A stretch of 64,000 bases of DNA. Origin: Kiritimatiellia bacterium. GTDB taxonomy: Bacteria; Verrucomicrobiota; Kiritimatiellia; JAAZAB01. The notes below the pieces were generated by a model. It did no database searches and was not told the origin of the DNA. It worked only from the letters and a program-made list of their open reading frames with translations. The stretch covers positions 8,343-72,342 of the forward strand of contig JAXGPF010000005.1 of NCBI GenBank assembly GCA_040767085.1. The letters are read 5' to 3'. Numbering within the stretch: the stretch's first letter is position 1; each line of letters starts with the position of its first letter. The translations under genes were made by a program, and so were the position numbers. Shown here in pieces: positions 1-64,000 of the stretch.

Positions 1-349
1 TCAGCGCACAGCCTTTGTTGAACTGGTAGGGGAATCGTGTGGAGGCGGTGAAGAATTGCGATTGATACGAGTTGACTATTCCGTGCCCCAGGCCAAAAAA
101 GTCGCCCAACGGGCACAGCACGCTGGGGAATGCGGCGTTGTCCCACGTGATGCGTATCAGGCATTCCCGGTAGTGGTTTGGCTGAGTCATCCAGATGTGT
201 GTGATCTGTCCCGGTCCTTTGATGTCCGCTAAAACGCGGGCTTCTCCCGGTGGAATCGTCCATACATCCCCATTGCGACCGGACGTATCCCACGATGAAC
301 ACCGCCCGGTCTTCCGGTCCCGGATCCGAGTGATCTCATGAATCGGCAT
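1..349 (-). CDS. DUF2961 / glycoside hydrolase family 172-like protein, N-terminal 116 codons only (gene continues beyond window start)
   Basis: Manual minus-strand translation: ATG at 349..347 preceded by AAGGAG; product MPIHEITRIRDRKTGRCSSWDTSGRNGD...KGPGQITHIWMT...CPLGDFFGLGHG fits DUF2961 motifs; no stop before position 1, so absent from ORF track. Confidence 0.6.
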   Translation of the reverse strand, partial: MPIHEITRIRDRKTGRCSSWDTSGRNGDVWTIPPGEARVLADIKGPGQITHIWMTQPNHYRECLIRITWDNAAFPSVLCPLGDFFGLGHGIVNSYQSQFFTASTRFPYQFNKGCAL

Positions 350-430
350 GATTACTCCTTCTTTGTAGTCCAACGTTGGCGTTCACGGTCGCGAGCTTGC
401 GGGAGCACCGTGCTACGCCGTGTTCGGACC

Positions 431-907
431 TCATTCATCCATCCAGTGCAGGAATACTTCTGCTGTTCCGAGTGCTGGAACTGGCTGCTTCGCAGAGAGA
501 ACCAACTCATACGTCTTCCCCTCCCTGAACACGCCTGGGGACCACAGATCCCATGTGAACAGGATTGAGGTGGCAGGAGAGTGCCAATTTGTGAATTGGA
601 AATCGTTAGTTCCGAATTCCTTGGACAGCAGGAATGTTGGGTCTGTTGTTGGCATCCTGATTTGCAGCAACACGCTCAACGGCCAATCCGGATGACTGCA
701 GAATGCGCCGCTGTTCACCCTTTCGGCGGGGAAGGCTAAGACGAAACTCGCACCGCCTTTCGGTGCCACGAATTCTGTTTTGAAAATCGCGTTCGTTGCC
801 GCCAGGTCCATGTGGCCAAGCGACCGGTTTCGTGGGAGGGCTTTGCAGAAGCAGCCGGAAAGCAAGATGGCGGCTCCGAGAAGACCCATACTGAGTGTTT
901 TTTTCAT
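431..907 (-). CDS. putative lipoprotein, function unknown
   Basis: ORF track; N-terminal signal peptide with lipobox-like LLSGC. Confidence 0.5.
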   Translation of the reverse strand: MKKTLSMGLLGAAILLSGCFCKALPRNRSLGHMDLAATNAIFKTEFVAPKGGASFVLAFPAERVNSGAFCSHPDWPLSVLLQIRMPTTDPTFLLSKEFGTNDFQFTNWHSPATSILFTWDLWSPGVFREGKTYELVLSAKQPVPALGTAEVFLHWMDE

Positions 908-1256
908 CTCGCTTCCGAACAGTATTATTGAGCCTGCTTCGCGAAAGAAGGCTGGCCGGGGTTGATCATGTATTTTATAACTCCGACGCGCCCCATTGTC
1001 AAATGCCTTATCATTTGGCTATCAATGGATTATCCTGCCAGCTTGCTTTCGAGGTCGGCTTTATGCATATGGCAACGATGCGTCAGGCGCCAAACATGTC
1101 CAGGTAAATAATAACGATTCGCTCCAGGCATGACGGAACCTTCCATCATTGTTTTCAGGAATGAAAACCTTATTCTAAGCTCTGAAATCCCCACCCTTTT
1201 TTCTTTATCCATTACCCCGCGATATATTGCTCAGGTCCGGCCCGGCTGATCCGCAA

Positions 1257-1991
1257 TCATGTCTTGACGCAGGTGAAGGTCGCATATTCCTCATCGCCCG
1301 CGTTATACCGGTCCTCATGCACCTCGAAACCTGTTTCGCTTAAAACACGCCTCCAAACATCCATCGAGAACACGCCCATGGTCCAGAGATCGGCCTCAAT
1401 CCGCAGGCGTCTGTGTTCCCGGATGAGATACAGGATCGTCGTTTCGTACTGCTCATCCGTGGGATCGGGGTCATACACGTTCTCTATGAAAACCACGTCC
1501 AATCCGTTCCGCGCGGCCGGGGTGATACTGGTCTTGTTTTGCTGGAACGTCTCAGCCGTCACGTCCGGAGTAACAACCAGGACACCGCCTGGATTCAGAT
1601 GGGCGTGGGCGGTGCGGAACGCCGCCGCCAAGTCCGTCCGGCAGCTCATGTGCGAGATCGCATCGTCCATGAGCACGGCGTCAAAAGCCCGGCCGAGTCG
1701 GCATGTCCGCATATCGTCCTGGACGAACGTGCACTCGGGATTCAGTTCCTTCGCCTGCGCAAGCATGGCGGCGCTCAGATCGACGCCGGTGACGTTGAAC
1801 TGCCGCTTCAGGTTCCAGACGTTCTTCCCGCCCCCGCACCCTATGTCCATCAATGTGGTTGCCGGGCGCCGGGCGTGCCGGCGGATCAACTCCGTGATGT
1901 ATCGGCAGTAGTGCGCGTATTCCGTGGCAGCGTCGCCCCACAATGGCCAAAGCCACGCCAAGTCCGTATAAAGCCGGCAGGTATCATGCAT
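1257..1991 (-). CDS. class I SAM-dependent methyltransferase
   Basis: ORF track 1257..2168 trimmed to internal ATG at 1991 (2003 also possible); motif DIGCGGG. Confidence 0.7.
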   Translation of the reverse strand: MHDTCRLYTDLAWLWPLWGDAATEYAHYCRYITELIRRHARRPATTLMDIGCGGGKNVWNLKRQFNVTGVDLSAAMLAQAKELNPECTFVQDDMRTCRLGRAFDAVLMDDAISHMSCRTDLAAAFRTAHAHLNPGGVLVVTPDVTAETFQQNKTSITPAARNGLDVVFIENVYDPDPTDEQYETTILYLIREHRRLRIEADLWTMGVFSMDVWRRVLSETGFEVHEDRYNAGDEEYATFTCVKT

Positions 1992-2389
1992 ATCTATGCA
2001 CATGCTGAACGTCACAAAGCAAGGATTTGAGCGGCAACGCGCAAACATCATACGTTTGCTTGAGCCAGTATTAAATTCTCGGACGACGTGGAAGTTGTCC
2101 CTACGGAATGATAACGCAAGCAGTTTTGAAATTGGTTCACCAATCTGCAATCCTGCAAATCCGTCCAAATCCCGGTGACTGCCTCACCAACGTCCATATA
2201 AAATTCAGGCCGCTGTTGAACATGGCTTCCGTATCACCGGCTGGCGGTCAAGCAGGCTGCCGCCTCCGCCAGTTATTACCCGATATGTATTTTCACTTGC
2301 TCCGGCAAGTTACCCTGGCAAAGCAACGGAAAACCCCAATAGTTCCAGTGAATCACCTAAGATTGCCTGATAGACTCTGTTAACTGGAG

Positions 2390-2422
2390 AACCGTGAACC
2401 GCTTTAACCGTGAACCGTGCAA
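2390..2422. repeat. tandem direct repeat AACCGTGAACCG x2 plus partial third copy
   Basis: Read directly: copies at 2390..2401 and 2406..2417, immediately 3' of the methyltransferase stop at 2433. Confidence 0.4.
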
Positions 2423-2432
2423 CCGGAACTTC

Positions 2433-3131
2433 TCATCTTTTGCACAAATATGTCCCGATGGCGCCTTCTGCCATCTCTTTGGACAGAACCCGGAAGCCGG
2501 CTCTTTGAAGCAGGCCGTCCAGAATCCAGTCGAAGGTCGAAAACTCCTCCCGGACATGCGTTGCAATTTCATCGCGAAGCTGCGCCCCGCCCATTCCGCC
2601 CAGCTTATCTATCCAGCGCGCGATGTTGGTCTCGACGTCAACCGGATCGAAGATCACGTCGTGGATGTACAAAAGCCCGCCGGGCTTGAGCAGGCCGTGC
2701 ATCCGCGCCAGGGCTATGCCCTTCCAGAAATCCGGCAAATGGTGGAGGGCCATGCTGGTTACAATCGCATCTGCCGGAGCGCCTTTATGCTCGTACGTCA
2801 GGAAACCAGCGTGGCAACAGACGATGTTCTTGAGCCCCGTATTTTCCGCCCGCTGCCGGAGATATTCCAGCATGGGTTGGGAAACATCCACGGCGTAAAC
2901 GCCGGCACAGCGCTGCGCCGCATGGACGGCAAAAGCGCCGGTGCCCGCGCCGAATTCTATCACGACCGACTGCGGCGTGACGGCCAGCGCATCAAGGATG
3001 CGGATGCATTCGGCCGGCGCGTCGCGAAACCGGGCATGGCGGGCATCGTAGGCGGCAACCGCCGCGGTATCCGCATAATCCACGCCGACCTGCCGGTATT
3101 CATCATATTGCCATGTTGTCCGCATGTTCAT
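2433..3131 (-). CDS. class I SAM-dependent methyltransferase
   Basis: ORF track; motif EFGAGTG. Confidence 0.75.
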   Translation of the reverse strand: MNMRTTWQYDEYRQVGVDYADTAAVAAYDARHARFRDAPAECIRILDALAVTPQSVVIEFGAGTGAFAVHAAQRCAGVYAVDVSQPMLEYLRQRAENTGLKNIVCCHAGFLTYEHKGAPADAIVTSMALHHLPDFWKGIALARMHGLLKPGGLLYIHDVIFDPVDVETNIARWIDKLGGMGGAQLRDEIATHVREEFSTFDWILDGLLQRAGFRVLSKEMAEGAIGTYLCKR

Positions 3132-3134
3132 TTT

Positions 3135-3674
3135 CTAATCCAACTTGATCCCCGCATCCCTCCGGATGGATTCAATATCGAGGTCGGCGATCCAGGCTGG
3201 CAGATTCTGCCAGACTTCGTGGAAACCGAATCCGCCCTGGATCATCTCCCGGAGTGCTTCCTCTTTCGTCCAGCCCTGGACGGCGACACGGTACAGCGCG
3301 CACATGGCGCCGGTTCGATCGGCGCCATGTTGACAGTGGACGAGGACGGGGGTGCGTTTGGGGTCGGTGACAATCTGAAGAAACCGGACAATCTCCTTCC
3401 GTTCCGGGTGCCACGCCTTCATGTAGATGTGTTCGTATCCCAGTCCTGTCGCGCCGATTTCGTCCCGATCGGAGTGAAAAGACCGGAGATTCACGATCGT
3501 CAAAACGCCCTGCTGCTTGAGGTTCCGCATGCCCTGCGCGGTGGGCTGGGCGCTGCGGTAGAGGCTGGCGCTGACTGCATGCAGGTTGGAAACGCCCTCC
3601 AGCGTCAAGGGTTGCGCCCATGCTGCCGGCCGGCCGGCAGGCACCTCCCCGGCCATTGTGGCGCTCGCGAGCAT
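3135..3674 (-). CDS. protein-tyrosine / dual-specificity phosphatase, secreted
   Basis: CX5R active site HCQHGADRTG; start moved to ATG 3674 (signal-peptide-like MLASATMAG...) because the track's GTG start at 3710 lies inside the inverted repeat of the adjacent mobile unit. Confidence 0.7.
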   Translation of the reverse strand: MLASATMAGEVPAGRPAAWAQPLTLEGVSNLHAVSASLYRSAQPTAQGMRNLKQQGVLTIVNLRSFHSDRDEIGATGLGYEHIYMKAWHPERKEIVRFLQIVTDPKRTPVLVHCQHGADRTGAMCALYRVAVQGWTKEEALREMIQGGFGFHEVWQNLPAWIADLDIESIRRDAGIKLD

Positions 3675-3703
3675 GAATCCTAACCAGATGTTTTCTAAGA
3701 TCA

Positions 3704-4870
3704 GGGTCACACCTAAATTTAAAACTTAATTTTCACTCCTGGCCCCACATTGGTTGCCGGTTGCAGCATGCGATCTACTTCCGCAACCATGCCTTTCAGT
3801 TGCCGGTCAGATCCTAACAATCCAGCCATCTTCCTCAACTGGCGGCCCACCGCAGCGCCGCTCCCCATCCCCAACACCGCCGCCGCCTCGCGTTGCGTTA
3901 ATCCGGCATGCTTGCAGAGACATCGCGCCGCCACCCCGCGCAATACCGAATTCCGCCGACGCTGGCGGAAACATTCCTCCTGCGTTTCAAACACTTTCGA
4001 TAAAACTGCCAAAACCGTCGTTTTATCCACAGCATTTCTGATATTCCTAAAACGAGCATCTTTCGGCTGCCGGCTTTCCGCCACTCGCTTTTGATACAGC
4101 CCGTCCACCCACGCGCAGAATCTTTCGCCGCCTATGCCGTGCGGCGACGCTTTCAGCGCCGCCATCATACGTTCATCCCCTGTCGAACAGCCCACCTCAA
4201 CAAATTTCCGGTAACGTCCAGCACAAAGACGACGATTTGCGCTCATCTCCGTCAAAATCGGTTCATATTCCACAAATTTAAACGCATTGGCCTTACCGAC
4301 ATAACCCGGATAGCTGCTCCATGGATACGCCCGCAGATATCGCAACCGATCCGCCACTGACTTCTTTCGCAGCGCCCCAACCCGCACCGGATTCAAGTGG
4401 ACATACCGTGAAAGCGCCAGTAGATAAGCATCGCCATCAACCAGTTTCGCCTTATAACGGCCATCAAACAAATGCCCATGCCGATGGTGGCGCAAGTTGA
4501 AATAAACCGTGTAGGCCGTCAAAAGCGACTGCATGAATCTTGAGCAATTCCCGGCCGGGGTCTCGAACACCAAGTGAACATGGTTAACCATCAAAACAAA
4601 CACATACAGCCGGATGTTGTACTCCTCCACACGCGTCGCTAGACGTTCCAGGAAACGCGTGCGATCCGCATCATCGAGGAACAGGCGGTTATGCAGCAGC
4701 CAACTTGAGTCGCCATCGGTTCCCGGCGCAGGTGTCTCTCCCAGCATCCGGGCCATAACGTGGTAAATGGCCCCTTTAAATTCAATCCTTAATTGTCGTG
4801 CCATACACTCAATACTGCATATTTTTGCGAATTTTCGAAATATATTATCTTTTAAATTTAGGTGTGACCC
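3704..4870 (-). mobile_element. IS200-like (Y1 / RAYT-like) transposase unit bounded by inverted repeats
   Basis: GGGTCACACCTAAATTT at 3704..3720 is the exact reverse complement of 4854..4870; imperfect A/T-rich extension inward; single transposase gene inside. Confidence 0.55.
3719..4804 (-). CDS. IS200-like Y1 (HUH) transposase with C-terminal DnaA-like HTH domain
   Basis: ORF track 3719..5167 trimmed to ATG 4804 (MARQLRIEFKGAIYHV...); HxH motif VNHVHLV; C-terminal DnaA domain IV-like HTH. Confidence 0.8.
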   Translation of the reverse strand: MARQLRIEFKGAIYHVMARMLGETPAPGTDGDSSWLLHNRLFLDDADRTRFLERLATRVEEYNIRLYVFVLMVNHVHLVFETPAGNCSRFMQSLLTAYTVYFNLRHHRHGHLFDGRYKAKLVDGDAYLLALSRYVHLNPVRVGALRKKSVADRLRYLRAYPWSSYPGYVGKANAFKFVEYEPILTEMSANRRLCAGRYRKFVEVGCSTGDERMMAALKASPHGIGGERFCAWVDGLYQKRVAESRQPKDARFRNIRNAVDKTTVLAVLSKVFETQEECFRQRRRNSVLRGVAARCLCKHAGLTQREAAAVLGMGSGAAVGRQLRKMAGLLGSDRQLKGMVAEVDRMLQPATNVGPGVKIKF

Positions 4871-6785
4871 CGGATGTAGCTGTAACCCGCGAAAGCATGG
4901 CCTGCCCGTCCAGGCGTAGCGCGCCATCCATGGGATAATCCACCGCGAACCAGATGCTGTATGCCCCGGGCGGCAGCGCCATGTCCTGCACGAGGATGAT
5001 CGGCGCCAAATTTCGCAAAGCCCCCTGGAATGCCGGACGGCAGTTGGCCGGGTTGCCGTCAAACGGCGTCCAGGCCAGCCGATCGTTGCAATAAAACCAG
5101 AGCCCGGCATCATGCGCATACGCCGCCACCCACCAGTCCACCTGTATGCCGGCATAGGGTTCGACATGCAGCATGCTCACGGCCAGCGTCAAGGGATCGC
5201 CGGCGCCCAGGCAAACACCATCCCCGGCCAAGCCATTAACCGTGACCAGCGGCCCGACCGGCGCCAGCGTATCCAGGCGCAAGGCGCAGGCGGTGGCGGC
5301 AGGAGCAACGACGGACAGGAAGTAAGTGCCGGTCGCCGGGCATACCCAGTCCAGTTGGTTCATACTCCAATTGGGCGCGCCGGAATTGGCCGCCGGCGCC
5401 AGGCCCAACGACACATCGGCCGCGGCGCAATCGGCGGTGACGCGGTAATAGACGCCGGCACGAGCGGCCAGGGCGAACCGTTGCACGGCGTCGGGAGCCA
5501 GGTTGACGTTGGTCGCGGCGCCCGGCGAAAGCACCGGCATTCTCGGATATCCCAGCGCCTCGGTTGCGCTGATCGCCGCCGCCAGCAAAGCCTGACCGCA
5601 TTGGGTAAATGAATCCGGCCCGGACTCATCCCAAAACGGCAGGCAAACCGTCACCGACACCTCCGTATCGGGATTGTAGGCCATCAGCGAAAGATATCCC
5701 AGGGTAGCGCCGGTATGGCCGAATCCTATGTCCAGCATGTACGCGCAGCCGCAGCCGTAATTGGCGTTGTGGGGCGCCGTGTTGGTTTGCATGAAACGGA
5801 CCATCTGCGCATCGAGGATGTTTTCGCCCCGCATCATGGTGCGGATGTAGCGGTTGAGCGCGGCCAGGGTGCCGTAGCCATTGCCCTCGGCGACATTCGC
5901 GCTGATGTTGGCGTTGGAAGTGATCAGCGTCGCCCCGCCGGGCCGATATTGGACTCCCGGCACGAACGGCGCCGGCAAGGCCGTGTCCGCGGCCAGGCAT
6001 GGAAAGCGTATGGCGGCCAAAGGCACAGTGGCATTCCCGCCAACTACTTGCTCGTGCAGATAATCGGAATAAGTTTTGGGCGCGCCGCAATAAAGCGAAT
6101 AAACCCGGGCGATGATTTCACCAAGGATGGTGTAACCGGTATCGCTGTAATGATAATTCCGGTCCGGGGCGAAAAACTCCAGGCGGTGCAGGGCAACCTG
6201 CCCGACCAGCTCGGCGGCGGTAAACTGGTGTTCCGGCTCCAGGTCCAGGCGGTATGTGACGTAGGGATCGCCGCCGCAGCCTGGGACGGGATCGTTATCC
6301 ACATCATAGACGCCGGCGCTGTGCCGGAGCAGTTGCGCGATGGTGATCTCGTTCTTGTGCGGGATGTTCCAGTTGGTGTCGGCGGGGAGGTAAGGGATGC
6401 TGCTGCCAGGAATACTGTTCGTGATTTTGGCATGGATGTCCAGCAGGCCCTGGCGCTGCAGGCGCAGGATGGCCGCGGCGGTGAAATTCTTGGTATTGCT
6501 GGCAAACCGGAAAGTGGTGTCGGGAGTCAGAGCCTGATCCGGGGCAGCCGCCGAGGAGGCGAAAAAAGTCTCATTGGAAGTTTCCAGGAATACGCTCAGC
6601 GACGGCACGGGAACGCCCAAGGCAGTTTCCAGGCCCAGGCGCACGGCATGCACCGCGTTGCTGACTTTTTCCGCCGGCGCGGGCGTGGCCGCGCGCGCGC
6701 CGCCGCAGACGCACCCAACCGCCGCCAGCGCCGCCACATAATGCGAGGCACGACAAAAGCAGATTCCCCTGGCAATCCAATGCAT
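4845..6785 (-). CDS. serine hydrolase, beta-lactamase family, secreted, with C-terminal extension
   Basis: ORF track; signal peptide; SxxK motif in FRFASNTKNF; last 7 codons and stop lie inside the right inverted repeat of the Y1 unit. Confidence 0.75.
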   Translation of the reverse strand: MHWIARGICFCRASHYVAALAAVGCVCGGARAATPAPAEKVSNAVHAVRLGLETALGVPVPSLSVFLETSNETFFASSAAAPDQALTPDTTFRFASNTKNFTAAAILRLQRQGLLDIHAKITNSIPGSSIPYLPADTNWNIPHKNEITIAQLLRHSAGVYDVDNDPVPGCGGDPYVTYRLDLEPEHQFTAAELVGQVALHRLEFFAPDRNYHYSDTGYTILGEIIARVYSLYCGAPKTYSDYLHEQVVGGNATVPLAAIRFPCLAADTALPAPFVPGVQYRPGGATLITSNANISANVAEGNGYGTLAALNRYIRTMMRGENILDAQMVRFMQTNTAPHNANYGCGCAYMLDIGFGHTGATLGYLSLMAYNPDTEVSVTVCLPFWDESGPDSFTQCGQALLAAAISATEALGYPRMPVLSPGAATNVNLAPDAVQRFALAARAGVYYRVTADCAAADVSLGLAPAANSGAPNWSMNQLDWVCPATGTYFLSVVAPAATACALRLDTLAPVGPLVTVNGLAGDGVCLGAGDPLTLAVSMLHVEPYAGIQVDWWVAAYAHDAGLWFYCNDRLAWTPFDGNPANCRPAFQGALRNLAPIILVQDMALPPGAYSIWFAVDYPMDGALRLDGQAMLSRVTATSGVTPKFKR

Positions 6786-6944
6786 TTGATTGACTCCTTG
6801 ATTTTGTATCGGTTTTCAGCGGGGATGCTGACACATCCGCCGGGGCGTGTCAAATAAAACCGCCGCAATTCGGGATTGACAGCCGGCAAATTTTGGCAAA
6901 CAATGCGTCTGTTTTGTCACGGGAAATCCGCAGTCGTTGATGCC

Positions 6945-8102
6945 ATGAAAATTATTTGCGCCACCAGCATGCCGTTCGCGCGCGAGGCTTTCGGCCGGCT
7001 GGGCCACGTAGAAATCCTGCCGCCCCGCGAAATCACGTCCGCGCGCGTGCGCGACGCAGATATCCTGGCCGCGCGCTCCACCCTGCGCGTGAACCGCGCA
7101 CTGCTGGAGGGCAGCCGCGTGCGGTTCGTGGGAACCGCCACGATCGGCACCGACCACCTGGACATCCCCTGGCTGGAGCAGGCTGGTATCCGCTGGTGTT
7201 CCGCCGCCGGGTGCAACGCCAACAGCGTGGCGGAATATGTGGCGGCGGCGCTTTTGCGCCTGGCCGCCCGCCATGATTTCACCCTGGCCGGCAAAACCAT
7301 GGCCGTGATCGGCGTGGGCAATGTCGGCCGCCTGGTTGTCCGCAAAATGAGCGCCCTGGGGCTCCGCGTCCTGCAGAACGACCCGCCCCGGCGCGACGCC
7401 GAAAACGACCCGGTCTTCCAGCCGCTGGACGCCGTTCTGCGCGAGGCGGATGTCGCCACCCTGCACGTGCCGCTGACCGGCGACGGCCCTTATCCCACCC
7501 GCCGCATGGCAAATGCCGCGTTTTTCAAGATGCTCAAACCGGGTGCGATTTTCATCAATGCCGCCCGCGGCGGCGTGCAGAATTCGGACGCGCTCCTGGC
7601 CGCCATGGACCGCGGCCGGGTGGCGCATGCCATCCTGGACACCTGGGAAGGCGAGCCGGCATTCCGTCCCGACGTTCTGCATCGCGCCGCTTTCGGCACC
7701 CCGCACATTGCCGGGTACTCCTACGAGGGCAAGATCATGGGGACGGTGATGGTTTACCGCGAACTCTGCCGTTTCCTGAACGTCGAGCCGGACTGGGATT
7801 ATGAAGCGCTGCTGCCGCCGCCCGCGGTGCCGGAAATCTCCCTGGAGCCGCCGCCGCGCGGCACTCCGTCCGAGCGGCTGCTGGACCAGGCAGTGCGGCG
7901 GTTATACGATATCGAGCAGGACGATGCCAACCTGCGCCGGATTGCCGGCCTGGACGACCAGGCGCGCGGGCGCGCATTTGAGGAGTTGCGCCAGAAATAT
8001 CCCATGCGCCGGGAATTCCGGTACACGCGCATCGCCGGCCCCGGTTTGCCGGCCGATTTGCTGCGGCAATTGTCCGCGCTGGGATTCCGCTGCCACGGCT
8101 GA
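6945..8102 (+). CDS. pdxB: erythronate-4-phosphate dehydrogenase
   Basis: ORF track trimmed to ATG 6945 (MKIICATSMPFAREAFGRLG); NAD fold IGVGNVG; PdxB-type C-terminal domain. Confidence 0.9.
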   Translation: MKIICATSMPFAREAFGRLGHVEILPPREITSARVRDADILAARSTLRVNRALLEGSRVRFVGTATIGTDHLDIPWLEQAGIRWCSAAGCNANSVAEYVAAALLRLAARHDFTLAGKTMAVIGVGNVGRLVVRKMSALGLRVLQNDPPRRDAENDPVFQPLDAVLREADVATLHVPLTGDGPYPTRRMANAAFFKMLKPGAIFINAARGGVQNSDALLAAMDRGRVAHAILDTWEGEPAFRPDVLHRAAFGTPHIAGYSYEGKIMGTVMVYRELCRFLNVEPDWDYEALLPPPAVPEISLEPPPRGTPSERLLDQAVRRLYDIEQDDANLRRIAGLDDQARGRAFEELRQKYPMRREFRYTRIAGPGLPADLLRQLSALGFRCHG

Positions 8103-8150
8103 CCCGTCCGCCCCGCATCCGTCATGCCCGGGGCGGATAGCTGACTTCCC

Positions 8151-9347
8151 ATGCATGAACCCATCCACAACCTGTCATTGGAGCAGTTGGAATCGGCCTG
8201 TTGCGAACTGGGTCAGCCGGCCTGGCGCGCGGCGCAAATCTGGCATTGGCTGTATGTCCGCCGGGCCGGCGCTTGGGATGAAATGCGCAACCTGCCGCGC
8301 TGCCTGCGGGAACAACTGGCCGGCCGCTTCCTCTATGCCGCCGTCCAGCCGGAACAACAGGCCGAAGAAGCGGCGGCCGGCGCCGGCGCAGCCACACATA
8401 AGATCGGCAGCACGCTGGCGGATGGCGAAGTCATTGAAACCGTCCTGATTCCCGCGCCGGGGCGGGGCGGTGCCGGGCGCCAGACTGTCTGCGTATCCAG
8501 CCAGGCCGGGTGCAAGTTTCATTGCGCCTTCTGCGCCAGCGGCCAGGCGGGATTCACCCGCAACCTGTCCGTGGCGGAGATGGTGGAGCAGGTCCTGGTA
8601 TGCGCCCGCCGCCTGAACGCGCCGCCGACGCACGTAGTTTTCATGGGCATCGGCGAGCCGTTGGATAATTACGACAATGTGTTGGCGGCCATCCGCATCC
8701 TCAACCATCCCGACGGGCTGCGGATCGGCGCCCGGCGGATCACCATCAGCACCTGCGGCATCATACCCGGCATTCAGCGCCTGGCCCGCGAGGGACTGCA
8801 GACGGAACTCTCCGTATCGCTGCACGCCCCGACCGACGACCTGCGTTCGCAACTCATGCCGGTCAACCGCCGCTACGGCCTGGCGCCGCTGCTGGCGGCC
8901 TGCCGCGAATATGCCAGCCACACCGGCCGGATCATCACTTTTGAATACACGCTGATTGACAGGCTCAACGCCGCTCCGGAGCAGGCGCGCGCTCTGGGGA
9001 AACTGCTGCACGGCTGCCATTGCCGCGTCAACCTGATCCCGCTGAGCCCGGTGGCGGAGTTTGCCGGGCAGCCGCCGTCCCCGTCGGCCGCCCGGGAATT
9101 CATCCGCATACTCGAGCAGGCCGGGATCAATGCCACGCTGCGCGCATCGCGCGGCGCCGGCATAAACGCCGCCTGCGGGCAATTGCGCTTCACCCGCCGG
9201 GGTGTAGGACAAATTAGTTGGGGTAGTGCGGTGGTAGGGGTACGTAGCGAATTCCGTTCGAAAAGCACGGCGGCGATTTTGGGGCGTCTGTCCGCTACGC
9301 GGCCCCTGCGGGCGGGTTTGCCGGGAGCGGGGCAATCACCAGATTAG
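8151..9347 (+). CDS. rlmN: 23S rRNA / tRNA adenine C2-methyltransferase, radical SAM
   Basis: ORF track; CxxxCxxC as CKFHCAFC; MGIGEPLDN; C-terminal AACGQL. Confidence 0.9.
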   Translation: MHEPIHNLSLEQLESACCELGQPAWRAAQIWHWLYVRRAGAWDEMRNLPRCLREQLAGRFLYAAVQPEQQAEEAAAGAGAATHKIGSTLADGEVIETVLIPAPGRGGAGRQTVCVSSQAGCKFHCAFCASGQAGFTRNLSVAEMVEQVLVCARRLNAPPTHVVFMGIGEPLDNYDNVLAAIRILNHPDGLRIGARRITISTCGIIPGIQRLAREGLQTELSVSLHAPTDDLRSQLMPVNRRYGLAPLLAACREYASHTGRIITFEYTLIDRLNAAPEQARALGKLLHGCHCRVNLIPLSPVAEFAGQPPSPSAAREFIRILEQAGINATLRASRGAGINAACGQLRFTRRGVGQISWGSAVVGVRSEFRSKSTAAILGRLSATRPLRAGLPGAGQSPD

Positions 9348-9479
9348 CCCCGCCCACCGGCGCACCCGCATCCACCCCAAACTTGCCTTGTCTTTTCGAA
9401 CCCCTCGACAAGCTCGGGGAGCGGAATTCGCAACGCGGTGGCCCAATTTCGGCCAGGATGGTGTAACCTGGCCGAAATT
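9247..9479. repeat. structured inverted-repeat element spanning the rlmN 3' end (MITE-like or structured RNA)
   Basis: GCGAATTCCGTTCGAAAAG at 9247..9265 pairs with 9392..9400 plus 9422..9431 (arm split by a 21-bp insert); separate perfect 13-bp stem with 9-nt loop at 9445..9479. Confidence 0.3.
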
Positions 9480-9643
9480 ACCGGAATTTACAGGGTTGTA
9501 TCTATCGCGGAATCATAAATCACACTGAAATCCTCCGTGAAATTAAAGTTTATTCTAATCACCAACAAATTTGTCGTACACCCCCCGCCGCGGCCGGAAA
9601 ACCGGCGTGACACCGCGCAACCGGCATGGTAAAATATTCCACC

Positions 9644-11254
9644 ATGAACCATTGCCTTGCCAGTGTTTACCCCGAGGCGGCCGGCGAATTGCCCCCGGCC
9701 GCCGATCCGGCGGAACTGCCCGCCTACCTGACCGACGAATCGCGCCTGGCCGGACGCGCCGAAAAGATTTTTCTGCCGCGCAGCGAAGCCGAAATCCTGG
9801 CGCTGCTGCGCCGGGAGGATGCAGCGCCCTTGACAATTTCCGGCGGCCGGACCGGCATTACCGGCGGCGCCGTGCCGCGGAACGGCTGGCTGGTCAGCCT
9901 GGAAAACCTGCGCGCCTTCGCCGGCCTGCGGCGCGACCCGGAGCAACCCGGCTGTTTCCGCCTGCGCTGTCAACCCGGCGTGACCCTGGCCGGCATCGTC
10001 GAGGCCTTGGAAACCGGTCATTTCCCGGGCGCGGAAACCTGGCTGGAATCCGACCGCCAGGCGTTGGCGGAACTCCGCCAGGGGCCGCCCTGTTTCTTCC
10101 CGCCCGATCCCACGGAACGCACCGCCAGCCTGGGCGGCATGGTTGCCTGCAACGCCTCCGGTGCGCGCACCCTGGCTTACGGCCCCACGCGGCGTTATAT
10201 CACCGGCCTGCGCCTGGCATTGCCGGGCGGCGCCTTGCTGGCCATCCGGCGCGGCGAACATTGCGCCGCGCCGGACGGCGGCTTCCAGTTGGCGGCCCCT
10301 GACGGCCAGGTCCGCCGCGGCCGCATTCCGGGATACCGTATGCCGGATGTCAAAAACGCCGCCGGGTATTACAGCGCGCCGGGGATGGACTTGATTGACT
10401 TATTCATCGGCGCCGAAGGCACGCTGGGCATTTTCACGGAAATCGAAATCCTGCTGGTTCCCGCCCCGGAAGCCCTGCTGGGCGCTGTGGCCTTCTTCAC
10501 TGACGAACAGCGCGCGGTCGGATTCGTGCAGGCTGCCCGCGCGGCCGCCTGGTCCGGCAGCCGGCTGCTGGCGCTGGAATACTTCGATGCGCGCGCCCTG
10601 GACCTGCTGCGCGAACAGAAACAACGGCAGGGCGCCGGCAGCCCCATTCCCGCGTTGCCGGGCAATGCCGCCACCGCCGTTTATATTGAAATCGCCACCG
10701 CACCCGGCGCCATGGAAGAAACGGCCGAAGCCTTGCTGGCCATGCTGGAAGCCGCTGACAGCGATCCCGACAGCGCCTGGACCGCCATGGACGACGATGA
10801 ATCCATCCGGCTGAAAAACTTCCGGCATGCGCTGCCCGAAGCCGTCAACCAACACATCGGCGAACGCGCCGCAAAATATCCCGGCCTGACGAAACTGGGC
10901 ACGGACTTCGCCGTGCCGGATGCGGCGCTGTCGGCAATCCTGCCGGTTTACCATAACGCCTTGCAGGGGGCGGGCTTCGAATACGTGATTTTCGGCCACA
11001 TCGGCAACAATCACCTGCATATCAATATTCTGCCGCGCGATCTGGAAGAGTATCGGCGGGGCAAGGAACTGTACCTGCAGCTGGCGCGCGCCGCCCTGGA
11101 CCATGGCGGCACGATTTCCGCGGAACATGGCGTCGGCAAACTTAAAACCAACCTGTTGGGGATGATGTTCGGCGCCGACGGCATTGAGGCCATGCGCGCG
11201 GTCAAACGCGTCTTCGATCCCGGCGGCCAGATCAATCCCGGTAACATGTTTTGA
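9644..11254 (+). CDS. FAD-binding oxidoreductase (FAD-linked oxidase, GlcD / D-lactate dehydrogenase family)
   Basis: ORF track trimmed to ATG 9644; FAD-binding and FAD-oxidase C-terminal region (HIGNNHLHINIL). Confidence 0.8.
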   Translation: MNHCLASVYPEAAGELPPAADPAELPAYLTDESRLAGRAEKIFLPRSEAEILALLRREDAAPLTISGGRTGITGGAVPRNGWLVSLENLRAFAGLRRDPEQPGCFRLRCQPGVTLAGIVEALETGHFPGAETWLESDRQALAELRQGPPCFFPPDPTERTASLGGMVACNASGARTLAYGPTRRYITGLRLALPGGALLAIRRGEHCAAPDGGFQLAAPDGQVRRGRIPGYRMPDVKNAAGYYSAPGMDLIDLFIGAEGTLGIFTEIEILLVPAPEALLGAVAFFTDEQRAVGFVQAARAAAWSGSRLLALEYFDARALDLLREQKQRQGAGSPIPALPGNAATAVYIEIATAPGAMEETAEALLAMLEAADSDPDSAWTAMDDDESIRLKNFRHALPEAVNQHIGERAAKYPGLTKLGTDFAVPDAALSAILPVYHNALQGAGFEYVIFGHIGNNHLHINILPRDLEEYRRGKELYLQLARAALDHGGTISAEHGVGKLKTNLLGMMFGADGIEAMRAVKRVFDPGGQINPGNMF

Positions 11255-12256
11255 CTACAAAACCATGTCCGCCGGGCGCCCGCAGCCGGCGCAAACCGCG
11301 CCCTTGAGTCCGCACCGCCGGACGCGGTACCCGCGGCGTTCGATCTGCACCAATCCGCACTGCGGGCAGCGGGTGTCCTGTCCGGCCGGCGAGGCCACAT
11401 TCCCCAGATATACATAATGCAGGGCGCGGCGGCACACCGCGGCGGCGTGTTCCAGAGTTTCCGGCGGCGTGGGGGGCAGGTCCACCCGGTAAGCGGGATG
11501 GTATGCGCTTAAATGCAAAGGCGTGGCCGCGCCAAGGTTATCCCGGATCCACCCGGCCATCTCCTGGAACAACGTCTCGGCGTCATTCAACCCGGGGATG
11601 ACCAGGTTGGTGATTTCCAGGTGGCAGCCGGCGGCGCGGGCCTGCCGGGCGAAAGCCAGCACCGGCGCCAGCGGGCCGCCGCAATATTCGCGGTAAAACC
11701 GCGGGTCCATGCTCTTGATGTCAATATTCAAGGCATTTATCATTGGCAGTAGGTCCGCGGCCGGGGCGGGATTGATCAGCCCGTTAGTCACCAGGATGTT
11801 TTGTACGCCGGCAGCGCGCGCCGCGCGGGCGCAATCATGCACGAATTCAAAATTGATCAGCGGCTCATTGTAAGTGTAAGCGATGGCCGGCGCCGGATCC
11901 ACCCGCCCCCGCAGCGCGGAGGCGACCACATCCGCCGGCATGACGATACGATTTGAGCGGCCGATTTGCTGGGAGATGCCCCAATTCTGGCAGAACAGGC
12001 AGCTTAAATTGCAGCCCCAGCCCCCGATGCTGAAGACTTCCGCGCCGGGATAAAAATGGTAGAGCGGCTTTTTCTCCACCGGATCGGCTTGCGCGCCGGA
12101 AAGCATGCCGTAGCCGCTGGCCAGCAGAATCCCGCCGCGCAGCACCCGCACACCGCACCGGCCGGCATGGCCTTCGGTAATGAGACACGCATGCGGACAC
12201 AATCGGCATTGCGCCCGGCCGTCCGGCGCGCTTTCCCAGTATTTTGCGGGATGCAT
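11255..12256 (-). CDS. AmmeMemoRadiSam system radical SAM enzyme
   Basis: ORF track; N-terminal C..LCPH.C motif, DPVEKKPLYHF, radical SAM CNLSCLFCQN; stop abuts convergent FAD oxidase stop. Confidence 0.8.
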   Translation of the reverse strand: MHPAKYWESAPDGRAQCRLCPHACLITEGHAGRCGVRVLRGGILLASGYGMLSGAQADPVEKKPLYHFYPGAEVFSIGGWGCNLSCLFCQNWGISQQIGRSNRIVMPADVVASALRGRVDPAPAIAYTYNEPLINFEFVHDCARAARAAGVQNILVTNGLINPAPAADLLPMINALNIDIKSMDPRFYREYCGGPLAPVLAFARQARAAGCHLEITNLVIPGLNDAETLFQEMAGWIRDNLGAATPLHLSAYHPAYRVDLPPTPPETLEHAAAVCRRALHYVYLGNVASPAGQDTRCPQCGLVQIERRGYRVRRCGLKGAVCAGCGRPADMVL

Positions 12257-12334
12257 TGTCGGCGCTCCCTTGCGATGACTTTGGCGATCATTCTTGCTTG
12301 TGCCGCTTAATCCAGTATATTAACATGTCAATTA

Positions 12335-13513
12335 ATGAAAGTCATCCTGATTGTTCTGGATTCCGCGGGGATTGGCGCCGCACCGGATGCCGCCGACTAC
12401 GGCGATGCCGGGGCCAACACCCTGGGCCATATCGCCCGGGCCGCCGGCAGCGGACTGCGCCTGCCGAACCTGCAGCGGATGGGACTGGGCAACATTCCGG
12501 CGTTGCTGCCGGACGGCCTGTCCCTGGCAGGCGTGCCCCCGTCCGGCGCGCCTTCGGCCGATTACGGCGCCATGCGCGAAATATCCGCCGGCAAGGACAC
12601 CACCACCGGCCACTGGGAAATCGCCGGCTTGCTGCTGGCAGAAGGATTCGCGCTGTTGCCGTCCGGGCCGCCCTCTTTCCCGGAAACGTTGATAGCGGAA
12701 TTTGCCCGGCGCACCGGACGCAGCATCCTGGGCAACAAGGCTGCCAGCGGCACGGCTATCATCGAGGAACTGGGCGCGCGCCAGATGCAGACGGGCGCCT
12801 GGATTGTTTACACCAGCGCCGACTCCGTCATGCAGATCGCCGCGCACGAGGAAATCATTCCATTGGCGGAACTTTACAGCGCCTGCGCCATTGCCCGGGA
12901 ATTGTGCAACCCGCTGCGCATCGGGCGGGTCATCGCCCGCCCGTACACCGGCCGGCCCGGTCAATTCCAGCGCACCATCCGCCGGCGCGACTATTCCTTC
13001 CCGCCGCCCGAACCATTCGTCATGGAACGGCTGGTCCAGGCCGGCCGGCCGGTCGTCATGATCGGCAAGCTGGAAGATATTTACGCCGGTCGCGGCTTTA
13101 CGCAGGCATTCCACACCGGCAACAACCGGGATTCCCAGCAAAAGACCCTGGAACTGGCCGCAACGCAATCCGACGGCCTGATCATGGCCAATTTCATCGA
13201 TTTTGACATGCTGTACGGACACCGGCGCGATGCCGGCGGTTATGCCCGCGCGCTGGAACAAACCGACGCTTTCCTCGGAGAACTGCTGCCGCGGCTGGGC
13301 GCAGATGACCGGCTGATCATCACGGCCGACCATGGCAACGACCCAACCTTTGCCGGCACGGACCATACCCGCGAATACGCGCCGCTGCTGGTTTACCAGC
13401 GCCGCCGGCCGGGACGGGCCCTGGGCATCCGCCAGGGCTTCTTCGATATCGCACGGACCCTGACCGATTGGTTCAACCTGCCGCCTTGGCCGCGCGGCAA
13501 ATCCTTCGCCTGA
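12335..13513 (+). CDS. deoB: phosphopentomutase
   Basis: ORF track; MKVILIVLDSAGIGAAPDAADYGDAGANTLGHIA N-terminus typical of DeoB. Confidence 0.9.
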   Translation: MKVILIVLDSAGIGAAPDAADYGDAGANTLGHIARAAGSGLRLPNLQRMGLGNIPALLPDGLSLAGVPPSGAPSADYGAMREISAGKDTTTGHWEIAGLLLAEGFALLPSGPPSFPETLIAEFARRTGRSILGNKAASGTAIIEELGARQMQTGAWIVYTSADSVMQIAAHEEIIPLAELYSACAIARELCNPLRIGRVIARPYTGRPGQFQRTIRRRDYSFPPPEPFVMERLVQAGRPVVMIGKLEDIYAGRGFTQAFHTGNNRDSQQKTLELAATQSDGLIMANFIDFDMLYGHRRDAGGYARALEQTDAFLGELLPRLGADDRLIITADHGNDPTFAGTDHTREYAPLLVYQRRRPGRALGIRQGFFDIARTLTDWFNLPPWPRGKSFA

Positions 13514-15304
13514 TCATGGTGCGCGCGCCGCGCGCTGCAATAAATGGCGGGCGCGTTCTTCCGGGAAGAACCGCAGCCGGAATTCCGGCGTCATCACGTT
13601 GTAGGGGACAGTCAATTGGCCGGATTCGATTTGCAGCACCAGGCCTTCCCGGCCGATTTCCTGTAAAGTTCCCTCCCGCTTGGCCGCCTGGTGCTGCAAG
13701 TCAATCACGACCTTTTCGCCCACCCGCGGCATACTGCTCCGGCATAAATCCAGCAGCCGCGCATATTCCTGCGCCTGCTCCGGCTCCGGGGCGGCAGCGG
13801 GCGGGGCGGCGGACACCGGGCGCCAGCCGGAATAGGAAGATTCCTGCTCCGGAAGCGATTTTTCCGGCAATGCGGGTTCCGGCCTGGCTGGCGTTGTCGG
13901 CGGCGGAAGGAGAATTCCCGCCTCTTCACCGGCCGGCTCCACCGGCGCCGGCCGGCGCTCGAAAAATTCCGCCATGCCCAGCCGCGCTTTGCGCCAAGCC
14001 TCCCCCCAAGCGCGCTGAATCTTGACGCGCAGCGGCCAGATCACATCCCGGTCTTTAACGATCCGCTGATAACCGCAATACGCCAGGAACACCAGCAAGA
14101 CGATGGAAAGCACCATCCGCAAGTTTTCCATCATGCCGGAAATCCAGGCGCGGCTGATCCGGCGGGAAGGCCATCTGCTGGCTCGCGCCGGGTTCAATGA
14201 CGCCGACGCCGTCACCCCGGGCTTGGGTTTCGGGGCGACCATCCGCAGACGCAGTCCCGGTTTGTCCGTCGCGCCCGGGTTGCCCGGCAATTGCTTGCCG
14301 CAGTGGCGGCAGAAAGCGGCGTTGGCGCGGATGGAATATCCGCAATGCGGGCAGACGGTGGGGGTATGCAACGCCGGCGACTGTACGGCGGCCGGCACGG
14401 GCGCAGGCACGGGGGCGGGCGCAGGGGCAGCGACCGGTTTTTCAAGCGCGGCCACAGCCTCCAGCACCGCGTCCCATGTCTGGACGCGGTCATCCGGCAG
14501 CTTGGCCGTCATGCGCGCCACCAGTTGCGCGACGCCGGAAGACACAGCCGGATTAACCTCCTGGAGGGGCGGCAGCGGCTCGGACAACTGCTTTTCCATT
14601 ACATCCGCCGGCGCAGCCCCGGCAAACGGCAGTTGCCCGGTCAGCATGTGAAAGGAAGTCATGCCCAGGGCGTAAATATCGCTGCGGCAATCCAGCTTGA
14701 CATTCCCGCGCACCTGCTCGGGCGACATGTAGTTGGGGGTTCCCGTAACAAACTCATCCGGGCGTCCGGCGGCCAGACCGATATTGCTGACTACCTGCGC
14801 CAGCCCCAGGTCGGTGAGCTTGATCGTGCCGTCGCCATCCACCATGATGTTATCGGGCTTGAGATCGCAATGCACAATGCGCGCCGAGTCCCAGGCATAG
14901 CGCAGCACGGCCGCCACGCTGTGGACCACCACCAGGGCGTCGGGCTCCGGCAGGATTTGCTTGCGCCGCATCCATTCTCCCACGGAATAACCGGATATGT
15001 ATTCCATCACGAAGAAATAGCGCCGGTCTTCACGGGACTGGCCGAAATCGTATACCTGGACGATGCCCGAATGTTTCAGGTTGGCGGCCAAGCGGGCTTC
15101 AAGCCGGAACTGCTTGATGTCCGCCACGTCCCGGCCAAATTGCTCGCTCAGGACCTTGATCACCACCAAACGCTGGAGGGAAACCTGCCGGGCTTTCCAG
15201 ACGCTGGCGGTCCCGCCCTGCCCCAAACGTTCGATGATCTCGTAACCGTCAATGCGCGGTTCGGCTTCCGCAGTGTCAGTTTGCCAGGGTTTTTGTGATT
15301 CCAT
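13514..15304 (-). CDS. Hanks-type Ser/Thr protein kinase with zinc ribbon, TM helix and C-terminal domain
   Basis: ORF track; GxGxxG-like LGQGGTASV, VIK, HCDLKPDN, DLG, SPE; CPHCG...CRHCG zinc ribbon; hydrophobic segment VLSIVLLVFLAY. Confidence 0.85.
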   Translation of the reverse strand: MESQKPWQTDTAEAEPRIDGYEIIERLGQGGTASVWKARQVSLQRLVVIKVLSEQFGRDVADIKQFRLEARLAANLKHSGIVQVYDFGQSREDRRYFFVMEYISGYSVGEWMRRKQILPEPDALVVVHSVAAVLRYAWDSARIVHCDLKPDNIMVDGDGTIKLTDLGLAQVVSNIGLAAGRPDEFVTGTPNYMSPEQVRGNVKLDCRSDIYALGMTSFHMLTGQLPFAGAAPADVMEKQLSEPLPPLQEVNPAVSSGVAQLVARMTAKLPDDRVQTWDAVLEAVAALEKPVAAPAPAPVPAPVPAAVQSPALHTPTVCPHCGYSIRANAAFCRHCGKQLPGNPGATDKPGLRLRMVAPKPKPGVTASASLNPARASRWPSRRISRAWISGMMENLRMVLSIVLLVFLAYCGYQRIVKDRDVIWPLRVKIQRAWGEAWRKARLGMAEFFERRPAPVEPAGEEAGILLPPPTTPARPEPALPEKSLPEQESSYSGWRPVSAAPPAAAPEPEQAQEYARLLDLCRSSMPRVGEKVVIDLQHQAAKREGTLQEIGREGLVLQIESGQLTVPYNVMTPEFRLRFFPEERARHLLQRAARAP

Positions 15305-15416
15305 CCCAAGATTCCTTTTCCCCGCATCCCCTCGTGGAAAGAAACAACCCTTGAGGTTTCTATACTATCGCCGCCGTTAAAGCAAGCCAATCCCTCAAAA
15401 GCCAATCCGGCGCCGA

Positions 15417-16523
15417 TCAAGCCAGCAGCGGCGCCAGGTGTGCGCGCAATTCGGCCGCCAGATCGCGCCGGCGGTACTCCGCCACCCGCGCCTGCTGCCG
15501 GCGGATCACCGACCCGCGCAATGCCTGATCGCGCGCCAGCAGCCCGATAACTTCCGCCACGTACTCCCAGCGTTTCTGGTGAAACAAGATTCCGGCGCCG
15601 GCCATGGTTTCCGGCACTGCGCCCGCGGCATATGCCAGCGTGGGCACGCCGTGCGCCATGCTTTCCAGGAGCGGGATGCAAAAACCTTCGTGCTCGCTGA
15701 CGCACAGAAAAACATCCGCCGCAGCGTACACGGCGCTGATTTCCCGCTGGGGGACGGCGCCGAGAAACAGCGCCTCCCGCAGGCGCCAGGCCTTGACCTG
15801 CGCCGTCAGCAAGGCCTGGTAACGGGGCAGCCCCGCAAACGAGCCCGCATGCACCAGGCGCGAGGACGGCGCGACGGCTTGCTGCAAAACGTAAAAAGCC
15901 GCCAGCAAGTCCTCCAGTTTCTTGTTCGGCACGGCCCGCCCGACGAACACCACGTTCAACCGGCCGTCCCGCAGGCGCCGGAGCAGGCCGCGGTCCGGGG
16001 GAGTCATGATGCGGTCGAAATCCAGCAGCAGCGGCAATAATCCCACCCGGGCATAGCCCTGGCGCTCCAGTTCCGCGGCGTTAAACCGGCTGACGGCCAG
16101 CGCCACTTCCGTCTGGCCGGCCAGCGCCGCCGTCTGCTGGCGGCCCCAATCCAGGTCGCGCGCCAACTGTTCATGGAAACCGCGAAAATATTCCGGCGGG
16201 GTCATGTTATGATAGATCAACGCCTTGCGGCAGCGCAATTGTCCGAAAATGTCGTTCACGGCCGAGCCGATCGAAAGGTGCAGGATGGCCACGTCGTCCG
16301 GGCGCAGGATTTTGTCCGCCTGGCGCGCGTCGGGCGTCGCGCGCCGCCAGGCGGGCATGGTGCGTGCCGGCTCGCTGAAAATCTCGCTGGCATGGCCCCA
16401 CCGGCGCAAAACCGCGCGCATGGTCAACGCCGTGTTGCTGATGGCGTCGCCGGCGGTGAATCCGGCCACAAACTGGTGGATGGCCGGGCAATGTTGCGGA
16501 TTGGGCGAAACCATGGCAGTCAC
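15417..16523 (-). CDS. glycosyltransferase family 4
   Basis: ORF track; EGFCIPLLESMAHGVP motif. Confidence 0.8.
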   Translation of the reverse strand: MTAMVSPNPQHCPAIHQFVAGFTAGDAISNTALTMRAVLRRWGHASEIFSEPARTMPAWRRATPDARQADKILRPDDVAILHLSIGSAVNDIFGQLRCRKALIYHNMTPPEYFRGFHEQLARDLDWGRQQTAALAGQTEVALAVSRFNAAELERQGYARVGLLPLLLDFDRIMTPPDRGLLRRLRDGRLNVVFVGRAVPNKKLEDLLAAFYVLQQAVAPSSRLVHAGSFAGLPRYQALLTAQVKAWRLREALFLGAVPQREISAVYAAADVFLCVSEHEGFCIPLLESMAHGVPTLAYAAGAVPETMAGAGILFHQKRWEYVAEVIGLLARDQALRGSVIRRQQARVAEYRRRDLAAELRAHLAPLLA

Positions 16524-17707
16524 TCCTGGTCCAGCGCCGCAAGGAACCTGTTCAGGATGCGCGGCCAGGCATACTCGCGCGCGACATACGCGCGGCCCGC
16601 CTCGCCCATCCGCCGCCGGAGGTCCGGCCGGCGCAGCAGCAGCAGCAGTTCCGTTTCAAATTCGGCATAGGTCATGAACCAGAGTCCGCCGCCGCTGCTC
16701 CGGCAATGATCGCTGGTGACGTCGCACCGGGCATGCACCAGCGCCGGCGCGCCCGCCAGCCAGGCTTCCAGCAGGACGATGCTGAAGCTTTCATTGGTGG
16801 ACGGCTGGCAAAACACCGCCGCACCCGCCATGGCTTCGCGCTTTTCCGATTCGCTGACAAAGCCCACATCCAACACATGCCGCGCCAATGCGGCGGGCGG
16901 GTGTACCGGGCCCGAACCGGTTAAAACCAGCTTGACATCCATGCCCGTGCGCTGCCGGAAAAGGTTTAAATAATCCAGCAGCAGCGGCACCCCTTTGCCG
17001 GCTTCCCGCCGGCCGGAATAAATGACATACGGCGCCGTCAGGCCATGCCGCCGGACAAATGCCGCCGGATCGGCGGTGAAATTGTCCAATCCCATGCCGA
17101 CCACCCACGCGCGCTCCAGCGGCAGGTCATACAGCCGGCGCGCCAGCGCGCGCTCGGGCGCGGAATTAAAAAGCAGGCCATTGACCGCGCGGAACATTCC
17201 GCGGAAGGCCCGGACACGGGCGAAAGGCTCATCGTGCAGGCAGGGGACGAGATATGTCCGGCGCGGGTGCACCCGGCTGGCGAAATAACTCAGCCCGAAC
17301 AGATACGGCCCGACCACGATCCGGTCGTATGCGGCGCCCTCCGCCGCCAGATGCGCGCATAATTCCGGGCTGTTGACGCTGTTGGCCAGCCAGGCCTGCT
17401 CATCCGCCGGCGTATAATCCGCGCCGCGGCAGATTAAATCCTGCGCCCGCAGGAAGGCCGCCAGGTCGCGGTTTTCGGCGACGGGGAAAAAGCGCACGGT
17501 CATGTTGGGCGCGTGCTGGCGGGCGCCCGGCGGCAAGGCATTGGCCCAGGAGAAATGATCGGCGGCGCAGGTAGTGAGAAAATCCACCTGGCGTCCGGCG
17601 GCGGCGGCGCGTTCCGCCAGGTTTTTCAGCAAGGTCTCAGCGCCGCCCACCGTGCCGCCGGCCGCGAAGCGCGGGCACACGAAAGCTATGCGCCGGGCGG
17701 TGGACAT
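16520..17707 (-). CDS. glycosyltransferase family 4
   Basis: ORF track; ESFSIVLLEAWLAGAP motif; 4-bp overlap with downstream GT4. Confidence 0.8.
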   Translation of the reverse strand: MSTARRIAFVCPRFAAGGTVGGAETLLKNLAERAAAAGRQVDFLTTCAADHFSWANALPPGARQHAPNMTVRFFPVAENRDLAAFLRAQDLICRGADYTPADEQAWLANSVNSPELCAHLAAEGAAYDRIVVGPYLFGLSYFASRVHPRRTYLVPCLHDEPFARVRAFRGMFRAVNGLLFNSAPERALARRLYDLPLERAWVVGMGLDNFTADPAAFVRRHGLTAPYVIYSGRREAGKGVPLLLDYLNLFRQRTGMDVKLVLTGSGPVHPPAALARHVLDVGFVSESEKREAMAGAAVFCQPSTNESFSIVLLEAWLAGAPALVHARCDVTSDHCRSSGGGLWFMTYAEFETELLLLLRRPDLRRRMGEAGRAYVAREYAWPRILNRFLAALDQE

Positions 17708-18216
17708 ACCTGCTTCCCTTCTTTCGGCGCTGGCTGCAGCACGGCCAATTGCCGCTCCAAGGCCGCCAGGCGCGCCCGGTATTTTTCATCCAGGCTTTCC
17801 AGCGCCGTCACCAGCAGGCCGTTCACCTGGTTCTGCTGCGACCAGAGCCGGTAAGTGTAAAATTTCAACAACTGCCAGATCGCCTTCTTGAATGCCACCA
17901 GCAGGCCGGCGCCGCAACGGCGCCGCTCGCGGATGTCGAAATCGTTAATATCCACGCAGGCGGCCTCGTGCAGGCATTCCAGGTAAAAACGCAGGAATTT
18001 TTCGTCATCCCGCAGGTTCTGCAGATTATGGCGTTCCGCCTGGGCGATGCGCAAGTCGCGGTAAACGCCCGCTTCCGTCTTGCGGGCCACCGCCGCGCGC
18101 ACTTCCTCGACAATCCGCGCCGCATCCACGCCATCCGCCCCGATCTCCAGGTCAAACTCGATCCCGTCCGCGGCCGCGGGCGCGGCGGCAGCTTCAGATT
18201 TTGCGGCGTTAGTCAT
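17686..18216 (-). CDS. hypothetical protein co-transcribed with GT4 genes
   Basis: ORF track; ATG at 18216; overlaps GT4 start by 22 bp; no recognised domain. Confidence 0.4.
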   Translation of the reverse strand: MTNAAKSEAAAAPAAADGIEFDLEIGADGVDAARIVEEVRAAVARKTEAGVYRDLRIAQAERHNLQNLRDDEKFLRFYLECLHEAACVDINDFDIRERRRCGAGLLVAFKKAIWQLLKFYTYRLWSQQNQVNGLLVTALESLDEKYRARLAALERQLAVLQPAPKEGKQVCPPPGA

Positions 18217-18272
18217 GGCAAGTCCAGCCGGCGGCAGCGCGTGTTCAATCCCGGCTGCGCCTCCCGCTGAAT

Positions 18273-18845
18273 TCAGAAGCGCGCATTCAAAGACAGTTGA
18301 TATTCCAAATCCCGGAAATCAAAACCATCGAGGTACTCCCAGCGTTGAAAAACGTAATTCACGGAGGCGTCCAGCGCAAAACGTCCCGCCAGGGGCAGAT
18401 TCAAGCCCAGCAGGAACTGCCAGTAGGGATCAATCCATTCGCTGCCGTCGCCGGTTTCCACGTATGTGGCGCGCACGCCCATGCCGCCGCGGAAATAGTT
18501 GTCCTTGACGATTAAATTCAAAAGCGGCGTCACGGCATAATCCAGGTCTTCCACCACCCGGCCGCCGGCGCATACCATTTTCCCCGACAAATCCGGCGCC
18601 AAATCCACGCCCAGTTGCCAAAGCGCCCTCGATTCGGCATAGGAATACGCCAGCATGTATGAAATGTCGGCGTTGCCGAACGGCAACTTGTCGAACCGGT
18701 GATGCTCCGCATGATAGCGCGCGCCTAAATCAAGCAAATGCGCGGCCGGAACACAGGGCGCACCGCAGGCCCAGGCTGCCGCCAAAGCCAGCGGCAGGCG
18801 GCGCCGGATCAACCAGCGCCATGGGGTCAGGATTAACTTTTTCAT
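18273..18845 (-). CDS. putative outer-membrane beta-barrel protein
   Basis: ORF track 18273..18884 (TTG start) trimmed to ATG 18845 (MKKLILTPW...); signal peptide; C-terminal ...NARF. Confidence 0.5.
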   Translation of the reverse strand: MKKLILTPWRWLIRRRLPLALAAAWACGAPCVPAAHLLDLGARYHAEHHRFDKLPFGNADISYMLAYSYAESRALWQLGVDLAPDLSGKMVCAGGRVVEDLDYAVTPLLNLIVKDNYFRGGMGVRATYVETGDGSEWIDPYWQFLLGLNLPLAGRFALDASVNYVFQRWEYLDGFDFRDLEYQLSLNARF

Positions 18846-18885
18846 AATGCCGGACATGTTATCAACCGGGGCCGCATAATGCAAT

Positions 18886-18910
18886 CAGGTATTTTTTCAG
18901 GTATTTTTTT
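18886..18910. repeat. tandem direct repeat CAGGTATTTTTT x2 in divergent promoter region
   Basis: Read directly at 18886..18897 and 18898..18910. Confidence 0.4.
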
Positions 18911-18979
18911 CGGGATTAACAGCGGTTTTACAGGCAAAAAAACCCATGCGAATTTTTTATAAAATTTTTTGCTTGGCAT

Positions 18980-19036
18980 CCACTACAGGTAGTGTTAAAA
19001 GGGGATTGTTTTCGAAAAATGTAGCAAATATTGTGG
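18980..19036 (+). promoter_or_regulatory. two candidate NrdR-box-like palindromes upstream of nrdJ
   Basis: CCACTACAGGTAGTGT (18980..18995) and GTAGCAAATATTGTGG (19021..19036), centres about 41 bp apart, 60-115 bp upstream of nrdJ ATG; by-eye 11-12 of 16 match to NrdR consensus. Confidence 0.3.
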
Positions 19037-19094
19037 CAAGCACTTACCCCTTTTTGACGTAATTTGCTTACTGAATTGTAGTTAGGAGACCCCC

Positions 19095-22052
19095 ATGCTG
19101 GAAATTCGCGAGACGGCTGGACGAGGCTTGACGTTGGGCGGCAGCGCCGCTAATAATGCTGCCAGTGATAACCATCGGAATTTAAACGCGGAAGACCATG
19201 ATTCCGCCGCGGGCGCCCGTCCCCGCAGTCCGCGCAAGGGCGCCGGCAACGGACGCAAAGCCAAGGCTATGGGTATTGAGATTAAACCTTTATTCACCGT
19301 TCCCGACCGCCACCCCTGCGATGCGATCGAATGGGAACACCGCAAGGCCGTGATCAAGACGGATAAAGGCGAAGTGGTTTTCGAAGCCGACGACATCGAG
19401 GTGCCGAAAAGCTGGTCGATGCTGGCGACCAACGTGGTCGCCTCCAAGTATTTTTACGGCACGCACGCCACTACGATGCGCGAAAAATCCGTGCGGCAGC
19501 TGGTGCATCGCGTGGCGCGCACCATCGCCGATTGGGGCCTGGAGGACGGCTACTTTGCGACGGCGGACGATGCGGAAGTGTTTTACAAAGAACTGGTGCA
19601 TATTTGCGTCAATCAATACGCCTCCTTCAACAGCCCGGTCTGGTTCAACGTCGGGCTGCACCAGGCTTACGGCGTCAGTTCCAACAGCCGTTCCGCCTAT
19701 TACTGGAACGCCAAGAACGGCCAGATCGAAAAAGCCGAAGACGCCTACAAACACCCTCAGGCTTCCGCTTGTTTCATCCAATCGGTGGCGGACAACATGG
19801 AAGACATCATGCGGCTGGCCAGCGCGGAGGCCATGCTGTTCAAATACGGCTCCGGCACCGGCACGGACTTGAGCACCCTGCGCAGCAGCCGCGAAAAACT
19901 TTCCGGCGGCGGCACGCCTTCCGGCCCTCTGAGTTTCATGCGGGTGTTCGACCAGGTGGCGGCGGTGATCAAGTCCGGCGGCAAAACCCGCCGCGCGGCC
20001 AAGATGCAAAGCCTCAAGGTGCAGCATCCGGACATCATGGATTTCATCAACTGCAAAGTGGCAGAGGAGAAAAAGGCGCGGGTGTTGATTCAGTCCGGCT
20101 ATGACGGCTCCTTCAACGGCGACGCTTATTCCTCGGTGATGTTCCAGAACGCCAACCTTTCCGTGCGCGTAACGGACGATTTCCTCAACGCCGTGCAGGC
20201 CGGCGCCGTCTGGCACACCCGCGCCATCACCACGGGCGACATCGTGGAAGTGCTGGACGCGCGGCAGGTCATGCGCAGCATCGCGGAAGCGGCGCATTTC
20301 TGCGGCGATCCCGGGCTGCAATACGACACTACGATCAACCGCTGGCACACCTGTCCTAACAGCGGCGCGATCAACGCCAGCAATCCCTGTTCGGAATACA
20401 TGTTCGTGGACAACAGCGCCTGCAACCTGTCTTCGATCAACCTGATGAAATTTTCCGACGAGCGCCAGGTGTTCGACATCCGGCAATTCCAGCACGTGGC
20501 GCGCATCATGATCATCGCCCAGGAAATCCTGGTGGACCGCGGCAGTTACCCGACGCGCGAGATCGCGGAAAACTCGCACCGTTTCCGTCCGCTGGGACTG
20601 GGCTATGCCAACCTGGGGGCGCTGATCATGAGCCTGGGCCTGCCTTACGACAGCAAGGACGGCCGTTCCTTCGCCTCAGCCGTGACCGCCCTGATGACCG
20701 GCGCCGCCTACTCCGCTTCGATTGAACTGGCCGGGGTCAAGGGCGCCTTCGACGCATATGCCGCCAACCGCGAGCCGTTCAACCGCGTGATCGGCATGCA
20801 CCGGGACGCCCTGGGACACGTCCCGGCCACTGCCAGCAATGGCCCCATTTTACGGGAAGCCCAGGCGGTCTGGGAGCATGTGCACGCCGCCGGGCTGGCG
20901 CATGACTTCCGCAACGCCCAGGTTACGGTCCTGGCGCCCACGGGCACCATCGGCTTCATGATGGACTGCGACACCACGGGCGTCGAGCCCGATATCGCGC
21001 TGGTCAAGTATAAACAATTGGCCGGCGGGGGGATGTTCAAAATCGCCAACCAATCGCTTGCCATGGCGCTCAAGCGCCTGGGCTACACGCCGGCCCAGGT
21101 CCAGGCGATCATCGCGCATGTGGATAAAACCGACACCATTGAAGACGCCCCGGACCTGGACGAAGCGCATCTGCCCGTGTTCGACTGCGCTTTCAAGCCG
21201 CGGAACGGCAAGCGCTGCATCAAATACCAGGCCCACCTGCAAATGATGGCGGCGGTACAACCCTTCCTTTCCGGCGCCATCAGCAAAACCATCAACATGC
21301 CCGGCAACGCCACTGTCGAAGATGTGCTGCAGGCGTACATGGACGGCTGGAAACTGGGCTTGAAAGCCGTCGCCATCTACCGTGACGGTTCCAAGGGCAT
21401 CCAGCCGGTCAGCACCGCCCGCGCGGACGAGGCGGCGGTGACCGCGGAAACGCCCGCGGCGGCCGCCGCCAACAAACCTTTCCGGCGCCGCATGCCGGCG
21501 ACGCGCCAGTCCATCACGCACAAGTTCGAAGTGGCCGGCCACCAGGGCTACCTGACGGTCGGCTTGTATGAGGATGGCGCGCCGGGCGAACTATTCATCA
21601 CCATGGCCAAGGAAGGCAGCACGGTCGGCGGCATCATGGACGCCTTCGGCACGGCGATTTCGATGTGCCTGCAATACGGGGTGCCGATCAGCACCCTCAT
21701 CGACAAGTTCACTCACAGTCGTTTCGAACCCAGCGGATTCACCAAGAACCCGGAAATTCCGTTTGCCAAGTCGCTGGTGGATTACATTTTCCGCTGGATG
21801 GCCATGACTTTCCCCGACGGCCACTCCAAGAACGGGCATTATGCCGCCGCGCCCGTGACCGCCGCTGAACCGGCGGCGCCGGAAACGGATGCCGCGGAAA
21901 ATCCGGCGTCCGCCGCCGCGCCGCGCCTGGACAGCCAGTTCATGCACTTCCAGGAAGATGCGCCGGTCTGCGATCAATGCGGCGCCATTACCGTACGCAA
22001 CGGCACCTGCTACCGCTGCTTCGTCTGCGGCAATTCCATGGGTTGTTCTTGA
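19095..22052 (+). CDS. nrdJ: class II (adenosylcobalamin-dependent) ribonucleotide reductase
   Basis: ORF track; AGGAG SD 6 nt upstream of ATG; large RNR catalytic core with C-terminal CxxC...CxxC tail. Confidence 0.9.
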   Translation: MLEIRETAGRGLTLGGSAANNAASDNHRNLNAEDHDSAAGARPRSPRKGAGNGRKAKAMGIEIKPLFTVPDRHPCDAIEWEHRKAVIKTDKGEVVFEADDIEVPKSWSMLATNVVASKYFYGTHATTMREKSVRQLVHRVARTIADWGLEDGYFATADDAEVFYKELVHICVNQYASFNSPVWFNVGLHQAYGVSSNSRSAYYWNAKNGQIEKAEDAYKHPQASACFIQSVADNMEDIMRLASAEAMLFKYGSGTGTDLSTLRSSREKLSGGGTPSGPLSFMRVFDQVAAVIKSGGKTRRAAKMQSLKVQHPDIMDFINCKVAEEKKARVLIQSGYDGSFNGDAYSSVMFQNANLSVRVTDDFLNAVQAGAVWHTRAITTGDIVEVLDARQVMRSIAEAAHFCGDPGLQYDTTINRWHTCPNSGAINASNPCSEYMFVDNSACNLSSINLMKFSDERQVFDIRQFQHVARIMIIAQEILVDRGSYPTREIAENSHRFRPLGLGYANLGALIMSLGLPYDSKDGRSFASAVTALMTGAAYSASIELAGVKGAFDAYAANREPFNRVIGMHRDALGHVPATASNGPILREAQAVWEHVHAAGLAHDFRNAQVTVLAPTGTIGFMMDCDTTGVEPDIALVKYKQLAGGGMFKIANQSLAMALKRLGYTPAQVQAIIAHVDKTDTIEDAPDLDEAHLPVFDCAFKPRNGKRCIKYQAHLQMMAAVQPFLSGAISKTINMPGNATVEDVLQAYMDGWKLGLKAVAIYRDGSKGIQPVSTARADEAAVTAETPAAAAANKPFRRRMPATRQSITHKFEVAGHQGYLTVGLYEDGAPGELFITMAKEGSTVGGIMDAFGTAISMCLQYGVPISTLIDKFTHSRFEPSGFTKNPEIPFAKSLVDYIFRWMAMTFPDGHSKNGHYAAAPVTAAEPAAPETDAAENPASAAAPRLDSQFMHFQEDAPVCDQCGAITVRNGTCYRCFVCGNSMGCS

Positions 22053-22099
22053 TACGCAGCCCCAGCGCGGCCGGCCCCAGGCAGAAAGAATTAAAAAAT

Positions 22100-22609
22100 A
22101 TGCGCCGAAAAATCATACTGGGGCTGGCCACGGGCGGCGGCTTGGGATATGCCCCGGTGGCATCCGGCACGTTTGGCACCTTGCCGGGGCTGTTGCTGAT
22201 GCTGGCGCTGGCGCCGCTCTGGCGCGAGCCGCGGTTATGGCCCTGGCAAGCCCTGGCAGCCCTGGCCCTGGCGGCCCTGGCGATCCCCATCTGCGGCGCG
22301 GCGGAACGGCACTTTCAGAACAAGGATGACGGCCGCATCGTGGCGGACGAATATCTTACCTTTCCCATCGGCCTGTTGGGATTGCCCCTGACAGCCCCGG
22401 TGCTGATTCTGGCGTTTTTGACCAACCGGGCGATGGACATTCTCAAGCCGCCGCCGGCCCGCCGGCTGCAGGACTGTCATGGCGGACTGGGAATTGTGAT
22501 TGACGATTGCATTGCGGCGTTTTACAGTCTTTGGATAAATCACTTGCTATGGCGGCTGTGGCAGGTTTTGCGCATAGATGAAATTATCCATTGTCATACC
22601 GGTTTATAA
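22100..22609 (+). CDS. pgpA: phosphatidylglycerophosphatase A
   Basis: ORF track 21977..22609 trimmed to ATG 22100 ([28 protein letters not shown]). Confidence 0.75.
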
Positions 22610-23276
22610 TGAAGTCCACACCCTGGAACCATTGCTGCAGGCGGTGCGCGATGCGCCTGTCGCGCTCCCCCGGGAAATCATCGTGGTGGACGACGGTTCC
22701 ACTGACGGCACGCGGGAATTGATGCGGCGACAGCCGGCGGATATCCGGTGTTTTTACCACGAACGCAATCAGGGCAAAGGCGCGGCCTTGCGCACCGGCT
22801 TTGGGGCGGCCGGCGGCGACATCGTACTGATCCAGGACGCCGACCTGGAATACAATCCGCGGGACTACCCGGTCTTGCTGGCGCCCATTCTGCAAGGCCA
22901 CGCCGACGCGGTTTACGGCTCGCGTTTTCTCGGCGGCCCGCACCGGGTGGTTTTTTACTGGCATTACCTGGGCAACCGCTTCCTGACCATGCTGTCCAAC
23001 ATGTTCACCAACCTGAACCTGACGGATGTTGAGGTCTGCTACAAGGTTTTCCGCCGGGAAGTCCTGCAGGGCCTGGTCCTTCAGGAAAAACGCTTCGGGA
23101 TCGAGGTGGAACTCACCGCCAAAATCGCCCACAAATCCTGGCGGATTTACGAAGTGCCGGTCAGCTATTACGGCCGCGATTATTCCGAAGGCAAAAAAAT
23201 CACCTGGCACGACGGCGTGGCGGCGTTCTGGTGCATCGTCAAATACAATGCCCGTGAAATCCTGGGAGGCGACTAG
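22578..23276 (+). CDS. glycosyltransferase family 2 (polyprenyl-phosphate glycosyltransferase-like)
   Basis: ORF track; [18 protein letters not shown] motifs. Confidence 0.8.
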
Positions 23277-23285
23277 CCCTACACC

Positions 23286-24701
23286 ATGCGCGCCAGAGAT
23301 ACATTCGATGTGCTGGCCAGTTGCCTGGCGGTGGGCGGCGACGCCCTGGCGGTATTCGCCGGCTTCATACTGGCCACCTGGATCAGGTTCGACAGCGGCT
23401 GGATTCCGCTGTTCCATGACAAGCCCCCGGCGCAACTTTACACCATGTACACCGGCGGCGCGGTGGTGACCACCCTGGTCATACTCTTCGCCTTTCAATC
23501 TCTGAAACTTTACGTCCGCCCGCAAATTGGCGACTTCGCCGGCCGCATACCCCGCCTGATCCGCGGGGTGATCACCGGCATCGTCATCGCCATTGCCCTG
23601 ACCTTCATGGTGCGCACCAAGCCGGAATTTGCGCGCATGGTCGCCTTTCTGGCCATCCCCACCATCAGCCTGAGCGTCCTGGTCGAGCGCTGGCTGCTTT
23701 TCCACTGGGAAATCCGCCTGGCCCGGCGCCGCCGGGCGGTCAACCGTGTGATCCTCCTCGGCACCGACGCAATTGCCGCCCGGCTGCGCCAAGCCTTGCA
23801 GCGCGAGCCGCGCCTGCGCTCGGAAGTGGTGGCCTGCCTGAAAATCGGCGAAGCCCCAATCCATCCCGACATCCCTCCCGACCTGGTCAAAGGCACGCTC
23901 GAGGAAACGCGGGGCTTCCTGGAAAGCCACCTGGCCGACCAGGTGATTCTGACGGAAACCAGCATCGGCCATGACCAGATGCTGGAACTGCTGCTGTTGT
24001 GCGAACAGAATCTGGTGGTCTTCAATATCGTGCCTGACCTCTTCCGTATCATGACCAACAGCGTGGATTTGCGCATCATCGATGATATTCCCCTGCTGGG
24101 AGTCAGCCGCTGGCCGCTCGACCGTTTCTGGAACCGGCTTTTAAAGCGCTTGGAGGATGTGTTCGGCGCCACCCTGGGGCTGGCGGTAACCGCGCCGCTG
24201 ATGCTGCTGATTGCCGCGGCCATCCGCCGCGATTCGCCCGGGCCCGTGCTTTTCCGCCAGGAACGCTGCGGCGAACAGGGGCGGGTGTTCCAACTCTACA
24301 AGTTCCGCACCATGCGCCCGGATGCCGAGGCGGCGACCGGCCCGGTCTGGGCCGTGGCCGATGATCCGCGGCGCACGCGCCTCGGCGCCTGGCTGCGGCG
24401 GAACAACCTGGATGAACTGCCGCAGTTATGGAACGTGCTCAAAGGGGAAATGAGCCTGGTGGGTCCACGGCCCGAACGGCCGTGTTTCGTGGAGCAATTC
24501 AAGGAGGACATCAGCCGGTACATGTGGCGGCACGTCTCCAAGCCCGGCCTGACCGGCTGGGCGCAGGTCAACGGCTTGCGGGGCAACACCGACATCCGCG
24601 AACGGGTCAAATACGACCTGTACTACCTGGAAAACTGGTCCCTGGCGTTCGATTTTAAAATCCTGATGAGAACCATCCACTGCCGCAAAAACGCCTACTG
24701 A
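23286..24701 (+). CDS. polyprenyl glycosylphosphotransferase (WbaP-like initiating sugar transferase)
   Basis: ORF track; N-terminal TM helices; C-terminal LYKFRTMR...[21 protein letters not shown]. Confidence 0.85.
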
Positions 24702-24727
24702 CCAGGTTGCTGGGAGCGTGAATCGAA

Positions 24728-25174
24728 ATGGAAAACCTCTGGCACAATCCAACCTTCTGGGCCGCATTATGCGGCTGGGTGGTGGCCCAACTCACCAAAA
24801 TGATGTGTTTTTTCGCCGTCACCCGGCGCATCAAGCCCAGTTACCTGGTCAGCACCGGCGGCATGCCCAGCGCGCATTCCGCCATGGCAACGGCCCTGGC
24901 CACTTCCGTCGGCATTCGTTGCGGCATAGGCGCACCGCTGTTCGCCGTGACACTGGCGTTCGCCATCGTGGTAATGTTTGACGCGCAAAGCGTCCGCCGC
25001 GCCGCCGGCATTCAGGCGCGCATTATCAACCAGATGATTGACGAACTTTTCAAAAATCACCGTCTTTCCGAAAAGCGGCTGGTGGAATTGCTGGGGCACA
25101 CCCGACTGGAAGTTTTGACAGGGCTGCTGATGGGCATCCTGTCCGCCATGCTCGTCCACGGGCTCATGGGCTGA
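24728..25174 (+). CDS. divergent PAP2 family membrane protein
   Basis: ORF track; GGMPSAHS motif. Confidence 0.7.
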   Translation: MENLWHNPTFWAALCGWVVAQLTKMMCFFAVTRRIKPSYLVSTGGMPSAHSAMATALATSVGIRCGIGAPLFAVTLAFAIVVMFDAQSVRRAAGIQARIINQMIDELFKNHRLSEKRLVELLGHTRLEVLTGLLMGILSAMLVHGLMG

Positions 25175-26003
25175 GGCGCCCGATACGCCGGCGGTGCGCC
25201 AGCGCCGGCAGGCAACTCCGCGCCCGCTGCAAAGTCTCCGGCAGGAGCGTCGCGCTGACGAATCCCTCCCGCGCGCCGCCATCCGCCAGCACGCGTCCCC
25301 AGGGATCCACCGCCAGGCTATGCCCGTAGGCGGCGACGCCGTCGGCCGGATTGGCGCCGCACTGGTTGGGCGCCAGCACATAAGCTTGATTTTCGATGGC
25401 GCGCGCGCGCAGCAAAACCTCCCAGTGCGCGCGCCCGGTGGCGCGCGTGAAGTTGGCCGGCACGCACAGCATATGCGCACCCGCTGCGGCGTAGCACCGG
25501 AACAATTCCGGGAAACGCAAGTCGTAGCAGACGGACATCCCGCACAGCCAGCCTTCAATCCGCGCCAGCACGGGCCGCGCTCCAGGCGTGTACACGGAGC
25601 TTTCCCGCACGGCGCGCCCGCCGGGCAACTGCGCGTCAAAGAGATGAATTTTACGGTAGCGGGCCGCCAACCGGCCCCGGCGGTCGAACAGCAAACTGGT
25701 GTTGTAAACCCGCGCGTGTTCCTTCTCCGCCAGGCTGCCGGCCAGCACCCAGGCGCGCCGGCGGCGCGCCCATCCCGCCGCCCAGGCGCACCAGGCGCCG
25801 GGCACGGCTTCCGCGGCGGCGCGTTGGACGGCCGGCGCGGCGCGCAACGCGAAACATTCCGGCAGGAGCAGCAGGTCGGCCGGCGGGGCCGCGGCGAGCA
25901 ATTCGTCCAAACGCCGTAAATTCGCCGCCGGATCGTCGCCGGCGGCATTCTGCACCAGGCTTACCCGCAGCGGGCGCCGCGGCTCTGGCAAAACATCACG
26001 CAT
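25164..26003 (-). CDS. carbon-nitrogen hydrolase (nitrilase superfamily)
   Basis: ORF track 25164..26093 trimmed to ATG 26003; catalytic Cys context MSVCYDLRFPE. Confidence 0.75.
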   Translation of the reverse strand: MRDVLPEPRRPLRVSLVQNAAGDDPAANLRRLDELLAAAPPADLLLLPECFALRAAPAVQRAAAEAVPGAWCAWAAGWARRRRAWVLAGSLAEKEHARVYNTSLLFDRRGRLAARYRKIHLFDAQLPGGRAVRESSVYTPGARPVLARIEGWLCGMSVCYDLRFPELFRCYAAAGAHMLCVPANFTRATGRAHWEVLLRARAIENQAYVLAPNQCGANPADGVAAYGHSLAVDPWGRVLADGGAREGFVSATLLPETLQRARSCLPALAHRRRIGRLSP

Positions 26004-26089
26004 GGCGGAACATGCCCAAAAACCGGGAGAAAAAAAGGGCCGCGCCCGTCGCCGGGGCGGCCCTTGTCCGATAAGGTTCGCTGCAATTT

Positions 26090-26374
26090 TCAACCAAGCA
26101 CTGCATCCTTGGCCGCTTTGGCAATCCGGAATTTCAGCACGCGTTTAGCCTTGATCTTGATGGTCTCGCCCGTCGCCGGGTTGCGGCCCATGCGCGCCTT
26201 ACGGTTGACGATCACCAGCTTGCCCAAGCCGGGAATGGTAAAACCGTTCTTGGCTTCCTTGCACGCCATGGTCACCAGCGTCTCCAGCATCATTGCCGCC
26301 TGCTTCTTGGTGATCTCCGTCTTCTCCGCCAATTCCGCGACGATCTGACTTTTGGTTTTCGCTTTGCCTGCCAT
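26090..26374 (-). CDS. hup: HU family DNA-binding protein
   Basis: ORF track; 94 aa; GFTIPGLGKL...RNPATGE. Confidence 0.9.
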   Translation of the reverse strand: MAGKAKTKSQIVAELAEKTEITKKQAAMMLETLVTMACKEAKNGFTIPGLGKLVIVNRKARMGRNPATGETIKIKAKRVLKFRIAKAAKDAVLG

Positions 26375-26460
26375 GGAGCATCTCCTTTGGTTGGTTAAAC
26401 AAACAAGGTCAAGGGCTGCCCAGCACCTTTACTTGGCATACATATATTGAGTTTTCTAGA

Positions 26461-26494
26461 AAAAAGCAAATAAATTCTTCACCTTTTTTGAAGA
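26461..26494 (-). terminator. candidate intrinsic terminator after kdsD
   Basis: Stem TCTTCA/TGAAGA (26476..26494), then U-rich tract on minus strand (26461..26475); weak AT-rich stem. Confidence 0.3.
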
Positions 26495-26512
26495 CCGGGC
26501 CCGGCGCGCGTT

Positions 26513-27484
26513 TTAAAGAATTTTGAACTTCGGCAAATCCTGGATATCCACCAGGCCGATCAACCGTCCATCCGCGTCCACCACCAGCAAATCGTCAATA
26601 TTGTGCTCTTCGTACAATTTCAGCGCCGCCACCGCCAGGTCGTCCCCGCGCACGGTCAACGGATGCGCGGTCATCACCTCGCATACCCGGCGCGACGGCA
26701 GGTCCGCCGCCTCGCCGATCAGCCGGCGCAAATCGCCGTCGGTGAAAATTCCCGCCGCCCGCCCCGCGTCATCCACCACGCCCACGGAACCCGAACGCGC
26801 GCGGGTCATGGCCAGGATGGCGTCCTTGAGTGTAGCCTGCAACGGGACGGCGGCCAGGCGTTCGCCCGCGCGCATGATGTCCGCCACGCGCAGCAGCAGC
26901 GCCCGTCCGATGGCGCCGCCGGGATGCAGCTTGGCGAAATCCTCGCGTTTAAAACCGCGCGCCTCCAGCAACACGATCGCCAGGGCGTCGCCCACGGCCA
27001 GCATCGCGGTCGTGCTGGCCGTCGGCGCCATGTTAAACGGACAAGCTTCGCGCGCTACCCGCATAACGACAACCGCATCGCTCAGCCGCGCCAGCGCGCT
27101 TTCCGGCATGCCCGTCAGGGCCACGATCCCGGCCCCCTGCCGGCGCACCACGGGCAGCATTTCCAGCAGTTCTCCGGACTCGCCGGAAAAGCTCAACCCC
27201 AGCAGCACGTCGTGCCGGTTGAGGATACCGATATCGCCATGCATGGCCTGCGCCGGATGAATGGCCACACTGGGCGACCCCGTGCTGGCCAGCGTCGCCG
27301 CGATTTTCTGCCCCACCAGAAAACTCTTGCCGACGCCGGCCACCACGATTTTGCCGCCATCCGCCAGACGCTGCAGCATCAACTCCGCCGCGCGGCTGAA
27401 CCCGACATCCAGATTATCGCTGACCCGCTGCAGTTCCTCGATTTCGATCTGCAGGACATTGCGGGCCCGTTCCAGGATTTTCAT
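26513..27484 (-). CDS. kdsD: KpsF/GutQ family arabinose-5-phosphate isomerase (SIS + CBS pair)
   Basis: ORF track trimmed to ATG 27484 (MKILERARNVLQIE); SIS domain VVAGVGKS; tandem CBS. Confidence 0.85.
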   Translation of the reverse strand: MKILERARNVLQIEIEELQRVSDNLDVGFSRAAELMLQRLADGGKIVVAGVGKSFLVGQKIAATLASTGSPSVAIHPAQAMHGDIGILNRHDVLLGLSFSGESGELLEMLPVVRRQGAGIVALTGMPESALARLSDAVVVMRVAREACPFNMAPTASTTAMLAVGDALAIVLLEARGFKREDFAKLHPGGAIGRALLLRVADIMRAGERLAAVPLQATLKDAILAMTRARSGSVGVVDDAGRAAGIFTDGDLRRLIGEAADLPSRRVCEVMTAHPLTVRGDDLAVAALKLYEEHNIDDLLVVDADGRLIGLVDIQDLPKFKIL

Positions 27485-27622
27485 AGCTTGTATTTCCTCC
27501 GCGCGGCGGCCAGCCGCACGCCTGCCGCCGGCGCGCGCGGTTGGAAGCATACTACGCCAAGCCGGCCGGCAAAGCAAGCTTTCGGAATTCCCGCGGCGGG
27601 CAGTTTAAATTTGACCGGCCGG

Positions 27623-27641
27623 ACACATCCCCGAAAAACCT
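27623..27641. repeat. 19-bp direct repeat ACACATCCCCGAAAAACCT, left flank of IS (target-site duplication)
   Basis: Identical copy at 29024..29042 read directly. Confidence 0.6.
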
Positions 27642-27727
27642 GTCGTAAACAAATGACTTGGCCGCATAATTAACAAATGATTTGTCCGCTTAAAGCTGTC
27701 AGGATGGTGCATTCAAAGGGGGGTTAT

Positions 27728-28912
27728 ATGGATGAATATCCGAAGGCAGCACTGGAGCGGGCAATGAAGGTACAGGAAGTGATCTTGCGTGCGATTGAAG
27801 GGCGGTTAATGTGGTGGGAGGCGGCGGAGATACTAGGTGTGAGCTACCGGACCATGCGGCGCTGGAAAGGGCGCTACGAGCGGTATGGTTACGACGGGCT
27901 GCTGGATCGTCGGCGGAAGATACCGGGGCCGCGGCGCGTGCCCCTTGCGACGGTGAAGCAGGTGCTGAGGTTGTACCGAGAAGAATACATGGATTTCAAT
28001 GTGAGGCATTTTCACGAGAAGCTGCAGGCGGAGCATGGGATCGAGCTCAGTTATCAGTGGGTCAAGAGCGCCTTGCAGACGGCCGGGTTGGTGGCGAAGG
28101 CCCGGAAACGAGGGCCGCATCGGCAGCAGCGGGAACGGCGACCAATGGCGGGGATGATGTTGATGGTGGATGGCAGCACCCATGCCTGGTTGCCCCTGCT
28201 GGCGGGCCAGAAGCAGGATCTGATCCTGGTGATGGACGATGCCACCAGCGAAGTCTACACGGCCTATCTTGTGCCCCAGGAAGGGACATTAACGGTGATG
28301 AAGGGGTTGAAAGAAGTCATTATTAAACATGGGGTTTTCTGCAGTCTGTACACGGATCGTGGCAGTCATTTCTTTTATACGCCCAAAGAAGGCGGGGCGG
28401 TGGACCGGCGTCAATTGACGCAAATTGGACGGGCGTTGCAACAGTTGGGGATCGAACATATTCCGAGCTATAGCCCCCAGGGACGTGGGCGAATAGAGCG
28501 GATGTTTAAGACCTGGCAAGGGCGCCTGCCGCAGGAATTAAGGCAGGCGGGAATCCGGACGATGGCCGAGGCCAACGTCTATATTCAACAACAGTTTCTG
28601 CCTTCCTTCAATCGCAACATGAAGGTGAAGGCGCGGGAAACAGGAACGTGTTTCGTGCCTTGCGGTGAGCAGGATTTGGACAGCATTTTCTGTGTGCAGC
28701 ATGCGCGAGAGGTTCAAAATGACAATACCGTGGCTGTCGGGAGTCGCCGCTTGCAGATTGGACCATCAAAATGGCGTTTCAGCTTCGCCAAGTGCCGGGT
28801 TAAAGTCTGCGAGCACCTCGATGGCACGGTGTCCATCCGTTATGGCCCGCATGTGGTTGGCCGCTACCAAGGACCGTTGAACATTTCGGCGTCGCTGGAG
28901 GACGTCGCATAA
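27728..28912 (+). CDS. DDE transposase (HTH + integrase-core rve domain)
   Basis: ORF track 27677..28912; ATG 27728 (MDEYPKA...) preferred because 27677 lies in the terminal repeat and 27728 follows AAAGGGGGG; DDE-region motifs MVDGSTH, VMDDATS, YTDRGSHF. Confidence 0.8.
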   Translation: MDEYPKAALERAMKVQEVILRAIEGRLMWWEAAEILGVSYRTMRRWKGRYERYGYDGLLDRRRKIPGPRRVPLATVKQVLRLYREEYMDFNVRHFHEKLQAEHGIELSYQWVKSALQTAGLVAKARKRGPHRQQRERRPMAGMMLMVDGSTHAWLPLLAGQKQDLILVMDDATSEVYTAYLVPQEGTLTVMKGLKEVIIKHGVFCSLYTDRGSHFFYTPKEGGAVDRRQLTQIGRALQQLGIEHIPSYSPQGRGRIERMFKTWQGRLPQELRQAGIRTMAEANVYIQQQFLPSFNRNMKVKARETGTCFVPCGEQDLDSIFCVQHAREVQNDNTVAVGSRRLQIGPSKWRFSFAKCRVKVCEHLDGTVSIRYGPHVVGRYQGPLNISASLEDVA

Positions 28913-28915
28913 ACT

Positions 28916-28941
28916 TTTTCCTCCCCCGCGGGGGAGGAAAA
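28916..28941. terminator. GC-rich hairpin just after transposase stop, inside the IS
   Basis: TTTTCCTCCCCC-GCG-GGGGAGGAAAA inverted repeat read directly; no clean U-tract. Confidence 0.35.
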
Positions 28942-29023
28942 TCCTCACCCCAGGAGCAACAACACACAATAACAAATCGGACAGATCACTTGTTACAAAA
29001 AGCGGACACTTGACTTGTTACGA

Positions 29024-29042
29024 ACACATCCCCGAAAAACCT
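29024..29042. repeat. 19-bp direct repeat ACACATCCCCGAAAAACCT, right flank of IS
   Basis: Identical to 27623..27641. Confidence 0.6.
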
Positions 29043-29113
29043 TGCCAACTTCCCGGCAATCCGGCATGATTTAATTTCCATTTGGGAACCGAATAACCGC
29101 GCGAACCAGTCTG

Positions 29114-30727
29114 ATGAACTCCTCCGAAAAAAAAGATCCAGAGGCGCCGGCCGATCCGCTGGTAGACCTGCAGCGTCAATTCCAGGACGCCATGCGGCAT
29201 TATAACCTCGACGGCATGTTTCCCGGGGCCGGGTCCGACCCGGCCCCGTCGGTCAAACCGGCCGCGCCGCCGCCCGACCCGTTGCGCTGCATCCGGGAAT
29301 TCAATCACAAGCCCCGCGAAATCAGGGACTATCTGGACCGTTTCGTCATTCAGCAGGCGGACGCCAAAAAAGTGCTCGCCGTGGCCATCTGCGACCATTA
29401 CAATCATGCCCGGCAATGCATCGAAAATCCGGCCCTGCGCGAACGGGAATACGCCAAGCAAAATGTGATTCTCCTGGGCCCCACCGGCGTAGGCAAGACC
29501 TACCTCATCCGCTGCATCTCCCGGCTGATCGGCGTGCCGTTCGTCAAGTCCGACGCCACCAAGTTTTCCGAAACCGGCTATGTGGGCCATGACGTCGAGG
29601 ATCTGGTCCGCGACCTGGTCAAGGCCGCCGACGGCGACGTAGACCTGGCGCAATACGGCATCATTTACATTGACGAAATCGATAAAATCGCCGCCGCCGG
29701 CAATGCCGGGACGCGCGACGTCTCCGGGCGCGGCGTGCAGGTGAACCTGCTCAAGCTGATGGAGGACACTGATGTCAGCCTCCAAAGCCAGACCGACCTC
29801 CTGGGCCAGATGGAAGCCATCATGCAACTGCAGCGCAGCGGCAAGCCGCCCAAACGCACCATCAATACCCGCCACATCCTCTTCATCGTCAGCGGCGCTT
29901 TCGACGCGCTGGGCGAGCTGGTAAAAAAAAGACTGCAGGCCGGCGCAATCGGATTTGCCGCCGCCGGCCGCGCCACGCGGTCCGACAGCGAATGGCTGAA
30001 AAAGGCGGGCACCGCCGATTTCATCCAGGCCGGGTTCGAGCCGGAATTCGTCGGCCGCCTGCCGGTGCGCGTGGTCTGCGACGGCTTGACCGCCGCCGAC
30101 CTGGAGCAGATCATGCTTACGGCGGAGGACAGCATCCTGACGCAATACCGCCGGGACTTCGCGGGGTACGGCATTGACTTCAGCCTGACCCGCGAAGCCA
30201 TCGGCGCCATCGCCCAGCGGGCGGACGGCGAGCGCACCGGCGCGCGCGGGCTGATGACGGTCATGGAGCGGATTTTCCGGAACTTCAAGTTCGAGTTGCC
30301 GTCCACCGCCGTCAAATCACTGGAAGCCTCGACCGACACCATCGCCGACCCGGACGCGGCCCTGGCCGCCCTGTTGCGCGCCAACCTGCACGCGCAGGCG
30401 GGGCTGCTGAAGAAGGAAGTCGCCGCCTTCGCCGAGCGCTTCCGCCACGAACACGGCCTGGAACTGGTTTTCGAAGAATCCGCCATCTGTGCGCTGGCCG
30501 ACCTGAGCCTCCAGAAAGACCGGACGGTGCGCGCCATCTGCGAAGAAAAATTCCGCGACTTCCAGCACGGCCTGAAGCTGATCGCCAACAACACCGGCCA
30601 GACCCGGTTCGTCATCAACGACGCCATGCTGGCTGCGCCCGACCGCGAACTATCCCAATGGATCGTGGCGAGTTTCAAAGCCGTCCGGAACAAGCCGGCG
30701 CCCGCCGGCCCGCCGGAAGCGGTTTAA
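29114..30727 (+). CDS. ClpX-like AAA+ ATPase lacking the N-terminal zinc-binding domain
   Basis: ORF track; Walker A LLGPTGVGKT; GYVG pore loop; IYIDEIDKI; TRDVSGRGVQ; IGF-like loop AIGFAAAG; no C4 zinc ribbon; about 120-aa C-terminal extension. Confidence 0.75.
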   Translation: MNSSEKKDPEAPADPLVDLQRQFQDAMRHYNLDGMFPGAGSDPAPSVKPAAPPPDPLRCIREFNHKPREIRDYLDRFVIQQADAKKVLAVAICDHYNHARQCIENPALREREYAKQNVILLGPTGVGKTYLIRCISRLIGVPFVKSDATKFSETGYVGHDVEDLVRDLVKAADGDVDLAQYGIIYIDEIDKIAAAGNAGTRDVSGRGVQVNLLKLMEDTDVSLQSQTDLLGQMEAIMQLQRSGKPPKRTINTRHILFIVSGAFDALGELVKKRLQAGAIGFAAAGRATRSDSEWLKKAGTADFIQAGFEPEFVGRLPVRVVCDGLTAADLEQIMLTAEDSILTQYRRDFAGYGIDFSLTREAIGAIAQRADGERTGARGLMTVMERIFRNFKFELPSTAVKSLEASTDTIADPDAALAALLRANLHAQAGLLKKEVAAFAERFRHEHGLELVFEESAICALADLSLQKDRTVRAICEEKFRDFQHGLKLIANNTGQTRFVINDAMLAAPDRELSQWIVASFKAVRNKPAPAGPPEAV

Positions 30728-30761
30728 TCCGGCGGCGAATCCGGCGCGTCGAACCAGCCGT

Positions 30762-32189
30762 TCACCGCAGTTTGAACAATGCGCCCCGCGGAATAGTTTC
30801 ATAGGCGCCCATATCCACAATACCGGAAAATCGGTCCCGGCGCACAAATCCCGCAAGATCCACGGCGCCGGTCATCCAATCCATGTTGGTACCGGCGTTG
30901 ACGCCCGGCGACTGCGCATCCAGCCGGAAAGATTCATCGCTGAATAACGGCGGACTGGTTATATTGCCTTCGCCAGAACCCATCTCAGACGCGGGATATG
31001 AACAGGAATACACCACACCGCCGGTCAGTGCGGCTCCGCTCAAGTTAAGATTAGACTGCAACCCCGCCGCATTATTGTAAATGACGCAATTGACGGCGTG
31101 GACGCCGCTGACCTCCGCCGTGGTCACGCCGATATACAATCCCCCCCCGCTGGTGGTTGCCGCGTTTGACACAATCGTGCAATTGGCCAGTGAATTGCCG
31201 TTGTCGCGGTTTTGCGCCGCACAGTAGATTCCGCCGCCATAGGGCGCCGAGTTATAAGCGAACACATTATTGCGCAACACGATGCGGCAGGCATCGCCGC
31301 GAATGTATAATCCGCCGCCGTAGTAATAACCGGCGCGGGTCACCAGATTGCTTATGATCCGGCAATTTTCAATCACTGCCTCCCCGGACGCGGCGGCGCC
31401 ATAATAACAGTACATCCCCCCTCCCTGATTGGTTGCCGCGTTACAGGCGATAGTAGAATTAGCCACCACCCCCTCCATTTTCAAATGGATGCCGCCGCCA
31501 TACAAGCCGGCATTAGCAAAGATCACGCAATTGGAGATGAAACCGTTTTGCTCCACAAACACGCCGCCGCCATAATTGGGACACCGATTGGAAATGATGG
31601 AGCATTCGATTAACGCGCCGCTTTCCCGGATCAGCACTCCGCCGCCGCCATAGGAAGTATCCCGTTCGGACAAATTATTAAAAATGCTGCACCTTTCCAC
31701 CCGGGCCAACGGCCCGTTCAGGCAGACGCCCCCGCCATGCAGCCCGACATTTTCTTTTACCCGGCAATCGCGAAGCATTCCGGCAGAAATATAAACGCCG
31801 CCGCCATAAACTGCAGAATTGGCCGAGCCATTGCTGATGGTAAAACCGGTGACTACGGCATTGGAATGGCTGATGTTCAGACAGCGCACCGAAGCCTTGC
31901 CGTCTATCGATGTCTGCTCGGTGCCAGCGGCGCCGACCAGCCTAACGCCTTTGCTGACCGCCAATTCAGCTTCCAGAAAATATACGCCGTTGGATACCAG
32001 AATCATATCATCTGTCAGGGACTGATCCAGGGCATTGCTGATCGTACGCAAGGCCGTCGGCCAGTTCGTGCCGTCCGCCCCATCCTGTCCCAAAGTCGAA
32101 ACATACCATGTAGTTGCACCGCGGCCGGGCAGCGGCATCCCCAACCCTATAATCCATGCTAATGTCAGACAGCGCTGTAGTGCTTGCAT
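30762..32189 (-). CDS. secreted right-handed parallel beta-helix repeat protein
   Basis: ORF track; signal peptide; repeated YGGG motifs; C-terminal DMGAYE. Confidence 0.6.
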   Translation of the reverse strand: MQALQRCLTLAWIIGLGMPLPGRGATTWYVSTLGQDGADGTNWPTALRTISNALDQSLTDDMILVSNGVYFLEAELAVSKGVRLVGAAGTEQTSIDGKASVRCLNISHSNAVVTGFTISNGSANSAVYGGGVYISAGMLRDCRVKENVGLHGGGVCLNGPLARVERCSIFNNLSERDTSYGGGGVLIRESGALIECSIISNRCPNYGGGVFVEQNGFISNCVIFANAGLYGGGIHLKMEGVVANSTIACNAATNQGGGMYCYYGAAASGEAVIENCRIISNLVTRAGYYYGGGLYIRGDACRIVLRNNVFAYNSAPYGGGIYCAAQNRDNGNSLANCTIVSNAATTSGGGLYIGVTTAEVSGVHAVNCVIYNNAAGLQSNLNLSGAALTGGVVYSCSYPASEMGSGEGNITSPPLFSDESFRLDAQSPGVNAGTNMDWMTGAVDLAGFVRRDRFSGIVDMGAYETIPRGALFKLR

Positions 32190-32434
32190 CTCTATCCTTT
32201 CTCGTTGGCTACAACCTAAACCGCCAATGGCATGCCAGAAACAGTTTGCTATTTAAGTTAATTTCAAAGTCCGCTGGTCTATAATGCCTCAAGCTGACAC
32301 TAACTGACTTTTATACAAGTTAATCGCCACCTGATTTAAGAATTATAACAAACGAAAACCAGGGACGGCAAATATTTCCCATGTTGTGAGCAAACAAATC
32401 GTCCAGTTTGAGACTCTTGCACGTGGCTCGCATT

Positions 32435-34090
32435 TCAATTAAACATTACAGCTTGGGAAAAAAGCATATCCACTATTGGAATCGGCGCAGGCTCGCGCTT
32501 GTCGGAATCGACCGTTCCGCTGTAACCGCCCCCGCGAAAATCGTGCAGGCGGCTGATCTCCAGCACGTTCATGGATGCCATGGTCTCCGCCGTGAGCGGT
32601 TGGCCCTGGCAATGTGTTGCGGGATAAGCAAAGGCTTCGATTCTCACATATTTTTCCAGGATGCGGCCGGCGGGATCGCGGGAGAGTGTGTAAGCCGCCT
32701 GCGGCTGGTTTTCAATGAGGGCCACACCTTGGTCGGTGATGAAACGCACCTGCACGCGCGGCCTTTTGGTCTGATCCGCACCCGCCACTGCGACGGTTAC
32801 CGCGGTGGGATTCCCGGTTTTATCCTTTTCCAGGGCGATACGGGCGAATCGGAAACTACTGTAATCGTATGGCGGGGTTTTACGTCCCTGGCCATCGGTC
32901 GCCAGCGCGCCCAGCAGACCGTAAAAAGTTCCATTGCGGTAAGCGCGCGCGGCGTTATGCTCCCTGGCCTCCCGGGAAAGCTCCCCGGACTCCGGCACCA
33001 GCAGTATGTTGCGGCCCCGGGCGTAAACAAAATGATCGCGCACAAAAAAACCAAAACATCTTTGCCCGGTTGACAGCACTTCATCCCAGTGGTTGTAAAA
33101 AGCCAAGGTGCCCTTGCGGCCGAAAGCCAGGTGCTGGTTCCAAACCTCTATGCCCAGGACGCGCGGATCGAATGCCAGCTTTTCGAGCGTGGCTTCCAGC
33201 GGGCCGCCCGTGTGGTTGAGGGTGATACCGCCCCCGTCCCTGAAGCGGAGACCTTCTATCGGATGGCCCTGGCCATCTTGCATTGTGCCGTCAAGCGCCG
33301 CCTTATACGCATCGCGCCATGGCCGATGCACGCCCTGCCGCAGGACAAAGCGCAAGTCGGTAATTTCCTCCGGATTAAAATCGAACCGGACTTGCATCCG
33401 GCCGGATTCCGCCCGGAGATAGATTCTTCGCGTATTGACGGGGATGCTCCTTTTTTGCAGGTCGCTGTCCGGAGTGAGTTCGTAAGTTGCCGGGTCAACC
33501 TCGCGCGCGCCGGCTACCGCCAAGGTCATAGCCGCATCGGCTTTCCCGCTGATAAACATGTCCAGGCGGTAAATGCTCAGCCATGGCTTTTTATCGTCAT
33601 AGGGGTTCAGATTTTCGAACGCGTATGCCACGGGGGAAGTCCGGTTATTGCGGTATGACGTTTTTGCGCTTTCGCCATGCCCGGTGGCGTAATAGCTGTC
33701 CAGCGTATTGAAATGGCCGGGACCGTGAGCGCTATGATGCTCGGCGTTGGGCGCCCAGAGGGCGTCCGGGTGCTGCGCCCGGAACTTCTCGGGCAAGGGT
33801 TGCGGTTTGGAAGGATAGTAGTTGGAAAAAGGGAAATGGCGAAATCCCATTTCCCAGAATAGTTCGGGATTGACATCATAATCCGGCACGCGCCCGCCAT
33901 GCTGATGGGAAAAGGAATGCAGATGTTCGACGCTGCTCCAGTCAACGTTTTCGTATGGGTTCATAATTCTGTTCGGGGCGGCGGATGCATGTTCCTGTCC
34001 CGCGGTTGGCCGGGTGAAGACAAGCCCGGAGTAAACAAACAGCGTCACCAATATGGCGCTATTTCTGCGAACCTGCCTTGGACGCATCAT
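32435..34090 (-). CDS. secreted hypothetical protein (possible glycan-active or metal-dependent hydrolase)
   Basis: ORF track 32435..34096 (GTG) trimmed to ATG 34090; signal peptide; His-rich HLHSFSHQHGG; no confident family. Confidence 0.45.
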   Translation of the reverse strand: MMRPRQVRRNSAILVTLFVYSGLVFTRPTAGQEHASAAPNRIMNPYENVDWSSVEHLHSFSHQHGGRVPDYDVNPELFWEMGFRHFPFSNYYPSKPQPLPEKFRAQHPDALWAPNAEHHSAHGPGHFNTLDSYYATGHGESAKTSYRNNRTSPVAYAFENLNPYDDKKPWLSIYRLDMFISGKADAAMTLAVAGAREVDPATYELTPDSDLQKRSIPVNTRRIYLRAESGRMQVRFDFNPEEITDLRFVLRQGVHRPWRDAYKAALDGTMQDGQGHPIEGLRFRDGGGITLNHTGGPLEATLEKLAFDPRVLGIEVWNQHLAFGRKGTLAFYNHWDEVLSTGQRCFGFFVRDHFVYARGRNILLVPESGELSREAREHNAARAYRNGTFYGLLGALATDGQGRKTPPYDYSSFRFARIALEKDKTGNPTAVTVAVAGADQTKRPRVQVRFITDQGVALIENQPQAAYTLSRDPAGRILEKYVRIEAFAYPATHCQGQPLTAETMASMNVLEISRLHDFRGGGYSGTVDSDKREPAPIPIVDMLFSQAVMFN

Positions 34091-34240
34091 AATCACTGTA
34101 ATCCATCTCCCATGGAAATATTATGCCGGCAATATACGAGTTGTTTACAAAAGCCTGGCGCAATATGGATTTTTAGTTTTACGTTGAAAATCCAATCGTG
34201 TCAAATTTAAGGCTCCTAACCAGAATTTGTGGGTAAAAAA

Positions 34241-35936
34241 CAGGTTTTAAAGTTTAAGAAGTTCTCCAAGCAATGGCGCCAAAAGATGGTGGAGTTATTA
34301 ACAGCCTGCCGCTTTGGGCGTTTGGCGGCCCCGCAGCAGCCTGATTAATAACTCCTGATTGGCGCGATGGCGGAACGGAGATAAAGCGGCGGCAAAAAAA
34401 TAGGCTGGCCTTTCCGTAATCCATTGCGTATGCAATGGGTGAACACAAAAAAAGGAGGACCAGCCCAAGGTGAAACTTAAAACAATTTTGAATCGTTTGC
34501 AACCTTTGAAACGTTTTATTTATCAGGAAACTTGTATGGTTTTGGATCGTCGCGGCCAATGGAAAGTGGATATAAGCATTCGTCCGCATCGCCAACGCGC
34601 GGCATGCTGCTCGCGTTGCGGGCGACCGCTGGCGACATACGACACTCTGCCTGAACGGATATGGGCGTTTGTGCCCATTTTGAATGTGCCGGCTTTTTTG
34701 CATTATAGTCCGCGCCGGGTAAATTGCCCCGAACATGGCGTGGTGGTGGAAGCGCTGCCTTGGAGCGATGGCAAACGACCCTACAGCAAGGCGCTGATGC
34801 TTTTTTTGGGGAACTGGGCGCGGAGGTTGTCCTGGAAAGAGACGGCGCTGATTTTCAAAGTCAGTTGGCAGGCGGTTTATCGGTCGGTCGAGTGGATGGT
34901 GGAATGGGGCTTGGCGCACCGGGAATTGGCCAATATAACGGCGATTGGTGTTGATGAACTCCACGTAGGCAACGGTAAAAAGAGCAAGAACTATCTGACC
35001 TTGATCTATCAGATTGATGCGCAATGCCGCCGATTGCTCTGGGTCGGCCAAACCCGCCGGGCGGCCGCGCTGCGTAAAGGGTTGCAATCTTTGGGAAAAC
35101 CCGTGCTGGCCGGCATTCGACATATATGTAGCGATATGTGGCGACCTTATCTGAAAGTCATTGCTGCGAGCCTCAGCCACGGTTGCCACATGATTGACCG
35201 CTTCCATGTCGTGCAAACCTTGAATGCCGCCGTGGACGAGGTCCGGCGCCGGGATATGGCGGCGATGACAGCGCGTCCGGCGGCCAAGCAAAAACTCAAG
35301 AAAATGCGCTGGACCTTGCTGCGCCGCAAAACCCGCGTGCGCGGCAAAGCTCGCGAAATGCTTGATCGGATATTGGGCACAAGACTGCAAACCGGCCGCG
35401 CCTATTTGTTCAAGGAAAGCTTTCAGCATTTTTGGAGCTATCACAGCCCAACCTGGGCGCGTAATTATCTCCAGGCATGGGTCAAGCGCGCCTGTCGTAG
35501 CCGCATTGCGCCAATCATTAAGGCGGCTAAAACCATTGCTAAACACGAGGAGCTGCTTTTGAACTGGATCAGAGCCAGAAACGAGGTTTTTACTGGCGCA
35601 ACCGAGGGCTTGAACAATAAAGCTCGAGTGGTTACCAAACGATCTTATGGCTTCAGAACTTTTCATGGCGCGGAAATGGCGCTATATCATACCCTTGGGC
35701 AATTGCCCGAACCGGTAATCACCCACAAATTCTGGTGAGGAAACAAATTTAATAACTCTACGAATTTTGCTGAATTTTCACGTTTTTACTGTATTTGGAC
35801 GGACGCGCCTGTTTACGGCCTTTACGCGCTATACGTTAATCTGCCTGGAGTGACAACAAGCGAAAACGGGATAAAACCAATGTTTGCCCAAATTTCAGCA
35901 AAACAAAGCATCCATTTTTAGACTTTTGAAACCAGA
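34241..35936 (+). mobile_element. ISL3-family insertion sequence (boundaries approximate)
   Basis: ISL3 transposase flanked by imperfect inverted repeats (about 34241..34263 vs 35913..35936, roughly 17 of 22 matched); GC visibly lower than surroundings. Confidence 0.5.
34470..35738 (+). CDS. ISL3 family transposase
   Basis: ORF track; GTG start after AGGAGG; N-terminal zinc-finger cysteines; C-terminal TGATEGLNNKARVVTKRSYGFR and terminal HKFW. Confidence 0.85.
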   Translation: MKLKTILNRLQPLKRFIYQETCMVLDRRGQWKVDISIRPHRQRAACCSRCGRPLATYDTLPERIWAFVPILNVPAFLHYSPRRVNCPEHGVVVEALPWSDGKRPYSKALMLFLGNWARRLSWKETALIFKVSWQAVYRSVEWMVEWGLAHRELANITAIGVDELHVGNGKKSKNYLTLIYQIDAQCRRLLWVGQTRRAAALRKGLQSLGKPVLAGIRHICSDMWRPYLKVIAASLSHGCHMIDRFHVVQTLNAAVDEVRRRDMAAMTARPAAKQKLKKMRWTLLRRKTRVRGKAREMLDRILGTRLQTGRAYLFKESFQHFWSYHSPTWARNYLQAWVKRACRSRIAPIIKAAKTIAKHEELLLNWIRARNEVFTGATEGLNNKARVVTKRSYGFRTFHGAEMALYHTLGQLPEPVITHKFW

Positions 35937-35943
35937 TTAATGA

Positions 35944-37197
35944 TTATCTTGTTATTAATCTGATCGCAATATTTTCACAACCGGCCGGCGGCGCATAATT
36001 TTCCAACCGGCTGATCGTTCGCCCGTTCGATTCCGCTATGATGTCATAATGGAAAAAGGTCGTCACGGGCACGCCATCCGCATCCGCCGCGATTATGCTG
36101 TGGGTTAAAATAATAGCGCGGGCATCGCCGGCGCCCGGCGTGCATCCATCCGTTCCGGTGATGGCGTAATTATTGGCGACCAGGTCTTCCCCCGTCTCGC
36201 GGGGTACGGCGCGCACGCGCGCCCGTGCGACAGGGTCACCGGCATCATTTTCCACACGGACTGCCACTTGCCGACGGAAAACGGCCCGGCTGCTTTGGCC
36301 AGGTTGCGCCGCGTAAACATCCGGCTGTGCGCCGGGAGCAACCTGGCAATCCGTCAATTCAATCCGGCCGCCGCTGGTCAATTGCCAATTGCGCGCATTG
36401 CGTTCGAATCGGCAGCCATGCAAAAGGATGGTATTGCCCTGGATACCGGCAATAACCGTGGTGTTTTCCCGGAAACAGCAGCCTTCCGCCGCTTGATCCG
36501 GCGCGCTGAAAACAGATGCATTATTTTCGAAAATCGAATCGCGGATTGACGCGCGCTGCCGGGCGGCGCCAAATAAAGCGGCAGCGTTGAATCCGGCAAC
36601 CAACGCGCGGTCCAGGGTGACCAGCCCTGACCAATAAGGGCGGGCTATTTCCCGCCGCCCGCTCGCCGATGCAAGCACACCATGATAAATATGCAACTCG
36701 CCGCCATAGCCGTTTTGCCACCCCCCACGTCCATCGGGCAACTTGCCGGAAACAATCGTGTGGTCTTTCCCGCCGATCTTAAGCGCCGCCCGGATGGCGG
36801 AGTTTGTGCGGTTGCCCAAGGTCAAGCGGTTGACGCACGCGGGAGCGTATCGGTCGTTCACGCCGACCACCAGATAAGGCGCAAGAATCAAAGTTCCGTT
36901 CAGGATCAAAGTTTCGTTGGCCAACAGTGGACATCCGATTTGCATCCACGTTTCAGAACCGTCATTCCGGCCAACCTGCAGGTTGGCGTCAACGGTATAT
37001 GTTTGCGCGCCGGCATCCTTCCGTACCAGGTTCCAACCATTGGCGCGGTCAGCGCGCAACAGTGACTCCAGTCGCGCCGGCGCTGACTCGGCAAAGTCAG
37101 CCACAATCATCGTGCGCGTACCGGACTCAAAAACGACTGTCGCCGGCAAGGGGAGGCTGATCAACAGGCATGCCAGACAGGCAATAATTTTACCCAT
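35944..37197 (-). CDS. secreted beta-helix-like hypothetical protein
   Basis: ORF track 35944..37236 trimmed to ATG 37197 (AGGTGG SD upstream; signal peptide MGKIIACLACLLISLPLP); stop lies within about 10 bp of ISL3 right end. Confidence 0.5.
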   Translation of the reverse strand: MGKIIACLACLLISLPLPATVVFESGTRTMIVADFAESAPARLESLLRADRANGWNLVRKDAGAQTYTVDANLQVGRNDGSETWMQIGCPLLANETLILNGTLILAPYLVVGVNDRYAPACVNRLTLGNRTNSAIRAALKIGGKDHTIVSGKLPDGRGGWQNGYGGELHIYHGVLASASGRREIARPYWSGLVTLDRALVAGFNAAALFGAARQRASIRDSIFENNASVFSAPDQAAEGCCFRENTTVIAGIQGNTILLHGCRFERNARNWQLTSGGRIELTDCQVAPGAQPDVYAAQPGQSSRAVFRRQVAVRVENDAGDPVARARVRAVPRETGEDLVANNYAITGTDGCTPGAGDARAIILTHSIIAADADGVPVTTFFHYDIIAESNGRTISRLENYAPPAGCENIAIRLITR

Positions 37198-37223
37198 ATT
37201 ACCACCTGAATCCGTTATGAGGT

Positions 37224-37357
37224 CGGGATGCCGCATCCCGCTGGAAGTGCGACAAGAATACGCGGCGCGAAGGATGAAGCTGGATCAACATATCCCGCGA
37301 TAGCGGGACAAGCTGCAAGTTTATCCCGCGAGCGGGATTTATCCCGCACAGCGGGAT
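37224..37357. repeat. array of four short GC-rich hairpin palindromes sharing half-site ATCCCGC/GCGGGAT
   Basis: CGGGATG-CCG-CATCCCG (37224..37240); ATCCCGC-GATA-GCGGGA (37292..37308); ATCCCGC-GA-GCGGGAT (37323..37338); ATCCCGC-ACA-GCGGGAT (37341..37357); extra half-site at 37497..37503. Confidence 0.5.
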
Positions 37358-37530
37358 TCTTCGCAATAGAGCAGATGCGGCATAATGGCCTCACCCGCAG
37401 GGCGGTCTTTCCCGTCAAACCGAGCCGTGCTTTTTTGGTGATATTGTAAAACGCCATAAATTGTTGTTTATTCAGGCATTATCTTAACAATATAAAATCC
37501 CGCCACGGATTCAGGTTGCATTGCCGCGGG

Positions 37531-40500
37531 TTATGGCTCGAATTCCGTCGCCGCAGCGCCGCGTTCTATCTGCAACCCATCCACCCAGACAGTGCTGCTG
37601 GCATCGGACACAAAATGCACTCCCAGCATGCTGGCGCCCGACCCGGCTTCGAAAGCCACACTGCAGCGTTGCCATTGGCGTTGCAGTTGGAAAGAAGTGT
37701 CGCCTTTTCCGCCGGCGCGCAGCTTGGCGGTCACGCCCTCTCGATCCGCGCGCAGCCAGGCGGAAAATACATATTTTTCCGGCGTCATATGGCTGGTATG
37801 CAAATTGATATAAATAAACCGCCAGCTACCGCCATCCGCAATCATTTCCAGACATTTAGCGCCATGGTACGGAGCATTGGTGGTCAACCCCCACACTTGA
37901 TTGGAACCGCCAATGCGTTCCCAGGGCTTCAGCGGCGTTCCTGTCTGGCGCCAGTAATCGGGACGGCCGGGAATGGATTCCTCTTCCAAACTCGGATTCG
38001 GCGCCAGGTTTTTCATATCAACCCGCCCCGCCCGCCCGTAAGTCGGCGTCCGCGGCGGCGGCATGCCCCGCGGCTGCATGGCGACCCCGATGGCAAGCGC
38101 CCCGTCTAGCACGGAATCATGGCCGGCTTTTTGTATATGATAGGCGCGCACTCCCAGCGGTTCCAGTTGATCATCAAAGGCGCCGGCGGTAACGGGATAA
38201 GCAGCCGCCAGGAAAAGTTCTTGAATGGCTTCGGCGCGCTCAAACAGGGGGGAATCGTATCGCACCGCAACCGGGTAATCGGCGACATTGGCGGCCAGCA
38301 AGATAAAGCCCCCGTCCGGGTCGCGCTTCAGCGCAACATGTACATCCGGCATGCGCCGGGCGTCAAAATCATACGGCCCGCCGGAATAATTCACGGTTTG
38401 GGGCAGATCCGGTTCCAGGCATGCGGGACTTAACCGCCGCAGGCGCCGTGCCAATTCGCGCAGCGTATCCCAGTTAGCCTGAGCGCGCTCCGGGTAGCAG
38501 AAATATCCGATGCCTTTGACGCCGTGGATCAAAGCCAGGTAGGTTTGGCACACCTGCTCGGCGGGCAGCAAGGCGCGCTTGACGATCCCGCTGTATTCGG
38601 CGCCCTGCATGACGACCAGGGGCACCACGCGCATCCGCCGCGCTTTCAGCCGCAAGTGATGCGCCATCCAAGCGACATAATCAATAGTGCCGTTGACGCC
38701 TGCATGTTCCGGCGTCCAGTATGGATCAATCCCCAACATATCCGCCCAATCAAACCAGTCATCCGAACATTGGTACACGCCCGGATTACAATTGAGAAAA
38801 ACCGGATGGTAGCCGTCCAGTTTTTTTATCCGGCGATAGAATTCCCGGCCGACGGGAATCTGGCCGTAATTGATATTCAACAACGGCTCGTCGAAAATGA
38901 AACAAGCGGCCAGCGCCGGATGCCGCATTCCCGCCTGCAATACCGCCGCAAGATAAGGCATCTGATTGTCAAGATACTCCAGCAATACTGCGGTTTTAAC
39001 TTGCGCAGCGCGTCCGGGAATGGCGGAGAGAATGACATCTTTGCTGCGGATGCCCAACGAGCAGGTGGCATGTTGCAAGGCGCGGTTGACCGCATGCAGT
39101 TCCTCCGGATTCAGTAGTTGATCCCGGTTTTTGACCTTGGTGCGGGCGTTGAACGGCGTATAATTCATATCCACAGCCGCAATGACTTTCAGACCATGCC
39201 GCGCCGCGGCATCCAGGTATGCCTGCATATCTTTAACTTGATCGCCCTCAGGATCGCTGCGGTCGCCCGCCGGCTGATATGACCATTGGTACATGGTGTT
39301 AAAACCGGCGTCCGCTATTTCGGCGAAAGCATAATCATCCGCCGGCGTAATGCCGGCCATGATCATCCCGCACGGAAAAAACGGCTTGCCGTTGTCAAGC
39401 AGCCGTTGATTGGCCCGATCCACTTTCCACTCGCAACCCGGGCGCGGAGCGCGCTTAATCAGCGGCAGTGCCAGCACCGACCCGGCGCCGCCATCCGCCA
39501 GCACGAGTTCCAAGTGCAATTGGTGTTCCCCCGCCGGCACCCGATCGAGCGGCACGGCAAAATCCAACCGGGGGGGTGGCGCGTCCAGACTAGCCAGCAC
39601 CTGCGCTCCCAGCCGCGCCTGGAGATGGAGATCGCGCAAGGTTTCCGCCGGCATTCCGATACGGCAAGCGGCATACGCCGCCGATTCCGTCGTGTAATAA
39701 TCGCGGTCTAACTCTGCCGCGAACAGGTTCAGTACGCCAGCATCTGCGATAGCCAGCTTTTGCCAGGTCTCGCGTGTCGTACCGTCCACCAAACACACCG
39801 TGACGGCGCGTTCCGTCATGGCCGCGACCGGAACCGGCACACGCGCCGACAGCATGACAGCGCTGCCATCCGCGAAAACAACCTTTTCAGCCAGAGTGCT
39901 TTCGCCATGGCGGGGTTCGTCCTTCACGGCAATGAGCACGGTCCCGGTGGCAGAACTGAACAACTGCAAGTCGGCCTGAATGTCATAAAAAGCCGTCCCA
40001 TTGGTGACATAATACTGACTGACTTCCGCCGATTTAATATAGGGCAGCAAAGGCGCAACCAGGCTATTTATTTCCAAATCGAGCAGGCGCCCGAAACGCG
40101 CCGCCTCCGTCCAGGCGTTGGCGGGTGAACTGCCTGAAAGCGCCGCCCAACTGAGGCATTCGCGCTCTGCACCAATTTTCACCCGGCAAGCGTCGCGGTA
40201 AACGCGGAAACAATCAATGATAAAATTCATCCGAGCTTGCTCGGGGTGACCTACCTCGGTCAGAAGCGCAAGCGGCAGCGCAATTTCAACTTGCCAGCCC
40301 CGGGGATCGGTTGTCACCGCCGATTTCCATGGAATATTCCATTCCTCGCGTTCGCGGCCCTTATCCGTAGTCACCCGGAAATCGGCCCGGGTGTTGGCTT
40401 TATTGACTAGAAACTGATAAAACATTTGGCCGCCCGTGCCGGGATCGAAGGAAACCTGCACATTATCTTCGCGTTGCACAGGCTGGTCGTGTGATAAATA

Positions 40501-40791
40501 AAGCGGCGGATCGCGCTGATCTTCCGGTTGGTCAACCGTGAAAGCCGCGTAAAGCCAGCGGCTGTCACGCAAAACGCGCACATAATGCCTGCGGACGGCG
40601 CCGGAGTCTCCTCCAACCTGACGAAATTCATCCACCAGCGCGGCTGCCGACCAGCAAGCATCCGTTATAATCCCGTCAATGAGCGGCGCTTCCATGGCGC
40701 ATGGAACCCGGATTTCGGGGATACCGCCGGCGCCGGCGCGCATGGCCAGAGCAAACAGACCGATTTTCACATATTGGCTCAAATCACGCAT
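37531..40791 (-). CDS. large secreted multidomain protein, CBM9-like N-terminal domain, putative glycoside hydrolase
   Basis: ORF track; 1086 aa; signal peptide; N-terminal APLIDGIITDACW pattern; domain calls tentative. Confidence 0.5.
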   Translation of the reverse strand: MRDLSQYVKIGLFALAMRAGAGGIPEIRVPCAMEAPLIDGIITDACWSAAALVDEFRQVGGDSGAVRRHYVRVLRDSRWLYAAFTVDQPEDQRDPPLYLSHDQPVQREDNVQVSFDPGTGGQMFYQFLVNKANTRADFRVTTDKGREREEWNIPWKSAVTTDPRGWQVEIALPLALLTEVGHPEQARMNFIIDCFRVYRDACRVKIGAERECLSWAALSGSSPANAWTEAARFGRLLDLEINSLVAPLLPYIKSAEVSQYYVTNGTAFYDIQADLQLFSSATGTVLIAVKDEPRHGESTLAEKVVFADGSAVMLSARVPVPVAAMTERAVTVCLVDGTTRETWQKLAIADAGVLNLFAAELDRDYYTTESAAYAACRIGMPAETLRDLHLQARLGAQVLASLDAPPPRLDFAVPLDRVPAGEHQLHLELVLADGGAGSVLALPLIKRAPRPGCEWKVDRANQRLLDNGKPFFPCGMIMAGITPADDYAFAEIADAGFNTMYQWSYQPAGDRSDPEGDQVKDMQAYLDAAARHGLKVIAAVDMNYTPFNARTKVKNRDQLLNPEELHAVNRALQHATCSLGIRSKDVILSAIPGRAAQVKTAVLLEYLDNQMPYLAAVLQAGMRHPALAACFIFDEPLLNINYGQIPVGREFYRRIKKLDGYHPVFLNCNPGVYQCSDDWFDWADMLGIDPYWTPEHAGVNGTIDYVAWMAHHLRLKARRMRVVPLVVMQGAEYSGIVKRALLPAEQVCQTYLALIHGVKGIGYFCYPERAQANWDTLRELARRLRRLSPACLEPDLPQTVNYSGGPYDFDARRMPDVHVALKRDPDGGFILLAANVADYPVAVRYDSPLFERAEAIQELFLAAAYPVTAGAFDDQLEPLGVRAYHIQKAGHDSVLDGALAIGVAMQPRGMPPPRTPTYGRAGRVDMKNLAPNPSLEEESIPGRPDYWRQTGTPLKPWERIGGSNQVWGLTTNAPYHGAKCLEMIADGGSWRFIYINLHTSHMTPEKYVFSAWLRADREGVTAKLRAGGKGDTSFQLQRQWQRCSVAFEAGSGASMLGVHFVSDASSTVWVDGLQIERGAAATEFEP

Positions 40792-40998
40792 GCATATCCC
40801 GTTTGATGTCAGACGGCACTCCGCCGCGGTATGCTGGCAGTCTTTGGACAGCCGTTGCGATTGAAGGTATTCCTGCCGGCAATTTTCCGCAACTGGAAAA
40901 ACTTGCTTTTTTGTGGAAAATATTGCTGCCCCGGTCAGACCGCTGCCTGGTCAGTGCGCCAAGGGGTGACGGGCATGCAGTTCCGCGGCCGGGCGCCG

Positions 40999-41910
40999 TC
41001 ATTTCCGCCGGCCCGGGGTGGTCATCAGCCAGACGCCCAGCAACACTCCGGCAAAGGCAATCCCAAATGTGAGCGTCAGCCGTTCCTTCACCAGCAGCAT
41101 GGCCAGGGCGGCGGTGATCATGGTGGAAATATAGCCAAACGCCCCCAGTTCGCCGGCCTTGAGATATTTTAAAGCGCTGAACCAGGCCACGTAGGCCAAT
41201 CCGGAAGCGCCCACCCCCAGGTAAGCCATGCCCCACCAGACCGGCGCCGGCAGGGCCGGCAACACCGGGCGGCCGGTAGCCAGCAGAAACGCCAGGGTAA
41301 GCGCGGTGCCTGCCAGCATGGCGGCGGAGGCGCTGATCAAGCCGCCATATTGCCGGGTCACGCCGTTGCCGCCGACCGTATAAGCCGACCAACAGACCGC
41401 CGACATCAGCGCCAGCAGATCGCCAACGTAACTGCTGCGATCCATGAACTGGTCGCTGCCGGCCTGGCCGCCCATGCCCAGGATCATCGCCAGCAGGCCC
41501 ACGGCCATCCCGGCGGCCATGCGCCGGGTGATGGGCTCTTTCAGCAGCATGGCGGCAATCAGCACCGTCAAAATCGGCGAAGCGTTGGCGAACAAACAAC
41601 TGCGCGCCGCCGTCGTGTATTGCAGGGAATAAAACTGCAGGGCGCCTTCCCCGAAAACCCCGGTCAGGCCCAGGAAGGCGAAAGTCCAGCCATGCCGGCC
41701 CAGGGCGCGGAACAATTCCCGGCCGCGTCCCAATGCCGCCGCCAGCCCCACAAAAAACACGCTGGCCATCAGAAACCTGAGAAATGTCAGGGTTAACGGA
41801 TCAACCGTGAAATTGCCGAAAAGCAGGCGGGTCACCACATACAAACTCGCCCAGAATATCGTCGCCAGCAATCCCAACCCCAACCCCGCCAGCCGTGCGC
41901 GCGCGATCAT
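40999..41910 (-). CDS. EamA/DMT superfamily permease
   Basis: ORF track 40999..42081 trimmed to ATG 41910; about 10 TM helices. Confidence 0.75.
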   Translation of the reverse strand: MIARARLAGLGLGLLATIFWASLYVVTRLLFGNFTVDPLTLTFLRFLMASVFFVGLAAALGRGRELFRALGRHGWTFAFLGLTGVFGEGALQFYSLQYTTAARSCLFANASPILTVLIAAMLLKEPITRRMAAGMAVGLLAMILGMGGQAGSDQFMDRSSYVGDLLALMSAVCWSAYTVGGNGVTRQYGGLISASAAMLAGTALTLAFLLATGRPVLPALPAPVWWGMAYLGVGASGLAYVAWFSALKYLKAGELGAFGYISTMITAALAMLLVKERLTLTFGIAFAGVLLGVWLMTTPGRRK

Positions 41911-42047
41911 GTCAGCTCCGTTCACTATGAAAATTGTCCGACTTCGTTTACCGCCGGCGCCGTCCCGTCGCATCCTGGCGGCCAGAAACCGGCAGGCGCA
42001 AAATGCAGGGCAGATCAGCCTTATAATGCGGCGCGGGAGCGGCGTCT

Positions 42048-43250
42048 TCAGGGGGCCGCGGCAGCGCCGGCGGCCATGCACCAGTTCTTCAGCCAGGAAT
42101 AAAGCGAATCGGCCATCTGGTGGTAGCCTTCCCGGGAGGGATGGACGCCATTATTCAGGCGGGTGGCTTCCACCGCGGCGCGCGCATTGGCCGGCGCGGT
42201 GATCTTGGGATAGTTATTCACGGTATCCAGGTTGACGTAAGCCGGGATCAATTCGATGCCTTCCTGCTCGCGGCCGGCGTATGCGGCCAGCATGCGCTCG
42301 ACCACCCGGTGCTGGTTGCGCCGGTACTGCCAGCGGGTTTGGGTGCATTTGTAATTCGAGCCGAAGGCATCCTGCGTCGCCGCCGGCGGCGGGATCAGAA
42401 ACAGCCCGATCACAGTGTCCGACCGGGCGGCCCGGAAAGCGGCAATCATCTGATTCAGGTGCAACAGCATTCCGTCAATGCTGGCTTCAATGGTCTCATC
42501 CGTTGCCCGGAAATTGTCATTGATGCCCAGGCAGATGGTGATCACGTCCGGCCCCCGCTCCAGGCCGCATGCGCGGAGATACCGGTTGAAATCAAACTCC
42601 GGCACGCCGGCGGCGCCGGGAAACACGAATGGGCTGCACCCGCGCCGGCCGGACGGCAGCGTGCCTTCCTCAGAGTAAAACGTGGCGAACCGGGCGGCGG
42701 TCCAGCCGCCGTAACCTTCATGGCGGATATCGGGCAAGGCGGCGTTGGTATGGCTGCCGATCAAAGTCAGCGCGGGATTACCCGGCGCGCGGCACAATTC
42801 GAACAGTTCGGCGGGATAGGCGCTATTGGCGGTCAAGCTGTCGCCGATGATCAGGCAGGCCAGCGGCCGGCCGGCGCCGGCATCGGCTGCGGCCACCCTG
42901 ACGCAAGTGGTGGCGGCGGCAATTTCAGTGTTGACCGCGTTGAAAACCGCGAGGCGCAGGGGATAGTCGCCGGCATGATTGGTGGCGGGCAGAAACGTCC
43001 AGCGTTCCGACTGTTGGATGCCCAACTCGCAATCCACGTCGAACACGTATCCGCTCAAGTCCGGCGCCAGCACGATGTTGTCGAAATAAATATTGATTTC
43101 CCGGCCGGGCGCCGCATGCACGATCGGCGGCAGCGCCAGGCGCAGCGGGTCGGCCGGCGGGATCGCGTTGGTTTCTTCCGCCCGGACTGAGGCGGCCCCA
43201 CAAACACAAACAACCGTCAATGCGGCGATTTTTTTCAATATTTTCTGCAT
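42048..43250 (-). CDS. secreted SGNH/GDSL hydrolase
   Basis: ORF track; signal peptide; GDSL motif LIIGDSLTANS. Confidence 0.7.
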   Translation of the reverse strand: MQKILKKIAALTVVCVCGAASVRAEETNAIPPADPLRLALPPIVHAAPGREINIYFDNIVLAPDLSGYVFDVDCELGIQQSERWTFLPATNHAGDYPLRLAVFNAVNTEIAAATTCVRVAAADAGAGRPLACLIIGDSLTANSAYPAELFELCRAPGNPALTLIGSHTNAALPDIRHEGYGGWTAARFATFYSEEGTLPSGRRGCSPFVFPGAAGVPEFDFNRYLRACGLERGPDVITICLGINDNFRATDETIEASIDGMLLHLNQMIAAFRAARSDTVIGLFLIPPPAATQDAFGSNYKCTQTRWQYRRNQHRVVERMLAAYAGREQEGIELIPAYVNLDTVNNYPKITAPANARAAVEATRLNNGVHPSREGYHQMADSLYSWLKNWCMAAGAAAAP

Positions 43251-43307
43251 CTGCTCCTCCCGTTGATTACCATGTCCCAGCCTGTAGTCGAAACAAAAGG
43301 ATCGTTC

Positions 43308-44027
43308 TTATGTCACGGAAATGACGTTCGTCATGTCACTGCCGGCGGCCGGCGCATATTCCAGCGGATCCGCCGCGCCGGCGGCGCGGAAGGCGGCCAG
43401 GCGCTCGACGCAGGACGGGCAGACACCGCAGGCCTGCGTTCCCCCGCGATAACAGGTCCAGGTATGGGCGTAATCCACGCCCAATTGCATACCGATGCGC
43501 AATACCGCGGCCTTGTTCAGCGCGGCGAACGGCGCGCGAACCTGCACCGGCGCGCGCCGATTAAGCGCCAGCAGATTGTTCAACCGCCGTAAAAATTCTT
43601 CCGTGCAATCCCAGTAGCCGTAACAATCCTGATGCTGGGCGGCGTAAAACACTTCCGCGATGCCGTGCGCCTCGGCATAAGCGGCAGCCAGGGTCAGGAG
43701 GAGGAGATTGCGGTGGGGCACATAGGTTGGCGGCTGATCGAGTTGCGCGGGCGCAAGGTCCGCCAGGGCCGGCACCGGCGCGCCGCCAATCAGCGCCGTG
43801 GCGGCGCCGGCTAATTGCCGCAGAACATCCAGGTCTAAAATTTCATGCGCGGCGGCGCCGGCCGCGGCCGCCTGCCACGCCGCGCATTCCAGTTCGCGCG
43901 CGTGACGCTGGCCGTAACGAAATGTCAGGGCGTGGATATCGGTCCCGGGGCGGTTGCGCCGCAGGTGGTGCAGCAGCGTGGCAGAATCCAGCCCGCCGCT
44001 TAAGAGAATGGCCCGCGCGGAATGCAT
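43308..44027 (-). CDS. queC: 7-cyano-7-deazaguanine synthase
   Basis: ORF track 43308..44141 trimmed to ATG 44027; PP-loop SGGLDS; C-terminal Zn cysteines CGVCPSC. Confidence 0.85.
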   Translation of the reverse strand: MHSARAILLSGGLDSATLLHHLRRNRPGTDIHALTFRYGQRHARELECAAWQAAAAGAAAHEILDLDVLRQLAGAATALIGGAPVPALADLAPAQLDQPPTYVPHRNLLLLTLAAAYAEAHGIAEVFYAAQHQDCYGYWDCTEEFLRRLNNLLALNRRAPVQVRAPFAALNKAAVLRIGMQLGVDYAHTWTCYRGGTQACGVCPSCVERLAAFRAAGAADPLEYAPAAGSDMTNVISVT

Positions 44028-44226
44028 AGCTATGATCTGAGGCCGACACCGCGCCGGGCGCCGGGCTTGTTCAGCCAGCATGCTACCATTCCGCGCCGGG
44101 TTGTCAATGTTTTCCCCGGCCGGACGCCGGCCAAGCACCAACCAGGAGTGGCGCGGGCTTGGCGGAATGGCCGGCGCTGCATTTACAGCCTTGACTTGCC
44201 GGAAACTTTGGGTAACTTATGTTTTC

Positions 44227-45279
44227 ATGCATTCTGCGGGAAAAATCAGCCTGCTCTTTCTAGCGGTTCTGCTGGCCGCCGCGCCGTTGTCCGCTCAATT
44301 TTCCGGGACGGAGCCGGCCGGCGCCGGCATGCCGGCCGTGCCGGCCGCCGCCAAGTCCCGCCGCAGCCTGCACTGGTGGGAACGCCGGCAGCCGGCCGCC
44401 GATAATCCAACCGCGCAGTTGCAGCTGGCCGACCAGTTGCGCGCCGAGGGACGGCTGCGGAGTGCCGCCCGGCATTACCGCATCCTCACCTTTGCCTGGC
44501 CCAACGCTCCGGAAGCGCCCATGGCCCAATTCCGCTATGCCGGCATTCTCCAGCAACGCGCCCAATACAAACGGGCCTTCGAGGAATATCAATACCTCCT
44601 GGATACCTATGCGGGGTTTTTCCCTTACGAAGAAGTGCTGGAGCAGCAATACGCCATTGCCGATCATATTGCCACACGCCGCAAAAGGCTGCTGTTCGTC
44701 GCTTACCAGGACGAAGCCGAGGCCATCCCGATGTTCGAACAATTGGTCGCCAATGCCCCGTCCTGGAAACGCGCCGCGGAATTACAGTTCCGCGTCGCCC
44801 GCATTTATGAAAAGGATAAGGAATACGAACTGGCCGTGGATGCCTACAGCGCTTTTCAACAGCGTTTTCCGCTGGCGCCCCAGGCGGAAGCGGCGTTTTA
44901 CAGCCACGCCCGCTGCTGGAAGCACCTCGCCGACCGCCATCCCAACGACGCCAGCCTGCGCGAGCAGGCGGCCGCCGCGCAACAACTGTTCCTGAACACC
45001 TACCCCCGCAGCCCGCTGGCGGAAACCGCGCGCATGTATCTGCAGGAATTGCAACTGGAGCAGGCAGGAGATTTTTACCGCCAGGCGCGCCTGTATGATT
45101 CCATGGCGCGCCATCCCCGCGATTACGGGGCCCAGCCGGAACAGTTGCTGAGCGCCGCCAAAATCTGCTACCAGCGGTTGGAGCGGGAATTCCCGGACTC
45201 GCGCTGGCATGCCTCCGCCGCCGCCCGCCTTGCTGAAATCGACCGCCGCCTGCAGGCGGCCGCCCAGGAGAACCAATGA
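44227..45279 (+). CDS. secreted TPR-repeat protein
   Basis: ORF track 44080..45279 trimmed to ATG 44227 (signal peptide MHSAGKISLLFLAVLLAAAPLSAQ); helical TPR-like repeats. Confidence 0.55.
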   Translation: MHSAGKISLLFLAVLLAAAPLSAQFSGTEPAGAGMPAVPAAAKSRRSLHWWERRQPAADNPTAQLQLADQLRAEGRLRSAARHYRILTFAWPNAPEAPMAQFRYAGILQQRAQYKRAFEEYQYLLDTYAGFFPYEEVLEQQYAIADHIATRRKRLLFVAYQDEAEAIPMFEQLVANAPSWKRAAELQFRVARIYEKDKEYELAVDAYSAFQQRFPLAPQAEAAFYSHARCWKHLADRHPNDASLREQAAAAQQLFLNTYPRSPLAETARMYLQELQLEQAGDFYRQARLYDSMARHPRDYGAQPEQLLSAAKICYQRLEREFPDSRWHASAAARLAEIDRRLQAAAQENQ

Positions 45280-45806
45280 TGCGTCCGATTGTTTTGCCGC
45301 CGCCGCGCTGCCGGCTGGCGCTGATGATGGTTATGCTGCTGGCATTGCAAGCCGGCTGCGCCGGCTATCGCCTGGGCAGCACCCTTGCGCCTGAAATCAA
45401 GTCTATTTTCATTCCCACCTTCGGCAACCGTTCCGGCGAGCCGCTGGCGGAACACGAGCTGACCAAGGCCGCCATCGAAGAATTTCAAAAGGATGGCACA
45501 CTGAAAATCGCCCGCATGGACCAGGCCGACCTGGTGCTCCAATGCTCGCTGGTCAAGGTGGACCTGGACCCGTTGCGTTATGACCGCGCGGACCGCTCCA
45601 AGCCTAATGAATACCGGTTGCGTGTAACGGTGTTATACAGTCTCAAACGCGGCGGCTCGATGGAAACCATTGACGAGGGGGATGCGGAGGGCGAGGCGAC
45701 CTTTGTCTTTGCCGGCAACCTGACGCTGGCCAAGAAGAACGCCCTGCCCGACGCCGCCAAGGACCTGGCCAAGCGGCTGGTGGAAACCGTGGTTGAAACC
45801 TGGTAA
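45276..45806 (+). CDS. lipoprotein, LptE-like
   Basis: ORF track; lipobox LQAGC; overlaps upstream TPR gene by 4 bp; LptE assignment by pattern only. Confidence 0.45.
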   Translation: MMRPIVLPPPRCRLALMMVMLLALQAGCAGYRLGSTLAPEIKSIFIPTFGNRSGEPLAEHELTKAAIEEFQKDGTLKIARMDQADLVLQCSLVKVDLDPLRYDRADRSKPNEYRLRVTVLYSLKRGGSMETIDEGDAEGEATFVFAGNLTLAKKNALPDAAKDLAKRLVETVVETW

Positions 45807-45817
45807 AGGCGCAGGGC

Positions 45818-46099
45818 TCAGGCTTGCGGCGCGGCGGCCGCGGCGGCCACCAACTGGGCAGCGGCGCGGCGTTTGCGCCGGATCGCGGTGTTTTTCTTGA
45901 TGATCCCGCGCTTGGCCGCCTTATCCAACACCGAGCAGTAAGCGCGGAAAGACTGGTTGGCTTTTTCAACGTTGCGCTGTGAGCATTCGGTCAAAACATC
46001 GCGGCGGGCGGTTGCCACGCGCGATTTCACTGCCCGGTTGCGCCCGCGCGCGGTTTCAGACGTCCGCACACGCTTCATTGCACTTTTGATGTTTGGCAT
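45818..46099 (-). CDS. rpsT: 30S ribosomal protein S20
   Basis: ORF track; 93 aa; MPNIKSAMKRVRTSE N-terminus. Confidence 0.9.
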   Translation of the reverse strand: MPNIKSAMKRVRTSETARGRNRAVKSRVATARRDVLTECSQRNVEKANQSFRAYCSVLDKAAKRGIIKKNTAIRRKRRAAAQLVAAAAAAPQA

Positions 46100-46161
46100 A
46101 ACCTGATCATCCCCCGGATTTTTTCGTTTGGTCGGCCGTTACCGTCAGCCCAGATTGAAAA

Positions 46162-46236
46162 TGGCACGCCCAAGGAGAGTCGAACTCCTCTTCCCAGGAT
46201 GAAAACCTGGTGTCCTGACCGATAGACGATGGGCGC
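46162..46236 (-). tRNA. tRNA-Glu (anticodon UUC)
   Basis: Manual cloverleaf on minus strand: acceptor GCGCCCA/TGGGCGT, anticodon stem CCAGG/CCTGG, loop TTTTCAT, T-arm AGGAG-TTCGACT-CTCCT, 3' GCCA; 75 nt. Confidence 0.85.
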
Positions 46237-46264
46237 AATAAAGTGTTGATTTATACGCCAGGAA

Positions 46265-47056
46265 TCAGGCAAATGCAAGCCTAAAATAATTCCGCGCGAT
46301 TCGGCCGGCCGCCGCCCATATCCCGGCGCGCCGGCCCGCCGGCCGGAATGCTCCGGGCGGCTGCGCCAGCAAGGCGCGCAAGGCAGAGACCGGATGTTCC
46401 GGATCGTCATCGCCTGCTCCCACAAATCCGTATGAACCCAGGCGCCGTTCCTCGCCCGGCCAGGGCAGCGGATCGGAGCCGGGCAACCAGGGCATGCCCG
46501 CTGTTGCCCCGCGGCGCAACAATTCGGGCAAGGGCCAGATGCCCGGGCGCAAGGCCGTGTCGCCCAGCCACAAGCCGCCGGGCCGGTTTTCGCAGATCAA
46601 TTCCGCCACCTGCCGGCCGCGTTTGAAAAACCATTTGCCCGGCGACCAGGGCAACACCGGCAAACCGCCGGCCTGCCGGATATGCCGGATGATTTTCCGC
46701 GCCGGCAAACCGTCCCAGGCCCCCGCTGCCGGGAGCGCCAAGCCCAGGACTTCCAGCCGTTCCGCCGCGGCATACTGCCGGCCCAGCACCAGGAACAAGA
46801 CCGTTGTCCCCTCCCGCTGCACCGTCAGCGAGGCCGGCTCCGGGCCGGGCTGGATTTCAAATGGCCCGGCGCGCATGGGGAAATCGCTCCCATAGAACAC
46901 CTGCGCCCCCGCGCGTTCCGCCAGGCAGGCCAGCACCAGCGGCGGCCGATCGCCCGGCGGCGCCAGATTCCGCAAGTTGGCCAACAGGCAATGCAAAGCC
47001 AAACCCAAGTCGAAACACGGATAAATATGCGCATGGCCGTCGCAGATTAACATCAA
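46265..47056 (-). CDS. hypothetical protein, metal-dependent hydrolase-like N-terminus
   Basis: ORF track; N-terminal ICDGHAH; 4-bp overlap with upstream giant beta-helix gene. Confidence 0.4.
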   Translation of the reverse strand: MMLICDGHAHIYPCFDLGLALHCLLANLRNLAPPGDRPPLVLACLAERAGAQVFYGSDFPMRAGPFEIQPGPEPASLTVQREGTTVLFLVLGRQYAAAERLEVLGLALPAAGAWDGLPARKIIRHIRQAGGLPVLPWSPGKWFFKRGRQVAELICENRPGGLWLGDTALRPGIWPLPELLRRGATAGMPWLPGSDPLPWPGEERRLGSYGFVGAGDDDPEHPVSALRALLAQPPGAFRPAGRRAGIWAAAGRIARNYFRLAFA

Positions 47057-50000
47057 CCTACCCTCCCCGGGACGCGCTGATCCGCCGGAAACGCGCCGAT
47101 GTCGGCCCCGTTTTCGCCCGCGCCCACAGCCGGGCTGTCCGGCCGCAGATGAAAATTGGCGTTCGTTTCACCATGGCCGACCGGCATCAACTCAAACAAC
47201 GGATCCGCCGCCAGGCTATGCCGGTCATGACCGGTCAAGTTTCGCCATTCGTCCAAATCCCGCGCCAGCAAGGTGGTGACGCGCGCATTATTCTGGAACT
47301 GGCCGATGGCGAGCTGGTGCGCATGCGGGGAGAAGAACAGGTTGTAATCGCTGGAAAAGTTTTTAACTTCGCCGCGCAGGTAATAACGCGGGTTGTTTTT
47401 CTTGGGGCTGCAGGGCAGGTAAAAAATATTGTTCACGAAACGCGCACCGTCGGTGCCGGCGGTAATGACCGCATGGTAGATATTAACTCGCGCGAAAGTA
47501 TTGTTGCGCACCAGCACATTCCGGCAGCGGCCGTCCAGGCGCAAGTGATAGGCGCCGCCCCAGAACAGGTTGCCCTCCAACCGCAAATCCCGGCAGTCGC
47601 TGACCGCGGCCAGGATGCCGACATCGCGGGTCATGGCCTCCATACGGCAATTTAACAGTTCCACACCTTGGCAATCATCAAACCTGAACAAGCCCGAGCG
47701 GTCGCCGGACGGCGCGTGGATGAAGGTGAACCCGTCAATGGTGACATGGTCGCAACCCGCAAGAAGCACCAGCGGCGCCGCGTAAAACTCGCCGTCCACG
47801 ACCACCGCGCCGGCGCCCTGGCGCCGGAAAACCAAACGCTGATCCGCCGTGCCGCCGAGCAACGGCCGGATAACATCCCGGTAAGTCCCCGCCGCCACCA
47901 GCACCTTGTCGCCCGGCCCGGCGGTGGCGCAAGCCTTGCGTAAAGTGCGCCAGGCTTTGTCGGGCGCCTGGCCATAGGCGGCGTCATCGCCGTCGGGCGC
48001 CACGTAATATGTCTGCGCGGGCGGCGCATCCGCCGCCGCCGGCGTTGTGAAGCCCAGCAATTCCCCGATGCGCTCGCCGCCGCGGCGCCCAACGGCCACG
48101 ATGCGGCAGACATATTCCGCCGCCGGTTGCAGGCTGGAAAGTCCCGCCCCATGCACCGTCCCCTGGGCGGTGGCGCGGGAGGTCTGCCATGCGCCGCCGG
48201 CCGCCGGCCGGAACTCCACCCGGCAGACCGTATCGTCGAACGGCGTGGTCCAATGCAACAGGGCGGCCGTGGGCCATGTCCGGACTACCTGCGCATCGGC
48301 TATCTGCGGCGCGCGCGGCACGCCGCCGGCGGCGCCGGGCGGCTGCCCGTCAGGAGCGATAAAAGCCGTCGGACTGTCCCAGCGCAGGCGAAAATCATCC
48401 GCCGCGGGGTTTTCAAACACGGGCGGCGCGGCCAGGCTGCCGCATTCCTCCGCCTCCGGCCGGTGCAGGCCGGGACCGAAATAGCAATTCTGGCCGGCGG
48501 CATAACCGGCGCGGGAATCCCCGTCAACCTCCGTCTGGGCCAGGCGGTTGCCGGCAATGACGCATTCGCGCACTTCCGCACACGTGGACGATTCGGCCAG
48601 GACCAGTCCCCGGTCGCATTCGATGATGGTTAAACGATACAAGGCCAGGTATGGAGCCTGGCGCGCATGCACCCCGGCCGCGGCCCGTCGCACCAGGCAC
48701 TCGCGCAGCGCGACCCGCGGCGCCAATACCGCCACGGCGCTGGACGGCGCCACGGCAGCGCGCGGCAGCCGGCTGCCGTCAATTGCAAACCCGGCTAATT
48801 CCACGTGCGGCGCGCGGATTTCCGCCGCCGGCAGGACGGCCGGCCCCCTCCCGTAAGCGCGGACCGCCACCGGGGCGCCCTCCGTGCCGCCGCGGTCCAC
48901 AACCAGCTGCTCCGTATAATGTCCCGGCAGAACATAGAGCGCATCGCCAGGATGCAATGCCGCCACGGCGCGCTGAAAAGTCCTGAACGCCAGGCGTTCC
49001 GAGGTGCCGGCGGCGGCATCGTTGCCGCCGGGCCCGATGTAATAGACGCTGGTGGTTTGCCGTGGAACCGGTCCGCGGTTGTAGCCGTTCAAGCCGGCGC
49101 CGCGCAAGGGGCTGTCGGATTGCAGCCGGTAATCATGCCAGGCGGGATCGGCAAACCGGGCGGCCTGCATGGCGGCGGCGTCGCCCAGCCCGCCGGCGTT
49201 GTTGATAAACGCACGGTCAGGCGCAGCCCAGTCGCCGCCAACGCCGCCCGGGCCGAGCGGCGCTCCTTCCCAGGCGATATTCGGGCCAATCAGGTTGTTC
49301 CTCAGCACCACGCGGGAGTCAGGCGCCAGGCCGCGCGTGCCGGAACAATACAATCCAGCAAAAACATTGCCCTGGACAATCGCGCCCGGCGATACGGGTT
49401 TCCATTCCAGCAATGAATGGCCTGCCACCACGTTATCCGCCCAGTGATTGCTCGCGGCGTTCAGGGTGCCGCCGTAATTGGCCAGCACGCTGCCGCTGGC
49501 CCAGGTCCGTACACGGGAGGAAGGCGGACGGACATGCACCAGGTTGCGCCGGATCAAATTATTGCGGGCATTCTGAGTGAAGCAGGCGCCGCGGAAGCCG
49601 CCGCTGAGAAACACGTTGTTCCGCACCAGGCAGCGTTCGGCGCCGACGGTGAGCAGCACCCCGGCATTTTCGTTGGCGAAAAAGACACAATCTTCTATCG
49701 TGTTATGCTGGCCGCCCAACGGGCGGTCCAATCCCGGCACGGGCGCGCCGGTGCGGAAACTGGCATTGGCGCCGACCACCACGGACTCCATGTGATGCTT
49801 GAACCAGAGTCCTTGCACCAGCACATAGTCGCCGTGGATGCGCAGTCCGTGGCGCACGTCGCGCGGACCGCCCAGGGCGCCGGCGCCCTCGAGGTAAGCC
49901 TCCGGGAAGGCATATTGTTGCGCCGCCGCAGTCACGGGCATGAGGCGCACCCCGCGGTTGGCGGCCGCGTCCCGGCTGTCTGAGAAATGAACATACAGCC

Positions 50001-50622
50001 GGTTGCCAGCCGGGTCATGCCAGTAAGCGCCGGGCAATTCATCCGCCAAGGCGGCCGAAGGCACGCGCTGCAATTCTATATTCCGCAGGTTTTCCCACAC
50101 TGTGGCCAGGACCGGATAAGGGCTGGGCGCCGACCATAAATAACGCCACTTCGGCGCGCGCTGAAAATCATCCAGGACCGGCGCGCCGCTGATGATCACC
50201 CGGCTGCGCGGCGCGGCCATGATCCGGATCGGCCGGCCGGGCGCGCCGGTTTGCGGCCGGCGCACATTGATTTCCAGTTGCGGCTCAAGGTATTCGCCTT
50301 CGCCGATGAGCAGCGTGTCGCCCGCCTGCAGTTCCGGCAGGCCGCGCCGGATGGTGCGCCAGGCGGAGGCGGGCGACAGCCCGTCGGCGGCGTCATCGCC
50401 GGCGTTCGCCACGTAAAAAGTCCGGCCCGGGGCCAGCAGCGGGCCGCAGCCGTAATCCTCCTCACGCCAGGCGGCCGGCTCAGCCAACTGCCGCAGCGTC
50501 TCCGATTCCTGGTTGGTTTCCATCACTTCCGCTTCCATGACCGCCCCCGGAGCGGCGGCGCCCAGGCACGTTCCAATCAAAATCAATCCGCCGAGACGCA
50601 TTGTGAATTTCTCCGCGCGCAT
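47053..50622 (-). CDS. giant secreted right-handed beta-helix repeat protein (about 1190 aa)
   Basis: ORF track 47053..50682; start ambiguous (ATG 50622 or 50601, latter followed by signal peptide MRLGGLILIGTCLGAAAPGA); repeated beta-helix-like segments. Confidence 0.6.
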   Translation of the reverse strand: MRAEKFTMRLGGLILIGTCLGAAAPGAVMEAEVMETNQESETLRQLAEPAAWREEDYGCGPLLAPGRTFYVANAGDDAADGLSPASAWRTIRRGLPELQAGDTLLIGEGEYLEPQLEINVRRPQTGAPGRPIRIMAAPRSRVIISGAPVLDDFQRAPKWRYLWSAPSPYPVLATVWENLRNIELQRVPSAALADELPGAYWHDPAGNRLYVHFSDSRDAAANRGVRLMPVTAAAQQYAFPEAYLEGAGALGGPRDVRHGLRIHGDYVLVQGLWFKHHMESVVVGANASFRTGAPVPGLDRPLGGQHNTIEDCVFFANENAGVLLTVGAERCLVRNNVFLSGGFRGACFTQNARNNLIRRNLVHVRPPSSRVRTWASGSVLANYGGTLNAASNHWADNVVAGHSLLEWKPVSPGAIVQGNVFAGLYCSGTRGLAPDSRVVLRNNLIGPNIAWEGAPLGPGGVGGDWAAPDRAFINNAGGLGDAAAMQAARFADPAWHDYRLQSDSPLRGAGLNGYNRGPVPRQTTSVYYIGPGGNDAAAGTSERLAFRTFQRAVAALHPGDALYVLPGHYTEQLVVDRGGTEGAPVAVRAYGRGPAVLPAAEIRAPHVELAGFAIDGSRLPRAAVAPSSAVAVLAPRVALRECLVRRAAAGVHARQAPYLALYRLTIIECDRGLVLAESSTCAEVRECVIAGNRLAQTEVDGDSRAGYAAGQNCYFGPGLHRPEAEECGSLAAPPVFENPAADDFRLRWDSPTAFIAPDGQPPGAAGGVPRAPQIADAQVVRTWPTAALLHWTTPFDDTVCRVEFRPAAGGAWQTSRATAQGTVHGAGLSSLQPAAEYVCRIVAVGRRGGERIGELLGFTTPAAADAPPAQTYYVAPDGDDAAYGQAPDKAWRTLRKACATAGPGDKVLVAAGTYRDVIRPLLGGTADQRLVFRRQGAGAVVVDGEFYAAPLVLLAGCDHVTIDGFTFIHAPSGDRSGLFRFDDCQGVELLNCRMEAMTRDVGILAAVSDCRDLRLEGNLFWGGAYHLRLDGRCRNVLVRNNTFARVNIYHAVITAGTDGARFVNNIFYLPCSPKKNNPRYYLRGEVKNFSSDYNLFFSPHAHQLAIGQFQNNARVTTLLARDLDEWRNLTGHDRHSLAADPLFELMPVGHGETNANFHLRPDSPAVGAGENGADIGAFPADQRVPGRVG

Positions 50623-50775
50623 GCCATCTATCTTGAAAACCCGGAAAAGTCTGCCATCGTCCGCCGTGAATGGCAAGCGCAAACGCGGTGGATAGGGATT
50701 GACAGACAGCGCCCTCCATGCATATTATGCGCCCGTTAATCCACGCAGGCTGCTGCGTCACGGAAAGGAACCACG

Positions 50776-51675
50776 ATGTATTTCACCGGATTCGCGGACG
50801 AGGCCGGCAAGGAACTGGGGACTCAAATCAAGGTCACCCGGGAACTGGGCTGGCAAAACATCGAAGCCCGCGGCATCCAGGTGGACGGCTTCCCCGCCGG
50901 CAATCTGCATGACATCCCGGACGCCGCTTTCGAGCGGGCGGCGGAACAGCTTGCGGCCGCCGGCGTGCAAATCAACTGCTTCGGCTCGGCCATCGGCAAT
51001 TGGGGCAAGAAAATTGACGAACCCTTCGATTCCTCGCTCGCGGAAATCCGCCGCGCCATCCCCCGCATGCAGCGCCTGGGCACGAAGCTGGTGCGCATCA
51101 TGAGTTTTGCCGTGCGCGACGGCGATGATCAGATGGAAAACGAGCGCTTCCGGCGCGTGCGCGAAATCCAGCGTATGTTTTCCGATGCCGGGCTGACTCC
51201 GGTGCATGAAAACTGCATGAATTACGGCGGTATGGGCTGGCCTTTCACCCTGAAATTGCTGGAAAACGTGCCGGGGCTGCAACTGGTGTTCGACACCGGC
51301 AACCCCATATTCAGCGATGACCGCAGCCGGCCGCCGCCCTACCCCAAACAATCCTCCTGGGAATTTTACCGCCATGTGCGCGACCGGGTGGTTTACATCC
51401 ACATCAAGGACGGCCGGGTAGATCCGGCGACCGGCCAAAGGACCTATACCTATCCCGGCGAAGGCGAAGGCGACGTGCGGCGCATCATACAGGACCTGCT
51501 GGAACGCGGCTACGACGGCGGCATTTCCATTGAACCGCACATGGGCGCGGTTTACCACGATCCCGCCTCCCGGCATGCTTTGAATGCGCCTGATATTTAC
51601 GTGGAATACGGGCGGCGCATGATGCGCATGGTGCGGGAACTTCAGGGCGAAGCCCCGCGGGCCGGCCGCGCTTGA
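50776..51675 (+). CDS. sugar phosphate isomerase/epimerase (xylose-isomerase-like TIM barrel)
   Basis: ORF track; pattern recognition only. Confidence 0.65.
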   Translation: MYFTGFADEAGKELGTQIKVTRELGWQNIEARGIQVDGFPAGNLHDIPDAAFERAAEQLAAAGVQINCFGSAIGNWGKKIDEPFDSSLAEIRRAIPRMQRLGTKLVRIMSFAVRDGDDQMENERFRRVREIQRMFSDAGLTPVHENCMNYGGMGWPFTLKLLENVPGLQLVFDTGNPIFSDDRSRPPPYPKQSSWEFYRHVRDRVVYIHIKDGRVDPATGQRTYTYPGEGEGDVRRIIQDLLERGYDGGISIEPHMGAVYHDPASRHALNAPDIYVEYGRRMMRMVRELQGEAPRAGRA

Positions 51676-51777
51676 ACGGAACGGCAGCAGCCAATCTTAC
51701 AGGAACAGGAACGGCGGAAGCGCAGGCCGGCCGCGCCCCGCCAATCCCAGCGACTTGTGAAAGCAACCGGCGCGACA

Positions 51778-52566
51778 ATGAATATCCTGGGCCGGATCGG
51801 GGCGCGCGCCATCGCCCGGCTGGCGGGGATCAATTACCTGGCGGCCGCCGCCGGAACGCTGCTCTGGCTGGCCTGGCAGCCCCGGCACTGGCCGCGCACC
51901 ACCCGTAATGTTTTCGCCCGCCAGCTTTTATTCACCGGCTTCGAGGCCTTGAACTTTGTGGCGCTGGCGGCGCTGATGGCCGGCATCTCGGTGGTGGTGC
52001 AAGCCCAATTATGGCTGGGCAAGGCCGGCCAGACCGAGCTGCTTGGCAAAATCCTGGTCATGGTCATCATCCGGGAACTGGGTCCGCTGCTGGTGAATTT
52101 CATCATCATCGGCCGCAGCGGCAATGCCATCGCCACGGAACTGGCCGGCATGAAAATCAATGGCGAAATCCAGGTGCTCGAGTCGCAGGGAATCGACACT
52201 TTGCTGTATCTGGCCATGCCCCGCGCCCTGGCCATGGCGCTGGCGGTGCTGTGCCTGACCGTCTGGTTCATTGTCATTTCGTTCGCCGGCGGTTATATTT
52301 GCGGCATCCTGGCGGGCGTCGGCGCCGGCGATCCGCTGATTTTTCTGGACAGCGTGCTGAAGGGACTGCGGCCGGCGGATGTCTTCAACCTGCTCTTCAA
52401 GACCCTGGCCCCCGGCATGGCGACGGGCATGATTTGCGTGATGGAAGGCTTAAGCGTCAAAACCGCCTTGACGGAAGTGCCGCAAGCCGCGACGCGCGCC
52501 GTCGTCGCTTCAATCGGAGCGCTCTTCGTCATTTCCGCCATGATTTCCGTGATCACTTATTTGTAA
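51778..52566 (+). CDS. mlaE: MlaE-family ABC transporter permease
   Basis: ORF track 51757..52566 trimmed to ATG 51778; MlaE-like VIIRELGPLLVNFIIIGRSGNAIATELAGMK. Confidence 0.8.
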   Translation: MNILGRIGARAIARLAGINYLAAAAGTLLWLAWQPRHWPRTTRNVFARQLLFTGFEALNFVALAALMAGISVVVQAQLWLGKAGQTELLGKILVMVIIRELGPLLVNFIIIGRSGNAIATELAGMKINGEIQVLESQGIDTLLYLAMPRALAMALAVLCLTVWFIVISFAGGYICGILAGVGAGDPLIFLDSVLKGLRPADVFNLLFKTLAPGMATGMICVMEGLSVKTALTEVPQAATRAVVASIGALFVISAMISVITYL

Positions 52567-52604
52567 GGAATTAGGCTGAACGCGCCGGCGCCAAAGGAAA
52601 CGGC

Positions 52605-53300
52605 ATGCCAGAATCTGAAGTCATTTTAGATTTCGACCGGGCGCTGCCAGCGCCCCTGCCGGGGCAGACCCCGATGGAGGAGTTTACCCTGCAACTGCGC
52701 GCCGGCGAAATCCTCCTGGTGCGGGTGGAGCCAGGCAACGAACAATTGCCCCTGGCCGATGCCGCCCTGGGACTGGCGCCTCCGGCGCGAGGCCGGGTGC
52801 TGTTCCTGGGGACCGACTGGCAAGCTGCCGCGCCGGATGCAGCTTTAAGGATGCGCGCGCGCATCGGACGGGTTTTCGACCGCAGCGGCTGGATCAGCAA
52901 CCTGGACGTCATCGAAAACATCACCCTGGCCCAGCGCCACCATACCCGGCGGCCCATCGCCGAGATCGAGGAGGAAGCGCAGCAACTGGCGCGGCAGTTC
53001 GGTCTGGCGGGCGTGCCCCCGGGCCGTCCGGCCGGCGTGCCGCACCGGGACTTGCGCCGGGCGGAATGGGCGCGGGCATGGATGGGCCGGCCGGACCTGG
53101 TCTGCCTGGAGCGGCCGGGCCAGGGCGTAGCCAATGAACACATCGCCGGCCTGGCGGCCGCCGTCCGTCAATTATGCGCGCGCGGTGGAGCGGCGCTCTG
53201 GATCGCCGGCGACGCCCGGGAAATCGAGGCGGTCGGCGCGGGAGCAAATATTCGGCGCCGGGCCATGCGCGGCCCGGCGCTGTCGGAGGAAAACTTATGA
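52605..53300 (+). CDS. degenerate MlaF-like ABC ATPase homolog lacking Walker A, signature, Walker B and H-loop
   Basis: ORF track; collinear with MlaF by eye, but GPSGxGKT position reads VEPGNEQL, LSGG position reads VPHRD, hhhhDEP reads LVCLERP, H-loop His absent (IAGDA); stop overlaps mlaD start as ATGA. Confidence 0.6.
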   Translation: MPESEVILDFDRALPAPLPGQTPMEEFTLQLRAGEILLVRVEPGNEQLPLADAALGLAPPARGRVLFLGTDWQAAAPDAALRMRARIGRVFDRSGWISNLDVIENITLAQRHHTRRPIAEIEEEAQQLARQFGLAGVPPGRPAGVPHRDLRRAEWARAWMGRPDLVCLERPGQGVANEHIAGLAAAVRQLCARGGAALWIAGDAREIEAVGAGANIRRRAMRGPALSEENL

Positions 53301-54094
53301 ATACAGCCTTTAAATTCCGGTTTGTCAACGAAATCACCGGCGCCTTCGTCCTGTTGGCCGTGGCGGCCCTGGCGGCGGGCATTTTTTTCGCCGGCCGGGC
53401 GCAAGGCCTGTTTGAGCCGAAATTTCACCTGCACGCGCGGTTTACCACTGACGAAGGCAGTTTCGGCTTGAAGCGCGGCGCCGAAGTCCGCATCCGCGAT
53501 ACCGCCGCCGGCAGCGTTATCCGGCTGGCGCCGGACGCTGAAGGCAACATCCAGGCCACCTTCGAAATCAAGGAGAGTTTCCATGGATTTGTGCGCACCA
53601 GTTCCCGCGCCGTGGTCCGCAAGACCCTGGTGGTGGCCGGCGACGCCTACGTGGAAATCCTGGTCGGCAGCCGCCAGGATCCGCTGCTGCCGCACAACGC
53701 TTTGATCGAATGCGTCAAAGACACGGAAATCATCGGGCAGGCGATGAAACTGCTGGACGACCTGCGCGCGCAAACCATCCCGGCGCTGGAAAAACTGAGG
53801 GAGTTCCTCGACCAACTCCCCGCCGTTGCCGCGCAAACCACCGGCACGCTCGCCGCCGCCGAGACGCTTCTGCGCGTGGAAGCGCCGGCTTTAACCAGGC
53901 AAACCCGCGCCACGCTCGGCGCCGCCGAAGAACTCCTGCGTCGGGAAGCCCCCGACCTGGCCCGGCAAACCCAGGACACGCTCCGGGAAACCCAAAAAAT
54001 TCTCGATGGGTTGCAACGCCACTGGCTCCTGCGCAAGTACATGCCCCCGCCGGAGCATGACCTGCTGCTGGCGCCGGAGGGCATCGGCCCATGA
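53297..54094 (+). CDS. mlaD: MlaD-like MCE-domain protein
   Basis: ORF track 53174..54094 trimmed to ATG 53297; N-terminal TM helix, MCE domain, C-terminal coiled coil. Confidence 0.75.
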   Translation: MNTAFKFRFVNEITGAFVLLAVAALAAGIFFAGRAQGLFEPKFHLHARFTTDEGSFGLKRGAEVRIRDTAAGSVIRLAPDAEGNIQATFEIKESFHGFVRTSSRAVVRKTLVVAGDAYVEILVGSRQDPLLPHNALIECVKDTEIIGQAMKLLDDLRAQTIPALEKLREFLDQLPAVAAQTTGTLAAAETLLRVEAPALTRQTRATLGAAEELLRREAPDLARQTQDTLRETQKILDGLQRHWLLRKYMPPPEHDLLLAPEGIGP

Positions 54095-54164
54095 CTGCCG
54101 GCGCCGCGGCCGAACCGCGGTTTGAACATTCCGCATTCAGAACAAATCAAACAGCGAGCCAACT

Positions 54165-55097
54165 ATGAAAAATATCCTCCATAGCATCAGGCTATGCCTG
54201 TGCTTGTGCGCCGGCGTCTTGGCCCTGGCCGGTTGCCGTACCCCGCCGCCCCAGCGGCTGGACCCGGCCATCGAGCGGGAAGCCGCCGCCGGACGCAGCG
54301 CCTATGCCGCCGGATCGCTCGACCGCGCCGCCGTCTCTTTCGAGCGCGCCCTGCAGCGCGCCCGCCTGGTGGATGACAGCGCCGAAATCGCCCGCAACGC
54401 TTACAACCTGGCGGCTTGCCTGTCCGCGCTCCAGCGCTGGGATGATGCCGCCCTCCGCCTGGATGAAGCCGCGGCTGCCGCCGGCCCGCCGGCGCCGGCG
54501 GAATTCGTCATGCTGCGGATCAAGATTTTACGCGGCGCCGGCCGGACCAACGACGCCATTGCGCACGCTCGCGGCTGGCTGGATGACAGCCGCCGGTCTC
54601 CCCGTGCCGCTGAACGCCGGCCGGCCATGCAGGTTTTGCTCGCCGACATGCTGTGCGATGCCGGCGACCAGGCGGGCGCCGCGTCGGCGCTGGCGCAGGT
54701 TTCGGAACAATCGGCCGCCACCGCCGATCGCCTGACCCATGCCGATTGGCTGCGCACCCGGGCCCGGATCGCCGCCGCCAAGGGCGACCAAACCGCCGCC
54801 GGTCATTTATTCGACCAGGCCGCGGAAACTTGCCGGCAAGCCGCCCGTTATGCGGTCATGGCCGCCTGCCTGGCCGACGCCGGCCGCGCTTATGCCGCGC
54901 AGGGTGAACGCGCCGCCGCCGCCGACCGCCTGTACCGCGCCGCCCGCAGCCTGCACGAGCAAGGCGCGCCGGCCCCGGCCCGGGCCCTGTTGGACCAGGC
55001 ACGTCCTCTGGCCAGCGGCACCGCGCGCCAACTCATTGAAAATCTGGCCGCTGAAATTGACCAAGCCGATCAGGATGTCCAGAACGTCCAGCCTTAA
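54165..55097 (+). CDS. Ala-rich TPR-like lipoprotein downstream of Mla-like genes
   Basis: ORF track; lipobox LALAGC. Confidence 0.5.
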   Translation: MKNILHSIRLCLCLCAGVLALAGCRTPPPQRLDPAIEREAAAGRSAYAAGSLDRAAVSFERALQRARLVDDSAEIARNAYNLAACLSALQRWDDAALRLDEAAAAAGPPAPAEFVMLRIKILRGAGRTNDAIAHARGWLDDSRRSPRAAERRPAMQVLLADMLCDAGDQAGAASALAQVSEQSAATADRLTHADWLRTRARIAAAKGDQTAAGHLFDQAAETCRQAARYAVMAACLADAGRAYAAQGERAAAADRLYRAARSLHEQGAPAPARALLDQARPLASGTARQLIENLAAEIDQADQDVQNVQP

Positions 55098-55135
55098 ATG
55101 GCGGGCAGTCCCGGCAAATTCGACCCAGGCCGAGC

Positions 55136-56152
55136 ATGGAAACCATTACCCCGCCAACTTCGCCGGCCGTCCCGGCATCCTGCGCCGGCATTCCGGCGGC
55201 CGCCGCCTGCCTGAGGGCCGGCGGCCTGGCGGTCTTTCCCACCGAGACGGTTTACGGACTGGGCGCCATTTATAACAATCTGCCGGCGCTGGCCCGTATT
55301 TTTGAAATCAAAAACCGGCCGCGTTTTGATCCGCTGATCGTGCATATCGCCGACCTGGCACAGATGGCTGGCCTGGCCGCCGCGATTCCGCCGGCCGCCC
55401 TGGCCCTGGCGGAAAAATTCTGGCCCGGCCCCCTGACCCTGGTGCTGCCAAAACGCGACTGCGTCCCCGACCTGGCCACCGCCGGCATGCCCAGTGTAGC
55501 CCTGCGCATGCCCCGGCATCCGCTGGCGCTGGAACTGATCGAAAGCGCCGGTGCGCCGCTCGCGGCGCCCAGCGCCAACCGGTTCGGCGGCATCAGCCCG
55601 ACTACCGCCGCGGCGGCGCGCGCGGAACTGGGGGCGGCCGTGGAGATTTACCTGGACGGCGGCCCATGCGTTGTGGGATTGGAATCCACCGTGCTTTCCC
55701 TGCTGGAACCGGCGCCGGTGCTGCTGCGGCCTGGCGGCATCACCCTGGAAGCCATCGCCCGTGTGGCCGGCGGGGTGCGCCTGCCCGCCGGCGATGCCGA
55801 ACGCCGGCGCCTCAGTCCCGGCGGACTTCCGCGCCATTACGCCCCGGCCACCCCGTTGCGCCTGTGGCAGCCTCCCGACCCGCCGCCGGATGCCGGCCGC
55901 GCGGCCTTGCTAACGCCATTGCCAGTGCCGGGAACCGAAGCTTTCGCCCAAGCGGAAATCCTGGCGCCGGACGGCGATCTGGCCGCGGCCGCGGCCGATT
56001 TATTTGCCGCGCTGCGTCGGCTGGATGCGGCGGGCTGGCCCTGCCTTTACGCGGTCCTGGCGCCGGAAGAAGGTCTGGGCCGGGCTATCAATGACCGCCT
56101 GCGCCGCGCCGCCGCTCCCGGCCGCTCTGCGCCGGCGGATGCGCGCGGCTGA
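55136..56152 (+). CDS. L-threonylcarbamoyladenylate synthase (Sua5/TsaC family, long form)
   Basis: ORF track; FPTETVYGLGA; C-terminal Sua5-like domain. Confidence 0.85.
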   Translation: METITPPTSPAVPASCAGIPAAAACLRAGGLAVFPTETVYGLGAIYNNLPALARIFEIKNRPRFDPLIVHIADLAQMAGLAAAIPPAALALAEKFWPGPLTLVLPKRDCVPDLATAGMPSVALRMPRHPLALELIESAGAPLAAPSANRFGGISPTTAAAARAELGAAVEIYLDGGPCVVGLESTVLSLLEPAPVLLRPGGITLEAIARVAGGVRLPAGDAERRRLSPGGLPRHYAPATPLRLWQPPDPPPDAGRAALLTPLPVPGTEAFAQAEILAPDGDLAAAAADLFAALRRLDAAGWPCLYAVLAPEEGLGRAINDRLRRAAAPGRSAPADARG

Positions 56153-56218
56153 TCCGCCTCCTGGAATCCGCCTCCTGGAACTTGACAACCGGCAGAGGCC
56201 GGGTTATGGTGCCTATAC

Positions 56219-56860
56219 ATGCAAGCAATCGCGGCAGCGCATATCGGCAAATTTGTCCAGGCCTGCCGGGAGGCAGGCCGCCGCGGCCTGGTGCGCGCCA
56301 GCAGCGGCAACCTGTCCCTGCGGATTCCCGGCGGCCGCATGCTGGTCACGGCATCGCGCAGTTGGCTGGGACGTTTGACCGCAATGGACGTCTCCGTCTG
56401 CCGCATCAGCGACGGTGCGCCGCTGGCGGGGTGCCCGCCTTCGGTTGAGTCGGCCTTCCACGCGGGCATTTTCCAAGCGCGGCCGGATATACATGTTGTG
56501 CTGCATTTCCAGACGCCCTGCGCCACCGCGCTGGCCTGCCGGGCGGCGCCGCCGCGAAACTACTTTGTCATTCCGGAAATTCCGTTTTACATCGGCCCGG
56601 TGGCCGCCGTGCCCTACCTGCCGCCCGGGTCGCCGGCATTAGCTCGTGCGGTCATCGCGGCCATGCGCGGACACAACCTGGCTATGCTGGCCAATCATGG
56701 CCAGGTCACAGCGGCCTGCGATCTGGATCACGCGCTGCAGAATGCCGAGTTTTTCGAGCTGGCCTGCGAGATCATACTCCGCGGCGGCAAACAAGTCAGG
56801 CCGCTGCCCAAAAAGGCGGCGCAGGCGCTGCAAGCGGCCGCCCGCCCGGCCGTCTGCTAG
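56219..56860 (+). CDS. class II aldolase/adducin family protein
   Basis: ORF track; pattern recognition only. Confidence 0.7.
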   Translation: MQAIAAAHIGKFVQACREAGRRGLVRASSGNLSLRIPGGRMLVTASRSWLGRLTAMDVSVCRISDGAPLAGCPPSVESAFHAGIFQARPDIHVVLHFQTPCATALACRAAPPRNYFVIPEIPFYIGPVAAVPYLPPGSPALARAVIAAMRGHNLAMLANHGQVTAACDLDHALQNAEFFELACEIILRGGKQVRPLPKKAAQALQAAARPAVC

Positions 56861-56961
56861 AACTAGGGGAAGATTCTCTCACGAAGCCGCAAAGACATCA
56901 AGACGGATGAAAACCAAATTTTCACGGGACGCCCCGCAGGCGCCGGCGGTCCGGCCGCGCT

Positions 56962-59900
56962 TTACTTGCGGCGCCGCCGGCTGGCAACGTCTGGTACAAT
57001 GACAAAATGTGCGCTGGCATGAGGCGCCAGTTCCAGGCTGAGCCGCAGATATGCGGCGTTTTTTTCCACTAAATGCCAGGGGCAATCGCACCGGATGCGC
57101 GCCGGGGCCAGCCGGGGCAGGCGGATGGTCAGCACCGGCCGGATGGTTTGCGCCGGCGCGGGGTGGTTGTCTTCCATGACGACGATATTCGCCTGTCCGC
57201 GGCGGTCGTAAAAGGCGATCAACTTGCCCGCGGTGGATTCGACTGCCGGCCGGCCCGCCCAGCGCAGCGCCAGGGCCATGGCCCGGTTCATCAACACGCT
57301 CCGGCTTTCCTTGCCGTAGGACACCAGGTTTTTCAAATCCAGCCGCTGAACCATGGTCGGAGGTATGGTGAAAAAAACCGTCCGGCCCCATCGGGTTTGC
57401 CGGCATACCAGGGCGGCCGCCAGTTTCCGGCCGCGTGCATCCAGTCCCGCGATCAGCGTTGCGGCCGATGCGGCATCGTAGGCCGCCCGGCAATGCGGCG
57501 TAGCGCATTCCTCCGCCGCGGCCGGCAAGTCCCGCCAAATGCCGGCGCGGCCGGCGGCCGCCTGCAGAGCGCGCAGTGGGAGCGGCCGCTCCAGGCGGCG
57601 GATGCCGAACAAGTCGGCCAGGCTGCCGGCTTCCTCGAACCCGACCAGGGCCACACCCCGCGCATGCAGGCGGCGGATCGCCTGCTGGATTGCCATGGAA
57701 ACGCCGGTCAGCGGCGGCAGCACCAGGGAATGCGCGTCTGCCGGATCGAGTTGCTCGATCGCCGCCAAGTCCGCCAGGAACCCGGCCTGCTGGCCATCCA
57801 AACGCGCCTGCTCATAGGCGAAGGCCGGCGCTTCCTCGGCCGTATTGACGACATCGTGGTAGTCCAGGCGCAACTCGAAATCAGGATTGGTGCGGGTGGG
57901 CGTAAATGTATCCGGATGCGCCAGGCAGGCGCCGCGGCTGACGGCAAAGGCGGTTGTCCGCAACGGCCGCGCCGGCGGATGCTTGCGGATCGTTCCCCAG
58001 GCGCGGAGCATTTCGCGGTAATGCGCCTGGTTCCAGGCCATGGCCTGAAACCCGTTGTCCCGCCAAAAATGCCAGCCGGCGGCGTCGAACCAGGCGGCCG
58101 CAAAGGCATACTCGAAAAAAGTTTTCCGGAAGAACGGCGGCGGGGTATGCGAGTGGCCGTAAGGCGGCCTGCCGTACACCGGGCGCAAATCGCTGGCGCA
58201 GCCGTTAATGCCATAGACTTCGGGGTAGATTTTCAGGCCCGGCCCTTCCATTTTCAGGGCGGCAAGCATGAAGACCGCGCGTTGCAGCGGATAGCCGCAC
58301 ATGTAGGGATAATCCTCCAGCAGCATCGGGCCGTCATAAAACCGCTCCAGGCGGCGGCGCAAGTCGCGGCCGGTGTACCGCGCGAAATACGCGCCCTTGT
58401 AAGCGGAACCATAAGGCGGGTAAATGCCGTAAGTCACCCATTCCGCGCCGGCATTGACCGCGCGCAAGCGCCGGTGCATGGCCGGCAAATGTTCCTGCAG
58501 CATGTACTGGTTGAAAAATTCCACCCACTCCTTCCAATGCCGGGTCAGCAGTTCGCAATACATTTCAAAGCTCAATTTCCGGCTGCTCGCGATCGCCGCC
58601 GCGTCCAGGCTGGCGGCTGCCTGGTTCCGGCTCCGGCGGTCCGCCGGCGCCGGGCCGGCCGGCGGATGCCGCCGGAGGAATTTCAGCAATGCGTCCAGCA
58701 CCACCTGGTCGTAACCGCCGTGCCACAGATCGTGCCGCTGATTCCAGTAAATCCGGTCGGCATGCGGCAACACGTCCGCATTTTTTTCCGGGTCTTTCTC
58801 CGGCGTCATGCGGCGGTGCAGTTCCACTACCCATTTGCGCCGGTAAAGATGGACTACATTCCAGATCCGATCGCGCCGCGCCGGCAAAATCTGATGGCAG
58901 CAATTGGCCAGGTAATGCGCGGCGTCCACCCCGCGTCCCACCCAGGGATCGAAGGCGCCGGTTTCCGTGGCGTAGTCCGGGATATTCGGAATCAGGTCCG
59001 GCAGCCCGGAAGCCTGCGGAGGCGACGGCGCCGCCGGGTCGGCGGACATCACTTCAAACGCGCTGCGGGTTGCAAGGATCCGTTCCTCGCCGCGCCGTAA
59101 TTCCGCGCGGAGATGATATACCCCGATCCGCAGTCCCGTAAAAATCACCGGCGCGGAGATGAAGGTGGCGGCGCCCAGGCGCGCGGCCAGTTGCGCCGAT
59201 AAATCGTCGCCCGCCGCGGTCAGTTTCACCGGCCGGGCCCGCTGTTTGGGCGCTTGATAAGCATCCTCCAAAGTCACCTGGAGCGACAAGTCCGCGGCGC
59301 GCCAATCCGGTCGGCGATGGCGCACCCGGCAGGTCAGCCGTACGCGCTCGGAAGTCAGGAAAAAGTGGTTGTTTTGCGCGAAGGCCAGCGCCGCCGCGCG
59401 GCGTTTTTCGGTCCGGGGTATCATGGCGGCGATTTGCTTGTCGGGCGGCGATAGAATTTCCAGCACGGCCGCGCCGGGATCGAGCGCCGGACCGTTGTAA
59501 ACCACTTTCCCGGTTTGCGGACACACCAGCATTTCGGCGGGGCCGCCCGCCAGCGCCAGGCGGTCTTCCGCCTCGTAATATTCATAGCCCAGCGCCAGCC
59601 AGGTCCGGTCCGGCAACCCCCGGAACAGCAACTCCCGGCACGCCGGCCCTTCCGCGTCGCAGGGCCAATCGCCGGACGAGCGCGGATTCCAATGTTCCTT
59701 CAAACCCAGGGATCCGGTATGCAGGTAATATTTTTGCGGCGCGTCTTCGCCGCTTTCCACCCGCACGTAAGGCCGCGTCAAGCGCGAATTCCCGCGCAAC
59801 CCGCGGAAGTCGCACACCGACGGCGGACGCTGAGCAGGACCGCCTTCCAGCGCGGCCGCCAGCTTTGTCCGCCGCGGACTGCGCCAGCCGGCGATGCGGA

Positions 59901-60603
59901 ACCGCCAGGGATCGGTCATCCCGTTCCAATCGGCGGGCAATTCGAAGCAGCGTTCGGGCCAGAGCCGCCGCCATGTTTCGCGTTCGCGCGATTGAATCCG
60001 CACCTGCCGGATATCCAGCACATAAAACTGAGCTGCATAAGCGCGGTCCAGGCCGATCAAGCCCGGCCCATCGCATGTGCGCGCCGGGTCGGCAAACCGG
60101 GCCGCGCAAATATCCTGGTGGTAAAACGCAAACGAGCAGGCGCCGATTTTCAGTCGCAGCCGGCAATCCGACGTCGGCGGCGTCGCGGGCGCGCCGGACA
60201 GCCGCGGCGCGCGCGCCAGGGTGTCAATATTCCCGTCGCGATAGATGCCAAAGACGGTTTCCAGCCCCTGGTCGCCGCCCCAGGCGTGTTGAATGCAATA
60301 GCCTGCGCGCCGCCGGGGATCATACCGGAAATAAATGCGCAAGGCGCACCGCGCGCTGTAAACGTCGCTGCGCGCCGTGAACGTCACCTGGGCCGTCCGC
60401 GCCGGGGGGGCCGGCGGGAAATGCAGGTTGCCGGCGAACAGGAAGCGCAGGGCGCCGCCGCGTATTTCCGCCAGGTCATGGAACAGGTCGGCATGCCGTT
60501 CCACCGCCCATCCCTGCGGCGCCGTCCCATCCAACTGGGACTGGAAATCATCCTGGTAAATCAAGTTGTCAGACACCTTTGATTTGCAGAATGGTGTTTG
60601 CAT
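56962..60603 (-). CDS. large hypothetical protein, 1213 aa, no signal peptide
   Basis: ORF track; ATG at 60603; no family recognised. Confidence 0.5.
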   Translation of the reverse strand: MQTPFCKSKVSDNLIYQDDFQSQLDGTAPQGWAVERHADLFHDLAEIRGGALRFLFAGNLHFPPAPPARTAQVTFTARSDVYSARCALRIYFRYDPRRRAGYCIQHAWGGDQGLETVFGIYRDGNIDTLARAPRLSGAPATPPTSDCRLRLKIGACSFAFYHQDICAARFADPARTCDGPGLIGLDRAYAAQFYVLDIRQVRIQSRERETWRRLWPERCFELPADWNGMTDPWRFRIAGWRSPRRTKLAAALEGGPAQRPPSVCDFRGLRGNSRLTRPYVRVESGEDAPQKYYLHTGSLGLKEHWNPRSSGDWPCDAEGPACRELLFRGLPDRTWLALGYEYYEAEDRLALAGGPAEMLVCPQTGKVVYNGPALDPGAAVLEILSPPDKQIAAMIPRTEKRRAAALAFAQNNHFFLTSERVRLTCRVRHRRPDWRAADLSLQVTLEDAYQAPKQRARPVKLTAAGDDLSAQLAARLGAATFISAPVIFTGLRIGVYHLRAELRRGEERILATRSAFEVMSADPAAPSPPQASGLPDLIPNIPDYATETGAFDPWVGRGVDAAHYLANCCHQILPARRDRIWNVVHLYRRKWVVELHRRMTPEKDPEKNADVLPHADRIYWNQRHDLWHGGYDQVVLDALLKFLRRHPPAGPAPADRRSRNQAAASLDAAAIASSRKLSFEMYCELLTRHWKEWVEFFNQYMLQEHLPAMHRRLRAVNAGAEWVTYGIYPPYGSAYKGAYFARYTGRDLRRRLERFYDGPMLLEDYPYMCGYPLQRAVFMLAALKMEGPGLKIYPEVYGINGCASDLRPVYGRPPYGHSHTPPPFFRKTFFEYAFAAAWFDAAGWHFWRDNGFQAMAWNQAHYREMLRAWGTIRKHPPARPLRTTAFAVSRGACLAHPDTFTPTRTNPDFELRLDYHDVVNTAEEAPAFAYEQARLDGQQAGFLADLAAIEQLDPADAHSLVLPPLTGVSMAIQQAIRRLHARGVALVGFEEAGSLADLFGIRRLERPLPLRALQAAAGRAGIWRDLPAAAEECATPHCRAAYDAASAATLIAGLDARGRKLAAALVCRQTRWGRTVFFTIPPTMVQRLDLKNLVSYGKESRSVLMNRAMALALRWAGRPAVESTAGKLIAFYDRRGQANIVVMEDNHPAPAQTIRPVLTIRLPRLAPARIRCDCPWHLVEKNAAYLRLSLELAPHASAHFVIVPDVASRRRRK

Positions 60604-60644
60604 GAGTAATTCTTTGGAGCCTTAAACTACGGCAACTGCCAAAA

Positions 60645-60668
60645 AAGACAAGCAAATTTGCTTGTCTT
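60645..60668 (-). promoter_or_regulatory. perfect 24-bp palindrome with U-tract in the 5' leader of the 1213-aa gene (attenuator or operator candidate)
   Basis: AAGACAAGCAAA/TTTGCTTGTCTT read directly; on minus strand followed by T-tract, ending about 36 nt upstream of ATG 60603. Confidence 0.4.
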
Positions 60669-60776
60669 CCTTAACGGCGCGCAGTTAATATGCAGCTTAT
60701 AAATTTTTTCGAGATCGGATCCGGCCGTCAGATTGACGCCGGCGCCGGCTCCCGGATCGTTTTTTTTACATAATAT

Positions 60777-63700
60777 ATGTCAAACGTAAAAGACCGACTG
60801 CCCGGCTGGATGTTGATATCGTTCGCGGCCGCCATGCTGGCCCTGTCTGCCGCCACGGGTTGGTACTACCAGCATGGACGGCGGATGATCGAAGCAAGAG
60901 CCGCGGACCATTTAACCGCCATCGGCCGTTTGAAAACCGGCCAGATCGCCGCGTGGCGCAGAGAGCGGCTGGCCGACGCCGCCGTCCTGGCCCAGGGCGT
61001 CGCCTTTTCCGCTAAAGTCGCCCGGTTTCTGGCGGGTCAGGACAGGGAAGACACGCAAGAATTGCGGGCGTGGTTGCGCCGTTACCAGGAGCATTATCAT
61101 TATGCGGATATCCTGCTGATTGACCGCCAGGGCTCCTGCCGGCTCAACCTCTCGGGCAAGCAGATGGCGGCGGAAAAATTCCAGCCGGCGCTGGCGCCCG
61201 CCTTTGAAATGCGGCGGCCTTATTTGACCGACCTGCACTCCGATCAGGATATTCCCGCCGCGCATGTCGGCGCAATCGCGCCCATCTTCGCCGGGAACGA
61301 TCCGGCGACCGAACCCCTGGGCGCGATCATCCTGATTACCTACGCCGACCAGTACCTCTTTCCGCTGTTGCAAACCTGGCCCGCGCCCAGTTAAACCGCG
61401 GAAACCATCCTTTCCCGCCGGGATGGCGCGGACATTTTATTGATAACACCACTGCGGCATCAGCCGGATGCCGACCAGCCCCGGCGTATGCCCTTAACCC
61501 AGACGAATGTGCCGGCCGTTCAGGCGGCCCTGGGACACGCGGGGGTCGCGGCGGGCGTGGATTACCGCGGCGCCAGGGTTCTGGCCTACGCCGCTGCCAT
61601 CGCCAACACACCCTGGTTCCTGGTGGCCAAGCAGGACGAGGCGGAAATCTTCGCCGATTGGCGGTATCGCAGCCGGATGATCCTGGGCGCCTTCCTGGCC
61701 TGGGCCGCCGGCATCATCGGCATCGGGGCCGCTGCCTGGCAGCGCAACAACAAGGCGCATTACTGCGCCTTGTATCAAGCCGAAGCCCGGCAGCGCGCCG
61801 CGGCGGAAGAGGAAGCGATGATCCTGTGCTCCATCGGCGACGCCGTCATTGCCGCCGACTCGGCCGGCCGGGTGAAAGTAATGAACGGCGTGGCCGAGGA
61901 ACTTACCGGCTGGACCGAGCAAGAAGCCATCGGCAAACCGCTGGCCGAGGTCTTCAACATCATCAACGAAGAAACCCGGCAGCCGGCGGAAAATCCGGTG
62001 GCGAAAGTCCTGCGGGAAGGCGTCGTGGGCGGCCTCGCCAACCACACCCTGCTGATCTCCCGGGACGGCCGCGAGCGGCCCATCGCCGATTCCGCCGCGC
62101 CGATTTACGACGAGGCCGGCGGCATCGTCGGGGTGGTTTTGATCTTCCGCGACAAGACCGCCGAATGGAACTACCGGACGCTCTTCGAAAAAATGCTTGA
62201 CGGCTTCGCCGTGCACGAATTGATCTGCGACGAGCAGGGCCGGCCGGCGGACTACCGCTTCCTGGAAGTCAATCCCGCCGCCGAAAGCATGCTGGGCAAG
62301 CCCGCCGGGGAGATCATCGGCAAGACGATCAGCCAGTTGCTGCCCAAAACCGAGCGTAACTGGATTGAAATCTACGGCCGCGTGGTGCAAACCGGCCGTC
62401 CCGCCCGCTTTGCGGCTTACGCCCAGGCGTTGAACAAGCATTTCGAGGTATCGGCCTTCCGCACGCATGCCCATCAATTCGCCGCTATCTTCCAGGATGT
62501 CACCGCGCGCCACCAGACCGAGCAGGCGCTGCAGGAGAGCGAACGCCGGCACCGTTCGCTCACCGACGATGTGCTGGACAACACGGAAGTCGGCATAATC
62601 ATCCTGGACGCCCAGTTCAACGTGGTTTTGATCAACCATGCCATCGAGCGTTTCTTCGGATTGCAGCGGGAACAGGCTGTTGGCCAAAACAAGCGGCGCC
62701 TGATACAGGAGCAGATTGCCGGCATCTTCGAGGATCCGGTGGAATTCCAAGCCCGGCTCTTCGCCACGTATGCCAACAACTCCTATGTCGAAAAATTTGA
62801 ATGCCGGGTGATGCCCGACGGGCCGCGGGAAGGGCGCTGGCTCCAGCATTGGAGCAAGCCGATCGGCGCCGGCCTGTATGCCGGCGGCCGGATCGAGTAT
62901 TATTACGACATCACCGAACTCAAACAGGCGGAAGAAGAGCAGCGGCGGCTGTTCTCGGCGATCGAACAAAGCGGCGATATTGTCATCATCACCGATCCGG
63001 AAGCGAATATCCAGTACGTCAACCGGACCTTCGAGCAAATCACCGGCTACATCCGCGCGGAAGTCCTGGGCAAGAATCCGCGCCTCCTGAAAAGCGGCAA
63101 ACAGGGCGAAGGCTTTTACCGCGAGATGTGGGATCACCTGGCGGAAGGCAAGGTTTTTCGCGCGTGCATGATTAACAAGTGCAAAGACGGCTCGTTATAC
63201 ACTGAGGACGCCACCATCTCGCCGGTCTTCGACAAAGCCGGCAAAATCGTCAATTACGTTGGCGTCAAGCGCGATATGACCGAGCGCCTGTCCATGGAAG
63301 CCCAACTGCAGCAGGCGCAGAAAATGGAACTGGTCGGCCGGCTGGCGGGCGGCGTGGCTCACGATTTCAATAACATGCTCAGCGCCATCCTGGGCAATGC
63401 GGAATTAGTATTGGAGCAAACGCCGGCGGAATCTCCGACTTACCCGGAAATCCAGGAAATCATCGCCGCCGCCAAGCGTTCCGCGGGCATCACGCAGCAG
63501 TTGCTGGCGTTTGCCCGCAGGCAAATCATTTCTCCCAAAATGCTGGATTTGAATGATAGCATATCCAGCATGCTCAAGATGCTGCAACGCCTGATCGGGG
63601 AGAATATTGACCTGGCCTGGCTGCCTTCCAAAACCGCCTGCATCGTGAACATAGATCCTTCGCAACTGAGCCAGGTGCTGGTCAACCTTTGCGTCAATGC

Positions 63701-64000
63701 CCGGGATGCCATCCATAATATCGGCAAAATCACGATTGAAACCAGCAAGATCAAGCTGGATGAACAGTATCGCGCCATCCATCCGGAAGCCGCACCCGGC
63801 CCGTATGTCATTTTAAAAGTCAGCGATAACGGCAGCGGCATGGATGCGGAAACGATGAGCCATCTTTTCGAACCGTTTTTCACGACCAAAGAAGTCGGCC
63901 GCGGCACCGGCCTGGGCCTGGCCACGGTGCATGGCATCGTGACGCAAAATCACGGATTCATCCAGGTGGAAAGCCAGCCCGGCCAGGGCGCCTATTTCCA
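60777..64000 (+). pseudogene. sensor histidine kinase (Cache-like sensor, TM, 3 PAS, HisKA, HATPase) interrupted by in-frame TAA at 61392..61394; 3' end beyond window
   Basis: Track ORF 60777..61394 ends at TAA; same frame continues without further stops through second Cache half, TM2, PAS domains, H-box VAHDFNN and HATPase GTGLGL to window end. Confidence 0.7.
61488..64000 (+). CDS. C-terminal portion of the histidine kinase if the stop is genuine (restart at ATG 61488; TTG 61440 also possible), partial
   Basis: First in-frame ATG after the TAA; not in ORF track because no stop inside window. Confidence 0.35.

Follow-up and report, generated by a model that had tools for sequence, protein, structure and literature searches.

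Correia elements of Neisseria (NEMIS) and the ERIC/IRU elements of enterobacteria are MITE-like sequences of 100–300 bp that have terminal inverted repeats, lie in intergenic regions and at operon junctions, and occur in hundreds of copies per genome. When transcribed they fold into long stem-loops, and they can supply promoters or processing sites; Correia elements duplicate TA. A modular design is found in BOX of Streptococcus pneumoniae, where constant ends surround a variable number of tandem boxB units that provide stem-loop potential. The BOX units are approximately 45 nt long and are not perfect mini-hairpins, and we know of neither an identified partner transposase for BOX nor a relationship with IS1380. 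REP sequences and BIMEs are short GC-rich palindromes that cluster between genes in alternating orientation, where they can stabilise mRNA 3' ends; a genome contains tens to hundreds of scattered REPs, which are associated with RAYT tyrosine transposases. The rule for insertion sequences (IS) of the IS1380 family is a target duplication of 4–5 bp and inverted repeats that start with CC (ISfinder). One member, ISEcp1, generates 5-bp duplications and has the left inverted repeat CCTAGATTCTACGT (PMC2887853, PMC6061673), and outward-directed promoters are carried by IS1380-family elements (PMC9330008).

Here we describe a cluster of short hairpins from a 64-kb stretch of DNA, the whole of which is referred to below as the window. 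A first-pass annotation had placed this cluster in the leader or promoter of a beta-helix gene, and had offered as candidate functions a repeated binding site for a regulator, REP-like elements, or hairpins for RNA stability or termination. The data presented here make it very probable that the cluster is instead the internal tandem-repeat module of a 311-bp IS1380-related MITE that inserted between two genes.

Hairpins between two co-directional genes

The host genes and hairpins at this junction are:

35944–37197, minus strand: downstream host gene, 417 aa, with a signal-peptide-like N-terminus; rare family found in beta-helix gene clusters
37531–40791, minus strand: upstream host gene, 1086 aa, with its stop codon 15 nt before the right end of the element described below
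37292–37309, no strand assigned: hairpin unit 1, ATCCCGC-GATA-GCGGGAC, loop GATA, last base C
37320–37358, no strand assigned: two tandem units of 18 and 19 nt, TTTATCCCGC-N2-3-GCGGGA, containing the next two hairpins
37323–37338: hairpin, ATCCCGC-GA-GCGGGAT, loop GA
37341–37357: hairpin, ATCCCGC-ACA-GCGGGAT, loop ACA

The hairpins lie between the two genes as annotated, with the stop codon of the upstream gene at 37531–37533 and the ATG of the downstream gene at 37197 on the minus strand, and the AGGTGG Shine-Dalgarno sequence reported for the downstream gene is present. The 417-aa product of this gene has only 10 homologues among 5.8 billion proteins, and a Pfam match was not found for it.

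Three palindromes in the spacer share the common arms ATCCCGC/GCGGGA(T/C), and they constitute a real, non-random feature of the sequence. In the 64 kb, ATCCCGC-N0-8-GCGGGA is matched at three distinct sites (five matches over both strands), all of which fall within 37292–37357, versus an expectation of 0.16 from shuffled sequence. Simpler patterns are at background: the bare 7-mer ATCCCGC gives 33 matches in the window where 24 are expected, with no enrichment apart from the hairpin cluster, and the relaxed core CCCGC-N0-10-GCGGG is found 9 times in the 64 kb against an expected 11.8, which is background. Single hairpin units are predicted to fold stably, with unit 1 folding as DNA at -7.5 kcal/mol (z -4.5).

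Several familiar identities were considered for the cluster and rejected. A CRISPR array would require unique spacers of ~25–50 nt, and here the unit period is 18–19 nt with only a TT linker between hairpins; a CRISPR remnant, considered because of a resemblance to type I-E repeats, was rejected as well. Rfam yielded no match at gathering score in the window and none to E = 1 within 37100–37620, and a known structured RNA was set aside. A riboswitch or attenuator leader and a KdgR- or LacI-type operator were likewise considered and rejected.

A 311-bp element absent from the orthologous spacer

The closest relatives of this locus, L002–L004, encode an orthologue that is 85% identical to the 417-aa protein and, directly upstream of it, the C-terminal end of the 1086-aa orthologue (L002:48–752). 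In these loci the orthologous genes are separated by 27 nt (TAA-CCCGCGGCAGTCAAAGCTTGGAGCGAT-ATG), versus 333 nt in the window, and both flanks align well. Gene order differs at the more distant orthologous loci L005–L007, and the hairpin motif is absent from all of L002–L007. The additional DNA in the window comprises the following features:

37205–37515, plus strand (left to right end): complete non-autonomous element (MITE), 311 bp; absent from the L002–L004 spacer, its homology with L189, L251 and L250 bounded by these ends
37205–37215, plus strand: left terminal inverted repeat, CCTGAATCCGT
37505–37515, plus strand: right terminal inverted repeat, ACGGATTCAGG
37200–37204, no strand assigned: left flanking pentamer TACCA, degenerate target-site duplication
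37516–37520, no strand assigned: right flanking pentamer TTGCA, partner of the degenerate target-site duplication
37387–37410, plus strand: most conserved internal block, GGCCTCACCCGCAGGGCGGTCTTT; 37389–37410 is identical in four of four copies, and 37388 is A in L250

The host genes are on the strand opposite to the left-to-right orientation of the element. We compared four copies in total (window, L189, L251 and L250), each from a different source and context and all at unrelated loci. L189 is a Kiritimatiellia metagenome-assembled genome (MAG) contig (JAXGSX010000491.1, 1588 bp) that contains the whole element between divergent genes; homology with the window begins exactly at CCTGAATCCGT and ends exactly at ACGGATTCAGG, and the flanks are unrelated. 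This contig was the only homologue among the matches listed (at least 120) in a scan of genome contigs for the hairpin plus a further half-site, the remaining listed matches being unrelated tandem hairpin repeats or single chance sites. A conserved internal 20-mer, which forms part of the block at 37387–37410, served as probe for a scan of metagenomes and gave six matches, comprising two copies of the element and four chance matches in coding regions. The two copies, L251:723–955 and L250:115–348, are from JGI metagenomes, measure 233–234 nt, and have the same ends with no hairpin array. The orientation of the element with respect to the adjacent gene start varies amongst the copies, with the right end facing the gene in L189 and the left end facing it in the window and L251. 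A second or degenerate copy was not detected in the 64-kb window by local BLAST, nor was the element matched in the PLSDB plasmid collection or, using element-specific patterns, in viral contigs; the single-hairpin pattern returned only chance matches from viral contigs among the matches listed.

The terminal inverted repeats are 11 bp, perfect, and common to all four copies; as detected in the window alone the perfect repeat extends to 12 nt (ACCTGAATCCGT, 37204–37215; ACGGATTCAGGT, 37505–37516). The other three copies are each flanked by a perfect 5-bp target duplication, AAGGA in L189, GATTA in L251 and TTTAT in L250, and that of the window is imperfect, with three of five positions matching between TACCA and TTGCA. 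The imperfect pentamers and the fact that the empty site is known from a single lineage could be taken to mean that the L002–L004 lineage deleted a region which served the beta-helix gene as an ancestral regulatory leader. Against this, three unrelated contexts, all with perfect 5-bp duplications, contain the same sequence with the same end points, and its ends match those of transposase-encoding IS. An ancestral leader is close to refuted by these data, and we assign it almost no probability.

The element is non-coding, with open reading frames (ORFs) of only 73–80 aa whose translations are of low complexity. The 73-aa ORF on the plus strand has no homologue among 5.8 billion proteins, and tblastn searches of the window with the transposases P0011, P0034 and P0062 gave nothing below E = 0.08. 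As the window lacks a transposase and the ORFs of the element lack homologues, we regard the element as a non-autonomous MITE derivative rather than an IS.

Its ends connect the element with IS1380-family insertion sequences from related metagenomic bacteria. Over their terminal 17 nt (CCCGTCACGGATTCAGG), the L189, L251 and L250 copies are identical to IS ends at L006:7173–7189 and L005:8514–8530, and the window copy differs from these at one base. The IS in L006, L005 and L254 have this 17-nt terminus as their right inverted repeat, and the match of the element to the right end of an IS1380-family IS covers its right repeat and the subterminal CCCG(C/T)C. In both L006 and L005 the end, ...GCCCGTCACGGATTCAGG, closely follows transposase genes that are frameshifted and match PF13701 (DDE_Tnp_1_4), with E = 1.4e-18 for the gene in L006. 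The left end of the IS in L005 and L006 was not found with the MITE inverted repeat as query, and was recognised only by comparison with L254, an intact and 91%-identical relative that places the left end of the L006 IS at 5467 (CCAGAAAGTGTGA). The L006 IS spans 5467–7189 (1723 bp), has the ends CCAG.../...CAGG, and is bordered by ATGAA on both sides.

Intact relatives with a 441-aa transposase have similar ends on either side, CCTGAAAGCGTGA...TCACGGAATCAGG, and are found in many different contexts. A further IS of 1676 bp, whose transposase (P0034) is 70% identical, has the ends CCTGAAAGCGTGATGAAGG...ACCTGTCACGGAATCAGG in at least 10 different contexts. The transposase homologues are annotated as IS1380 family transposases. 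Target duplications were unreadable in the multi-copy IS contigs L256–L265, in which the left and right flanks do not match, probably because these contigs are chimeric or contain nested IS copies.

With the exception of the ends, we observed no clear homology between the interior of the element and that of the IS. The left end of the element resembles the right end of the IS more than it resembles known IS left ends; the true parent is therefore not among the sampled IS, and an IS1380-family partner with a perfect end match on both sides (CCTGAATCCGTGA) was not found among those examined. From the shared ends we infer that an IS1380-type transposase moves the element in trans, making the 5-bp target duplication.

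Variation and conservation of the hairpin units

In the four-copy alignment the hairpin array forms an insertion/deletion block, with no units in L251 and L250, 1+2 units in the window, and 1+3 units in L189. The loops are 4, 2 and 3 nt long in the window and 4, 3, 3 and 3 nt long in L189, where unit 1 has the same stems as in the window and the loop TGTT. Unit 1 is the older, more diverged unit of the array. The tandem hairpin units follow one another head to tail, joined by a constant TT(T)A linker.

The alignment also bears on the first-pass count of four palindromes sharing one half-site, which stands for the three hairpins at 37292–37309, 37323–37338 and 37341–37357 and fails for the palindrome at 37224–37240. 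The latter, CGGGATGC-C-GCATCCCG, has its arms in the order opposite to that of the other three, and is private to the window copy, the corresponding sequence being CAGTATGCC(G/A)CA in L189, L251 and L250. Similarly, the letters ATCCCGC do recur at 37497–37503, where they belong to the right inverted repeat of the element, as its subterminal part, and read ATCCCGT or ACCCCGT in the other copies; the identity of this 7-mer with the hairpin arms is coincidental. Neither the 37224–37240 palindrome nor the 37497–37503 half-site is part of the hairpin array.

The proposal that the array serves the beta-helix gene as a regulator-binding leader or promoter is contradicted on several counts, and a locus-specific operator array was rejected. 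The region is missing from the orthologous spacer of the closest relative and the motif from the more distant orthologous loci, the spacing between half-sites varies (2, 3 or 4 nt), and an array with another number of units is found at a non-orthologous locus of another genome.

REP-like elements come closest in spirit of the functions first suggested, in that the hairpins do reside within mobile repetitive DNA; rather than free-standing REPs, they form a tandem module inside a MITE that has terminal inverted repeats and target duplications. The palindromes might nevertheless be independent REP-like mini-elements, for example mobilised by a RAYT-type tyrosine transposase or generated by template switching, that accumulated in the MITE secondarily. 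In keeping with this idea, L189 carries further small palindromes of different sequence elsewhere in the element (CCACGCG-TAG-CGCGTGG and ATCCCAAT-CTG-ATTGGGA), and tandem ATCCCGC-loop-GCGGGAT arrays from several unrelated phyla were seen among the matches listed (L228, L242, L183 and L133/L160). These latter arrays, however, were selected by the search pattern itself, have no flanking homology and show no sign of common descent. Within the 64-kb window REP/BIME dispersal was rejected, as ATCCCGC-N0-8-GCGGGA is absent outside 37292–37357 and the relaxed pattern is at background, and the head-to-tail arrangement with its fixed linker is what tandem duplication yields. Independent mini-elements are thus very unlikely in our estimation.

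Predicted folding places the array within a larger structure that is formed by two pairs of arms:

37267–37275, plus strand: 5' arm of a 9-bp stem enclosing the array, GCGAAGGAT
37356–37364, plus strand: 3' arm of the 9-bp stem enclosing the array, ATTCTTCGC; one G-T pair in the window copy
37218–37237, plus strand: 5' arm of an outer long-range stem, GAGGTC...ATGCCGCA; overlaps the window-specific palindrome at 37224–37240
37374–37393, plus strand: 3' arm of the outer long-range stem, TGCGGCAT...GGCCTC

The array sits in the loop of the conserved 9-bp stem (GCGAAGGAT/ATCCTTCGC), which in L250 reads GGCAAGGGT/ACCCTTGCC, with three pairs changed on both sides in a compensatory manner. This stem and the array are in turn enclosed by the outer long-range stem, which in the alignment is GAGGYC..ATGCCGCA / TGCGGCAT..GRCCTC, with columns 15–31 pairing with columns 213–229. 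Compared with shuffled sequences, the intergenic region has a folding z-score of -4.6 on the plus strand, and the array with its enclosing stem scores between -5.4 and -5.8.

Such structure raises the question of whether the hairpins act at the RNA level in the host operon, by blocking 3'-5' exonuclease, by RNase processing or by partial termination, and so uncouple expression of the 1086-aa and 417-aa proteins in the manner of REP/BIME and Correia sequences. A role of this kind is compatible with MITE identity. The element lies between co-directional genes that were once 20–27 nt apart, individual units are predicted to form stable hairpins, and the RNA of the minus strand is predicted to be strongly structured (-99 kcal/mol, z -2.9). 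On the other hand, the G-T pairs (37273/37358 and in the GAGGTC/GGCCTC stem) are tolerated on the plus strand only and become A-C mismatches on the minus strand, which is that of the host mRNA; the element occurs in either orientation relative to the adjacent gene start; and two copies lack any array. Furthermore, the hairpins are followed by TTTAT or TCTTC with no U-tract after any of them, and no terminator-like site was called in 37198–37530 on either strand, which argues against the termination hairpins proposed at first pass and led us to reject an intrinsic terminator. On balance we consider an RNA-level role unlikely.

We next turn to the conservation of the units, which can be compared in the two array-bearing copies (window and L189; seven units together). 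Between these copies there are no differences at 42 stem positions, 4 differences at 9 loop positions and 52 at 258 positions elsewhere (Fisher p = 2.7e-4), and the stems of the units are therefore under constraint. As the stems are unchanged where the loops and the rest of the element drift, the units appear to serve the element itself. There is no compensatory change inside any unit, so that structure and sequence are not separable as the target of this constraint. Perfect conservation of the stems with no compensatory change would fit a site for a sequence-specific protein, with a function that may involve the host.

The units could accordingly be repeated sites for such a protein, either the transposase or a host regulator, with the MITE acting as a mobile operator cassette that perhaps includes a promoter. 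The stem sequence is invariant in all seven units of two copies that differ by 20% elsewhere, and the lack of compensatory changes within units points to a constraint on sequence and not on pairing alone. In both the window and L251 the motif CGGGATTT(T)AT is found again beside the right inverted repeat, the strand of the gene has a candidate promoter upstream (see below), and outward promoters are known in IS1380-family elements (PMC9330008). Set against this, half-site spacings of 2, 3 and 4 nt are unusual for a dimeric DNA-binding protein, two element copies have no array, the subterminal CGGGAT is CGGGGT in L189 and L250, no gene for a regulator accompanies the element, the orthologous loci lack the motif, and the sample consists of the two array-bearing copies only. 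We judge a role as protein sites to be decidedly unlikely. An RNA-level effect and a protein-site role are both possible, each at a level well below that of a plain selfish element.

The host junction and comparison with known elements

The candidate promoter was identified by its consensus matches:

37443–37470, minus strand: candidate sigma-70-like promoter, TAAACA-16 nt-TACAAT, 9 of 12 consensus matches; points to the 417-aa gene, prediction only

Promoter-like sites are no more numerous in this region than in shuffled sequences. A similar motif is visible by eye in L251 and L189 and not in L250, which amounts to partial conservation, and promoter activity of TAAACA-16 nt-TACAAT is a possibility.

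All copies of the element are inserted at AT-rich pentamers at gene junctions. In these GC-rich genomes such pentamers sit at gene junctions, which accounts for the place of the element in what had been annotated as the leader of the beta-helix gene. In the window, the left repeat read outward on the minus strand ends in ...TTCAGG, and its AGG together with TGG from the flank forms the AGGTGG Shine-Dalgarno sequence of the 417-aa gene. The junction in L251 originally read GAA-TAA-TC-ATG; duplication of TAATC has kept both the upstream stop and the downstream start, and the outward element end ...TTCAGG replaces the former Shine-Dalgarno sequence CAGGAA. In L250 the insertion is on the overlapping stop codons of two convergent genes, and the PIN-type gene now ends at a TGA within the inverted repeat.

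Collectively, these observations show that the element inserted into a spacer of ~20–27 nt between two co-directional genes, where its outward end ...CAGG and the duplicated pentamer would have recreated a Shine-Dalgarno sequence and left the downstream gene translatable. The 18–19-nt tandem units occupy the apex of a conserved fold-back in the left two-thirds of the element, and their number varies between copies (0, 1+2 or 1+3), most simply by slippage or duplication, the presumed origin of the units. The units may serve the element by stabilising the fold-back or by offering the transposase or a host protein several sites to bind, and in the host mRNA they would incidentally add a stable intercistronic stem-loop block. 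We do not think that they regulate this particular gene, and any effect of the element on expression is one that we infer. A more elaborate version, in which the units are a selected, expandable array of sites bound sequence-specifically, as hairpins or duplexes, by a protein and the MITE is a mobile regulatory cassette (sites, promoter and terminal Shine-Dalgarno sequence) that rewires a neighbouring gene, here that of a rare secreted protein of beta-helix clusters in a Kiritimatiellia-like bacterium, is compatible with the invariant stems (0 of 42 differences, against 20% elsewhere) and strikes us as markedly improbable.

The main value of these findings is correct annotation. The apparent promoter/operator architecture is a transposon scar, and is unfit for inferring regulation of a polysaccharide-related gene cluster. 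In addition, the data document an IS1380-related MITE family in Kiritimatiellia-like bacteria, a name taken from the label of L189, and illustrate how a tight operon junction can survive insertion, with stop and start codons retained through the 5-bp duplication and the terminal CAGG standing in for the Shine-Dalgarno sequence. The combination of variable unit number with invariant stems offers a modest case in which constraint within a selfish element can be tested.

Amongst described elements, Correia and ERIC sequences share with this MITE their size, terminal inverted repeats, insertion at operon junctions and predicted stem-loops; there is, however, no sequence relationship, and Correia elements duplicate TA where the element described here duplicates 5 bp. 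REP/BIME sequences are similar as short GC-rich palindromes clustered between genes, yet the hairpins of this study are confined to the inside of one DDE-type MITE and occur nowhere else in the 64 kb. Like BOX, the element is modular, with constant ends around a variable number of tandem internal units, but its units are perfect mini-hairpins of 18–19 nt and its ends are of IS1380 type. Relative to the sampled IS1380-family IS, it differs in an interior that is not recognisably IS-derived, in the lack of an autonomous partner matching both ends, and in an internal hairpin module of variable number, a module that the sampled IS copies do not carry. Also close are MITEs derived from bacterial insertion sequences, here those of the IS1380 family (ISEcp1, ISPme1). 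Whereas the setting of ISEcp1 and ISPme1 is proteobacterial and the host here is Kiritimatiellia-like, the element resembles such MITEs in being short and non-coding, in inverted repeats that start with CC and ends that match a PF13701 IS, in a 5-bp target duplication as in ISEcp1, in presence/absence polymorphism, and in its position beside gene starts.

The five-gene block around the MITE

The MITE, a non-autonomous element with IS1380-type ends, lies within a block of consecutive genes whose GC content (0.50-0.60) is below that of the flanks (0.62-0.65).

30762-40791, - strand, gene block (five genes of 475, 553, 470, 417 and 1086 aa)
46165-46236, - strand, tRNA gene (Rfam, 53.4 bits)

None of these five genes had a Pfam match at E = 1e-3, and the homologous clusters in the distant orthologous loci L005-L007 gave only faint Beta_helix, NosD or Pel9A-like matches. 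The 417-aa protein family comprises 10 members in a database of 5.8 billion proteins. Across the whole window, the tRNA gene was the sole Rfam match at gathering threshold.

Hairpins in other MITE copies and in unrelated genomes

The MITE copy in L189, a Kiritimatiellia MAG (700-790, - strand), carries two extra small palindromes, CCACGCG-TAG-CGCGTGG and ATCCCAAT-CTG-ATTGGGA, whose sequences and positions are unlike those of the other MITE hairpins; its subfamily therefore seems prone to acquiring short perfect hairpins. In the metagenome contig L250, a PIN-domain gene has been lengthened by one residue through a stop at the TGA inside the MITE terminal repeat; before insertion, its stop codon overlapped that of a convergent gene (TTATGA/TCATAA).

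L250:344-757, - strand, vapC-like PIN-domain gene, stop at TGA within the MITE terminal repeat

Matches to the hairpin pattern across the genome collection were far above a rough chance estimate of ~24 for the whole collection. The matches listed include tandem ATCCCGC-loop-GCGGGAT arrays, with unit periods between 18 and ~47 nt, from unrelated MAGs (Anaerolineae, Dysgonamonadaceae, Marinilabiliaceae, Bacteroidota, Pseudomonadota and another Kiritimatiellae), and no flanking homology to the MITE was found in the seven contigs.

Tandem arrays:
L228:195-248
L242:6630-6810
L183:2310-2385
L133:7170-7225
L160:540-592
L172:2985-3145
L241:3583-3628

IS1380-type insertion sequences and their right ends

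The same IS insertion is present in two contigs, with a frameshifted transposase gene in both.

L005:6850-8530, IS insertion
L006:5467-7189, IS insertion

The left flank is common to both, whereas the right flanks differ: the L006 IS retains an ATGAA duplication and leads into a toxin-antitoxin pair, while the L005 IS directly adjoins the orthologue of the 475-aa window gene, an arrangement suggestive of an IS-adjacent deletion or rearrangement. The contigs with the intact P0034-type IS (L256-L265) are crowded with further transposase genes (ISL3, IS1595, IS66 and DDE_5, plus another IS1380 type), and the pentamers either side of this IS are mismatched, which together suggest nested insertions or chimeric assembly.

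Right ends with subterminal hairpin:
L006:7150-7189
L005:8491-8530
L254:1641-1680
L256:4512-4551

In these four, the 3' arm of the hairpin continues into the terminal repeat, and the hairpin covaries among relatives (GTGACGGGC-AGA-GCCCGTCAC, GTGATGGGC-AAA-GCCCATCAC and GTGACAGG-ATAA-CCTGTCAC). In contrast to this IS1380-type right end, the MITE copies retain only the 3' arm.

Follow-up and report, generated by a model that had tools for sequence, protein, structure and literature searches.

A perfect 24-bp palindrome lies in the 173-bp spacer (60604-60776) that parts a minus-strand 1213-aa ORF from a PAS histidine kinase gene diverging from it on the plus strand, and we propose that the palindrome is a dyad operator for a dimeric regulator common to two divergent sigma-70-type promoters. 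Judging from conservation and from promoter-like hexamers, we give this reading slightly more than even credence. The window, by which we mean the whole stretch of 64,000 nucleotides that was analysed, has a GC content of 61.8%; among the genomes of the collection, Kiritimatiellia/Verrucomicrobiota MAGs are nearest to it. Three related loci were drawn from the collection, and the spacers of the window, L001, and L002 were aligned. In L001, the 1213-aa neighbor has 87% amino acid identity, the divergent kinase is retained, and the element is present; in L002 (83% amino acid identity), the element is likewise present, and the contig ends 170 nt upstream. The features of the locus are as follows.

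56962..60603, minus strand: 1213-aa ORF of an orphan family, ATG at 60603->60601
60601..60615, minus strand: start-codon block (AAAGAATTACTCATG / AAAGRATTACYCATG), AU-rich, without a Shine-Dalgarno sequence, kept across the alignment
60622..60666, minus strand: conserved block GACAAGCAAATTTGCTTGTYTTTTTYGGCNGYTGYCGTAGTTTAA, nearly all columns invariant in the window, L001, and L002
60624..60629, minus strand: -10-like TAGTTT of the predicted 1213-aa promoter, identical in the three loci, predicted start at ~60617
60646->60641, minus strand: T6 run behind the palindrome, extended to T8 and T7 in L001 and L002, respectively
60645..60668, both strands: perfect 24-bp palindrome AAGACAAGCAAATTTGCTTGTCTT, the proposed dyad operator
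60646..60651, minus strand: -35-like TTGTCT of the predicted 1213-aa promoter, in an outer arm of the palindrome, TTGTTT in L001 and L002
60648-60665: 18-bp core of the palindrome, ACAAGCAAATTTGCTTGT, invariant in L001 and L002
60662..60667, plus strand: -35-like TTGTCT of the predicted kinase promoter, in an outer arm of the palindrome, TTGTCA in L001 and L002
60671..60688: second palindrome, TTAACGGCGCGCAGTTAA, within the spacer of the predicted kinase promoter, not conserved in L001
60686..60691, plus strand: -10-like TAATAT of the predicted kinase promoter, TAAAAT in L001, predicted start at ~60698
60708..60758, plus strand: GC-rich fold, predicted within the putative 5' leader of the kinase
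60760..60767, plus strand: T8 run, absent in L001
60777..64000, plus strand: histidine kinase with four PAS-domain matches, ATG at 60777, running off the window

The arms of the palindrome (AAGACAAGCAAA/TTTGCTTGTCTT) are 12 nt each, 100% complementary, and joined without a spacer, as the first-pass annotation of this DNA had described. The same annotation had seen a minus-strand U-tract ending about 36 nt before the ATG of the 1213-aa gene; the T run is indeed there, at a measured distance of 37 nt. Folded as minus-strand RNA, the palindrome forms a 10-bp stem with a 4-nt loop (-12.7 kcal/mol), followed by the U-tract, and two Ts of the T6 run lie within the palindrome itself, so that the fold can be counted as a 10-bp stem with U4 or as an 8-bp stem with U6. 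A stable stem-loop and then a U-rich tract is the shape of a terminator, but this stem is weaker and more AT-rich than the true terminators of the window (-18.6 and -25.8 kcal/mol), and the built-in terminator scan (simple stems, loops of 3 to 8 nt) listed neither of the two spacer structures. The stronger of these true terminators follows the gene of an HU-type DNA-binding protein (94 aa, 26090-26374, minus strand; gene and terminator region together, 26030-26374) and is canonical, with a GC-rich stem of -25.8 kcal/mol and a T7, from which it follows that the organism uses Rho-independent termination.

Within the window, the 18-bp core is unique even when 3 mismatches are allowed, and no second copy of the dyad with up to 5 mismatches was found in the 64-kb window or in loci L001 to L008; over the same range, the dyad did not recur in a manner suggestive of a regulon. 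A metagenome scan returned 41 exact matches of the 18-mer, all from low-GC contigs that are unrelated and lack the flanking block. Several of these matches, with A and T runs at their flanks, resemble ordinary terminators, and the scan yielded no further orthologues or regulon members. A full-text search that combined GCAAATTTGC with "operator" retrieved DNA-structure papers only.

The longest palindrome of the window lies elsewhere. An insertion sequence (~27625-29041) with an IS481-like transposase gene (27677-28912) ends in terminal inverted repeats (GTAAACAAATGACTTGGCCGC ... GCGGACACTTGACTTGTTAC) and is flanked on both sides by an identical 16-nt direct repeat (ACATCCCCGAAAAACC); just past the transposase stop lies a 26-bp perfect palindrome, TTTTCCTCCCCCGCGGGGGAGGAAAA (28916-28941).

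The comparison with orthologous regions that the first-pass annotation had recommended showed the palindrome to be conserved as a sequence in both L001 and L002. The conserved block extends over the palindrome and T run and includes the putative promoter for the 1213-aa gene; its consensus, read from 60666 to 60622, is GACAAGCAAATTTGCTTGT-Y-TTTTT-Y-GGC-N-G-Y-TG-Y-CGTAGTTTAA. Across the three loci, hardly a base changes in the 18-bp core and in the next ~27 nt toward the 1213-aa gene, and this constancy includes the bases that would form the loop, the central AAATTT; the kinase-side half of the spacer is only ~40 to 50% identical. In L001 and L002, the 24-bp version does not hold at its outer pairs, which are broken or turned into G-T, and none of the 12 predicted pairs has undergone a compensatory double change (RNAalifold, three loci). 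As far as the alignment can tell, selection is visible on the sequence of the palindrome, with no positive evidence for selection on pairing, and since only three related sequences carry the element, conservation has limited power here. Just past the T run, a 4-bp hairpin, UGGC-AGUU-GCCG (60629-60640, minus strand), was also noted; two substitutions in its stem in L001 and L002 keep wobble pairing and the other two changes fall in the loop, the changes being few in all.

The start-codon block is retained in L002 despite a 91-nt GC-rich insertion upstream of it (positions 61-151 of that locus), which has inverted repeats of its own, sits between TAGTTTAA and the start-codon block, and may be a small repeat element. 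Under the operator model, such an insertion would be tolerated because the stretch that received it would be 5' UTR, downstream of the promoter. The Rfam 15 models, scanned over 59500-62000 with E values up to 10, gave only noise, with best matches far below the gathering scores: nothing was found at E < 0.03, and the one hit with E < 1, to a eukaryotic IRES model, is meaningless.

Two pairs of hexamers are the sole promoter-like elements of the spacer that are conserved in both sequence and spacing, as judged from a relaxed scan combined with the alignment. In the direction of the kinase, TTGTCT-N18-TAATAT matches the consensus at 8 of 12 positions in the window and its counterpart in L001, TTGTCA-N18-TAAAAT, at 10 of 12; the hexamers and their 18-nt spacing are kept while the sequence between them is identical at only 7 of 18 positions between the window and L001, a pattern that is, as read from this alignment, a classic promoter footprint. 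Toward the 1213-aa gene, TTGTYT-N16-TAGTTT is found in all three loci, and the window sequence agrees with the consensus at 7 of 12 positions. Starts were placed 7 nt past each -10; both the promoter positions and the starts are predictions from sequence, and the stricter built-in promoter scan (threshold of 9/12) reported no promoter in the spacer. Canonical promoters occur elsewhere in the window: TTGACA-N17-TATAAA before the gene at 431-907, TTGACA-N18-TATTAT before 50776, and TTGACA-N17-TATGGT before 56219.

The conserved AT-rich hexamer above the palindrome suits a -10 in the kinase orientation only, which implies that no conserved promoter transcribes the palindrome toward the 1213-aa gene. 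A candidate in that direction does exist in the window, where TTGACA (60783->60778) overlaps the kinase start codon and forms TTGACA-N16-AACGAT (9/12); its counterpart in L001, TTGGCA-N17-CATCAT, also scores 9/12 and points to the 1213-aa gene. Other readings of the spacer were tried and rejected. A sigma-54 promoter (TGGCAC-N5-TTGC) does not fit, as the two elements are adjacent in TGGCAGTTGCC, without the 5-nt gap; the conserved spacer has the wrong spacings for an ECF or a MerR-type reading; and a 27-codon upstream ORF (60690-60773) was set aside, its L001 counterpart having 20 codons with another sequence and another end and its ATG overlapping the predicted -10.

According to the operator model, two sigma-70-type promoters would fire outwards from the compact spacer, with starts at ~60698 (plus strand) and ~60617 (minus strand), and both -35 hexamers would be formed by the outer arms of the palindrome. 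The center of the dyad (60656/60657) would then stand at about -41.5 from the predicted start of the kinase transcript and at about -39.5 from that of the 1213-aa gene. Since it would lie upstream of both predicted starts, the palindrome would be an untranscribed DNA element between the two transcripts, and the T run would be the upstream part of a promoter spacer rather than a U-tract. A single putative dimer bound at the palindrome would control both genes together, either as a repressor that blocks both -35 regions or as an activator of the class II type; the existence of this regulator and its repressing or activating role are surmised from the layout of the site. Two observations bear directly on the model: the dyad symmetry is kept as sequence, with no difference between the window, L001, and L002 in the 18-bp core, and the arms coincide with the -35 hexamers, a coincidence that is as good as the promoter predictions on which it rests. 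The first-pass annotation had offered attenuation or antitermination, a dimeric operator, and small divergent RNAs as explanations, and the dimeric operator is the one that holds up for the palindrome, given its conservation as sequence, the lack of compensatory changes, and the overlap with the -35 elements, whereas conserved attenuation does not.

Several points argue against the operator model. The hexamers are weak in the window (7/12 and 8/12), no candidate regulator gene adjoins the site in the window, L001, or L002, and the search for a second dyad in the window and L001 to L008 was negative. Moreover, the T run and the wobble-kept 4-bp hairpin would fit an RNA model and are not needed by a promoter model, and in a genome that uses intrinsic terminators, a transcribed hairpin followed by a U run would be expected to read as a terminator.

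The strongest alternative, although we think it unlikely, is that two promoters simply stand back to back without a dedicated regulator, the symmetry being a by-product of two outward-facing TTGTCT -35 elements and the shared AAATTT stretch serving both promoters as an UP-like element. The arrangement of the arms would be explained equally well, as both are -35-like hexamers at the proper distance from conserved -10-like hexamers, and the lack of a nearby regulator gene and of another copy of the site (window, L001 to L008) is what one would expect. However, the symmetry runs on through GCAAA/TTTGC, which is more than the -35 elements require, and this extension is invariant in the three loci, whereas it is the -35 hexamers that are less well kept and break the symmetry (in L001 and L002, TTGTCA versus TTGTTT). 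In addition, a perfect palindrome with arms of at least 12 nt is rare by chance, occurring in 2 of 200 block-wise shuffles of the window.

Attenuation, as suggested by the first-pass annotation, is to our mind distinctly unlikely. It would have the 1213-aa gene transcribed from an upstream promoter, for example the TTGACA at 60783->60778, and most transcripts ended by the hairpin and its U run unless a factor or an alternative fold lifts termination, with the hairpin and U8 of the kinase leader acting likewise on the other strand. Much of the shape of the spacer speaks for such a mechanism: the hairpin and a T run are kept in the three loci (T6, T8, and T7), a C-to-T change at pair 10 leaves a G-U pair, candidate promoters with 9/12 matches point this way in the window and in L001, the spacer folds better on either strand than shuffled sequences do (z scores of -3.2 and -4.4), the same 18-mer is a terminator-shaped stem in unrelated low-GC contigs, and intrinsic terminators are in use in this genome. 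Against it, the stretch of ~100 nt that would act as a sensing leader shows little conservation when the window is set beside L001, and neither a conserved antiterminator pairing nor covariation nor an Rfam match was found. The stem is weak and AT-rich, at -12.7 kcal/mol compared with -18 to -26 kcal/mol for true terminators, and conservation runs ~25 nt beyond the U run to include the -10-like TAGTTT, for which a terminator has no need. The U8 on the kinase side is missing from L001. The proposed attenuation of the 1213-aa gene is therefore left without a conserved upstream promoter, a conserved alternative structure, or an Rfam match, and the folding of the leaders that had been recommended in search of antiterminators disclosed no conserved alternative, with 0 of 12 pairs covarying.

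A long shot, in our estimation, is that the conserved block as a whole (palindrome hairpin, U run, 4-bp GC hairpin, and UAGUUUAA) is transcribed and constitutes a new, lineage-restricted cis-regulatory leader RNA, accompanied by an independent attenuator of the kinase. Were this true, an attenuator or a protein-binding element would sit on the mRNA of an orphan 1200-aa protein in a handful of Kiritimatiellia/Verrucomicrobiota genomes. Finally, one small RNA gene in the spacer, or a pair of them, is very improbable; the transcripts, ~70 to 110 nt long, would start in the center and run outwards to terminators on the minus strand (60641) and the plus strand (60767). The terminator-shaped elements do face outwards from an AT-rich center (TTATAAAT, 60697-60704), and the folding z scores are below those of shuffles, but L001 has kept neither the center nor the structure on the plus strand, and there is no Rfam match. 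Moreover, a plus-strand RNA ending 9 nt short of the conserved start codon would leave the kinase promoterless.

The second structure of the spacer, on the kinase side, calls for a separate reading. Any plausible promoter of the kinase lies upstream of the T8 run, so the hairpin and the U8 would be part of a ~79-nt 5' leader, and on the strength of these positions, we consider that they are probably transcribed within it. The first-pass annotation had described a hairpin at about 60717..60759; a structure is indeed predicted there, though not as a simple stem-loop, since the fold of lowest free energy, a long and imperfect hairpin (60708-60756, -23.7 kcal/mol), ends 3 nt before the U run, and a Y-shaped alternative (60718-60758, -19.3 kcal/mol) ends 1 nt before it. 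The palindrome reported inside this hairpin is GCCGGCGCCGGC, at 60738-60749. The T8 at 60760..60767 is also present as described, with a gap to the kinase ATG of 9 nt instead of 10.

In L001, another GC-rich hairpin (GCCGGCTGC...GCAGCCGGC) occupies this place and has no U-tract. Conserved attenuation of the kinase is therefore unsupported, because neither the U-tract nor the hairpin sequence is kept in L001, and the corresponding claim of a conserved attenuator cannot be upheld; by this comparison, the kinase-side hairpin is lineage-specific and not a conserved switch or attenuator. The hairpin and the U8 may nonetheless lower or stabilize the kinase mRNA, or the U-rich stretch may help an initiation of translation that does without a Shine-Dalgarno sequence. 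The leader also contains a direct repeat with an 18-nt period (AGATCGGATCCGGC / AGATTGACGCCGGC, within 60712-60758), of which L001 has one copy, and three GATC sites within 46 nt (60712-60758), none of which is conserved in L001.

The kinase gene itself has an in-frame TAA at 61392-61394 (AGT TAA ACC). At this place, the orthologue in L001, whose product is of the hybrid type and has no DNA-binding domain, reads AGC GCA ACC with an alanine codon, a difference of three adjacent bases. The TAA is not an assembly error, since L050 and L051, two independent Logan assemblies from the species of the window, both have this stop. The kinase may thus be a pseudogene or decaying, or it may be split into a 205-aa N-terminal piece and a remainder. 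A search with its N terminus returned fragments or distant proteins only, apart from these two assemblies as the best matches; because they are of the same species as the window, they add no phylogenetic depth.

On the other side of the spacer, the 1213-aa protein belongs to a family that forms nine 90% clusters among 5.8 billion proteins. No sequence match was found in Pfam, NCBIfam, or the PDB, exact-sequence look-ups of the 1213-aa protein and of P0001 returned no record, and there is no obvious signal peptide. An AlphaFold2 model of an orthologue, built from a 9-sequence alignment, has a mean pLDDT of 46 and is unusable. Distant homologues with 45 to 72% identity (L003 to L008 and L052) have unrelated upstream regions and so provide no footprint of the site. 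Their neighbors comprise a LacI-like gene, a divergent AraC-family gene, and GH42, DUF4838, and CBM9 genes. Judging from these neighborhoods, the family is usually found in sugar- or glycan-utilization settings under local transcription factors, which suggests that the 1213-aa protein is an uncharacterized glycan-related enzyme. In L003 (5770-5935), where a LacI-family gene lies upstream of the 72%-identical orthologue, the spacer carries two related AT-rich dyads, GCTTTCAAAAG-TCA-GCTTTTGAAAGC and TTTCAAAACG-TAA-TTTTTGAAA, as well as the short tandem repeats CAGTAGT and CTGAATT. These dyads are a different operator set in the same gene family. The LacI and AraC neighbors, together with the dyads of L003, suggest by analogy that the family is typically under the control of a local repressor or activator, and this favors the operator.

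If the operator model is correct, it would provide a first concrete promoter/operator layout for an uncultured lineage of Kiritimatiellia and would tie an orphan family of 1200-aa proteins to co-regulation with a neighboring PAS sensor kinase. The architecture is of a textbook kind in a poorly studied lineage and opens no long-standing question. The locus is also a cautionary case, as an AT-rich palindrome and a T run in a high-GC genome mimic a terminator while conservation points to a DNA site.

In having a stem-loop with a T/U run behind it, the spacer resembles Rho-independent terminators and 5'-leader attenuators, and its kinase-side structure is probably transcribed in a leader. Unlike terminators and attenuators, the stem of the palindrome is AT-rich and weak and has a predicted position upstream of the two starts, and no antiterminator, covariation, or leader peptide is conserved between the loci, nor is the U-tract of the kinase. 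Another parallel is found in the operator-overlapping divergent promoters that are governed by one repressor, such as E. coli bioA/bioBFCD, with the bioO palindrome and BirA, and tetA/tetR of Tn10, with tetO. Like bioO and tetO, the palindrome would be an operator that lies over core elements of two divergent promoters and coordinates their control. In those systems, the regulator is known and is often encoded at the locus, whereas here the adjoining sensor kinase has no DNA-binding domain, and there is only one dyad.

The consensus of CRP is TGTGA-N6-TCACA and that of FNR is TTGAT-N4-ATCAA, and ACAAGCAAATTTGCTTGT matches neither of these. A single CRP dimer is documented to act on two divergent promoters in E. 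coli (model study by El-Robh and Busby 2002, as cited in PMC3105977), and araBAD-araC and xylAB-xylFGHR are examples of divergent promoters with CRP bound at one target between them. Our case departs from that of CRP in that the starts are predicted from sequence and the regulator, with its activating or repressing role, is putative. As in the single-site control by CRP, however, one dyad occupies a short divergent spacer at ~40 bp from each predicted start, over weak -35 elements.

Follow-up and report, generated by a model that had tools for sequence, protein, structure and literature searches.

The sensor kinase gene at the end of the window, the 64,000-nucleotide stretch of DNA analysed here, is interrupted by one in-frame TAA. 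We consider it probable (roughly three chances in four) that this stop arose by a genuine nonsense mutation, very recent and confined to one lineage, and that it has left an accessory two-component sensor with a young loss-of-function allele, or nascent pseudogene. Read through the stop, the locus is one hybrid sensor histidine kinase gene with the domain order TM1, periplasmic dCache, TM2, four PAS, HisKA, HATPase_c and receiver. The frame that begins with ATG 60777 on the + strand runs for 1074 codons to the window end (60777-63998 translated), and neither a second stop nor a frameshift was found in this part of the fused frame. An earlier note on this DNA had described a sensor histidine kinase broken by an in-frame TAA; the single stop in 1074 codons and the continuous alignment with orthologs bear this out. 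The features of the locus are as follows.

60777..61394, + strand: N-terminal ORF of 205 aa comprising TM1, the stalk helix and the membrane-distal Cache module, taken from the ORF list and aligning with residues 1-205 of intact orthologs.
60807..60869, + strand: TM1, residues 11-31, WMLISFAAAMLALSAATGWYY, read from the sequence; a long N-terminal helix in the ortholog model.
60870..61676, + strand: periplasmic dCache sensor, residues ~32-300, broken at codon 206 (PF02743 in homologs; P0015 model).
61392..61394, + strand: premature in-frame TAA at codon 206, where orthologs have sense codons.
61440..61442, + strand: in-frame TTG 45 nt past the stop, start of the database protein P0013 (MITPLRHQ...), with a weak and badly spaced SD-like match.
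61488..61490, + strand: in-frame ATG made by the lineage-specific change I238M (codon alignment), the gene-caller start on Logan contig L001.
61677..61739, + strand: TM2, residues 301-321, beginning at ATG 61677.
61830..63278, + strand: four cytoplasmic PAS-type domains (residues ~352-462, 466-585, 600-720 and 725-834; Pfam PAS_4, PAS_8, PAS_7 and PAS).
63336..63524, + strand: HisKA dimerisation/phospho-acceptor domain with the H-box AHDFNN (Pfam residues 854-916; H862 invariant).
63654..64000, + strand: catalytic domain HATPase_c, truncated where the window ends (Pfam residues 960-1074).

Analysis of the fused protein with Pfam gave 28.4 bits for HisKA (cut-off 26.9) and 64.3 bits for HATPase_c. 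In the ortholog alignment, H862, N970/N974, D1017-G1021 and G1043-G1047 are invariant, and the gene holds both the HisKA phospho-acceptor His and the N, G1 and G2 boxes of HATPase_c that mark a hybrid kinase. The remaining element of a hybrid kinase lies outside the window, since the gene runs ~130 codons past its end into a receiver domain that is seen in the 100% identical protein P0013. PF00072 was found in P0013 and in all orthologs, and the alignment continues through the conserved D of TDVVMP. PAS, H-box and HATPase motifs had been noted downstream of the stop from the start; in that description the count of three PAS domains has to be changed, as Pfam gives four PAS-type domains, and the receiver past the window end has to be added, which makes the kinase a hybrid.

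The sensor is less readily recognized. For residues 1-345 of the fused protein, no Pfam match was obtained at E <= 0.01, and a profile search of PDB sequences with the sensor yielded marginal matches only (KinD, E 0.14). When the sensor part was searched by itself, it returned homologs at 35-48% identity, several of them with Pfam dCache_1 (PF02743). The structure that we modelled is the sensor of the intact ortholog P0015 (AlphaFold/AF2), which is 59% identical to the sensor region of the window. This model (pLDDT 90, pTM 0.78) has the elements of the dCache fold, namely a stalk helix and two tandem PAS-like modules placed between two TM helices, and it matched the solved dCache domains of DvhD, PctA, Mlp24, PscC and DctB with Foldseek E values of 4e-10 to 4e-7. 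Solved dCache domains (PctA 5t7m/5ltx, Mlp24 6ior, PscC 6mni, DvhD 9rc2, DctB 3e4o and KinD 4jgo) share this fold of a stalk helix with distal and proximal PAS-like modules, with TM-scores to the model of up to 0.73 on the target at just 9-17% sequence identity. Because the homologs carry PF02743 and the P0015 model matches solved double-Cache domains, the term "Cache-like", used in the earlier note for the domain that holds the TAA, is the right label for the window sensor as judged from the model of its ortholog. In the same model the stop aligns with K199, which lies in a loop (193-201) between the helix that closes the distal module (187-192) and the strand that opens the proximal one (202-209). 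The TAA therefore falls where the membrane-distal Cache module joins its membrane-proximal partner. Thus, unlike the solved dCache domains, the window gene has a sensor domain that is cut at the loop between its modules.

A search with the fused protein returned P0013 (1001 aa, 100% identical), which is the downstream piece called from TTG 61440 and comes from an NCBI contig of 375,777 bp, P0014 (1202 aa, 78% identical to the fused protein) and P0015 (1214 aa, 68% identical), followed by a further series of 1230-1260 aa at 53-57% identity, one of which is labelled Kiritimatiellia. With tblastn, residues 1-1074 aligned unbroken to the P0014 and P0015 loci and to relatives from Verrucomicrobiota/Kiritimatiellia MAGs. 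Chance juxtaposition of two ORFs was rejected, as each side of the stop aligns continuously with single orthologous proteins. The value of GC3 is 0.76 upstream of the TAA and 0.77 downstream, and with values so nearly equal both flanks look coding in the ATG 60777 frame. The N-terminal ORF was also called identically in Logan contigs L001 and L002.

The relatives P0014-P0024 and P0030-P0034 are dCache-PAS hybrid kinases of ~1200-1240 aa from Kiritimatiellia/Verrucomicrobiota and Desulfobacterales MAGs, some of them labelled "PAS domain S-box protein" or "CckA-like" at the source. Their domain order is that of the window gene, their identity to the entire fused frame is 45-78%, and they share the WPxPS-x-TAET motif, the H-box, the N/G boxes and the receiver. 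Each is one uninterrupted gene, and the stop at codon 206 is found only in the species of the window. The stop occupies the variable x of the conserved WPxPS-x-TAET motif, and a comparison of orthologs at this codon, which the earlier note had called for, gave a sense codon in 14 of 14 aligned full-length orthologs (45-78% identity), with A, K, Q, E, R, N or H at this residue. The codons opposite the TAA are GCA (Ala), AAA/AAG (Lys), CAG (Gln), GAA (Glu) and CGN (Arg); for instance, P0014 has GCA and P0015 has AAA. A TAA is one substitution away from AAA, CAA and GAA, that is, from K, Q and E, all of which are seen there in relatives. Likewise, all 22 related loci in species-representative genomes, retrieved using a 5-sequence alignment, encode the whole sensor domain without a stop. 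An in-frame stop therefore stands inside a conserved domain where orthologs have a sense codon, which is the pattern of a nonsense pseudogene. The earlier note had held that orthologs consisting of two genes with the same breakpoint would speak against a disruption, and none was found: the kinase is split in 0 of the 14 aligned full-length orthologs and in 0 of the 22 genomic loci. On this comparison, a two-gene architecture is neither natural nor conserved, and the stop is specific to the species or lineage of the window.

Outside this codon the gene shows no decay. Using P0015 as the outgroup, we counted window-specific against P0014-specific changes and obtained 14 versus 12 in the N fragment, 10 versus 10 in residues 206-300, 2 versus 2 in TM2 plus linker and 47 versus 47 in the cytoplasmic part. 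Window changes at columns that are invariant in all other orthologs numbered 0, 2, 0 and 6 over four similar regions, which is within the range of the intact orthologs. Nei-Gojobori dN/dS was 0.20-0.32 in every region and pair, and the window gene was no outlier, as the two intact orthologs gave the same values against each other. In the part of the gene within the window, we found none of the signs of relaxed constraint expected of a pseudogene (more lesions, raised dN/dS or rate acceleration). The window gene is separated from its nearest known relative by a dS of ~0.55. As ~3.4% of the possible single-base changes in the kinase gene create a stop, we estimate that an unused gene of 3.6 kb would gain a second lesion, and then others, within roughly 1-2% neutral divergence. 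Since the rest of the gene has no other lesion, no acceleration and a dN/dS of 0.2-0.3, the nonsense mutation is very young when set against the divergence from that relative.

Four window-specific replacements are clustered at residues 233-238 of the proximal Cache module (61473-61490), namely A233D, L234Q, L236R and I238M. Of these positions, L236 is kept by all 14 other sequences and is replaced by R in the window. This cluster could reflect chance, early decay or adaptation. A compensated double frameshift behind the divergent DQPRRM stretch was rejected, as the codon alignment resolves it into four point substitutions.

In the reading that we favour, a recent nonsense mutation, a single-base change, most simply from AAA, CAA or GAA, would have produced the TAA. 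Translation from ATG 60777 would then stop after 205 residues and leave a membrane-anchored fragment without signalling output. The kinase part either would be absent, translation having been lost and Rho-dependent polarity being likely, or would be made inefficiently from an internal start and would have no working periplasmic sensor. The gene is perfectly preserved but for one codon, a pattern that would also arise if the downstream product were still used, and on the sequence loss of function is therefore no more than probable. Nonsense pseudogenes and loss-of-function alleles of two-component sensors are ordinary in bacterial populations. Those alleles likewise have one premature stop in an otherwise intact accessory gene of one lineage, and the window stop differs from them solely in its tidy position at a domain-module boundary. 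The feature is therefore of a kind that is already well known and is no new gene organisation. For annotation, it means that the 205-aa and ~1001-aa ORFs are to be described as one disrupted hybrid sensor kinase gene and not as two proteins, and that this periplasmic sensing input should be counted as missing from the organism. The locus is a clean case of a nonsense allele so young that secondary decay has not begun, with little significance beyond annotation. Only expression of the downstream kinase would make it a natural experiment in which a dCache sensor is uncoupled from its kinase.

Three explanations of the stop had been put forward in the earlier note, and they fared differently: the nonsense pseudogene stands, a sequencing or assembly error is disfavoured by the occurrence of the TAA in two more assemblies, and a split gene with a restart has gained no positive support. 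The last of these survives best among the alternatives, although we consider it unlikely. It holds that the gene was functionally remodelled, with translation restarting at TTG 61440, ATG 61488 or ATG 61677 to give a truncated hybrid kinase that has lost periplasmic ligand control and keeps signalling by way of the four PAS domains in its cytoplasmic part, with the 205-aa fragment as a by-product. The 868+ downstream codons are indeed intact, with conserved catalytic motifs and no relaxed constraint, but a very recent pseudogene is equally expected to be intact. The restart codons named earlier, TTG 61440 and ATG 61488, are present in the sequence, 45 and 93 nt past the stop. They are followed in frame by GTG at 61509, 61557 and 61623 and by ATG 61677 at TM2, and gene callers differ in the start that they choose (61440 versus 61488). 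Neither TTG 61440 nor ATG 61488 has a convincing ribosome-binding signal; their SD-like energies are unremarkable, in a genome whose SD use is mixed. The stretch 61434-61448 is unusually AT-rich and resembles the native start region, but lineage-specific nucleotide changes are not in excess at the restarts (14 versus 14 over codons 212-251), and neither these nor GC-to-AT changes cluster significantly near 61440-61490. It is the lineage-specific I238M that makes ATG 61488, but Met at this position also occurs in the intact ortholog P0030. A promoter and terminator scan returned nothing over the shuffled expectation. Moreover, in a product of the 61440 or 61488 start, an N-terminal tail of ~65-80 residues would need to cross the membrane although it lacks a signal peptide, and arginines that flank the periplasmic side of TM2 would make its topology uncertain. 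These scans and alignments gave no positive evidence for an evolved restart.

A related proposal keeps both pieces at work. Because the stop falls exactly in the inter-module loop, the two pieces could function as a two-chain receptor, in which an anchored, ligand-binding distal Cache chain is joined by a kinase chain that starts at TTG 61440 or ATG 61488 and carries the proximal module. The chains would re-associate in the periplasm, making this a naturally arising split sensor kinase. We regard such a receptor as highly improbable.

That the true genome has a sense codon at 61392, and that the TAA is a sequencing, assembly or consensus error, is very unlikely. The window apparently comes from a metagenome-assembled genome and a single wrong base would suffice, but the same TAA is carried by contigs that were separately assembled from two other runs, SRR13306801 (3473 bp) and SRR13306812 (1305 bp). 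Over 3.5 kb, the sole difference between the window and the Logan contigs is at 61018, with T in the window and C in both contigs (99.9% identity), a nonsynonymous change giving Val81 versus Ala. The three assemblies possibly derive from related samples of one study, making their independence partial, but the lesion is reproducible at the assembly level, being present in the window and in the contigs of both runs. The lesion is also a substitution in non-repetitive surroundings (CCCAGT TAA ACC) and not a homopolymer indel. It is this agreement on the TAA among three assemblies and two slightly different genotypes, together with the nature of the lesion, that makes an error so hard to credit. 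In the protein collection, a 194-aa N-terminal fragment (P0001/P0012) comes from an NCBI contig, identical in sequence to the window, and from two Logan assemblies. Among the database matches, drawn from 5.8 billion protein clusters, there was no intact allele of the protein of the window species, the matches being limited to the fragments P0001/P0012 and P0013. An exact-pattern scan with the stop codon left free (TGGCCCGCGCCCAGTNNNACCGCGGAAACCATC) had no match in species-representative genomes or JGI metagenome contigs, and a literature search on SRR13306801 and SRR13306812 found nothing.

Lastly, we give hardly any credence to programmed read-through, or to a reassigned or suppressed TAA, by which the full-length kinase would still be made: the frame is perfectly continuous over the stop and orthologs tolerate many residues at the position, but no relative conserves the stop (14 orthologs, 22 loci), TAA terminates ~10 other likely genes of the window, the window holds no suppressor tRNA, and neither an Rfam match nor notable structure lies near the stop. 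The window contains a single tRNA, tRNA-Glu(UUC), and the Rfam search near the stop returned sub-threshold noise only. Among bacterial stop codons, TAA is the least leaky. In a simple set of likely genes drawn up by GC3 for the 64-kb window, those other than the kinase ORF end in TAA (10), TGA (21) or TAG (6). Stop-codon reassignment was rejected, as all three stops are in use within the window. With a stop that is unique to the species of the window and a TAA that ends other likely genes, the locus has the marks of neither read-through nor reassignment.

The neighbours of the recently disrupted kinase gene in the window are ordinary chromosomal genes, including those for a class II aldolase, Sua5/TsaC, MlaD/MlaE, a xylose-isomerase-like TIM barrel, a 1209-aa beta-helix protein, class II ribonucleotide reductase, glycosyltransferases and a Ser/Thr kinase. 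In L003 and L004, the ortholog loci that we compared, the neighbours of the kinase differ, and for this reason it looks like an orphan sensor without conserved gene context. Upstream of the kinase start, a 173-bp divergent intergenic region contains a perfect 24-bp palindrome (AAGACAAGCAAA/TTTGCTTGTCTT) at 60645-60668. It is followed by TTTTTT on the minus strand and looks terminator-like, and it could be an operator or attenuator. The palindrome occurs once in the window, and its only other finds were in L001 and L002, contigs of the same species. On the other side of this region, divergent from the kinase gene, lies a 1213-aa ORF (56962-60603, - strand) with good coding statistics and zero Pfam matches.

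Further from the kinase, the block at ~30700-40800 has a GC content of 0.50-0.60, against 0.62-0.70 around it, and contains five long minus-strand ORFs (475, 553, 470, 430 and 1086 aa) with no Pfam match; it may be an acquired island. An ORF at 27677-28912 (+ strand) has N-terminal HTH domains of the IS481-type transposase, with the integrase-core match absent, and begins one codon past the TAA of a same-frame ORF at 26603-27673 (no Pfam match). Together, 26603-28912 (+ strand) may be a mobile-element remnant. An ORF at 3719-5167 (- strand) encodes an IS200-like Y1 transposase domain (PF01797, E 3e-9) and overlaps the start of a beta-lactamase-family ORF at 4845-6785.
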